Source: a virus (taxonomy: Duplodnaviria; Heunggongvirae; Uroviricota; Caudoviricetes). Taken from it: a stretch of 14,294 nucleotides of DNA. The notes beneath the pieces were generated by a model. That model was not told the DNA's origin and made no database searches. It saw only the letters and a list, made by a program, of their open reading frames with translations. The stretch spans positions 1-14,294 of the IMG/VR virus record IMGVR_UViG_3300028952_000022. The stretch is one strand, 5' to 3'. Below, piece after piece: positions 1 to 14,294 of the stretch (its first letter is position 1; every line of letters starts with the position of its first letter). The position numbers were made by a program, and so were the translations under genes.

Positions 1-1857
1 ATGGCATTTAAACACTATGATGTTGTCAGGGCGGCGTCGCCGTCAGATCTTGCGGAAAAGCTGACACATAAACTGAAAGAGGGCTGGCAGCCGTTTGGTA
101 GTCCGGTGGCCATAACCCCTTATACCCTGATGCAGGCGATTGCAGCAGAAGGTGATGTGGTCGTCAGTGGTGCAACTGAGCCGGAGTGGTACTACGTCAT
201 CGTACTGGCCGGGCAATCCAATGCCATGGCTTACGGTGAAGGGCTTCCGCTTCCGGATTCTTACGATGCGCCCCACCCACGCATTAAGCAACTGGCCCGT
301 CGCAACACAGTGACTCCCGGTGGTAAAGCATGCGCATTTAACGACATCATTCCGGCAGACCACTGCCTGCATGATGTTCAGGATATGAGCGCACTGAATC
401 ATCCGAAGGCAGACCTGAGCAAAGGGCAGTACGGCTGTGTCGGCCAGGGCTTACATATTGCCAAAAAACTGCTTCCGTATATCCCGAATAACGCGGGGAT
501 CCTGCTGGTACCATGCTGTCGTGGTGGTTCGGCATTCACCCAGGGCGCGGAGGGGACATTCAGTGCGGACACGGGGGCCAGCCAGGATTCGGCACGCTGG
601 GGTGTGGGTAAACCGTTATATCAGGACCTGATCGCACGCACCAAAGCGGCATTACAGAAGAACCCGAAAAATGTGTTGCTGGCGGTGTGCTGGATGCAGG
701 GCGAATTTGACATGAGCGCTGCCACCTACGCACAGCAACCGGACCTGTTCACGGCCATGCTGAAGCAGTTCCGTACTGACCTTTCCGGATTTAACGCGCA
801 GTGCCATGGCGGCAGTGCTGCAGTTGTACCGTGGATTTGTGGCGACACGACGTATTACTGGAAAAACACATACGGCACACAGTATGACTCCGTCTACGGC
901 GCGTACAAAAACAGGGAGAGCGACAACGTTTTCTTTGTGCCGTTCATGACCGACGGTAACGGCAACAACACGCCCACCAACTTACCGGCAGAAGACCCGG
1001 ATATTGCTGATGCAGGTTATTACGGCGCGCAATCCCGTAGTAATGGTAATTGGGTATCGTCAAATCGTCCGACACATTTCAGTTCATGGGCGCGCAGGGG
1101 CATTATTTCGGATCGCCTGGCAACCGCTATTCTGAACGCAGTTGGTCGAACCAGCGCCTTCATCAGCGGTACCGCACCGGAGATTAAACCCTCGCCCGGC
1201 GGCGACACGCCATCGGGGCCGTCTGATGGTGACACATCCGTTCGTACAGTCTCCCTGCTGCCGACAGCCGGAGAGGCTGCTGCGCAGGGCTGGACCATCA
1301 CCGGCGGCAGTGTTGCGCTGGAAGATGGTGTGTTTAAGGTTACCAAGCAGAGCAATAAAACCTGGTCCCTGATGCATCCGGTGGATGACGCAGTCTCCCT
1401 GCTGACACGGGGTGGCAGACTGAGCTGTAAGTTTCGACTGTCAGGCGCACTGACCAACAACCAGTTCGGTCTGGGAATTTATCTGTATACCGATGTAGCG
1501 TTACCTGACGTCGTGGCGATGACCGGGACTGGTAACCCGTTCCTGATGTCGTTCTTCACCCAGACCACAGACGGCAAACTGAATCTGATGCATCACAAGA
1601 AAGCCGGAAACACAAAGTTGGGCGAGTTCGGGAATTACAGTAACGACTGGCAGACGCTGGAACTGGTGTTCACCGCCGGCAGTGCCACGGTTACTCCGAA
1701 ACTGAATGGAGTGGCTGGCCCGGCATTCCAGGTCATAAAAGACAGTCTGACACTGGGGCTGAATGCGCTGACGCTGACGGATATTACCAAAAATGCAGCG
1801 TATGGCGTTGAGATAGAAAGTCTGGTGCTGGAGATAAATGCACCGGCATCATCATAA
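1..1857 (+). CDS. nanS-p: Sialate O-acetylesterase, prophage NanS-p type (618 aa from ATG at window position 1; N-terminus may be complete or clipped by the window)
   Basis: Long ORF with the SASA/SGNH-type esterase block 'VIVLAGQSNAMAYGEG'; N-terminal 'MAFKHYDVVRAASPSDLAEKL' resembles the DUF1737-like N-domain of Stx-phage NanS-p proteins. Sits immediately upstream of holin/endolysin, as in Stx-converting and related lambdoid prophages. Homology is from memory. Confidence 0.7.
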   Translation: MAFKHYDVVRAASPSDLAEKLTHKLKEGWQPFGSPVAITPYTLMQAIAAEGDVVVSGATEPEWYYVIVLAGQSNAMAYGEGLPLPDSYDAPHPRIKQLARRNTVTPGGKACAFNDIIPADHCLHDVQDMSALNHPKADLSKGQYGCVGQGLHIAKKLLPYIPNNAGILLVPCCRGGSAFTQGAEGTFSADTGASQDSARWGVGKPLYQDLIARTKAALQKNPKNVLLAVCWMQGEFDMSAATYAQQPDLFTAMLKQFRTDLSGFNAQCHGGSAAVVPWICGDTTYYWKNTYGTQYDSVYGAYKNRESDNVFFVPFMTDGNGNNTPTNLPAEDPDIADAGYYGAQSRSNGNWVSSNRPTHFSSWARRGIISDRLATAILNAVGRTSAFISGTAPEIKPSPGGDTPSGPSDGDTSVRTVSLLPTAGEAAAQGWTITGGSVALEDGVFKVTKQSNKTWSLMHPVDDAVSLLTRGGRLSCKFRLSGALTNNQFGLGIYLYTDVALPDVVAMTGTGNPFLMSFFTQTTDGKLNLMHHKKAGNTKLGEFGNYSNDWQTLELVFTAGSATVTPKLNGVAGPAFQVIKDSLTLGLNALTLTDITKNAAYGVEIESLVLEINAPASS

Positions 1858-1942
1858 AAAGTGAGCCAGTCAAATGGAAGGTATCGTTAAACTCACCGGT
1901 AGTGTCAGTGGGTCGTCTGAGATGCCTGCATGAGTTATCAGA

Positions 1943-1972
1943 GCCATCAGTACTTAACTGGTGGCTTTTTTT
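1943..1972 (+). terminator. Rho-independent terminator candidate between nanS-p and holin
   Basis: 9-bp stem gccatcagt / actggtggc (one G-U wobble), 5-nt loop, then TTTTTTT (1966-1972). Confidence 0.55.
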
Positions 1973-2007
1973 ATTGTTGTCAGCTTCCGGATAACGGGAG
2001 ACGGGGT

Positions 2008-2224
2008 ATGTACCAGATGGAAAAAATCACAACAGGTGTGTCATACACCACGTCAGCGGNNNNNNNNNNNNNNNNNNNNCCTGCAGTTGCTGGACAGGGT
2101 TTCCCCGTCTCAGTGGGCGGCAATAGGCGTGCTGGGGAGTCTGCTGTTTGGGCTGCTGACATATCTGACTAACCTGTATTTCAAAATCAGAGAGGACCGT
2201 CGTAAGGCTGCACGGGGAGAGTAA
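2008..2224 (+). CDS. S: Class II pinholin, S21-like, with dual start (ATG 2008 and ATG 2017); interrupted by a 20-N gap at 2060-2079 that breaks the frame
   Basis: Before the gap: '[17 protein letters not shown]'; after the gap: '[47 protein letters not shown]'. This matches the phage 21 S pinholin pattern (dual Met start, two TMDs, charged C-tail). The N run is 1 nt off a multiple of 3, so it is a placeholder, not a real frameshift. Confidence 0.8.
2060..2079. other. Assembly gap or masked bases (20 N)
   Basis: Run of 20 'n' characters in the sequence. Confidence 1.
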
Positions 2225-2228
2225 TTCA

Positions 2229-2579
2229 ATGACTCAAAACTATGAACTGATTGTGAAAGGGATCCGCAATTTTGAGAATAAAGTTACGGTAACTTTAGCG
2301 TTACGGGACAAAAAAACGCTTTGACGGTGAAATTTTTGACCTGGACATCTCGCTGGACCGTGTTGAAGGTGCCACGCTGGAGTTTTATGAGGCAGCAGCC
2401 AGAAGGAGCATCAGACAGGTCTTCCTGGATGTTGCTGCCGGGTTATGTGAAGGGGATGAGCAGTCGCCGGAAAAGCGCCCCGTAATTTTAGAGGCGCAGA
2501 ATGTATGGATAACCTACAAAGGAAAGCTACCGGGAATAATTACTGGTTCTCTGAAGACTCCTCCGGAATCACAACCTTA
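2229..2579 (+). pseudogene. YdfR/DUF1327-like prophage protein, frameshifted at an A7 homopolymer (2310-2316)
   Basis: ATG 2229 gives 'MTQNYELIVKGIRNFENKVTVTLALRDKKTL*' (stop 2322-2324). Removing one A gives a continuous ~116-aa protein '...ALRDKKRFDGEIFDLDISLDRVEGATLEFYEAAARRSIRQVFLDV...ESQP*' ending at 2579. This resembles the YdfR-type protein found between holin and lysozyme in E. coli cryptic prophages (from memory). Confidence 0.55.
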
Positions 2580-2643
2580 AGTCACTGACCGGAACAGATA
2601 AACCTGTCCGTGGGCAGAAACCGATAAATCCTGATAAATATCC

Positions 2644-3177
2644 ATGAACACCAAAATCAAATACGGCCTGTCGGCTGCCGTTCTGGCGCTGATTGCCGCT
2701 GGTGCGCCTGCGCCTGACATTCTCGACCAGTTTCTGGATGAAAAGGAAGGTAACCACACCACGGCATACCGTGATGGCGCGGGTATCTGGACCATCTGCC
2801 GCGGTGCCATCCTGGTGGATGGCAAACCTGTCGTTCCTGGCATGAAGTTGTCGAAGGAAAAATGCGACCGGGTTAACGCCATTGAGCGTGATAAGGCGCT
2901 GGCATGGGTGGAGAAAAACATCAGAGTGCCATTGAGTGAACCCCAGAAAGCGGGGATCGCGTCATTCTGTCCGTACAACATTGGCCCCGGTAAGTGTTTT
3001 CCGTCGACGTTTTATAAACGAATTAATGCAGGTGATCGCAGGGGAGCGTGTGAGGCGATTCGCTGGTGGATTAAGGACGGTGGCAGGGACTGCCGTATTC
3101 GCTCAAATAACTGTTACGGTCAGGTATCCCGTCGTGACCAGGAGAGCGCGCTGGCGTGCTGGGGAATCGACAGATAA
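2644..3177 (+). CDS. R: SAR-type endolysin (phage lysozyme, 177 aa)
   Basis: N-terminal signal-anchor-release-like hydrophobic stretch 'YGLSAAVLALIAAGAPAP', then a lysozyme-like domain ('TAYRDGAGIWTICRG...'). Position is downstream of the holin and upstream of Rz/Rz1. Confidence 0.85.
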   Translation: MNTKIKYGLSAAVLALIAAGAPAPDILDQFLDEKEGNHTTAYRDGAGIWTICRGAILVDGKPVVPGMKLSKEKCDRVNAIERDKALAWVEKNIRVPLSEPQKAGIASFCPYNIGPGKCFPSTFYKRINAGDRRGACEAIRWWIKDGGRDCRIRSNNCYGQVSRRDQESALACWGIDR

Positions 3178-3266
3178 GCAGAATATTTTGCTAATAAATG
3201 ACGTTGGCCAAGGCGGATGGATAACACGAAATCCTGCGAACTGGCAAAATGTAAGTGAATAAAAGT

Positions 3267-3306
3267 AAAAACCCCGTTTGTTGGCAGCAAGCGGGGTTTT
3301 GTTTTT
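3267..3306 (+). terminator. Rho-independent terminator ~90 nt downstream of R
   Basis: aaaaaCCCCGTTTG-ttggcag-CAAGCGGGGtttt gttttt: 9-bp stem with one wobble, 7-nt loop, T-run 3297-3306. Confidence 0.6.
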
Positions 3307-3469
3307 ATGGCAGTAAGCTATGGGAGGCTGCCTTGATTGATTTTAGCAAACTGATTAGGGAGTTGCGACTCATGATTAGTCAATTACCAAACTGGAAATT
3401 TTTGCTGGTCTGGAGCATCCCTTTTTTATGGGTAGTATCCCAGTTAATTGTGGCAATTAAGGGGTAGCT

Positions 3470-3601
3470 ATGTCAGACAAACTCATAACGCCGGCAAAGG
3501 TCCTGTGTGTGATTGTCGGTATTTCATTTTCACTAATGCTGGTTGCTCTTTTTCTGTCCCTCGCCTGGGTGATGTTGTCTTCGTCGGGGCTGCTGGGGTG
3601 A
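3470..3601 (+). CDS. Hypothetical small membrane peptide (43 aa, single predicted TMD)
   Basis: ATG 3470 preceded by AAGGGG (3459-3464); translation 'MSDKLITPAKVLCVIVGISFSLMLVALFLSLAWVMLSSSGLLG*'. Below the ORF-track size cutoff, found by hand translation. Confidence 0.35.
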   Translation: MSDKLITPAKVLCVIVGISFSLMLVALFLSLAWVMLSSSGLLG

Positions 3602-3720
3602 CAGTGACTGATGACATCAGCAGAGCGCTGGCTTTTGCTATTAAGTGGGTGGCTGTTGGTATTGCTGTGTCTCCGATGCTGTATGGGCTGGCAAAACTGG
3701 TCATTGCGCTGAAATCGTGA
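3598..3720 (+). CDS. Hypothetical small hydrophobic peptide (~40 aa, possible GTG start), paralogous to the 3732-3818 ORF
   Basis: Frame of track ORF 3448-3720; C-terminal part 'DDISRALAFAIKWVAVGIAVSPMLYGLAKLVIALKS*'. Start codon uncertain (GTG 3598, GTG 3604 or later). Confidence 0.2.
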   Translation: MTVTDDISRALAFAIKWVAVGIAVSPMLYGLAKLVIALKS

Positions 3721-3731
3721 ACTTTAAAAAG

Positions 3732-3818
3732 ATGAGTGCTGAACTTATTCGGGCAATGGCATTTGCCATTCGTATTGTGGCCATTGCTGTTCTGGTCTGG
3801 GCAATCCGTTGGTGGTGA
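3732..3818 (+). CDS. Hypothetical small hydrophobic peptide (28 aa) immediately upstream of Rz
   Basis: ATG 3732 to TGA 3816-3818: '[28 protein letters not shown]'. Motif RA(L/M)AFAI(K/R)xVA is shared with the preceding ORF. Weak ribosome-binding site. Confidence 0.25.
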
Positions 3819-3819
3819 T

Positions 3820-4314
3820 ATGAACCGTGTTCTGTGTGTGGTGATTATTGTCCTGCTGGTAGCCTGTGGTGTGCTTAGTCTGGGGCTGAATCATTACCGC
3901 GATAACGCCATCACCTACAAAGCGCAGCGCGATAAAAAAGTCAGTGAGCTGAAACTGGCGAATGCCACTATTACTGACATGCAGCAGCGCCAGCGAGATG
4001 TCGCTGCGCTTGATGCCAGATACACGAAGGAATTAGCCGATGCGAGAGCTGAAAATGAAACTCTGCGCGCTGATGTTGCCGCTGGTCGTAAGCGCCTGCG
4101 GGTCAACGCCACCTGCCCCGGTACCGTGCGTGAAGCCACCGGCACCTCCAGCGTGGATAATGCAACCGGCCCCCGACTGGCAGACACCGCTGAACGGGAT
4201 TATTTCATCCTCAGAGAACGGTTGATGACAATGCAGAAGCAGCTGGAAGGGGCGCAGGAATATATCCGCACTCAGTGCACTAAGCTGGCTTTTTATTATC
4301 CGGAGGATACATGA
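3820..4314 (+). CDS. Rz: Inner-membrane spanin Rz (i-spanin)
   Basis: ATG 3820 with GGTGGTG upstream; '[75 protein letters not shown]...' is close to lambda Rz. N-terminal TMD plus coiled-coil periplasmic domain. Confidence 0.9.
4040..4225 (+). CDS. Rz1: Outer-membrane lipoprotein spanin Rz1 (o-spanin), embedded in the +1 frame of Rz
   Basis: '[61 protein letters not shown]': lipobox LVVSAC, proline-rich, very close to lambda Rz1. Confidence 0.85.
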
Positions 4315-4535
4315 AGAAATTACGGGTAACCGTAGAACCTTTTCAGGGAACAATTCCGTTCCGTATTTTGCAGCGTGGTCGTGTTCTTGTTGAAGGTTCG
4401 TTCAGTGGTAAATGTACGCAATTACACTCCCGGACCTTTCAGGTGAATGCCACGAATGAAGAGCTAACCGTGGAGTGTACGATGAATGCCGCTAAATGCC
4501 GCATGGTATCCGCTGCATTACAGCCAGTGTGTTGA
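4311..4535 (+). CDS. Hypothetical protein (74 aa); start overlaps the Rz stop (ATGA)
   Basis: ORF '[29 protein letters not shown]...'; translational-coupling-type overlap with Rz. No recognisable family. Confidence 0.3.
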
Positions 4536-4733
4536 GCGACCTTATTATCCATGCGCGGTATTGTCGCCGTATTCCTGCATTAACAGAGACCGCAGCCCGA
4601 CAGGGAGACTCCTCTGCGCGAGTGTGCGGGGATAATCAAAAACGATACACACCGGGGTTTACCGCGTTAACGGAGCGCGGCGTTGTCCCCTCATAGTCGC
4701 CTGTCCGGTGCGATGGTGGAAGAAACCGAACGT

Positions 4734-4934
4734 TCATTTCTCGTTATTTGTCATGCTGGCCGGGCGCAGATGCGTTGCATCTGTTGCCAGCCTTCTCCTG
4801 CAGGCTTCAATAACCCACGCTGAAAAGTTACCGGACCCTTTATGCTCAAGGGCGATGTTGATCTGTTCAATTATGTGATTGGGGAAACGGATATTGCGGG
4901 TTGTGGTTCTGCGGGTACGGTTTTTCGATGACAT
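4734..4934 (-). CDS. ylcI: YlcI/DUF3950-family small prophage protein (66 aa)
   Basis: Internal Met start (ATG at 4934 on the minus strand) with AAGGAA 6 nt upstream; 'MSSKNRTRRTTTRNIRFPNHIIEQINIALEHKGSGNFSAWVIEACRRRL...' matches the YlcI-type protein found next to terminase genes in E. coli cryptic prophages such as DLP12 (from memory). Confidence 0.65.
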   Translation of the reverse strand: MSSKNRTRRTTTRNIRFPNHIIEQINIALEHKGSGNFSAWVIEACRRRLATDATHLRPASMTNNEK

Positions 4935-4975
4935 ATTTATTTCCTTTACTGATTGCCATATGACGGGGATTTTAC

Positions 4976-5341
4976 ATGGCTGAGCTTCGTACACTCCAGA
5001 GCAGAATCAAAACACTGAATACCCGACGGGTGAATATTCTGAAGGGTGAACAGCGTCGTGTCAGTGGCAGTGCACGTGTTTCCCTCAAGCGTCATATCTG
5101 GCTCAGGGACGCCGGGCAGTGCCGTCTCTGTGGTCGTGTGGTTGACCTCTGTGACAGTGAACTCGATCACCGAATTGCACTTCAGTTCGGTGGTGGTAAT
5201 GAGGAGACGAATCTCTGGACGCTCTGTACCGAATGCCATCGACAAAAGTCTGCTCGTGAAGCGGCGAGTGGTATGCCGGACCCGACGCTGCCGGAGGTGT
5301 CCGGAGGTAGTGGCAGAGAGGACGACATCATCGGACTGTAA
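4976..5341 (+). CDS. HNH endonuclease (packaging-associated)
   Basis: HNH motif 'DHRIALQFGG...NLWTLCTECHRQKS' with a Cys pair 'CRLCG'. Position directly upstream of TerS is typical of HK97-like cos phages. Confidence 0.85.
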   Translation: MAELRTLQSRIKTLNTRRVNILKGEQRRVSGSARVSLKRHIWLRDAGQCRLCGRVVDLCDSELDHRIALQFGGGNEETNLWTLCTECHRQKSAREAASGMPDPTLPEVSGGSGREDDIIGL

Positions 5342-5430
5342 CCCAACCCGGGGGGGGTATCATCCGGCGTAAAAAACGATCGCTTTGGACACCGCGCCCC
5401 CTCTCACGCAGAGAAAAAATTCCCGTTTCA

Positions 5431-5559
5431 GGGCAGTTAACATGTTAACTGGCTGCCCGGGCATTTTTGCGGTTTTTATCTTTATTATTCAGTTTGTTGT
5501 GCGGAAAAAATGTTAACAGGCTTTTTCAGCAAATGTTAACCAGGCAGCAGTTAACATTT
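5431..5559. promoter_or_regulatory. cos-region-like array of ATGTTAAC / GTTAACAT inverted repeats (candidate terminase or accessory-factor binding sites)
   Basis: Palindrome GGGCAG-TTAACATGTTAA-CTGGCTGCCC at 5431-5458; AATGTTAAC at 5508-5516; perfect 10-bp inverted repeat AAATGTTAAC-n9-GTTAACATTT at 5531-5559. Located between the HNH and TerS genes. Confidence 0.4.
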
Positions 5560-5631
5560 GCGGCATGAGACGCCGGGAAAAATGGGCTGAACCATACCCG
5601 GCTGAGTGCGTTCTGGACCCGGGAGGAGGCT

Positions 5632-6195
5632 GTGCTGACAACGCAAAAACGAAAATTTGCGCTGGCGCTCATGTCCGGGAAAAACAAAACAGCGTCAGCC
5701 ATTGCCGCCGGTTATTCGGCGAAGACCGCCAGGGTTAAAGGCTCGCAGCTGGCAAAAGATCCTGAGGTGCTTGCGTTTATAGCCCGTAAACAATGCGAGA
5801 CGGTGGAGGTGGATGAGGTTCCTGTTTACCGGCAGAAAAAATCAGAGCAGGAGGATAAACCCCGTCGCCGTGAGGCGGCTGCAATACCACAGCCGGACGA
5901 AAACAATCTGGAGATGCCACCGTCCGCGGTGATGTCTCCTGGTATTGAATATATGGAGGATGGTCTTCCCGATCCGGTGAAAGCCATGGGGCGGATCCTG
6001 GTGGAAAACCTCTGCATTGATCCGAAACTGGCACTGGATGCGGCCTGGCGTCTGGCGCAGTTCACGCACCATAAAAAAGGGGATACCGGGAAAAAATCGG
6101 CAAAAGGTGATGCCGCGAAAAAAGCGGCTAACCGTTTTGCGGTGCCACCGCCCCCCCGACTGGTGGTGAATAACGATAATGAGGGCAACGGATGA
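5632..6195 (+). CDS. Terminase small subunit (P27-family type), GTG start
   Basis: GTG 5632 preceded by GGGAGGAGG; N-terminal 'QKRKFALALMSGKNKTASAIAAGYSAKTARVKGSQLAKDPEV' is an HTH-like TerS signature; stop overlaps the TerL start (ATGA at 6192-6195). Confidence 0.8.
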   Translation: MLTTQKRKFALALMSGKNKTASAIAAGYSAKTARVKGSQLAKDPEVLAFIARKQCETVEVDEVPVYRQKKSEQEDKPRRREAAAIPQPDENNLEMPPSAVMSPGIEYMEDGLPDPVKAMGRILVENLCIDPKLALDAAWRLAQFTHHKKGDTGKKSAKGDAAKKAANRFAVPPPPRLVVNNDNEGNG

Positions 6196-7853
6196 TACCT
6201 GTATGGAGCACAGCCTGCCCGGACTGGGCAGAGCGCCTGAAAAAGGGGCTGTCGATTATTCCGGATCCGATTTATCCGGACGAGGCCGCACATGCCCTGG
6301 CGATTTTTAAACAACTGCGGATTGTGGATGCACCTGGTAGCCCTACGTTCGGGGAGTCCTGTGCACCGTGGGTGTTTGACCTGGTGGCGGCCCTGTTTGG
6401 CTCCTACGATGCGCAGACCGGTGTACGCCATATCAAGGAAGTTTTTATCCTTATCCCCAAGAAAAACTCGAAGTCCACGCTGGCCGCGGGGATCATGATG
6501 ACTGCACTGTTACTGAACTGGCGGCAGGCGGCGGGTTACACGATTCTGGCCCCGACTGTGGAGGTGGCGGCCAACGCCTTCAACCCTGCCCGGGATATGG
6601 TACGACGTGACGATGATCTGGATGACCTCTGCCAGGTACAGACCCATATCCGGACCATCACCCACCGAGTGACGGACACCACCCTGAAGGTGGTGGCAGC
6701 CGATCCGAATACGGTGTCCGGTATCAAGTCCGTGGGTACGCTGATTGATGAGTTGTGGCTGTTTGGCAAGCAGTGCAAGGCGGAGGACATGTTACGTGAA
6801 GCCATAGGCGGCCTTGCCTCCCGCCCGGAAGGGTTTGTGGTGTATACGACCACCCAGTCGAATGAACCGCCCGCCGGGGTGTTCAGACAGAAACTGCAGT
6901 ACGCCCGGGATGTGCGCGACGGCAAAATTCATGATCCGCACTTTCTGCCGGTGATATTTGAACACCCTCCTGAAATGGTGGAAAGCGGGGCTAACCTGCT
7001 GATGGAAAACCTCGCCATGGTCAATCCGAATCTCGGCTATTCAGTGGATGAGGCCTTTCTGTACCGGGAGTACCGTAAAGCCCGGGAAGCCGGTGAAGAG
7101 ACATTCCGGGGGTTCATGTCAAAACACGCCAATGTGGAAATTGGTCTTGCCCTGCGCTCTGACCGCTGGGCGGGGGCTGATTTCTGGGAAGAGCAGGGCC
7201 GTTGTATCAGCCTGGACGATATCCTGCGTCGTGCTGATGTGGTGACGGTGGGGATTGACGGCGGAGGGCTGGATGATCTGCTGGGGATGTATGTGATTGG
7301 GCGTGACCGGGAGACCCGCGAATGGCTGGGCTGGGGCCATGCCTGGGCGCATGAAACCGCGGTGGTCCGACGGAAGAGCGAGGCGTCCCGGTTTCAGGAT
7401 CTTGTTGCCTGTGGAGATATGACCATTGTCCGGCGTGTCGGGGATGACACGGCGGAAGTGGCGGAATATGTGCGTCGCATTCATGAGGCTGAGTTACTGG
7501 ACCATATCGGTATTGACCCGTCAGGGGTGGGGCAGATTCTGGATTCACTGGCGGAAGCCGGGATCCCCGACGGAATTGTGGTGGGGATAAGCCAGGGCTG
7601 GAAACTGGGCGGGGCCATTAAAACCACCGAGCGCAAACTGGCTGAAGGGGTGCTGGTGCATGGTGACCAGCCCCTGATGGCCTGGTGTGTCGGCAATGCC
7701 CGGGTGGAGCCTAAAGGTAACGCCATTCTTATCACCAAACAGGCCAGTGGACGGGGAAAAATTGACCCGCTGATGGCGCTGTTCAATGCGGTCTCCCTGA
7801 TGTCCCTTAACCCGGAACCGAAAAAGAAAGAATATGCGGTTTTTTTCATATAA
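6192..7853 (+). CDS. Terminase large subunit (553 aa)
   Basis: Large ORF translationally coupled to TerS. The track translation includes a Walker-A-like segment 'ILIPKKNSKST' and acidic nuclease-domain residues; size and position are typical of Terminase_1-type TerL. Confidence 0.85.
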   Translation: MIPVWSTACPDWAERLKKGLSIIPDPIYPDEAAHALAIFKQLRIVDAPGSPTFGESCAPWVFDLVAALFGSYDAQTGVRHIKEVFILIPKKNSKSTLAAGIMMTALLLNWRQAAGYTILAPTVEVAANAFNPARDMVRRDDDLDDLCQVQTHIRTITHRVTDTTLKVVAADPNTVSGIKSVGTLIDELWLFGKQCKAEDMLREAIGGLASRPEGFVVYTTTQSNEPPAGVFRQKLQYARDVRDGKIHDPHFLPVIFEHPPEMVESGANLLMENLAMVNPNLGYSVDEAFLYREYRKAREAGEETFRGFMSKHANVEIGLALRSDRWAGADFWEEQGRCISLDDILRRADVVTVGIDGGGLDDLLGMYVIGRDRETREWLGWGHAWAHETAVVRRKSEASRFQDLVACGDMTIVRRVGDDTAEVAEYVRRIHEAELLDHIGIDPSGVGQILDSLAEAGIPDGIVVGISQGWKLGGAIKTTERKLAEGVLVHGDQPLMAWCVGNARVEPKGNAILITKQASGRGKIDPLMALFNAVSLMSLNPEPKKKEYAVFFI

Positions 7854-7876
7854 CCCTGTTCACACTGTAACCATCA

Positions 7877-7900
7877 CGAACCGCTCCGGCGGTTTTTTTA
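7877..7900 (+). terminator. Rho-independent terminator candidate after TerL
   Basis: AACCGC-tccg-GCGGTT stem-loop followed by TTTTTATTTT. Confidence 0.45.
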
Positions 7901-7916
7901 TTTTCAGGAGGCTGAT

Positions 7917-8486
7917 GTGACTCTTAAACGGGCCTGTTCCCTGCTGACGGTGAAATCCTTCAGTGAGGATGAACGGGTGATCACCGGGATTGCGTCAACG
8001 CCTTCTCCGGATCGGGATGGTGACATCCTGGAGCCGGAGGGCGCGGAGTTTGGCAGTGCGATCCCGTTTCTCTGGCAGCATGACCATTCCCGCCCGGTGG
8101 GGCAGTGTACGGTGCGCCGGGTCAGCGAAGGGCTGGAAATCACGGCAACACTGGTGAAGCCCGTACCGGATATGCCGTCGCAACTGGCTGCCCGGCTGGA
8201 TGAGGTCTGGGCGGCCATTAAGACCGGGCTGGTCAGGGGGCTGTCCGTGGGCTTCCGTCCCCATGAATACACCTTTCTGGACGGAGGCGGACTGCATTTT
8301 CTGCGCTGGGAACTGATGGAGGTGTCTGCCGTCACCGTGCCCGCGAATGCGGAATGCACCATCCGGACCATTAAATCTTACGACCGCCCGTTTTCTGCCG
8401 CGTCCGGCAACCGGAAACCGGTGGTGAAAATCGCATCTTCTGACCGGAACGCCAACAACACCAACTGCGCGACAGGGAACGAATAA
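7917..8486 (+). CDS. HK97-family prohead protease (peptidase S78/U35), GTG start
   Basis: CAGGAGG RBS 6 nt upstream of GTG 7917; motifs 'FLWQHD' and 'GLSVGF' typical of HK97 gp4-like proteases. The C-terminal ~30 aa ('[30 protein letters not shown]') may be junction-derived. Confidence 0.75.
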   Translation: MTLKRACSLLTVKSFSEDERVITGIASTPSPDRDGDILEPEGAEFGSAIPFLWQHDHSRPVGQCTVRRVSEGLEITATLVKPVPDMPSQLAARLDEVWAAIKTGLVRGLSVGFRPHEYTFLDGGGLHFLRWELMEVSAVTVPANAECTIRTIKSYDRPFSAASGNRKPVVKIASSDRNANNTNCATGNE

Positions 8487-9747
8487 TACCCAAATCGCAA
8501 GCACGGCTTATGTTATGGCTGCGATCGCTGCCCTCGTGGACTCGTCGCCTGACGCACTGAATACGCTGAACGAGCTGGCTGCGGCGTTGGGCAACGACCC
8601 GAATTTTGCGACCACCATGACTAGCGCGCTTGCGGGTAAGCAACCGAAAGATGCCACCCTGACGGCGCTGGCCGGGCTTGCTACTGCGGCAGACAGGTTT
8701 CCGTATTTTACGGGGAATGATGTTGCCAGTCTGGCAACCCTGACAAAAGTTGGGCGGGATATTCTTGCGAAATCGACCGTTGCCGCCGTTATCGAATACC
8801 TCGGTTTACGAGAACTCGGCACAAGCGGGGAGAAAATACCGTTACTCAGTACAGCGAATACCTGGACTAATCGACAAACATTCAGCGGTGGCCTTTCTGG
8901 TGAACTATCCGGCAATGCTTCTACAGCTGCAAAATTAAAAACTGCCAGGAAAATAAGCAATGTGGCTTTTGATGGTTCCTCCGATATCACATTAAAAGCA
9001 AGTCATGTTGGTGCGTTTGCCTTAGGGAAAACAGGAAGCACCGTTGCGAATGATAAAGCAGTTGGATGGAACTGGAGTAGCGGAGCCTATAACGCAACTA
9101 TTAGTGGTGCATCAACGTTAATTATTCATTTTTATATGGGAGAAGGAAGTTGTCCTGCAGCTCAGTTTCGGATTAATTATAAAAATGGCGGTATTTTTTA
9201 TCGTTCAGCCCGTGATGGTTATGGTTTTGAAGCCGACTGGTCCGAATTTTACACCACCACCAGAAAGCCTTCAGCAGGAGATGTTGGTGCACTGCCGTTA
9301 TCTGGTGGTCAACTGAATGGTGCACTGGGTATCGGAACATCCAGTGCTCTTGGCGGTAATTCGATTGTATTGGGTGATAATGACACGGGCTTTAAACAAA
9401 ATGGCGATGGTAATCTGGATGTTTATGCTAATAACGTCCATGTTATGCGCTTTGTCTCCGGAAGCATTCAAAGTAATAAAACCATAAATATTACAGGGCG
9501 TGTTAACCCCTCGGATTACGGTAACTTTGATTCCCGTTATGTGAAAGATGTTCGACTTGGTTCACAGCAATATTATGGAGTGAACAACTGGCAAACATGG
9601 AATTTCCAGTGCCCTTCAGGTCATGTATTGTCTGGTATTAATGTTCAGGATACAGGGTCTAACTCTGCCGATAATATAGCGGGCGTTTATTACAGACCCG
9701 TTCAAAAGTATATAAATGGCACCTGGTATAATGTAGCGAGCGTTTAA
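8428..9747 (+). CDS. stf: Side tail-fibre protein, 5'-truncated (constant part Sc fused to variable part Sv); first ATG at 8515
   Basis: Frame is open from 8428; '[25 protein letters not shown]' is the conserved mid-fibre motif of lambda Stf / Mu S / P2 H type fibres, which normally lies several hundred residues into the protein. The C-terminal end '[19 protein letters not shown]' is a typical fibre tip. No N-terminal fibre domain is present. Confidence 0.8.
8789..8814 (+). repeat. Left crossover site of the invertible segment (gix/pix-like)
   Basis: TTATCGAATACCTCGGTTTACGAGAA lies inside the tail-fibre ORF; it matches the reverse complement of the right site (11870-11895) at 21 of 26 positions. 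Confidence 0.7.
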
Positions 9748-9748
9748 T

Positions 9749-10282
9749 ATGATGCACTTAAAGAACATAAAAGCGGGTAATGCTAAAACACTGGAACAGT
9801 ATGAGTTAACAAAGAAACACGGAGTTATCTGGCTTTACTCTGAGGACGGAAAAAACTGGTATGAGGAAGTGAAAAACTTTCAGCCAGACACCATAAAGAT
9901 TGTTTACGATGAAAATAATATTATTGTTGCCATAACCAAAGATGCCTCCACACTTAACCCTGAAGGTTATAGCGTCGTTGAGATTCCTGATATTACCGCC
10001 AACCGGCGTGCTGACGACTCAGGTAAATGGATGTTTAAAGATGGCGCAGTCATTAAACGTGTATATACCGAAGAAGAGTTGCGCCTACAGACGGAAAACC
10101 AGAAAAAAATATTATTACAGCAGGCCAGAGAAAAAACGCAGTTCTGGCAAACACAGCTTACTTTGGGGATTATCACTGATTCAGACAGACAGCAACTGAT
10201 GAACTGGATGCGATACGTGCAACAGGTTGAGACAACTGATACCTCGGTTCTTCCTGTAACATTCCCGGAACCACCAGAATAA
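9749..10282 (+). CDS. tfa: Tail fibre assembly protein (Tfa) for the currently expressed fibre tip
   Basis: '[41 protein letters not shown]...ITANRRAD...' is Tfa/gpU-like; it starts 2 nt after the fibre stop. Confidence 0.85.
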
Positions 10283-10283
10283 G

Positions 10284-10310
10284 AAAAGGCCCGTACGGGC
10301 CTTAATTTGT
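10284..10310. terminator. Bidirectional terminator between the convergent tfa genes
   Basis: Perfect palindrome AAGGCCCGTACGGGCCTT (10286-10303), with T-rich sequence on both strands after the hairpin. Confidence 0.6.
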
Positions 10311-10312
10311 TG

Positions 10313-10840
10313 TTATTCTGGTTTCTGTGGCCATTCAGGCTTTGCAGTATCCACACGGCTGACCATAACGCTGTAGCGTTCCCATGATTCCAGTCGTGTG
10401 CGTTCCTCATCAGTTGCCATATTCAGTCTGACAGCACGTTCCAGCGGTTGAATCACAGACTCCGCTTCGGAAAGCAAAGCGGCTTTTTGTAACTCTGCCT
10501 GCTGTTGCAGTTCCTGTTTTGTATATTCCCGCTTTACTACTTTACCATCCAGAAACTTCCAGTTTCCCGAGATATCGGCGCGACGGTTGGCTGTTATATT
10601 CGGTAACTCAACAACACTTAACCCGTCAGGGTTAAGTGTTGATACGTCTTTCTCAATACAACGAATAATCCCCTTCTGGTCATAAGCTATTTTTAAAGTA
10701 TCATCCTGAAAGTTTTTTAATTCGTCATACCAGTTTTTACCGTCTTCTGTATATAGCCAGATAACGCCAGCTTTTTTCGTAAGCTGATACTGCTCAATGG
10801 TTTTGGGGTTTCCGGCGGTAATATTTTTCAGATGTTGCAT
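10313..10840 (-). CDS. tfa: Tail fibre assembly protein, alternative copy (Tfa') in the inverted arm
   Basis: '[41 protein letters not shown]...[13 protein letters not shown]...' is paralogous to the plus-strand Tfa; AGGAGA RBS upstream on the minus strand. Confidence 0.85.
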
Positions 10841-10855
10841 ATATTCTCCTGATGG

Positions 10856-11887
10856 CTATGCCTGTTCAACGTTATACCAGTTACCAGAAATGTATTTTTG
10901 TAGTGGTCGTGACACCATCCAGTCATCTCCATCAACCTCACCAATAATTTGCAATCCTGTTGTCACATGACCATTACCTGGTTCGCAAAGTCCTCCGCGA
11001 TATAATGTGTCAGAACGTCTGCCTCCCAGACGCACATTTCTGATAAAAGAACTATTCAGGTAATCATTTAAGTTTGACCCCCAGCACCCACCAAATATAT
11101 TTCCATCGGTGTTATAACGGACGCCACCCGCAATAAGAGCACCCGGTGAAATAAAGGATTTATCGTTCGGGTTAAACTGCCATAAAGCATCATTACCGCC
11201 ATCGCCACGCATATGAATACATGGAACCGGAAATCCATACTGTTCTGTCAGTAAATACCCAAAGCTGACCGCGCCGGGATAGCCCTGTCCATTGCGAATG
11301 GACAAGCCCTTAACTATCGGCACGTAATGACCACCAGGAGTGGGATTCCAGGCAAACTGCGTCTGAACAAAAGGCGCGGTGGCATTATTCAACTGGTCTG
11401 CAAATGCGCCACTTCCATCAGGAATTATTCCCTGATGAATATATGCAACCCGCTTATAAAAATCAGCAGATGCGGGTTGAAGCCCAAATGCCAGTTGTCC
11501 ATTTGAATAGAATAAAAGGACACCGTCGCCGCCCTGTTTAATACCAGTGTCGTTATCTCCGAGAGTAATGGAATTACCGCCCAGTGCGTTATCTGTACCA
11601 AGCGCCAGCCCACCATCAATTTTGGCCCCGTGGCTGACAGATATAGCACCTGTTCTCAGATTTATAGCGAATGGCCTTAATGGGCCGATATCACCGTTTT
11701 CGCCTTGTCCTTCAGCCGTCGGAATGAAATGAAGAAAATCTTCTGAACGACGGAAAATAAGACCGAAGGCATCATTGAAAATTCGCAGCGCATTCACCGT
11801 GCCAATTTTCAGTTCTCCGGTCATTTTATCGCCGGAACGCTGAACGGCGTTACCAGCCTTGTTTACCGTTTCCTGTAAACCGAGGTT
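10856..11887 (-). CDS. Alternative tail-fibre C-terminal variable segment (Sv'), silent in this orientation (no upstream Sc on this strand)
   Basis: Minus-strand frame is open from 11887 (just inside the right crossover site) to the stop at 10856; fibre-tip sequence '...GNSITLGDNDTGIKQGGDG...QKYISGNWYNVEQA' parallels the plus-strand Sv ('[19 protein letters not shown]...[14 protein letters not shown]'). Confidence 0.75.
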   Translation of the reverse strand, partial: NLGLQETVNKAGNAVQRSGDKMTGELKIGTVNALRIFNDAFGLIFRRSEDFLHFIPTAEGQGENGDIGPLRPFAINLRTGAISVSHGAKIDGGLALGTDNALGGNSITLGDNDTGIKQGGDGVLLFYSNGQLAFGLQPASADFYKRVAYIHQGIIPDGSGAFADQLNNATAPFVQTQFAWNPTPGGHYVPIVKGLSIRNGQGYPGAVSFGYLLTEQYGFPVPCIHMRGDGGNDALWQFNPNDKSFISPGALIAGGVRYNTDGNIFGGCWGSNLNDYLNSSFIRNVRLGGRRSDTLYRGGLCEPGNGHVTTGLQIIGEVDGDDWMVSRPLQKYISGNWYNVEQA

Positions 11888-11895
11888 TTAGATAA
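11870..11895 (+). repeat. Right crossover site of the invertible segment (gix-like)
   Basis: Plus strand TTCCTGTAAACCGAGGTTTTAGATAA; its reverse complement TTATCTAAAACCTCGGTTTACAGGAA is, from memory, within 1 nt of the phage Mu gix site. Confidence 0.75.
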
Positions 11896-11949
11896 TGGCG
11901 GTTTCTGGCCTGCATGGCATGATTTGTGCTTTTGGACGGGAGATTCAGC

Positions 11950-12190
11950 GTGCTGATTGGCTATGTAAGGGTATCAACAAATGACCAGAATACAGATCTG
12001 CAACGAAACGCTCTTGTTTGTGCAGGATATGAACAAATATTTGAAGATAAATTAAGCGGAACAAGGACAGGCCGACCTGGATTAAAACGTGCTTTAAAGC
12101 GCCTTCAAAAAGGTGACGCACTGGTTGTCTGAAAACTGGACTGACTGGTTCACTGTATGCGGCATCTTGTCGTGCTGGTGGTGGAAGCCT
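11950..12190 (+). pseudogene. pin: Pin/Gin/Hin-family serine DNA invertase, truncated (N-terminal ~61 aa intact, then in-frame stops and decay)
   Basis: GTG 11950: 'MLIGYVRVSTNDQNTDLQRNALVCAGYEQIFEDKLSGTRTGRPGLKRALKRLQKGDALVV*'. This matches the Pin/Gin N-terminus including the catalytic Ser in 'VSTNDQ', but TGA stops replace the expected W/R codons ('VV*KLD*L...'); the resolvase core and the C-terminal HTH are absent. Confidence 0.8.
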
Positions 12191-12192
12191 AG

Positions 12193-12325
12193 AAAAAGTA
12201 TCGGGTGTTACTGAACCGTGTTGATACATCAACTGCACCTGATATTGAGTGGCCTACGAACCCTGTCAGGGAGTAATCATTGGGATTATGCCGCAGCACG
12301 TCTTAAGCAAGAACGTGCTGCGGTT
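12193..12325 (+). repeat. Direct repeat copy 1: tfa 3'-end fragment ('...[25 protein letters not shown]') plus an 11-bp-stem hairpin (12291-12323)
   Basis: ~130 bp, near-identical to 13245-13378; hairpin CCGCAGCACGT-n11-ACGTGCTGCGG. Confidence 0.7.
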
Positions 12326-12330
12326 GGATG

Positions 12331-12999
12331 CTATTTTTTCCCTGAAGCGGAAAACATTACTACAGTACCTTGAACCTTGGTTTTAACATTCTCGAAATGC
12401 TCTGAGAGTATATGTGTTAAGCCTTCTTCGGAATCTTTTGTGTTTGAAAAGATGCCTTTCTGATTGTAAATGCGCATCAGTTTTTGACCGAAGCTATTGT
12501 GCACAACTCCATCGCCAAGAATTGTGGCTCCGTATAGAGTTCCATCGTCAGTTAAGGCCTGCGCCGCATTGCGTATTACACAGCTTTTTGTAGATATATT
12601 TCCAGGCAGGCAGTGAAGAAGGTAAAACATGGAAATGGAATCAAATTGACCATGTAACGCCGCGGGATAAGGTTCAAAAACATCATGGCTAATTTTATGT
12701 TTAATTTTTGATTCCCCAGCCCTTGTAGATGCCGCGTTCAGGCTAGCTTCGTTCAAATCCATTAAAGATATCAGACTACTCTCAGGTACGTGAGTAAGGT
12801 AAAACCCAGTTCCAACACCAATATCCAGATGGTTGTTACCTACATGTTCCAGAAAGTGTGGAAGAAGGTGTTCCTTTGTAGGACATCCCCATGCAAGCCG
12901 ATTTGATACTCCCAAAACCCACCAGTCATAAAGCTTTAGGGTAAGTGGTGTGTAAATTTTAGCCCCATCATCTGTGTTTTTTTTCATTGATTTCACCAT
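12331..12999 (-). CDS. Class I SAM-dependent methyltransferase (Rossmann fold), substrate unknown; probable true start at ATG 12987 (GGTGA RBS)
   Basis: Motif I 'LDIGVGTGFY' (GxGxG), acidic post-beta2 'LMDLN'; no DPPY/NPPF-type DNA-MTase motif IV seen. Visibly AT-rich relative to neighbouring phage genes. Confidence 0.65.
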   Translation of the reverse strand: MVKSMKKNTDDGAKIYTPLTLKLYDWWVLGVSNRLAWGCPTKEHLLPHFLEHVGNNHLDIGVGTGFYLTHVPESSLISLMDLNEASLNAASTRAGESKIKHKISHDVFEPYPAALHGQFDSISMFYLLHCLPGNISTKSCVIRNAAQALTDDGTLYGATILGDGVVHNSFGQKLMRIYNQKGIFSNTKDSEEGLTHILSEHFENVKTKVQGTVVMFSASGKK

Positions 13000-13055
13000 G
13001 TTATAGTTTTATTTGTGAATTAAATCAATTATGGCGATGAATTACAAGGGGTTAA

Positions 13056-13325
13056 ATGCTGCCGCAGCATAGCGATATTGAAATAGCCTGGTATGCTTCG
13101 ATACAGCAGGAGCCGAATGGCTGGAAGACCGTCACCACACAGTTCTACATCCAGGAATTCAGTGAGTATATTGCGCCACTGCAGGATGCTGTAGATCTGG
13201 AAATCGCAACGGAGGAAGAAAGATCGTTGCTGGAGGCATGGAATAAATATCGGGTATTGTTGAATCGTGTTGATACATCAACTGCACCTGATATTGAGTG
13301 GCCTGCAAATCCTGTCAGGGAGTAA
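13056..13325 (+). CDS. Truncated/chimeric tail fibre assembly protein fragment (89 aa)
   Basis: C-terminal ~50 aa '[53 protein letters not shown]' matches the conserved Tfa C-terminus; the N-terminal 35 aa are unrelated to the Tfa N-domain. AAGGGG RBS before the ATG. Confidence 0.45.
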
Positions 13326-13378
13326 TCATTGGGATTATGCCGCAGACACGTCGTATGCAGGAACGTGCTGCGGTTAGT
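13245..13378 (+). repeat. Direct repeat copy 2 (tfa 3' end plus imperfect hairpin)
   Basis: Near-identical to 12193-12325; includes an identical 39-bp core 'cgtgttgatacatcaactgcacctgatattgagtggcct'. Confidence 0.7.
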
Positions 13379-13439
13379 TTGTGAGCTTTCGATAGTGGTT
13401 GTTATTTTTGCCCTTATTTGTTCCGGAGGCCATGGTTCA

Positions 13440-13610
13440 ATGGTCCGTCTGCCCCCTGTGGTGATGTCAGCAAAATCAGCCACTGCGCGAACCACAATAG
13501 CCCGGGAAGATGCTGAAGATCACCAGGTAAAGCTGTCAGCGCAGAAACTGGAAGAACTGCTCGCATCAATGGTTAAGGATGAGGTTGATCGCAATGATGG
13601 GATTTATTGA
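13440..13610 (+). CDS. Hypothetical small protein (56 aa)
   Basis: ATG 13440 with GGAGG 10 nt upstream: 'MVRLPPVVMSAKSATARTTIAREDAEDHQVKLSAQKLEELLASMVKDEVDRNDGIY*'. The annotated track start at 13329 lies inside the repeat hairpin and is unlikely. Confidence 0.3.
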   Translation: MVRLPPVVMSAKSATARTTIAREDAEDHQVKLSAQKLEELLASMVKDEVDRNDGIY

Positions 13611-13706
13611 CGTCAGCGAGAGCAGAAGGAAGAACTGAATAACCTGAATGATTTACGCTCAATCAGAGCGATGGCGATTAGCGGCAATCACGCTCGATAA
13701 AATTAA

Positions 13707-13729
13707 CCCCGGTGATCATCCGGGGTTTT
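13707..13729. terminator. Terminator hairpin, probably bidirectional, between the convergent small ORF and the Rha gene
   Basis: CCCCGG-tgatcat-CCGGGG followed by TTTT on the plus strand; on the minus strand the Rha gene stop (13737-13739) lies 8 nt upstream. Confidence 0.55.
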
Positions 13730-13736
13730 GCATTCA

Positions 13737-14294
13737 TTAAAATCGCATCAACCTTTCCACCAATTGTTCTTTACGGGCAACGATCCACCCATGTTGCTCC
13801 AGATAAAATTTAAACCGTTCCAGCGTGCATACCATCGCATCGGCGGGGACTTTTTCTGTGAACTCGACCTGACCGTGTTTATCGAAGTGGATCAGTAATG
13901 CGCATCCATTATTTGGGGCGGGGGAGTTTTGTGCTGCAGGAGGACGTTTGTGGAGTTCTTCTTCCATTGCGTTAAATTTTTCAATGTAAGCTTCTTTTAG
14001 TCTGGCTGCTTTTTTGCCAGTAAATCCCATTACGAGGAACATGAAGCCGTCTTTTGTGATCAGGTAGCATCGTGATTCACGTTCTGCGCCGTTGCCAATT
14101 TCGACAGTCTGAACATCGGCCGAAAAGTTGGCTGATGTAAATTCGGGAGAGCAGTCGAGTGTGTCAATCTTAGCTAAAACGTGTTTATGTTGTTTATCGA
14201 AGTAGTCGGCAACAGCTTGAGAGGTGGTAACCAGGCGACCATCTTTGAAAAAGACTTTTGGTGACTCGTTAGAAAAAGTTATAGCTGTATTCAT
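13737..14294 (-). CDS. Phage regulatory protein, Rha family (185 aa); start codon at the window edge
   Basis: 'VTTSQAVADYFDKQHKHVLAKIDTL...TKDGFMFLVMGFTGKKAARLKEAYIEKFNAMEEEL' is the Rha N-terminal domain signature; ATG is the reverse complement of 14292-14294. Confidence 0.7.
   Translation of the reverse strand: MNTAITFSNESPKVFFKDGRLVTTSQAVADYFDKQHKHVLAKIDTLDCSPEFTSANFSADVQTVEIGNGAERESRCYLITKDGFMFLVMGFTGKKAARLKEAYIEKFNAMEEELHKRPPAAQNSPAPNNGCALLIHFDKHGQVEFTEKVPADAMVCTLERFKFYLEQHGWIVARKEQLVERLMRF

Follow-up and report, generated by a model that had tools for sequence, protein, structure and literature searches.

Four small genes for candidate membrane micro-proteins between the endolysin and spanin genes of a lambdoid-type lysis cassette

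What fills the gap between the endolysin gene R and the spanin gene Rz of this E. coli prophage, and do its contents take part in lysis? In the window, by which we mean the whole analysed stretch of 14,294 nucleotides, the gap comprises 642 nt (3178–3819) and begins after the TAA stop codon of R (3175–3177). An earlier note on this DNA had reported an insert of about 640 bp here and had set it against an arrangement in which Rz normally follows R directly. The insert is real, as counted from the end of R (3177) to the ATG of Rz (Table 1). The supposed norm is not valid for this family of R genes, since 75 of 76 related loci with R at least 95% identical contain an insert, which is thus the rule for this type of endolysin. 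The product of R starts with MNTKIKYGLSAAVLALIAAGAPAP, a hydrophobic, SAR-like segment. The spanin genes downstream are an Rz gene and an Rz1 lipoprotein gene embedded within it. The holin gene was read from locus L002, which is identical to that of the window, and encodes a 71-aa protein labelled class II holin by PGAP. The prophage appears defective: YdfR carries a frameshift, and a near-identical locus has shortened genes for the capsid and the tape measure. The gene copies in the window may therefore be idle. Parts of the interval are present in 2,078 of 5,426 complete E. coli genomes.

Table 1. Features of the lysis cassette and of the interval between R and Rz, in window coordinates.
Feature	Position	Strand	Remarks
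Class II (S21-type) holin gene	2008–2224	+	split in the window by a 20-N masked run (2060–2079)
Endolysin gene R	2644–3177	+	177-aa lysozyme; PF00959, E 1.3e-23; phrog_7 endolysin
Leader 3' of the R stop codon	3178–3267	+	about 85 nt common to all slot types, including the ant type
Intrinsic terminator	3268–3307	+	hairpin and T run; head of a portable 'hairpin-SD-small gene' unit
ORF A	3333–3467	+	44 aa, (M)IDFSKLIRELRLMISQLPNWKFLLVWSIPFLWVVSQLIVAIKG; TTG start; phrog_6632, E 1.3e-12
ORF B	3470–3601	+	43 aa, MSDKLITPAKVLCVIVGISFSLMLVALFLSLAWVMLSSSGLLG; ATG start; phrog_4906, E 4.5e-21
ORF C	3598–3720	+	38–40 aa, short-N form, ...TDDISRALAFAIKWVAVGIAVSPMLYGLAKLVIALKS; phrog_3246, phrog_1115 and phrog_4493, E 1.9e-27, 1.7e-24 and 7.3e-17
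ORF D	3732–3818	+	28 aa, short-N paralogue of C; phrog_4493, E 3.8e-6; phrog_3246, E 9.2e-5
Rz (i-spanin)	3820–4314	+	164 aa; PF03245, E 4.4e-51; phrog_13; ATG at 3820
Rz1 (o-spanin lipoprotein), embedded in Rz	4040–4225	+	PF06085, E 1.7e-21

The interval opens with a leader in which an alignment of 63 unique sequences revealed a hypervariable patch at approximately 3199–3217. A structured RNA or sRNA in the leader is unsupported, since none of 25 predicted base pairs showed a compensatory change among the 63 leaders, and a search of the whole interval against Rfam returned no RNA family at E ≤ 1. The leader is followed by the strong internal terminator that the earlier note had placed at 3267–3306. 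Its stem (3268–3300, with arms at 3268–3283 and 3285–3300) consists of 15 pairs with a loop of 3 and is followed by GTTTTTAT. The ΔG of −22.6 kcal/mol, compared with −11.5 ± 2.9 for shuffled sequences (z −3.9), was equalled by none of 200 shuffles and confirms the terminator. Given the A run on its upstream side, it is potentially bidirectional. Similar hairpins, AAAACCCCG...CGGGGTTTT, are located 5' of related small genes in Enterobacter, Citrobacter, Klebsiella, and one metagenomic phage. No further terminator was found 5' of Rz in the window, and the plus strand contains no detectable sigma-70-like promoter between 1800 and 5000. The region between the terminator and the first small gene is devoid of promoter-like sites in the window and in three other loci (L174, L180, and L181). 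Because a strong terminator lies upstream of the small genes and no promoter was detected, their expression should need late antitermination. Judging from the sequence, it is rather likely that they are expressed only late.

Four reading frames, A to D, follow the terminator. The three small hydrophobic ORFs of the earlier note all exist as quoted, in three different frames, but ORF A had been overlooked. The junctions between the four genes, and that between D and Rz, range from a 4-nt GTGA overlap to an 11-nt gap. ORF A has the Shine-Dalgarno sequence GGGAGG (3322–3327) 5 nt before its start codon, and its PHROG match covers residues 28–69 of a 70-aa call of the ORF. Homologues of 44–45 aa were found in Salmonella, Providencia, Citrobacter, Enterobacter, and Klebsiella; every one of them starts with TTG or GTG and has a strong Shine-Dalgarno sequence. 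The frame is open at 44–45 codons in E. coli, Enterobacter, and Citrobacter despite near-saturated synonymous divergence. Across genera, the dN/dS of ORF A is 0.28–0.65 in frame versus 0.5–1.0 and 1.8–3.9 off frame, and A-like genes have a value of 0.17 in frame, with approximately 0.6–1 and more than 1 in the other two frames.

ORF B starts 2 nt past the stop codon of ORF A and has the Shine-Dalgarno sequence AAGGGG (3459–3464). It occurs at full length in 276 phage records, including that of 933W, where it lies unannotated directly 5' of Rz. None of 115 copies, which represent 23 alleles, contains a stop codon, and dN/dS is 0.42 in frame versus 0.72 and 1.30 off frame. Ribosome profiling, which the earlier note had named as a means to check the small frames, provides a weak signal for a homologue of ORF B in O157 Sakai. 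This gene, XECs191, was called translated by RIBOseq in uninduced cultures, with a translatome RPKM of 12.6 in LB (RCV 0.43) and 1.7 in BHI. Literature searches with accession numbers and peptide strings retrieved no paper, and the peptide was present only in the supplement of PMC5597208. ORF B shares a 12-nt match, GTYCTGTGTGTG, with Rz. Nevertheless, BLASTP did not align the two proteins, and the alignment of their DNA was poor. ORF B is thus not a duplicated transmembrane segment of Rz, nor are the small ORFs fragments of the spanin.

ORF C can start from either of two GTG codons, one at 3598, which overlaps the stop codon of ORF B as GTGA (40 aa), and the other at 3604, which has GGGG 5 nt upstream (38 aa). 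Its frame is kept open in 101–128 copies. Variable sites in the core are distributed 8/3/17 over the three codon positions, with no stop codon in 128 copies, and dN/dS of the core is 0.11 in frame versus 1.0 and 4.5 off frame (0.11–0.14 for ORF C overall). ORF D starts with ATG after an A-rich stretch without a clear Shine-Dalgarno sequence, and the dN/dS of its core is 0.38 in frame versus 0.62 and 1.44 off frame. Its stop codon lies 1 nt ahead of the Rz ATG, and the Shine-Dalgarno-like sequence for Rz is formed by the final codons of ORF D (TGGTGGTGA). Both genes have longer forms at other loci. Full-length C has 60 aa (MEKYKRILLRLTMKNGLELKAP...), and at least six different N-termini of the gene have been called in databases; full-length D has 50 aa and is the sole gene in a slot type of 335/336 nt. 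The full-length forms of C and D match PHROG profiles with E values of 1.4e-42 and 6.8e-24. An AF2 model of the 60-aa form of C predicts a helix of residues 3–19 and a long helix of residues 23–59, with pLDDT above 90 across the second helix. The C and D copies in the window are short-N forms with weak or non-ATG starts, an observation that speaks against a function of these two copies in lysis.

The core RA(L/M)AFAI(K/R) shared by C and D had been taken as a sign of a tandem duplication. The similarity reflects true homology, with BLASTP E values of 2e-4 between the window copies and 4e-8 between full-length relatives over their N-termini, and both proteins match phrog_4493 and phrog_3246. 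Duplication in place does not agree with the DNA, in which no direct repeat was found and the nucleotide identity of C and D is approximately 55%, and each of the genes occurs separately in other phages. C and D are evidently old paralogues that were joined by recombination. The core of C also resembles the second transmembrane domain (TMD2) of pinholins, with a BLASTP E value of only 0.006 over 16 residues. Mimicry of TMD2 was considered and set aside: none of 20 family members matched a Pfam holin family even at E ≤ 10, and the C/D family is also found with non-pinholin cassettes. One chimera occurs, as a singleton (P0092). The resemblance serves as a lead only.

Recombination may also have left remnants behind. 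The families could be real while C and D of the window, and perhaps all four genes there, have ceased to be expressed or to serve a purpose, which we consider improbable. C and D of the window do not have the approximately 22-aa N-terminal part of their full-length forms, but short-N forms of equal length with a proper ATG recur, as a 38-aa protein MNAELLRAAAFAIKW... on more than 50 contigs and as a 28-aa protein MSADFIRATAFAIRLV.... The start signals of the window copies, with only GTG codons for C and no Shine-Dalgarno sequence for D, and the degraded state of the prophage are as expected of remnants. However, stop codons are absent from every copy, the C-D pair also occurs without A-B, and the viable phage PhiR5_1 carries B-C-D. 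The A-B-C-D arrangement itself is nearly invariant, with two alleles of ORF A among 28 copies, and its conservation therefore mostly reflects recent common descent.

All four predicted proteins have the same layout, in which a short soluble N-terminus is followed by one hydrophobic helix and at most three further residues. Their C-terminal uncharged span is 18–33 aa long, and the charge on its N-terminal side is zero or positive. We are highly confident that A–D are real genes under selection, because their frames are open in more than 100 copies and dN/dS is lower in frame than off frame. Their products are probably membrane micro-proteins anchored by a single C-terminal helix. At least three mutually unrelated families, A, B, and C/D, are evidently represented. 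Homology searches with the peptides matched PHROG profiles over most of each protein, namely 6632 for A, 4906 for B, and 1115/4493/3246 for C/D, with E values from 9.2e-5 (D) to 1.9e-27 (C). The earlier view that the peptides could not be assigned to a known family thus holds in part. PHROG families can be assigned, and PGAP annotates hypothetical proteins, but these PHROGs are sequence clusters labelled 'unknown function', and membership in them does not inform on mechanism. Pfam (E ≤ 1, including DUF2730 and the holin families) and NCBIfam contain no match to the small ORFs. A profile search of 1.84 billion representatives identified only 22 clusters, all of 20–87 aa, and a scan of the GTDB species representatives found nothing.

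The size and hydrophobicity of the products recall Hok, Ldr, TisB, and Ibs-type toxins, and the earlier note had listed type-I-toxin-like peptides among its suggestions. The genes would then be modules in which hydrophobic membrane toxins are checked by antisense RNAs. A promoter-like site on the minus strand (3476 to 3447, 9 of 12 matches) points towards the bidirectional terminator, and an RNA antisense to ORF A might arise from it. However, one such match compares with 3.3 expected by chance, and the −10 half of the site is missing wherever B follows C instead of A, so that conservation of the site with ORF B does not extend to the C-B arrangement. No Pfam match to Hok, Ldr, TisB, or Ibs was found at E ≤ 1, and the Rfam search of the interval yielded no antitoxin RNA. 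Furthermore, the genes are co-oriented, overlap or lie 1–11 nt apart, and are coupled to Rz, unlike stand-alone toxin loci with long 5' UTRs. We regard type I modules as very unlikely.

The comparison of loci characterizes the gap as a place of exchange. The 76 loci display eight states: A-like alone, D alone, C-B, C-D, A-B, A-B-C-D, ant with B, and no insert. Wherever an insert is present, one or more small membrane-protein genes, or ant and B, are positioned directly 5' of Rz. Elsewhere the slot may hold an antirepressor or a 231-aa protein, and it is therefore not specific for one function. N-termini and helix cores are extensively shuffled across loci. The gap is evidently a recombination-prone accessory slot of the late lysis operon, occupied here by one portable unit of a hairpin and four genes, and the families assort independently among phages, Shiga-toxin phages included. 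The earlier note had pointed out that the small frames would lose their meaning if the interval were the decayed remnant of a larger gene, for example an antirepressor, without conservation of the small frames. A query with the ant protein had no match in the A-B-C-D interval, the phages with ant in the slot are others, and purifying selection acts on the small frames. Therefore, the interval is not a decayed antirepressor gene.

The families are not confined to the vicinity of R. Each headed by a similar terminator hairpin, they are also located 3' of GH19, GH108, and CHAP endolysin genes and in tail modules. In Enterobacter, A has a GH19 endolysin on one side and a spanin-like pair on the other; in Providencia, A follows a CHAP enzyme; and F, C, and B follow a GH108 endolysin. 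Members of A and C/D were found within modules for the tail or baseplate and 3' of tail-fibre genes (L176, L181, and L180). Besides the R locus, members thus adjoin unrelated endolysins too, which supports a link to lysis. The families co-occur with three different holin sets. That they are not bound to one type of holin or endolysin speaks against any one protein of the cassette as their specific partner.

Extra genes between late genes are known as morons, with lambda bor, lom, and the superinfection-exclusion membrane protein gp15 of HK97 as examples. Classical morons come with a promoter of their own, are followed by a terminator, and are active in the prophage state. A–D resemble morons in that their presence varies among relatives, as the eight slot states, one of them without an insert, demonstrate, and in that morons are often bounded by terminators and often encode small membrane proteins. 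The genes may accordingly be portable cargo unrelated to lysis, expressed at a low level from the prophage, which might provide superinfection exclusion, interference with host membrane proteins or defence, or an advantage in competition with co-resident prophages. We consider this, the main rival reading, somewhat unlikely. The members in tail and baseplate modules and the occurrence of ant in the slot argue for it, as does the persistence of members in degraded prophages, such as that of the window and Salmonella locus L164, from which the lysis genes are gone. In contrast, members are over-represented immediately 3' of endolysin genes of four different types. N-termini and helix cores have been reshuffled in a way that recalls conflict-driven genes, but PADLOC found no match. 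The XECs191 signal was seen without induction, as expected for a moron, but its low level is also compatible with spontaneous induction in a subpopulation of cells. The architecture differs from that of classical morons, because the terminator is upstream instead of downstream, no promoter is detectable, and translation is coupled to that of Rz. A sigma-70 promoter upstream combined with a terminator downstream is approached only in Citrobacter locus L176, where the gene has terminators on both sides and a weak promoter-like site.

The explanation that we tentatively prefer is that A–D are accessory modulators of the membrane step of lysis. Transcription of the genes would depend almost entirely on readthrough of the terminator by Q-modified RNA polymerase and would hence be late, together with that of the holin, endolysin, and spanin genes. 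The products would insert into the inner membrane with their N-termini inside. There they may tune the sequence in which the holin or pinholin is triggered, the membrane potential collapses, and the SAR endolysin is thereby released, in a manner comparable to that of antiholins, Mu releasin, and Lcc6 of LambdaSo. Modulation of lysis by A–D is a possibility that we hold with less than even confidence.

The known lysis modulators offer partial parallels. An antiholin is usually an isoform, or else a close relative, of its own holin. The setting of A–D, small membrane proteins encoded in a lysis cassette without a promoter of their own and probably co-expressed late, resembles that of holins and antiholins. 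In sequence, however, the sole hint of kinship is the weak similarity of the C core to pinholin TMD2, and the families accompany different holin sets. Antiholins (lambda S107, S21-71, and P1 LydB) and the releasin gp25 (DUF2730) are, as proposed for A–D, membrane-associated accessory proteins that are encoded with lysis genes, and they set when the endolysin becomes active; A–D differ from them in having no DUF2730 or holin-family match in Pfam. Releasin of Mu is a small protein with a single transmembrane domain that tunes, or is needed for, lysis by pinholin and SAR endolysin (PMC9239132). Lcc6 of the Shewanella phage LambdaSo, a 65-aa protein with a single transmembrane domain, is required for pinholin/SAR-endolysin lysis, is nontoxic alone, and acts at the holin step, which indicates that lysis can need factors beyond holin, endolysin, and spanin (bioRxiv 10.1101/2024.01.23.576932). 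Like A–D, Lcc6 is a very small inner-membrane protein with one helix, from a lambdoid phage with a pinholin and a SAR endolysin. Its topology is different, since its transmembrane domain is N-terminal and followed by a 43-aa cytoplasmic tail, whereas A–D are C-terminally anchored. Furthermore, Lcc6 is encoded far from the lysis genes, and the comparison with it is by description.

We speculate about a wider reading, which is unlikely but would have broad consequences. Enterobacterial temperate phages may possess a previously unrecognised, shuffled toolkit of tail-anchored micro-proteins, composed of at least five families (A, B, C/D, E, and F) whose N-terminal heads and helix cores can be exchanged, with a characteristic terminator hairpin at the start of each array. 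Such a toolkit would add a fourth functional class to the components of lysis cassettes. It would set the timing of lysis, or it would disrupt or synchronise the lysis caused by co-resident prophages, for instance through co-assembly with pinholin TMD2 or through M1/M13 dual-start isoforms. If this is true, Shiga-toxin phages such as 933W hold an unannotated regulator of lysis and hence of toxin release.

The timing of lysis sets the burst size and, in Stx phages, also the moment at which Shiga toxin is released. If A–D tune holin triggering, they would add to one of the best-studied phage modules a level of regulation that is cheap and very widespread and has so far escaped notice. Should they be membrane-targeted morons instead, they would be candidates for exclusion factors or for factors in the competition between prophages. 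Either way, they are well-supported, conserved bacterial micro-proteins of 28–60 aa that automated annotation treats inconsistently.

The window covers late genes of an E. coli lambdoid prophage. The interval between the endolysin gene R and the i-spanin gene Rz (642 nt) has the bounds given in the earlier note. The intrinsic terminator that the note called strong has a dG of −22.6 kcal/mol, against −11.5 ± 2.9 for shuffled sequences (z −3.9). It is potentially bidirectional, because an A run precedes the stem. Another strong terminator sits directly 5′ of the holin gene. Therefore, the lysis genes lie between terminators, and only antitermination would let transcription pass these. No sigma-70-like sites were found on the + strand across 1800–5000.

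Lysis region and other features of the window (A–D are on the + strand)
Feature	Positions	Remarks
SASA-type esterase	ends 1857	
Terminator	1940–1968	12-pair stem, T run
Class II holin	2008–2224	partly masked by 20 N (2060–2079)
YdfR-family (DUF1327) gene	2229–2485	frameshifted
Lysozyme R	2644–3177	hydrophobic N-terminus
R–Rz interval	3178–3819	
Leader patch	3199–3217	hypervariable
Terminator stem	3268–3300	15 pairs, 3-nt loop, then GTTTTTAT
A	3333–3467	TTG start
B	3470–3601	ATG start
C	3598–3720	GTG start
D	3732–3818	ATG start
Rz	3820–4314	
Rz1 (o-spanin)	4040–4225	embedded in Rz
74-aa ORF	4311–4535	overlaps Rz stop (ATGA)
IS009 (Rfam)	10341–10530; 12154–12233; 13079–13282	some partial
CssrB (Rfam)	12260–12322	partial

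The length of the 20-N run does not preserve the frame, and the run masks the state of the holin in the window; in the identical locus L002 the holin is intact (71 aa). The YdfR-family gene between holin and endolysin is broken into two ORFs, and PGAP annotates it as "frameshifted" in an identical locus. The 74-aa ORF is probably what remains of a larger gene, because its match is confined to the middle of phrog_2571 (positions 100–172 of 291). In the 99.7% identical locus L178, which matches window positions 4300–14294 in two pieces, truncations are annotated in the genes for the major capsid protein, the tape measure, the C40 peptidase and the tail. The IS009 matches (best 112.5 bits, gathering score 117) and the CssrB match lie in the tail-fibre region.

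The three small ORFs of the earlier note exist, each in a different frame, but the interval holds four, with ORF A added. PGAP calls a 70-aa ORF at 3255–3467, of which only the last 42 residues match the 45-aa family phrog_6632 (PHROG scan, E 1.3e-12). ORF A starts at an in-frame TTG, 5 nt after GGGAGG (3322–3327), and encodes a single-helix peptide of 44 aa. The four genes are packed in an operon-like manner. The stop of A is followed after 2 nt by the ATG of B, which has AAGGGG 5 nt before it. The stop of B is overlapped by the GTG of C (GTGA), and C has a second GTG at 3604 with GGGG 5 nt upstream. The ATG of D follows C after 11 nt, and that of Rz follows D after 1 nt; the final D codons, TGG TGG TGA, are the Shine–Dalgarno (SD)-like sequence of Rz. 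All four ORFs are hypothetical proteins in the PGAP annotation of identical loci.

ORFs A–D are real genes under selection. Loci were gathered from IMG/VR (80 with R of at least 95% identity and another 80 carrying the C/D family) and by exact-protein look-up. Selection was computed on unique alleles, with dN/dS in the two other frames as a control.

Selection on the small ORFs
ORF	Alleles/copies	Stops	dN/dS in frame	dN/dS off frame
C, full length	20/101	0	0.14	0.92, 2.24
C core	17/128	0	0.11	1.0, 4.5
B	23/115	0	0.42	0.72, 1.30
D core	7/35	0	0.38	0.62, 1.44
A-like (298-nt type)	5/22	in 1 allele	0.17	~1

The variable sites of full-length C are distributed 9/4/18 by codon position, and the 33-aa and 57-aa hydrophobic ORFs overlapping C fall in unselected frames. 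A is nearly invariant within E. coli, which leaves the selection test no power there. Homologues of A (44–45 aa) occur in Salmonella, Providencia, Citrobacter, Enterobacter and Klebsiella, and each begins with TTG or GTG preceded by a strong SD sequence. Between these lineages dN/dS is 0.28–0.65 in frame versus 0.5–1.0 and 1.8–3.9 off frame, and the N-terminal IDFSKLIRELR is best conserved. The Sakai "novel gene" XECs191 (MMGWLMISDKLITLVKSLCVLVGISFLVMLVAIFFSTAWRVLTLSGLVG), listed by Hücker et al. 2017 (PMC5597208), is a homologue of B. Its RIBOseq signal in LB is weak and uninduced (translatome RPKM 12.6, RCV 0.43, coverage 0.55; PMC5597208) and lends independent experimental support to the B family.

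The paralogy of C and D proposed in the earlier note holds: the window copies match each other (E 2e-4), and both match phrog_4493 and phrog_3246. Full-length relatives of C (60 aa, MEKYKRILLRLTMKNGLELKAPVTDDISRALAFAIKW...) and D (50 aa, VRKYKRFFLRLSIMKGIEVETPASLDLTRAAAFAIRI...) align at their N-termini too (E 4e-8). The local tandem duplication does not hold, because the window copies share only ~55% DNA identity, no direct repeat was detected between them, and each type occurs alone in other loci. For the same reasons, C and D are old paralogues brought side by side by recombination. Both window copies are short-N forms, lacking the ~22-aa N-terminal part. They could be idle leftovers in a prophage that looks defective, which we consider improbable; matching short forms with an ATG start recur elsewhere (38 aa, MNAELLRAAAFAIKW...; 28 aa, MSADFIRATAFAIRLV...).

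The interval was surveyed in 76 loci with this R and an identifiable Rz.

Contents of the R–Rz slot
Gap (nt)	Contents	Loci
642	A-B-C-D	24
297/298	A-like alone	22
486/487	C-B (reversed order)	18
978–995	antirepressor gene (ant) + B	4
335/336	D alone	3
478	C-B′	2
438	C-D	1
426	A-B	1
0	R abuts Rz	1

The variant E-C-F-D adds two micro-protein families, E (MQVKDNNK...) and F (MIKAETT...), and the viable phage PhiR5_1 carries a 231-aa protein followed by B-C-D. The ant + B arrangement occurs in 933W, where B is unannotated, and in P13374. The initial ~85 nt after R are common to all slot types and are followed by a different terminator in the ant type. The hypervariable patch in this otherwise conserved leader (examples GACGTTGGCCAACGCGG, GCGGTTTGCTCACACGG and AAGGCATGGCCACGCGG) showed no covariation supporting a structure. 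Full-length B is present in 276 phage records. Among 5,426 complete E. coli genomes, 587 contain at least 80% of the exact interval and 2,078 contain part of it.

The small-protein families are narrow yet mobile between contexts. Out of 1.84 billion cluster representatives, the C/D profile retrieved only 22, each 20–87 aa long. A scan of GTDB species representatives found no family members, and Pfam, NCBIfam and PADLOC gave no matches for the small-protein families. In Enterobacter, A separates a GH19 endolysin from a spanin-like pair, which consists of a 92-aa TMD protein and an overlapping lipoprotein with a LIASC lipobox; in Providencia it comes directly after a CHAP enzyme. Citrobacter has A flanked by tail genes I and J, and Klebsiella has it within a baseplate module. 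F, C and B come after a GH108 endolysin in a cassette with different holins. One C/D member follows tail-fibre genes, and two persist in a Salmonella prophage remnant that has lost its lysis genes. A terminator, an SD sequence and one or more micro-protein genes seem to form a portable unit, because the hairpin AAAACCCCG...CGGGGTTTT or a close variant, then an SD sequence, precedes the first small gene in every case read, with no promoter-like site in between.

The GH108 cassette of loci L169–L171 (~2400–4500) comprises holin_8, holin_3_7 and the endolysin, then F, C, B and a 60-aa lipoprotein (LVGC lipobox, phrog_7528); Rz/Rz1 were not recognisable in it. Database entries P0092, P0013–P0015, P0018 and P0022 are singleton chimeras, which may reflect true recombination or mistakes in sequencing or assembly. 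One joins the N-terminal half of a pinholin to the C core at a shared W-x-A-x-G motif, and several are B::C frameshift fusions of 80–83 aa.

In every family an uncharged span of 18–33 residues lies at the C-terminal end, with at most three residues beyond it; the N-terminal segment has 7–36 residues, and its net charge is zero or positive. By the positive-inside rule, the proteins are probably tail-anchored with the N-terminus inside. The AF2 model of the 60-aa C form (mean pLDDT 78.9) has a helix at 3–19 and, beyond a break at the conserved AP, a long second helix at 23–59 with pLDDT above 90. Two Met codons, M1 and M13/14, with a basic KYKR..LRL stretch between them, are conserved in long C/D forms (e.g. 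the L019 interval 157–336). GAGG lies 7–11 nt upstream of the second Met, the annotated start in many database entries. The Met pair resembles the dual-start motifs of holin/antiholin genes, a lead only.

The observation of the earlier note thus stands with corrections, and its interpretation is supported only in part. Genes A–D lie behind a terminator, have no promoter of their own and are coupled to Rz. Q-modified polymerase would read through the terminator, so that A–D would be made together with the lysis proteins. The micro-proteins would then insert into the inner membrane and may modulate the membrane step of lysis as accessories. This role, akin to the lysis timing suggested previously, is our likeliest but tentative reading, because the slot is occupied nearly universally, the families recur directly after four unrelated endolysin types, and Lcc6, Mu releasin and antiholins provide precedents. 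The families show no specificity for a particular holin or endolysin, some members lie in tail modules, and ant can occupy the slot; these points count against a lysis role and in favour of moron-type membrane cargo with a non-lysis function, a possible though doubtful explanation. The type I toxin also offered in the earlier note is very improbable. Databases already contain the small-protein genes, labelled "hypothetical" or "unknown function", and they are best filed under small accessory membrane proteins of phage late/lysis operons. Although unsurprising in kind, the feature is real and widespread, a component of intensively studied phages, Stx phages included, that is common and testable but has been overlooked.

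What the first reader, a model, noticed from the sequence alone, without database searches (positions are those of the whole stretch)
7854..8520. Head module collapse: TerL is followed directly by the prohead protease, which reads straight into mid-tail-fibre sequence
HK97-like modules normally run TerL, portal, protease, major capsid, head-tail joining, tail, fibres. Here no portal ORF separates TerL (ends 7853) from the protease (7917-8486). The protease 3' end overlaps a frame (open from 8428) that already encodes the conserved mid-fibre motif '[16 protein letters not shown]', which normally lies several hundred residues into the fibre protein. This implies at least one large deletion that removed capsid, tail and the fibre N-terminus, and possibly a second that removed the portal, leaving a defective prophage that cannot form particles by itself. 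The deletion breakpoint should lie between about 8390 and 8515.
Basis: inference. Interest (0 to 1): 0.5.

Follow-up and report, generated by a model that had tools for sequence, protein, structure and literature searches.

The report
Deletion scar in a decaying prophage
This is the junction of one ~19-kb deletion that removed the capsid, portal and whole tail from an E. coli lambdoid prophage, which is ordinary prophage decay; the missing portal between terminase and protease is normal for this phage lineage.

Summary
TerL ends at 7853, an S78 prohead-protease ORF runs 7917-8486, and a frame open from 8428 encodes mid-fibre sequence. Comparison with intact prophages at the same ompW/trp site shows one internal deletion, 18,962 bp relative to an IS-free relative. 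The left side is codons 1-175 of a 645-aa protease::major-capsid fusion gene. The right side is codons 507-941 of a 941-aa side tail fibre. The two are out of frame. The deletion removed the capsid domain, portal, connectors, all tail genes, J, Lom and the fibre N-terminus. The suggested second deletion of the portal is wrong. In this lineage (Stx-phage/Pankowvirus type, and a distant Burkholderia phage) the native order is TerS, TerL, protease(::)capsid, small ORF, portal. The junction occurs in 1 of 5,426 complete E. coli genomes, where RefSeq annotation already marks both genes as pseudogenes. The exact chimeric ORF is on 70 public contigs, so it is inherited and not an assembly artefact. 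This is routine prophage decay of low interest.

The parts
5632..6195 (+). Terminase small subunit gene, intact
   Evidence: Pfam Terminase_2. RefSeq annotates the same protein, WP_000958366.1, in relatives.
6192..7853 (+). Terminase large subunit gene, intact, 553 aa
   Evidence: Pfam TerL_ATPase and TerL_nuclease. 100% identical to TUM10008 over this stretch.
7878..7895 (+). Terminator-like hairpin followed by a T-run in the native TerL/protease::MCP spacer; not created by the deletion
   Evidence: The spacer lies within the stretch that aligns to intact relatives (window 4724-8447 at 99.9% to the O121 prophage and 6192-8809 at 100% to TUM10008).
7917..8442 (+). Remnant of the protease::major-capsid fusion gene: codons 1-175 of 645 plus 1 nt. 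The S78 protease domain is retained; the linker/scaffold region and the HK97-fold capsid domain are lost.
   Evidence: 175/175 identity to the N-terminus of the 645-aa protein of JJ1886. The intact protein has Peptidase_S78 at 48-152 and Phage_capsid at 386-635.
8440..8442 (.). Deletion junction: CTG, present in both parental sequences (3-bp microhomology)
   Evidence: Three-way alignment of the window with the left and right parental sequences of JJ1886.
7917..8486 (+). Chimeric 189-aa ORF: 175 native protease residues followed by 14 residues ([14 protein letters not shown]) read out of frame from fibre DNA, then TAA
   Evidence: The exact protein is on 70 public contigs, e.g. KZO73662.1 'hypothetical protein'.
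8440..9747 (+). Remnant of the side tail fibre gene: codons 507-941 of 941. The first in-frame ATG, at 8515, corresponds to codon 532. The PF08400 N-terminal tail-attachment domain is lost.
   Evidence: 436/438 identity to residues 504-941 of the JJ1886 fibre. The intact fibre has phage_tail_N at 1-134. The remnant hits gp37_C.
8783..8814 (.). Left gix-like inverted repeat inside the fibre gene; boundary of the invertible segment
   Evidence: The segment 8783-11901 is inverted in TUM10008, L008 and L011.
9749..10282 (+). Tail fibre assembly chaperone, 177 aa, paired with the currently expressed fibre C-terminus
   Evidence: Pfam Caudo_TAP.
10313..11824 (-). Alternative tail fibre assembly gene (10313-10840, 175 aa) and alternative fibre C-terminal cassette (10856-11824, 322 aa) in the silent orientation
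   Evidence: Caudo_TAP hit for the 175-aa ORF; no Pfam hit for the 322-aa ORF. Layout as in JJ1886.
11870..11901 (.). Right gix-like inverted repeat
11926..12132 (+). Stub of a serine invertase gene (N-terminal ~60 residues only)
   Evidence: Pfam Resolvase N-terminal domain, profile positions 2-69 of 145. RefSeq annotation calls it an incomplete recombinase in TUM10008, O121 and JJ1886.

Best explanation
The feature is the scar of one internal deletion in a lambdoid, Stx-phage-type (Pankowvirus-like) prophage integrated next to ompW, upstream of yciE/trp, in E. coli. The ancestral late operon ran TerS, TerL, protease::MCP fusion (645 aa), a small ORF, portal, head-tail connectors, tail genes, J, Lom, side tail fibre (941 aa), then an invertible fibre C-terminus/chaperone cassette. 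An illegitimate, homology-independent recombination event joined nucleotide 526 of the fusion gene to codon 507 of the fibre gene at a shared CTG. It removed about 19 kb. The joint is out of frame. The protease reading frame therefore runs 14 codons into fibre DNA and stops at 8486. The fibre frame is open only from 8428, has no start until an internal Met at 8515, and I see no Shine-Dalgarno-like motif upstream of that ATG. Shown: the parental sequences, the breakpoint, the genes lost, and the native TerL-protease adjacency. Inferred: the mechanism (microhomology-mediated end joining or replication slippage) and the consequence. The expected consequence is an element that may still excise, replicate, cut cos and lyse, but cannot make heads or tails by itself.
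For: Left flank: window 4724-8447 is 99.9% identical to the O121 prophage and 2591-8447 is 99.1% identical to the JJ1886 prophage, ending inside the 'phage major capsid protein' gene. Right flank: window 8440-14294 is 99.97% identical to JJ1886, starting inside the 941-aa fibre gene of the same prophage. The three-way alignment gives uninterrupted left identity to 8442 and right identity from 8440, so the overlap is CTG. The deleted length is 18,962 bp in O121 coordinates. At protein level the match is 175/175 to fusion residues 1-175 and 436/438 to fibre residues 504-941. The intervening genes in O121 are the rest of the fusion gene, a hypothetical ORF, portal, connector, head closure, gp10-like, gp17, major tail, chaperones, tape measure, minor tail genes, J and Lom. 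The same flanking chromosomal genes (ompW remnant, yciE, yciF, trpA) are present in TUM10008, O121 and L008-L010. RefSeq annotation independently marks both remnants as partial pseudogenes in TUM10008. The exact junction 81-mer is in five further independent contigs, and the exact chimeric protein is on 70 contigs. The native TerL-protease/MCP-portal order is seen.
Against: Three bases of microhomology are only weakly above chance (about 5% of random joints by my own geometric estimate), so the molecular mechanism is not established. No expression or induction data exist. I did not show that the carrier genomes lack a compatible head/tail module elsewhere. I only found that TUM10008 has no second near-identical copy of the 301-nt junction region.
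Confidence: 0.93

Rival explanations
1. One reading: one deletion removed the portal between TerL and the protease, and a second removed capsid, tail and fibre N-terminus.
For: The canonical HK97 order (TerL, portal, protease, MCP; established knowledge) would predict a portal gene at 7854-7916.
Against: The 63-nt TerL/protease spacer lies within the stretch that aligns to intact relatives at 99.9-100% identity. In those relatives the portal (861 aa, PF04860) lies downstream of the capsid gene. The same order is found in Stx2a phage WGPS8 and in the distantly related Burkholderia phage vB_SBP33.
Confidence: 0.02
2. Assembly artefact: a collapse or chimeric join between two prophage regions during assembly.
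For: E. coli genomes carry several near-identical lambdoid prophages (median 2 places per genome), which is a classic cause of mis-assembly.
Against: The identical junction is present in a complete genome (TUM10008). It is also in five independently assembled contigs from different samples, with differing SNPs, segment orientation and upstream modules. The chimeric protein is on 70 contigs.
Confidence: 0.01
3. A functional, selected reduced element: a satellite-like or helper-dependent prophage that keeps int/xis, replication, lysis, HNH-TerS-TerL and a receptor-binding fibre cassette, and is mobilised in capsids of a co-resident phage of the same type.
For: The rest of the prophage in TUM10008 appears complete (int, xis, regulators, replication, Q, lysis, terminase). 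The allele persists across many samples and has since undergone segment inversion and exchange of its early region. Defective Sakai prophages lacking head genes are packaged through complementation by other prophages (PMC2669165).
Against: Nothing beyond a single out-of-frame deletion distinguishes it from the intact prophage. It has no capsid-redirecting or helper-sensing genes, and both junction genes are broken. It is rare (1 of 5,426 complete genomes). TUM10008 has no second close copy of the junction region.
Confidence: 0.05

Closest known systems
Intact lambdoid prophages at the ompW site of E. coli ST131 (JJ1886, NC_022648.1) and O121 (NZ_CP119441.1)
   Same: 99-100% nucleotide identity on both sides of the junction. 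They share the integration site, TerS/TerL, the protease domain, the fibre C-terminus, the invertible cassette, the methyltransferase and Rha.
   Different: They retain the roughly 19 kb between fusion-gene nucleotide 526 and fibre codon 507. JJ1886 additionally carries ISEcp1-blaCTX-M-15 and ISEc12 insertions within that stretch.
Long-tailed Stx-converting phages of genus Pankowvirus (e.g. Stx2a_WGPS8, NC_049944.1) and Escherichia phage JLK-2012
   Same: They have the same head-module layout: HNH, TerS, TerL, 645-aa protease::MCP fusion (97.7-99.8% identity), small ORF, portal. Asadulghani et al. note that Sakai Sp6, Sp9, Sp10 and Sp12 have a head region organised differently from lambda (PMC2669165). 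Linking that remark to this particular layout is my inference.
   Different: The window keeps only the first 175 codons of the fusion gene and no portal, connector or tail genes.
HK97 head module (TerL, portal gp3, protease gp4, MCP gp5)
   Same: S78-family prohead protease, HK97-fold capsid protein, HNH-associated terminase.
   Different: The gene order differs: here the protease/MCP precede the portal and are fused into one gene.
Cryptic prophages of E. coli with remnant invertible fibre cassettes (e.g. e14 with pin/stfE/tfaE; comparison from my own knowledge, not tested here)
   Same: Truncated fibre genes and paired tfa chaperones flanked by gix/pix-like inverted repeats in a prophage that cannot form particles.
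   Different: Here the invertase is itself a 68-aa stub, and the deletion is recent enough that both flanks are about 100% identical to intact relatives.

Membership tests
Peptidase S78 (HK97 gp4-type prohead serine protease) | Sequence match to the family profile above the curated threshold | tested here: met
   PF04586, 38.0 bits against a cut-off of 21, residues 48-152 matching profile positions 51-155 of 165.
Peptidase S78 (HK97 gp4-type prohead serine protease) | Catalytic His and Ser present | tested here: inconclusive
   By eye, WQHDHSRPVG (His54/His56) and GLSVGF (Ser110) are retained upstream of the breakpoint. The assignment rests on my recollection of the HK97 gp4 motifs. No solved homologue was found by sequence.
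Peptidase S78 (HK97 gp4-type prohead serine protease) | Delivered into a prohead, here by covalent fusion to the scaffold/MCP part | tested here: not met
   Residues 176-645 (linker plus Phage_capsid domain) are deleted. No capsid gene remains in the element.
Pankowvirus-type lambdoid late module (HNH, TerS, TerL, protease::MCP, portal, tail, J, Stf) | Gene order and near-identity with complete members | tested here: met
   99-100% nucleotide identity to complete members on both flanks. The order was confirmed in four complete relatives.
Pankowvirus-type lambdoid late module (HNH, TerS, TerL, protease::MCP, portal, tail, J, Stf) | Complete set of morphogenesis genes | tested here: not met
   18,962 bp carrying the MCP domain, the portal, connectors, tail genes, J, Lom and the fibre N-terminus are absent.
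Defective (cryptic) prophage produced by internal deletion | Both flanks collinear with a single intact prophage at the same attachment site, with essential genes missing between them | tested here: met
Defective (cryptic) prophage produced by internal deletion | Fails to yield particles on induction | not testable with these tools
   Requires induction of a carrier strain.
Phage satellites (PICI / cf-PICI / P4-like) | Own conserved architecture with helper-exploiting genes (capsid-size redirection, helper-induced derepression), distinct from the helper genome | tested here: not met
   The element is the helper-type prophage minus one deletion. No extra genes lie at the junction.
Gin/Pin/Cin/Hin-type invertible tail-fibre segment | Inverted crossover sites flanking two alternative fibre C-termini with their chaperones; both orientations found in nature | tested here: met
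   Inverted repeats at 8783-8814 and 11870-11901 (the gix reference sequence is from memory). The orientation is flipped in TUM10008, L008 and L011 relative to the window, JJ1886, L009 and L010.
Gin/Pin/Cin/Hin-type invertible tail-fibre segment | Adjacent functional serine invertase | tested here: not met
   Only a 68-aa ORF covering profile positions 2-69 of 145 of the Resolvase N-terminal domain. It is annotated as incomplete in the relatives.

The most novel reading that the evidence does not exclude
The deletion derivative is not just debris. It would be a persisting, helper-dependent mobile element: it keeps integrase, replication, lysis, HNH-terminase and cos, and is packaged in trans into capsids of a co-resident phage with the same head module. 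The retained invertible fibre C-terminal cassette would serve as a recombination reservoir for host-range switching.
Probability: 0.06. Interest if true: 0.4.

Novelty: already known. Interest (0 to 1): 0.1.

Why it matters
It matters little beyond annotation. It shows that the HK97 gene order cannot be assumed for every HK97-fold head module. In this widespread E. coli/Stx-phage lineage a protease::capsid fusion gene follows TerL and the portal comes afterwards, so the absence of a portal after TerL is not evidence of decay. The precisely mapped junction (CTG at 8440-8442) is a clean lineage marker for a sub-population of E. coli carrying this grounded ompW prophage. It is also one more documented example of microhomology-associated deletion as a route of prophage domestication.

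Tried and rejected
1. I first took BLAST's end points (left flank to 8447, right flank from 8440) as an 8-bp microhomology. Base-by-base alignment showed that the left match beyond 8442 needs a 1-nt gap (CTG-CCGG against CTGACCGG), so the exact microhomology is 3 bp.
2. IS-mediated deletion was rejected. No IS sequence or IS end lies at the junction. The IS elements in JJ1886 lie inside the deleted interval and are absent from the O121 relative.
3. Invertase-mediated deletion was rejected. The right breakpoint is 343 nt upstream of the gix-like site, and the left breakpoint has no such site.
4. Exact-junction scans of JGI metagenomes, IMG/VR and the GTDB representative genomes found nothing. 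The allele was found only through the exact-protein index.
5. A search of the Protein Data Bank with the 175-residue protease remnant gave no hit, so the catalytic residues could not be checked against a structure.
6. An Rfam scan of the window found nothing.

Full report
**1. The observation**

The window is the late (right-hand) half of a lambdoid prophage. On the + strand it encodes:
- a SASA-family esterase (1-1857)
- a lysozyme (2644-3177)
- an Rz spanin (3736-4314)
- an HNH endonuclease (4976-5341)
- TerS (5632-6195)
- TerL (6192-7853)
- a 189-aa ORF with a Peptidase_S78 prohead-protease domain (7917-8486)
- a 410-aa ORF with a gp37_C fibre domain (8515-9747)
- a tail-fibre assembly chaperone (9749-10282)

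On the - strand there is a second chaperone, a second fibre C-terminal cassette and a methyltransferase.

The frame of the fibre ORF is open from 8428 and encodes ...[35 protein letters not shown].... No portal ORF lies between TerL and the protease ORF. The 63-nt spacer holds only a terminator-like hairpin.

**2. What it is**

*Flanks.* A megablast of 6000-10400 against 5,426 complete E. coli genomes found no genome covering 80% of the query. Hundreds of genomes match up to window 8447, where the annotated genes are terminase small subunit, terminase large subunit and phage major capsid protein. A 301-nt query across the suspected junction (8300-8600) was covered in full by only one genome, TUM10008. 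There RefSeq annotation calls the two genes 'HK97 family phage prohead protease, incomplete, missing C-terminus' and 'phage tail protein, incomplete, missing N-terminus'. All other genomes match only from 8440 onward, inside a 'prophage tail fiber N-terminal domain-containing protein' gene.

*Intact relatives.* The intact relatives at the same chromosomal site are O121 strain 201805972 and ST131 JJ1886. In both, the prophage lies next to an ompW remnant and just upstream of the trp operon (yciE/yciF/yciG also intervene in O121). They have this order:
- HNH, TerS, TerL
- a 645-aa 'major capsid protein'
- a 73-aa ORF
- an 861-aa portal
- head-tail connector, head closure, gp10-like and gp17
- major tail, tail chaperones and tape measure
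- minor tail proteins, J and Lom
- a 941-aa side tail fibre
- the chaperone/invertible cassette

The 645-aa protein is a fusion, with Peptidase_S78 at residues 48-152 and Phage_capsid at 386-635.

*Breakpoint.* Base-by-base alignment of the window with the two parental sites in JJ1886 shows uninterrupted identity with the fusion gene up to 8442 and with the fibre gene from 8440. The joint is therefore a shared CTG. BLAST's apparent 8-bp overlap needed a 1-nt gap.

In O121 genome coordinates the deleted stretch is 18,962 bp. It is longer in ST131 relatives only because they carry IS and ISEcp1-blaCTX-M-15 insertions within it.

At protein level the 189-aa ORF is 175/175 identical to fusion residues 1-175, followed by 14 out-of-frame residues. 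The open fibre frame is 436/438 identical to fibre residues 504-941, and the Met at 8515 is internal residue 532. The protease frame (7917, phase 0) and the fibre frame (8440, phase 1) differ, so no fusion protein is made.

**3. The portal question**

It does not apply here. The spacer and the protease start lie within the stretch that aligns to the intact relatives at 99.9-100% identity. In those relatives the portal follows the capsid gene.

The same order is present in Stx2-converting phage Stx2a_WGPS8 (genus Pankowvirus), whose fusion protein is 97.7% identical. It is also present in Burkholderia phage vB_SBP33, which is 39% identical and has the protease and capsid as separate adjacent genes. 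In the phage collection, 116 records hold at least 80% of the fusion protein.

Asadulghani et al. noted that Sakai prophages Sp6, Sp9, Sp10 and Sp12 have a head region organised differently from lambda (PMC2669165). Linking that remark to this layout is my inference. There was one deletion, not two.

**4. Is it real and how common**

The exact 81-nt junction is present in TUM10008 and in five further independently assembled contigs, four from ENA assemblies and one from an NCBI assembly. These differ from the window in three ways:
- scattered SNPs
- the orientation of the invertible fibre segment
- in one case (L011), the early-region module

The exact 189-aa chimeric protein is recorded on 70 contigs, for example KZO73662.1, 'hypothetical protein'.

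Exact-junction scans of JGI metagenomes, IMG/VR and the GTDB species representatives were negative. The junction is therefore a genuine, inherited, lineage-restricted allele and not an assembly artefact.

**5. How it most likely arose and what it does**

*Shown:* the parental sequences, the breakpoint, the 3-bp microhomology, the absence of IS or gix sequences at the joint, and the list of genes lost.

*Inferred, mechanism:* a RecA-independent illegitimate recombination event, either microhomology-associated end joining or replication slippage. Three bases of microhomology are expected in only about 5% of random joints by my own estimate. That is suggestive but not proof.

*Inferred, consequence:* in TUM10008 the rest of the prophage still carries int, xis, exo, regulators, replication genes, Q, lysis genes, HNH and terminase. 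The element may therefore still excise, replicate and lyse, but it cannot build heads or tails.
- The 175-residue protease remnant keeps the domain, but it has lost both its substrate and its means of entering a prohead.
- The fibre remnant lacks the PF08400 N-terminal domain. I see no Shine-Dalgarno-like motif in the 20 nt upstream of the ATG at 8515 (sequence). I therefore judge it to be at best a recombination reservoir.

**6. Comparison with what is known, and novelty**

This is standard prophage decay. The automatic RefSeq annotation of TUM10008 already labels both remnants as pseudogenes.

The only corrective point of general use is this: in this common E. coli/Stx-phage head module a protease::capsid fusion natively follows TerL. 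Lack of a portal at that position is therefore not a sign of deletion.

The most novel reading I cannot exclude is that the element is mobilised in trans by a co-resident phage with the same head module, as shown for other defective prophages in O157 Sakai (PMC2669165). Nothing in the sequence points to adaptation for that.

**7. Verdict**

- Observation: confirmed.
- Interpretation: partly supported. One large deletion and the breakpoint interval are correct. The portal deletion is wrong, and the 'protease gene' is really the N-terminal domain of a fusion gene.
- Interest: low, 0.1.

Noticed in passing
window 8783-11901 (inverted repeats 8783-8814 and 11870-11901); invertase stub 11926-12132: A Gin/Pin-type invertible fibre segment carries two alternative fibre C-termini with their chaperones. 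It is in opposite orientations among carriers of the same deletion (the window, L009 and L010 against TUM10008, L008 and L011). Yet the adjacent invertase is only a 68-aa N-terminal stub in all relatives examined. Inversion must therefore be catalysed in trans by another invertase, or it predates the loss of the invertase.
   Followed up: partly
window 7878-7895: A terminator-like GC hairpin followed by a T-run lies between TerL and the protease::MCP gene. It falls within the stretch that aligns to intact relatives at 99.9-100% identity, so it is a native feature of the late operon, presumably read through under Q antitermination.
   Followed up: no
window 12179-12325 and 13228-13375: Two 148-bp direct repeats, 88.5% identical, derive from tail-fibre-assembly gene fragments. 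They flank a SAM-dependent methyltransferase gene (12331-12999, - strand). This region holds several tfa remnants (e.g. 13056-13325), suggesting repeated cassette exchange or cargo insertion.
   Followed up: no
L011 1-3400 (NCBI GCA_022551135.1) compared with window and L008: The same deletion junction is linked to a different early/regulatory module (PerC, LexA-like, RusA, KilA-N, DUF968, Q). This indicates mosaic recombination with another lambdoid prophage after the deletion occurred.
   Followed up: no
L004 15325-18097 (JJ1886): In the ST131 relative the tape-measure gene of this prophage is interrupted by ISEcp1-blaCTX-M-15, and lom is interrupted by ISEc12. This is a different, independent route to inactivation of the same prophage.
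   Followed up: no
window 4976-5341: An HNH endonuclease gene lies about 290 nt upstream of TerS. This is the HK97-type arrangement in which HNH assists terminase cos cleavage (from my own knowledge). It remains intact in the defective element.
   Followed up: no

What the first reader, a model, noticed from the sequence alone, without database searches (positions are those of the whole stretch)
8789..12190. Gin/Pin-type invertible tail-fibre switch with intact crossover sites but a dead invertase
The Mu G-segment / e14 P-segment architecture is fully recognisable: fibre constant region, left crossover site (8789-8814), Sv plus tfa on the plus strand, tfa' plus Sv' on the minus strand, right crossover site (11870-11895), then pin. 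Both 26-bp sites are well conserved and the reading frame across each site is compatible with in-frame fusion after inversion ('...EYLG|L...' on both arms). The pin gene, however, stops after ~61 codons at TGA codons and has no resolvase core or DNA-binding domain. The host-range switch therefore appears locked in the current orientation unless a related invertase (Gin/Cin/Pin/Hin family) elsewhere in the genome acts in trans.
Basis: partly seen in the sequence, partly recalled or inferred. Interest (0 to 1): 0.65.

Follow-up and report, generated by a model that had tools for sequence, protein, structure and literature searches.

The report
Orphan invertible phage tail-fibre segment
This is a 3.1-kb flip-flop DNA segment in a decayed E. 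coli prophage that has lost its own flipping enzyme yet is still flipped, evidently by a related enzyme encoded elsewhere in the genome; the same element was described in E. coli ST131 in 2014, so it is real but already known.

Summary
Two 26-bp gix-type crossover sites in inverted orientation (8789-8814 and 11870-11895) flank Sv+tfa on the plus strand and tfa'+Sv' on the minus strand. They are followed by a gin/pin gene that ends at TGA after 60 codons and whose 3' ~60% is deleted.

The inference that the switch is locked is wrong for the lineage. Among 5,426 complete E. coli genomes, 143 carry the same dead invertase with the segment in the window's orientation and 239 carry it flipped. Two isolates from one patient are identical over 13 kb once the segment is flipped in silico. 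The only complete genome that shares this window's private ~21-25-kb deletion (TUM10008) has the opposite orientation, with breakpoints at the central dinucleotides of the sites.

This is prophage Phi4 of E. coli ST131. Forde et al. 2014 reported the same sites, the truncated invertase, both orientations in one culture, and proposed the Phi1 invertase acting in trans.

What is specific to this window is that the prophage also lacks its head and tail genes and fibre residues 1-506. The switch therefore no longer serves a virion.

Novelty: already known. Interest: low.

The parts
8440..8442 (.). Deletion junction (CTG microhomology). It joins codon ~176 of the prohead-protease/capsid gene to codon 507 of the tail-fibre gene, out of frame.
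   Evidence: Window versus JJ1886. The same junction occurs in only 1 of 5,426 complete genomes, TUM10008. The chimeric 189-aa ORF is on record in 149 blocks of public assemblies.
8443..8800 (+). Surviving 3' end of the fibre constant region (Sc). It corresponds to residues ~508-626 of the 941-aa fibre. The first in-frame ATG is at 8515.
8789..8814 (.). Left gix-type crossover site TTATCGAATACC-TC-GGTTTACGAGAA, with central dinucleotide at 8801-8802.
   Evidence: It is identical (26/26) to one of the two sites of the ST131 Phi1 prophage. The breakpoint of the TUM10008 inversion and of the U12A/U13A inversion falls here.
8802..9747 (+). Sv: the variable fibre C-terminus currently fused in frame to the constant region.
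   Evidence: ORF 8515-9747 with Pfam gp37_C and gp37_trimer
9749..10282 (+). tfa: the tail-fibre assembly chaperone cognate to Sv.
   Evidence: Pfam Caudo_TAP, E 6e-32
10313..10840 (-). tfa': the tail-fibre assembly chaperone cognate to Sv'.
   Evidence: Pfam Caudo_TAP, E 9e-35
10856..11881 (-). Sv': the alternative fibre C-terminus. It has no start codon of its own at the site and is expressed only after inversion.
   Evidence: In-silico inversion gives an open fusion ORF. TUM10008 and U13A carry it fused to the constant region.
11870..11895 (.). Right gix-type crossover site TTCCTGTAAACC-GA-GGTTTTAGATAA, with central dinucleotide at 11882-11883.
   Evidence: 25/26 identical to Mu gixR
11950..12183 (+). 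gin/pin invertase remnant. It has a GTG start, TGA stops at 12130 and 12142, is gin-like over nt 1-190 and pinE-like over nt 191-234, and the rest of the gene is deleted.
   Evidence: RefSeq annotates it as 'recombinase family protein, incomplete'.
11971..12034 (.). Candidate Fis-dependent recombinational enhancer. Two G-N13-C cores lie at 11971-11985 and 12020-12034, 95.5 and 144.5 nt from the centre of the right site. This is an inference, not a tested result.
   Evidence: The cores are conserved in Mu gin. Their position matches the '~100 bp from one hix site' placement of the Hin enhancer (PMC3798978).
12179..12325 (+). tfa 3' fragment that replaces the 3' part of the invertase gene. It is a direct repeat of 13228-13375, and the two copies flank a methyltransferase gene.
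   Evidence: D1, D2; 88.5% identity over 148 nt; annotation

Best explanation
This is a Gin-type site-specific DNA inversion cassette. It is the invertible tail-fibre segment of the lambdoid prophage inserted at ompW, named Phi4 in E. coli ST131.

The segment between the central dinucleotides at 8801/2 and 11882/3 carries two alternative fibre C-termini, each with its own chaperone. Inversion fuses one or the other to the constant fibre 5' region.

The cassette's own invertase is dead: a stop after 60 codons, then loss of the rest of the catalytic domain, helix E and the HTH domain. However, the two crossover sites survive. So, by inference, does the Fis-bound enhancer, which in this enzyme family lies in the first ~150 nt of the invertase gene. 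The segment therefore remains a substrate for a paralogous serine invertase made elsewhere in the cell.

In ST131 the best candidate is the intact 199-aa invertase of the P2-like prophage Phi1, whose own sites are almost the same. In the background closest to this window (TUM10008), Phi1 and Phi2 are absent. One other Gin-type gene (not located) and an intact PinQ are present there.

Shown: the sites, the dead gene, precise inversion between near-identical genomes, and the presence of intact paralogues.
Inferred: which enzyme acts, and that the enhancer is retained and needed.

In this window the prophage has also lost its capsid-to-tail genes and fibre residues 1-506. Flipping here most likely has no function for a virion and is a relic reaction.
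For: Sites and anatomy.

Dead invertase.

Precise inversion despite the dead gene:
- The in-silico flipped window equals TUM10008 over 8,103 nt, with 0 mismatches and one 3-nt indel.
- U12A flipped in silico equals U13A over 13,000 nt exactly. Both isolates come from one patient (PMC6692316).
- 143 complete genomes have the window's orientation and 239 have the flipped orientation. All were selected with a query that requires the truncated invertase plus the junction to the tfa fragment.
- Both orientations occur among assemblies that carry the window's private deletion.

Intact paralogues:
- The Phi1 invertase has Resolvase and HTH_7 domains.
- It is present at 100% identity in genomes of both orientation classes.
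- One Phi1 site is identical (26/26) to the window's left site.
- TUM10008 has exactly one further chromosomal place that matches both the 5' 200 nt and the 3' 366 nt of a Gin-type gene. It also has an intact pinQ.

Literature:
- PMC4134206 gives the same sites, a 3106-bp segment, a truncated invertase, both orientations in one culture, and the trans proposal.
- bioRxiv 10.1101/2022.05.07.487787 confirms switching by PCR and XmnI digestion.
- PinQ inverts the e14 P segment in trans (PMC12529663).
Against: - No experiment shows which enzyme flips this segment.
- In TUM10008, the nearest relative of the window, the Phi1 site (serS-dmsA) and the Phi2 site (aroA-ycaL) are empty. Its P2-like remnant at rcdA-ybjL has no invertase.
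- The remaining Gin-type place in TUM10008 was not located, so I could not check that it is intact.
- PinQ is only 36-39% identical to Gin-type enzymes. Its known substrate, the e14 sites, is not close to gix: there was no match within 7 mismatches of 26.
- Within the deletion sub-lineage, the two orientations could descend from a single old flip.
- The enhancer assignment rests on position and on conservation inside coding sequence, which is constrained anyway.
Confidence: 0.88

Rival explanations
1. One reading: the switch is frozen. With no cis invertase the segment stays in the orientation seen, and the two orientations in databases are old, inherited states.
For: The cis invertase is certainly dead. 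The nearest complete relative, TUM10008, lacks the Phi1 and Phi2 invertases. It therefore remains possible that this particular isolate no longer flips.
Against: Serial isolates from one patient differ only by the flip (PMC6692316). Same-study strains fall into both orientation classes at 100% identity. Both orientations were found in one culture and one isolate (PMC4134206; bioRxiv 10.1101/2022.05.07.487787). Both orientations also occur after the private deletion. TUM10008 still has one Gin-type place and pinQ.
Confidence: 0.07
2. The inversions come from RecA-dependent homologous recombination between the short inverted repeats, not from a serine invertase.
For: The two sites share an identical 11-12-nt core (ACCTCGGTTTAC). 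A crossover anywhere in that core gives the same product, so sequence alone cannot separate the two routes.
Against: The repeat is only 32 nt at 84% identity. That is too short and imperfect for homologous recombination at the frequency implied by about one third versus two thirds across a clone, by differences between isolates of one patient, and by separately assembled contigs for both orientations from one culture (PMC4134206). The sites are textbook gix sequences with the conserved central dinucleotide.
Confidence: 0.03
3. The orientation differences are assembly artefacts, i.e. mis-joins at inverted repeats.
For: Some short-read contigs break at or just past the sites (L017 ends about 38 nt past the left site).
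Against: Hundreds of closed long-read genomes show clean, base-perfect inversions with the site halves exchanged as expected. PCR and restriction digestion confirmed the switch.
Confidence: 0.02

Closest known systems
Prophage Phi4 invertible tail-fibre segment of E. coli ST131 (EC958; Forde et al. 2014, PLoS One 9:e104400, PMC4134206)
   Same: It is the same element. It has the same two 26-bp sites, the same ~3.1-kb segment, and the same truncated invertase lacking the HTH domain. It sits at the same chromosomal site (ompW, beside trp). JJ1886 is 99.97% identical over window 8440-14294.
   Different: In this window a further ~21-25-kb deletion removes everything from the capsid gene to fibre codon 506. 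The closest host background (TUM10008) is not ST131-like: it has no Phi1 or Phi2 but does have Rac and Qin.
Bacteriophage Mu G segment with Gin, gixL/gixR and the sis enhancer
   Same: The right site matches gixR at 25/26 and the left site matches gixL at 22/26. The layout is the same: Sc | Sv-U | U'-Sv' | gin. The remnant is 96% identical in DNA to gin over nt 1-190 and matches 57 of 60 residues.
   Different: There is no functional Gin. The host element is a lambdoid prophage, not Mu. Sv is P2/T-even gp37-like.
e14 P segment with PinE, also inverted in trans by PinQ from the Qin prophage (Kirigo et al. 2025, PMC12529663)
   Same: An invertible fibre segment in a cryptic prophage that is flipped by an invertase encoded in a different cryptic prophage. 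The truncated fibre genes no longer serve a virion.
   Different: The e14 sites are not close to these: there was no match within 7 of 26 mismatches. e14 keeps an intact PinE. A host function (blocking T2 adsorption by StfE2) was shown for e14 but has not been tested here.
ST131 prophage Phi1 (P2/P88-like) invertible segment and its invertase WP_000905061.1
   Same: One site is identical to the window's left site, and the outer half of the other differs by one base. Its invertase is 95% identical in DNA to the remnant over nt 1-191.
   Different: Its invertase is intact, with Resolvase and HTH_7 domains. It is the likely donor of activity, not the same cassette.

Membership tests
Gin/Cin/Pin/Hin-type DNA inversion system | Two 26-bp crossover sites in inverted orientation, with imperfect dyad symmetry and matching central dinucleotides | tested here: met
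   Sites at 8789-8814 and 11870-11895. Central dinucleotides are TC and GA, which are reverse complements. They match Mu gix at 25/26 and 22/26. Chance expectation is 0.
Gin/Cin/Pin/Hin-type DNA inversion system | An adjacent gene for a small serine invertase (Resolvase catalytic domain plus C-terminal HTH_7) | tested here: not met
   Only 60 codons remain before a TGA. Pfam Resolvase covers profile positions 2-69 of 145, and there is no HTH_7. The 3' part of the gene is replaced by a tfa fragment. The element is therefore an orphan substrate cassette, not a complete system.
Gin/Cin/Pin/Hin-type DNA inversion system | A Fis-bound recombinational enhancer in cis (two Fis sites about 48 bp apart, normally inside the 5' end of the invertase gene) | tested here: inconclusive
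   Candidate cores lie at 11971-11985 and 12020-12034, 49 bp apart. One is identical in Mu gin and the other differs by one base. They lie 95.5 and 144.5 nt from the site centre. This placement is consistent with PMC3798978. Fis binding cannot be tested with these tools.
Gin/Cin/Pin/Hin-type DNA inversion system | The segment actually inverts by exchange at the centre of the sites | tested here: met
   Base-perfect inversions separate window/TUM10008 and U12A/U13A. 143 versus 239 genomes carry the two orientations. Published long-read and PCR evidence agrees.
Invertible phage host-range (tail-fibre) switch | A constant fibre 5' part outside the segment, and two alternative 3' parts with cognate chaperones inside it, both fusing in frame | tested here: met
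   The ORF is open in both orientations: 410/437 aa here, and 941/968 aa in full-length relatives. There are two Caudo_TAP genes.
Invertible phage host-range (tail-fibre) switch | It belongs to a phage that can build tails, so the switch changes virion host range | tested here: not met
   In this window the capsid, portal, tail, J and lom genes and fibre residues 1-506 are deleted. The fibre fragment is out of frame with the upstream ORF. In JJ1886-type relatives these genes are present but interrupted by IS elements.
Shufflon (Rci tyrosine recombinase, sfx repeats) | Multiple segments bounded by 19-bp sfx repeats and an rci gene | tested here: not met
   There is a single segment, the sites are gix-like, and no tyrosine recombinase gene is adjacent.

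The most novel reading that the evidence does not exclude
The orphan cassette may not be a neutral relic. It has kept both crossover sites and the enhancer-bearing 5' stub of gin while the prophage around it decayed. It keeps flipping even in a sub-lineage where the fibre is truncated to its last ~435 residues. This would fit a host-level use of the alternating fibre-tip/chaperone products, for example blocking adsorption of incoming phages as reported for PinQ-StfE2 in e14. One trans-acting invertase would then coordinate several such cassettes as a small regulon.
Probability: 0.07. Interest if true: 0.5.

Novelty: already known. Interest (0 to 1): 0.12.

Why it matters
The practical value lies mainly in annotation and assembly.

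- The locus causes spurious contigs and inconsistent gene calls. RefSeq labels the flipped fibre 'incomplete'.
- It shows that a 'dead invertase' next to intact sites must not be read as a locked switch, because invertases of this family act in trans on any cassette that keeps its sites and, by inference, its enhancer.
- Biologically it is one more well-documented case of cross-talk between prophages in a pandemic clone.
- It would matter more only if the flipping of truncated fibre fragments turned out to have a host function.

Tried and rejected
Hunting for the trans-acting enzyme in TUM10008, the only complete genome with this window's deletion:
- I first looked at the wrong place for Phi1 (rcdA-ybjL) and found a P2-like remnant without an invertase.
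- The true Phi1 site (serS-dmsA) and Phi2 site (aroA-ycaL) are empty.
- There is no e14 at icd.
- A Rac-like prophage is present but has no pinR.
- The first 50 kb of the IncF plasmid hold no invertase.
- The Qin-like prophage holds an intact pinQ. However, blastn shows pinQ is not the Gin-type place counted by the chimeric queries, so that locus remains unlocated.

Finding the window's source:
- Exact scans of genome contigs and metagenome contigs for the deletion junction found nothing.
- The protein look-up did find the junction.

Other attempts:
- Literature searches for the mapped Gin/Hin enhancer sequence gave only positional statements.
- A second pair of G-N13-C cores exactly 48 bp apart (gene nt 53 and 101) was considered. 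I set it aside because the Hin enhancer centre, described as lying between the Fis sites, aligns with about nt 53. That alignment rests on my memory of the hin sequence.
- The e14 pix sites were expected to resemble these sites but do not.
- Shufflon and diversity-generating retroelement readings were rejected, because there is no tyrosine recombinase, reverse transcriptase or template repeat.
Full report
**What the window is.** The 14.3-kb window is the late region of a lambdoid prophage of Escherichia coli. From position 8440 to the end it is 99.97% identical to the prophage inserted in ompW beside the trp operon in E. coli JJ1886 (ST131). Upstream it carries a sialate esterase-like gene, lysis genes, an HNH endonuclease and the terminase genes.

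**Checking the observation.**
- The two 26-bp sites are TTATCGAATACCTCGGTTTACGAGAA (8789-8814) and TTCCTGTAAACCGAGGTTTTAGATAA (11870-11895).
- They form a 22/26 inverted repeat that extends to 32 nt.
- A consensus of the pair occurs twice in the window and never in 200 shuffles.
- Against the actual Mu record, the right site matches gixR at 25/26 and the left site matches gixL at 22/26.
- Between the sites lie a fibre C-terminus (within ORF 8515-9747; gp37_C) and a chaperone (9749-10282) on the plus strand. A second chaperone (10313-10840) and a second fibre C-terminus (10856-11881) lie on the minus strand. Both chaperones are clear Caudo_TAP proteins.
- Flipping the segment in silico at the central dinucleotides (8801/2 and 11882/3) leaves the fibre frame open. 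It gives 437 aa instead of 410 aa from the ATG at 8515. In relatives with a full-length fibre it gives 968 aa instead of 941 aa.

**The invertase gene.**
- It starts at GTG 11950, as gin does, and reads VLIGYVRVSTNDQ...
- It is cut by TGA at 12130 (Trp61) and again at 12142 (Arg65).
- It is 96% identical to Mu gin over its first 190 nt, against 70% to pinE of K-12. It then resembles pinE for about 44 nt.
- Near 12183 it gives way to the 3' end of a tail-fibre-assembly gene. That fragment is a direct repeat of 13228-13375.
- Pfam sees only the first half of the Resolvase domain and no HTH_7. The intact relative from ST131 prophage Phi1 has both domains.
- The enzyme is therefore dead beyond repair by reversion.

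**Is the switch locked?** It is not, at least in the lineage.
- I built two 1,000-nt queries. Each joins 400 nt of segment end, in one orientation or the other, to the same 600 nt of right flank. That flank holds the right site, the dead invertase, its junction with the tfa fragment, and the start of the methyltransferase gene.
- Coverage of 80% or more therefore requires both a given orientation and the truncated gene.
- Among 5,426 complete E. coli genomes, 143 have the window's orientation and 239 have the flipped one. All 60 listed rows in each search are 100% identical to the query.
- Strains from single studies fall into both classes: 4/0 versus 4/1-1 and 4/4; S3, S4 and S9 versus S2, S5, S6 and S7; 2019_APHA versus 2017_APHA; JJ1886 versus EC958.
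- U12A and U13A are urine isolates taken a year apart from one patient. The five isolates of that patient differ by 26 core SNPs (PMC6692316). Their 13,000-bp loci become identical, base for base, when the U12A segment is flipped at the central dinucleotides.

**The window's own sub-lineage.**
- At 8440-8442 a CTG microhomology joins codon ~176 of the prohead-protease/capsid gene, out of frame, to codon 507 of the fibre gene. The deletion removes about 21-25 kb, depending on the comparator: capsid, portal, connectors, tail, tape measure, J, lom and the N-terminal 506 residues of the fibre.
- Only one complete genome, TUM10008, shares this junction. It has the segment inverted.
- The in-silico flipped window matches TUM10008 over 8,103 nt with no mismatch and a single 3-nt indel.
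- The 189-aa chimeric ORF made by the deletion is on record in 149 blocks of public assemblies. Of the five places returned, two are flipped and three have the window's orientation.
- So at least one inversion happened after the invertase gene was truncated and after the private deletion.

**This is already published.**
- Forde et al. 2014 (PMC4134206) describe prophage Phi4 of ST131 strain EC958 with these two sites and a 3106-bp invertible segment.
- They note a truncated invertase (EC958_1582) lacking the PF02796 domain.
- They found separate PacBio contigs for both orientations from one culture.
- They conclude that another enzyme must act in trans, and they point to the Phi1 invertase because the Phi1 and Phi4 sites are nearly identical.
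- A later preprint on ST131 wound isolates confirmed switching within one isolate by PCR and XmnI digestion. The prophage concerned, called BP-4795-like there, has no invertase.

**Checks on the proposed donor.**
- The Phi1 gene (EC958 957668-958267) encodes a 199-aa protein with Resolvase and HTH_7 domains.
- One of its sites is identical (26/26) to the window's left site.
- The gene is present at 100% identity in genomes of both orientation classes, including JJ1886 and EC958.

**The background nearest the window.** TUM10008 is not ST131-like.
- The Phi1 site (serS-dmsA) and the Phi2 site (aroA-ycaL) are empty.
- Its P2-like remnant at rcdA-ybjL has no invertase.
- It has Rac-like and Qin-like prophages.
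- To ask whether any Gin-type gene exists in it, I used chimeric queries anchored on its unique junction so that it ranks first, and compared place counts.
  - The anchor alone gives 1 place.
  - The anchor plus the 3' 366 nt of a Gin-type gene gives 2 places.
  - The anchor plus the 5' 200 nt gives 3 places, one of which is the Phi4 stub.
- So its chromosome holds exactly one further locus similar to both ends of a Gin-type gene. I could not locate that locus.
- TUM10008 also has an intact pinQ (196 aa). This is not the locus counted above.
- PinQ was recently shown to invert the e14 P segment in trans (PMC12529663). It is only 36-39% identical to Gin-type enzymes.

**Mechanism.** What follows from established knowledge of the family: Gin, Cin, Pin and Hin are small serine recombinases. 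Dimers bound at two inverted 26-bp sites synapse on a Fis-bound enhancer located in cis, and strand exchange occurs by a 2-bp staggered cut at the site centre. From my own knowledge, the enzymes complement one another. The enhancer normally lies about 100 bp from one site, inside the 5' end of the invertase gene, and works at a distance (PMC3798978). In this window the surviving 234-nt stub covers that position. Two G-N13-C cores at 11971-11985 and 12020-12034 are conserved in Mu gin: the first is identical and the second differs by one base. They lie 95.5 and 144.5 nt from the site centre. I therefore infer that the stub persists as the enhancer and that this is why the cassette stays an efficient substrate. 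This step is an inference and was not tested.

**Function here.** In the window the fibre fragment is out of frame with the upstream ORF and the prophage has no head or tail genes. The flip therefore cannot change a virion's host range. The simplest reading is a relic reaction driven by a paralogue. A host-level use, as claimed for e14 StfE2, is not excluded, but nothing here supports it.

**Verdict.** The element is already known, so interest is low.

Noticed in passing
window 2060-2079: A run of 20 N inside the holin region. Related assemblies (L013, L017) have ordinary sequence there.
   Followed up: partly
window 7917-8486 and 8440-8442: A ~21-25-kb deletion with CTG microhomology fuses the prohead-protease/capsid gene, out of frame, to fibre codon 507. 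The resulting 189-aa chimeric ORF is on record in 149 blocks of public assemblies (sewage and other metagenomes, and a draft genome GCA_022551135.1). The deleted prophage therefore marks a widespread sub-lineage.
   Followed up: yes
window 12179-12325 and 13228-13375, flanking 12331-12999: Two 88.5%-identical 3' fragments of tail-fibre-assembly genes, in direct orientation, bracket a class I SAM-dependent methyltransferase gene on the minus strand. This suggests the gene was inserted, and the invertase truncated, by recombination between tfa 3' ends.
   Followed up: partly
window 11950-12183: The invertase stub is a mosaic. It is 96% identical to Mu gin over nt 1-190. It is then 80% identical to pinE, and only 48% to gin, over nt 191-234.
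   Followed up: yes
window 9260-9262: The only difference inside the segment between the window and TUM10008 is a 3-nt indel in an ACC/GGT repeat. It changes a run of threonines in Sv (TTT versus TT).
   Followed up: no
window 796-2569: The esterase 3' end and the holin region are only 90% identical to JJ1886, whereas 2591-8447 is 99% identical. This marks a mosaic boundary within the prophage.
   Followed up: no
window 9693-11895: The tfa / tfa' / Sv' module is 97.3% identical to Yersinia pestis phages vB_YpM_3 and vB_YpM_23. The Sv part resembles P2-type fibres. The cassette is evidently exchanged among different kinds of phage, including P2-like and lambdoid ones.
   Followed up: partly
window 10286-10303: A GC-rich hairpin (AAGGCCC-GTAC-GGGCCTT) sits between the two convergent chaperone genes and looks like a bidirectional terminator. 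I read it from the sequence and did not scan for it.
   Followed up: no
L003 (EC958 954000-966000): In Phi1 of EC958 the tape-measure and gpU genes lie on the opposite strand to the baseplate and fibre block, directly next to the invertase gene. This is unlike the P2 gene order and may reflect a larger inversion within that prophage.
   Followed up: no
L002, L019-L023 (TUM10008): The same ompW prophage with the same dead invertase sits in a background that is not ST131-like: it lacks Phi1 and Phi2 and has Rac-like and Qin-like prophages and yciEFG. The element is therefore shared across distinct E. coli lineages.
   Followed up: partly
L012 (U13A) 1440-3674; L002 2240-3637: RefSeq annotation treats the flipped fibre fusion as 'incomplete, missing C-terminus' and the unflipped Sv' as 'hypothetical protein', although both orientations give open frames. 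The annotation depends on the orientation that was assembled.
   Followed up: yes

What the first reader, a model, noticed from the sequence alone, without database searches (positions are those of the whole stretch)
12193..13378. Low-GC SAM-dependent methyltransferase moron bracketed by ~130-bp direct repeats derived from a tfa 3' end
A minus-strand Rossmann-fold methyltransferase (12331-12999) that is AT-rich compared with the flanking phage genes sits between two near-identical copies of the last ~80 nt of a tail-fibre-assembly gene plus its downstream hairpin (12193-12325 and 13245-13378). The first copy is fused to the decayed pin gene; the second forms the 3' end of a short chimeric Tfa-like ORF. 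This looks like a cargo gene inserted or captured by recombination between tfa 3' ends, a known hotspot for morons. The protein lacks the (D/N/S)PP(Y/F) motif of N6/N4 DNA methyltransferases, so the target could be a small molecule, RNA or protein. A role in defence or anti-defence is speculative.
Basis: partly seen in the sequence, partly recalled or inferred. Interest (0 to 1): 0.55.

Follow-up and report, generated by a model that had tools for sequence, protein, structure and literature searches.

The report
Prophage methyltransferase cargo gene ybcY
This is an intact copy of ybcY, a long-annotated but uncharacterised methyltransferase cargo gene of E. coli lambda-like prophages, sitting between two leftover tail-fibre-assembly gene ends that let phages gain or lose it by recombination; it is real but ordinary.

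Summary
Two direct repeats (12179-12330 and 13228-13380, 87-89% identical, one 1-nt indel) bracket a minus-strand class I SAM methyltransferase (MTase). Each repeat is the last 98 nt of a tfa gene plus a hairpin.

It is not new. The gene is the intact homologue of K-12 DLP12 ybcY, which in K-12 is also flanked by tfa fragments (tfaD', tfaX'). It occurs at >=95% DNA identity in 3836 of 5426 complete E. coli genomes, at several attachment sites, and in active lambdoid phages (ev243, 2G7b).

In the less decayed version of this same prophage (ATCC 11775), the left repeat is simply the end of a full-length tfa. Sister prophages at the same site (strains 190693, NMBU-W13E19) lack the gene. They carry one chimeric tfa end whose crossover lies inside the repeat. 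The cassette is therefore gained or lost by homologous recombination at tfa 3' ends.

The enzyme has a confident model (pLDDT 91.7). It resembles small-molecule and lipid methyltransferases, not DNA methyltransferases, and is under purifying selection (dN/dS 0.12-0.17). Relatives are stand-alone, low-GC genes in unrelated chromosomal, plasmid and IS contexts. The substrate is unknown, and nothing supports a defence role.

The parts
11926..12178 (+). Decayed pin (serine invertase) remnant, fused in frame to the tfa fragment that follows
   Evidence: Pfam Resolvase 4.6e-15 covers only positions 2-69 of 145. The translation reads ...LVV*KLD*LVHCMRHLVVLVVEA*KKYR..., with two in-frame stops, running straight into tfa sequence. 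The same junction is present in TW11681 and ET76.
12179..12276 (+). Repeat copy 1, coding part: the last 98 nt of a tfa gene (pseudogene fragment, TAG at 12190-12192, stop at 12274-12276)
   Evidence: In ATCC 11775 the homologous sequence is the 3' end of an intact 194-aa tfa.
12290..12325 (.). Repeat copy 1, hairpin downstream of tfa (about 12-bp G+C-rich stem), 5 nt from the MTase stop codon
   Evidence: Folds at -30.7 kcal/mol (+ strand, z -3.5) and -25.4 kcal/mol (- strand, z -3.8). It stays attached to the MTase in O157 DEC4E, where the tfa coding part is absent and homology starts at 12285. No U-tract follows it on the MTase strand.
12331..12987 (-). YbcY-family class I SAM-dependent methyltransferase, 218 aa from the second ATG (the annotated 222-aa form starts at 12999)
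   Evidence: Pfam. PHROG 2132 at 4e-157, with the profile starting at residue 5. 98.9% DNA identity to K-12 ybcY. AF2 pLDDT 91.7. NC101 has only the second ATG and the homologues are 218 aa. dN/dS 0.12-0.17.
13000..13055 (-). MTase promoter region: TTGATT-17-TATAAC (13028-13000) and an overlapping TTAACC-16-CATAAT (13055-13028)
   Evidence: Pattern found once, 0 expected; consensus scan. The same hexamers are listed as a constitutive RpoD-holoenzyme site with H-NS in the K-12 ybcY/tfaX spacer (PMC3946193). DNA homology to the Enterobacter chromosomal homologue extends to 13049.
13056..13325 (+). tfaX-like 89-aa ORF. The first ~26 residues are unrelated to the full-length Tfa of ATCC 11775. Residues 27-89 are a tfa C-terminal fragment. 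Tfa DNA homology starts at 13149. Repeat copy 2 occupies 13228-13325.
   Evidence: Caudo_TAP positions 75-130 only. PHROG 2341. 81% identical to residues 132-194 of the ATCC 11775 Tfa. The ORF is broken or re-terminated in K-12, 2G7b, ev243 and O157.
13339..13375 (.). Repeat copy 2 hairpin, followed by a T-rich tail on the + strand (terminator-like for the late/tfa transcript)
   Evidence: A homologous hairpin follows lambda's own tfa (orf-194): 84% identity over window 13149-13382.
13422..13700 (+). DUF4376 / side-tail-fibre gene fragment (pseudogene) that follows the tfa end in both MTase-bearing and MTase-less alleles
   Evidence: PGAP annotation in JJ1886, ATCC 11775, 190693 and NMBU. About 75% identity to stf2 of phage SerU-LTIIb. 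PHROG 1141 tail fibre.

Best explanation
The region is the accessory ('b-region') end of a defective lambda-like prophage integrated at ompW, next to the trp operon.

The methyltransferase is the intact form of ybcY. It is a self-contained cargo unit of about 800 bp (12285-13085): its own sigma-70 promoter, the ORF and a hairpin. It sits convergent to the late operon, immediately after tfa, which is the position lambda gives to ea47.

Inferred history. A low-GC, stand-alone enterobacterial methyltransferase gene was captured together with its promoter. One old illegitimate join then placed it in front of the 3' part of a second tfa gene, creating tfaX. From then on the cargo was flanked by two copies of the conserved tfa 3' end plus hairpin.

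Because that about 150-230 bp sequence is shared by many lambdoid phages, homologous recombination within it moves the cassette into new prophages or deletes it.

In this window the left tfa has additionally been replaced by an invertible tail-fibre module. Its broken pin gene is fused to the tfa end, so only 148 bp of the left repeat remain.

The enzyme is a soluble Rossmann-fold methyltransferase of the small-molecule/lipid type and is not a DNA methyltransferase. It is probably expressed, or H-NS-silenced, from the prophage independently of phage development. It acts alone on a common cellular or environmental compound that is still unknown.

Shown here: the anatomy, identity with ybcY, distribution, presence/absence alleles, fold class and purifying selection. 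Inferred: the order of events, expression and substrate class.
For: - Identity with ybcY and its tfaD'/tfaX' flanks.
- Found in 3836/5426 genomes at >=95% identity, and in phages ev243, 2G7b, PhiR*, Kati and Turner.
- Full tfa - MTase - tfaX' - DUF4376' - ompW' in ATCC 11775.
- MTase-less sister prophages match a synthetic deletion product in one piece at 98.6-99.7%.
- Their single tfa end is chimeric, with the switch inside the 40-nt identical tract.
- Homology breakpoints cluster at 12179-12182 or 12285-12291 on the left, and at 13085, 13280, 13302, 13375, 13397 or 13688 on the right.
- The MTase-tfaX junction occurs in 3437 genomes.
- Lambda's tfa end plus hairpin is 84% identical.
- Promoter.
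- Fold.
- Stand-alone homologues in unrelated contexts, low GC everywhere.
- Homology with the Enterobacter gene includes about 50 nt upstream of the ATG.
- dN/dS 0.12-0.17.
Against: - The direction of each event (insertion vs deletion) cannot be read from the chimeric alleles. Both give the same pattern.
- The hairpin has no U-tract on the MTase strand, so a dedicated terminator is not demonstrated.
- GC is only marginally below the immediate neighbours.
- No expression data exist for an intact copy. The K-12 copy is a frameshifted pseudogene, and its deletion had no distinct effect in the one assay found, growth inhibition by Hha overexpression (PMC2408971).
Confidence: 0.8

Rival explanations
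1. A recent, lineage-specific insertion: the methyltransferase entered this particular (ST131-type) prophage between two pre-existing tfa ends.
For: The gene is flanked by direct repeats and is absent from some sister prophages.
Against: The same MTase-tfaX junction occurs in 3437 of 5426 genomes, at the argU, ompW and potB sites, and in free phages. The MTase coding sequence differs by 0-7 nt between these contexts. The cassette was inherited or exchanged whole, not assembled here.
Confidence: 0.05
2. The 89-aa tfaX ORF is a functional mini tail-fibre chaperone, and the repeat is kept because it encodes protein rather than being a recombination relic.
For: It matches a full-length 88-aa phage family, PHROG 2341, at 4e-61. 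The ORF is open in the window, ATCC 11775 and TW11681. It is present in active phages.
Against: It has an internal stop in K-12 and a frameshift in 2G7b. It has different C-termini in ev243 and O157, where homology ends at 13280, and is absent in NC101-type loci. PGAP calls it a pseudogene. It lacks the N-terminal 74 positions of the Tfa domain.
Confidence: 0.08
3. The enzyme is a nucleic-acid methyltransferase (anti-restriction, or self/non-self marking, i.e. defence or anti-defence).
For: Phages often carry orphan DNA methyltransferases. The gene has a Rossmann fold and SAM motif I.
Confidence: 0.07
4. The repeats are sites of a dedicated mobile element (an integron-like or recombinase-driven cassette) rather than passive homology.
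For: The cargo differs at the same position in other prophages: a GGDEF diguanylate cyclase in ET76 lies between the tfa end and a hairpin copy. The hairpin travels with the MTase in O157.
Against: No recombinase is associated, and the adjacent pin is broken and belongs to the tail-fibre switch. Cassette boundaries vary over hundreds of bases. Crossovers fall in the longest identical tract, as expected for RecA/Red-type homologous recombination. The shared 10-mer TGCCGCAGCA is not above chance.
Confidence: 0.05

Closest known systems
E. coli K-12 DLP12 prophage locus tfaD' - ybcY' - tfaX' (b0562 region)
   Same: The same gene at 98.9% DNA identity over 12326-13055. The same convergent orientation after a tfa 3' end, the same tfaX fragment upstream, and the same promoter hexamers.
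   Different: The K-12 copy is frameshifted (longest ORF 143 aa) and its tfaX has an internal stop. The window copy is intact. The prophage and attachment site differ (argU in K-12, ompW/trp here). Here the left tfa is reduced to 98 coding nt fused to pin'.
Lambdoid 'morons' / lambda b-region accessory genes (e.g. lambda ea47 after tfa; bor, lom) - concept recalled from the phage literature (Juhala/Hendrix), not re-read here
   Same: An independent transcription unit on the opposite strand at the end of the late operon. Atypical composition, and present or absent among otherwise similar phages. Lambda's own tfa end plus hairpin is homologous to the repeat.
   Different: It is bracketed by a duplicated tfa end, which gives a ready-made route for gain and loss. 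No clear intrinsic terminator is seen on its own strand.
Small-molecule class I SAM methyltransferases: juvenile-hormone acid MT (7ec0), UbiG (4kdr), PE N-methyltransferase PmtA (8ys9), SgvM (8ftr), phosphoethanolamine MTs (3uj7), NodS (3ofj)
   Different: Only 11-21% identity, and no single subfamily stands out. The family-specific invariant residues (YDWWVL...N..AW.C near the N-terminus, YLLHCLPG, YN.KGIFSN) are not matched to any characterised enzyme.
Phage orphan DNA methyltransferases (Dam/Dcm-like)
   Same: Phage-borne and SAM-dependent.
   Different: No target-recognition domain, no DPPY/NPPY motif, and fold neighbours are not DNA MTases.

Membership tests
Class I (Rossmann-fold) SAM-dependent methyltransferase | Matches to methyltransferase-domain profiles above the curated cut-off | tested here: met
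   Methyltransf_12 37.5 bits (cut-off 30), _23 29.0 (27), _25 27.7 (27), _11 24.6 (21.2).
Class I (Rossmann-fold) SAM-dependent methyltransferase | Glycine-rich SAM-binding motif I and an acidic residue at the end of strand 2 | tested here: met
   D55-G57-G59-G61 and D77 are invariant in 41 homologues. The sequence reads LDIGVGTG ... LMDLN.
Class I (Rossmann-fold) SAM-dependent methyltransferase | Seven-stranded alpha/beta fold | tested here: met
YbcY family (PHROG 2132; RefSeq WP_000240999.1) | Full-length high-identity match to the family and to K-12 ybcY | tested here: met
   PHROG 2132 at 4.2e-157 over 218/218 profile positions. 98.9% DNA identity to the K-12 locus. The annotated product in JJ1886 is WP_000240999.1.
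N6-adenine / N4-cytosine DNA methyltransferases | Catalytic (D/N/S)PP(Y/F) motif | tested here: not met
   No such motif and no PP dipeptide in the 222-aa sequence.
N6-adenine / N4-cytosine DNA methyltransferases | Closest structural relatives are DNA methyltransferases / presence of a target-recognition domain | tested here: not met
Moron (independent accessory transcription unit in a phage genome) | Own promoter | tested here: inconclusive
   Two consensus-like sigma-70 promoters lie at 13000-13055(-). The same hexamers are reported as an RNAP-holoenzyme binding site in K-12 by genomic SELEX (PMC3946193). No transcript mapping was available.
Moron (independent accessory transcription unit in a phage genome) | Own terminator | tested here: inconclusive
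   A stable hairpin lies 5 nt after the stop codon but has no U-tract on the MTase strand. The terminator scan did not call it on the - strand.
Moron (independent accessory transcription unit in a phage genome) | Present or absent between otherwise homologous phage genomes | tested here: met
   ATCC 11775 has the gene; 190693, NMBU-W13E19, EFF60 and JP538 lack it, all matched over the same tfa and DUF4376' flanks. For 190693 and NMBU-W13E19 the same prophage family and attachment site were confirmed by annotation; EFF60 and JP538 were not fetched. Lambda has ea47 at the equivalent position (lambda map from memory).
Moron (independent accessory transcription unit in a phage genome) | Nucleotide composition unlike the surrounding phage genes | tested here: inconclusive
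   GC 41.1% against 53-60% for head and lysis genes, but 41.6-47.4% for the adjacent tfa, pin', tfaX and rha genes.
Tail fibre assembly protein (Caudo_TAP, lambda Tfa) | Full-length domain | tested here: not met
   The tfaX ORF covers only profile positions 75-130 of 131. Copy 1 is a 32-codon fragment with a stop. Both are relics.
Anti-phage defence systems (PADLOC models) | Significant match to a defence-system component | tested here: not met
   Only mad2 at E 0.009, 12.9 bits.

The most novel reading that the evidence does not exclude
The YbcY-family enzyme may be a genuine lysogenic-conversion factor. In this reading, a promoter-carrying, stand-alone methyltransferase is kept intact in about 70% of E. 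coli genomes because it methylates a common lipid, metabolite or toxin. Examples would be the PE head group, as in its top Foldseek neighbour PmtA, or a carboxylic acid, as in JHAMT. That modification would change envelope properties or detoxify a compound in the gut. The tfa-end repeats would then act as a built-in shuttle spreading the trait between lambdoid phages.
Probability: 0.2. Interest if true: 0.55.

Novelty: already known. Interest (0 to 1): 0.2.

Why it matters
The locus has little novelty. The gene, its tfa-fragment flanks and its prophage setting have been annotated in E. coli K-12 for decades and recur in thousands of genomes.

What remains open is the biochemical function of a methyltransferase that is intact and under purifying selection. 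It is carried by most E. coli, including pandemic ST131, yet is a pseudogene in the laboratory strain where it would normally have been studied.

The comparison also gives a clean, checkable example of how conserved tfa 3' ends act as recombination linkers that swap cargo (MTase, a GGDEF cyclase, the sit operon, stress-gene paralogues) at the end of the lambdoid late operon.

Tried and rejected
- Foldseek against afdb50 was unavailable.
- BFVD viral structures gave only generic MTase hits.
- NCBIfam gave only sub-threshold hits: CpaM, RquA and PmtA at 16-18 bits against cut-offs of 175-390.
- Domain fusions among distant relatives (P450, RCC1) were uninformative.
- Neighbourhoods of homologues in Enterobacter, Salmonella, Yersinia, Aeromonas, Citrobacter and E. 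coli share no partner gene, so guilt-by-association gives nothing.
- Literature searches for ybcY, b0562, tfaX and WP_000240999 found no functional study. They found only a promoter listing, context mentions, and no distinct effect of the ybcY mutant in one Hha-overexpression growth assay.
- The 10-mer TGCCGCAGCA, shared by the hairpin stem and the start of tfaX, was tested as a possible site motif and is not above chance: 15 of 200 shuffles reach the same count.
- Within-E. coli dN/dS was uninformative because there are only 0-7 differences. Cross-genus comparisons were used instead.
- An assembly artefact was rejected, because the arrangement is identical in hundreds of closed genomes.

Full report
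**1. The observation**

The window contains a direct repeat at 12179-12296 / 13228-13345 (89% identical). It continues after a 1-nt indel as 12297-12325 / 13347-13375 (90%). BLAST scores the pair as 148 nt at 88.5%, E about 1e-46 to 1e-48. A global alignment gives 133/153 identities.

Each copy holds the last 98 nt of a tail-fibre-assembly (tfa) reading frame...(W/*)(K/N)[20 protein letters not shown](T/A)NPVRE*. This is followed by a G+C-rich hairpin that folds far better than shuffled sequence (z -3.5 and -2.8 on the + strand).

Between the copies lies the minus-strand ORF 12331-12999. It passes the Pfam gathering scores of four methyltransferase-domain families.

- The repeats start about 15 nt further left than stated.
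- 'Near-identical' is really 87-89%.
- The AT-richness is only marginal against the immediate neighbours. The MTase is 41.1% GC, against 41.6-47.4% for tfa, pin', tfaX and rha. It is marked against the head and lysis genes (53-60%).

**2. Where the window comes from**

Positions 8440-14294 are 99.97% identical to E. coli ST131 strain JJ1886. There the region is the right end of a defective lambdoid prophage inserted in ompW next to the trp operon.

The annotated order in JJ1886 is:
- stf - tfa;
- an inverted tfa' - stf';
- a partial recombinase;
- a partial tfa;
- a class I SAM-dependent methyltransferase (WP_000240999.1, minus strand);
- a partial tfa;
- a DUF4376 pseudogene;
- rha and ash;
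- ompW'.

**3. It is ybcY**

The 730-nt methyltransferase segment is found at >=95% identity in 3836 of 5426 complete E. coli genomes. These include K-12, where it lies in the DLP12 prophage between a partial tfa and a second partial tfa (tfaD' - ybcY' - tfaX') and is frameshifted (the gene names are the standard K-12 names, from memory and from PMC3946193/PMC4559166).

It also occurs in sequenced temperate phages such as ev243 and 2G7b. There it sits between the side-tail-fibre genes and a tfa fragment, an alpha/beta hydrolase, ompT and int.

It is found at several attachment sites:
- argU (K-12, NC101);
- ompW/yciE/trp (the window, ATCC 11775, TW11681);
- beside potB (AR_0137).

In O157:H7 strain DEC4E, where the insertion site was not examined, it lies after a set of phage-borne katN/yciEFG paralogues.

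The ORF is intact in every context examined except K-12.

**4. What the repeats are**

In E. coli ATCC 11775 the same prophage at the same site reads gpJ - lom - stf - tfa (full length, 194 aa) - MTase(-) - tfaX' - DUF4376' - ompW'. There the left repeat is simply the natural 3' end of the working tfa gene, and the repeat is 227 bp long (window 13149-13375 against the tfa end).

The right repeat belongs to the 89-aa ORF 13056-13325. Its residues 27-89 are 81% identical to residues 132-194 of that Tfa, while its first ~26 residues are unrelated. It matches only the last 56 positions of the 131-position Tfa profile. It is interrupted or re-terminated in K-12, 2G7b, ev243 and O157. It is therefore a relic and not a maintained gene.

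The unique joint between the methyltransferase promoter and the start of tfaX (13000-13160) is present in 3437 genomes. This was one old event that has been inherited and exchanged since.

The repeated sequence is also 84% identical to the end of lambda's own tfa (orf-194) plus its downstream hairpin. The methyltransferase thus occupies the classic start of the leftward, non-essential 'b region' (position of ea47 from my memory of the lambda map).

**5. Gain and loss through the repeats**

I built the sequence expected if the two repeats recombined and searched for it. Four closed genomes (190693, EFF60, NMBU-W13E19, JP538) match it in one uninterrupted piece at 98.6-99.7%. The two I fetched carry the same prophage at the same ompW/yciE/trp site with stf - tfa - DUF4376' and no methyltransferase.

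At the sites that distinguish copy 1 from copy 2, their single tfa end is copy-1-like upstream and copy-2-like downstream. The switch falls in or next to the 40-nt tract that is identical in both copies. The two strains show different mosaic patterns.

It cannot tell insertion from deletion, because both give the same chimera.

Across the collection, homology breakpoints cluster as follows:
- left side: the start of the conserved tfa end (12179-12182), or the hairpin (12285-12291);
- right side: 13085, 13280, 13302, 13375, 13397 or 13688.

The minimal unit common to all contexts is about 12285-13085: hairpin, ORF and about 85 nt of upstream sequence.

Other cargo occupies the same slot elsewhere:
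- a GGDEF diguanylate cyclase between the tfa end and a hairpin copy in ET76;
- the sit operon after a single tfa end in FDAARGOS_1337.

**6. The extra twist in this window**

Here, and in TW11681 and ET76, the full-length tfa has been replaced by an invertible tail-fibre module. Its crossover sites are the inverted repeats 8783-8814 / 11870-11901.

The module's pin gene is broken. After about 68 good codons it acquires two in-frame stops and runs in frame into the tfa end (...HLVVLVVEA*KKYRVLL...).

The pin'::tfa' joint is shared with ET76, which has no methyltransferase. It is therefore independent of the cargo.

**7. The enzyme**

The first ATG (12999) directly abuts the -10 hexamer of the promoter TTGATT-17-TATAAC (13028-13000). 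NC101 lacks that ATG. The homologues are 218 aa, and PHROG 2132 starts at residue 5. The true start is therefore probably the second ATG (12987), preceded by GGTGA.

The same hexamers are listed as a constitutive RpoD-holoenzyme site, with H-NS, in the K-12 ybcY/tfaX spacer (PMC3946193).

An AlphaFold model built on 41 homologues is confident (pLDDT 91.7, pTM 0.88). It shows a seven-stranded Rossmann fold with an N-terminal helical lid.
- Foldseek's best PDB matches are PE N-methyltransferase, juvenile-hormone acid MT, SgvM, phosphoethanolamine MTs and NodS (E 1e-11 to 1e-9, TM 0.55-0.68, 13-21% identity).
- A family profile hits JHAMT (5e-6) and UbiG (7e-4).

There is no DPPY-type motif and no defence-system match. 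The substrate class cannot be narrowed further with these tools.

**8. Origin and selection**

Relatives at 56-90% identity occur across Enterobacterales and in Aeromonas, Shewanella and Pasteurellaceae. They are single genes with no shared neighbours:
- Enterobacter: next to the liv transporter;
- Salmonella: near hrpA/cybB;
- on a ccdAB plasmid fragment;
- between IS elements;
- in a Citrobacter prophage remnant

.

They are low-GC (36-47%) in every host. DNA similarity between the phage gene and the Enterobacter chromosomal gene (69%) continues about 50 nt upstream of the start codon. This fits capture of a gene together with its promoter.

Against the Salmonella, Citrobacter and Enterobacter copies, dN/dS is 0.17, 0.16 and 0.12. 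The protein is therefore functional and constrained.

**9. Verdict**

But it describes a long-annotated, extremely common locus (K-12 tfaD'-ybcY'-tfaX'), not something particular to this prophage.

The modest additions here are:
- explicit presence/absence alleles with crossovers inside the repeat;
- the minimal cargo unit (about 12285-13085);
- the likely corrected start codon;
- placement of the enzyme among small-molecule rather than DNA methyltransferases.

Its substrate and any benefit to the lysogen remain unknown. No functional study was found in the searchable literature.

Noticed in passing
window 7917-8515 (junction near 8440-8447): A prohead-protease fragment (Peptidase_S78, 7917-8486) runs straight into the tail-fibre gene. 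Left of ~8447 the window matches one set of genomes (SASA esterase, lysis genes, HNH, terS, terL). Right of 8440 it matches JJ1886. The whole head-tail block therefore seems deleted or recombined away in this strain.
   Followed up: partly
window 8783-8814 and 11870-11901: 32-nt inverted repeats (84% complementary) with a Gin/Cin/Pin-type crossover-site look. They bracket stf-C/tfa and the inverted tfa'/stf'. This is an invertible tail-fibre switch, now frozen because pin is a pseudogene.
   Followed up: partly
window 12130-12192: The pin remnant and the tfa remnant are joined in the same reading frame at a short similar stretch (pin ...LVVLVEE / tfa ...LLEAWKKY). Three separate sense-to-stop changes (TGA, TGA, TAG) have accumulated. 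The same joint exists in TW11681 and in ET76 at the bioA-side site.
   Followed up: partly
L019 (E. coli ET76) 4329-6155: In place of the methyltransferase, a 443-aa sensor diguanylate cyclase gene (minus strand) lies between the tfa 3' fragment and a copy of the hairpin. This is different cargo in the same slot.
   Followed up: partly
L022 (O157:H7 DEC4E) 2331-4544: Phage-borne paralogues of the host stress genes next to the ompW attachment site (manganese catalase pseudogene, yciE-, yciF- and yciG-like) sit between tfa and the hairpin-MTase unit. They look like host DNA picked up by imprecise excision.
   Followed up: no
window 12249-12386 (+): A 45-aa ORF overlaps the hairpin and the 3' end of the methyltransferase. 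RefSeq annotates it as a 'hypothetical protein' and, in K-12 records, as a 'nucleocapsid protein'. It looks like a spurious call with a misleading name.
   Followed up: no
window 12987-12999 (-): The annotated 222-aa start codon abuts the -10 hexamer. The second ATG (218 aa) fits the homologues, PHROG 2132 and the NC101 allele. The RefSeq start is probably four codons too early.
   Followed up: partly
window 13422-13700: The DUF4376 pseudogene after tfaX is a fragment of a side-tail-fibre gene (about 75% to stf2 of phage SerU-LTIIb). The prophage end is a stack of tail-fibre module relics: stf, tfa, tfa', stf', pin', tfa', [MTase], tfa', stf'.
   Followed up: partly
L002 (ev243) 2831-5455; L004 (2G7b) 2838-5462; L022 8706-10991: An alpha/beta hydrolase (about 465-495 aa) and ompT travel with the MTase-tfaX unit in active phages and in O157. 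In Enterobacter an unrelated-length alpha/beta hydrolase lies about 0.9 kb downstream of the chromosomal homologue (L005 7584-8414). The link may be coincidental.
   Followed up: no
L011 6170-6361 (Yersinia); L024 2328-3158 (Salmonella): Rce1-like/CPBP membrane protease genes lie within about 0.5-0.8 kb of two otherwise unrelated MTase homologue loci.
   Followed up: no
window 13056-13070: The tfaX ORF starts with a near-palindrome, ATGCTGCCGCAGCAT, that shares the 10-mer TGCCGCAGCA with the hairpin stem at 12289. It was tested and is not more frequent than in shuffled sequence.
   Followed up: yes
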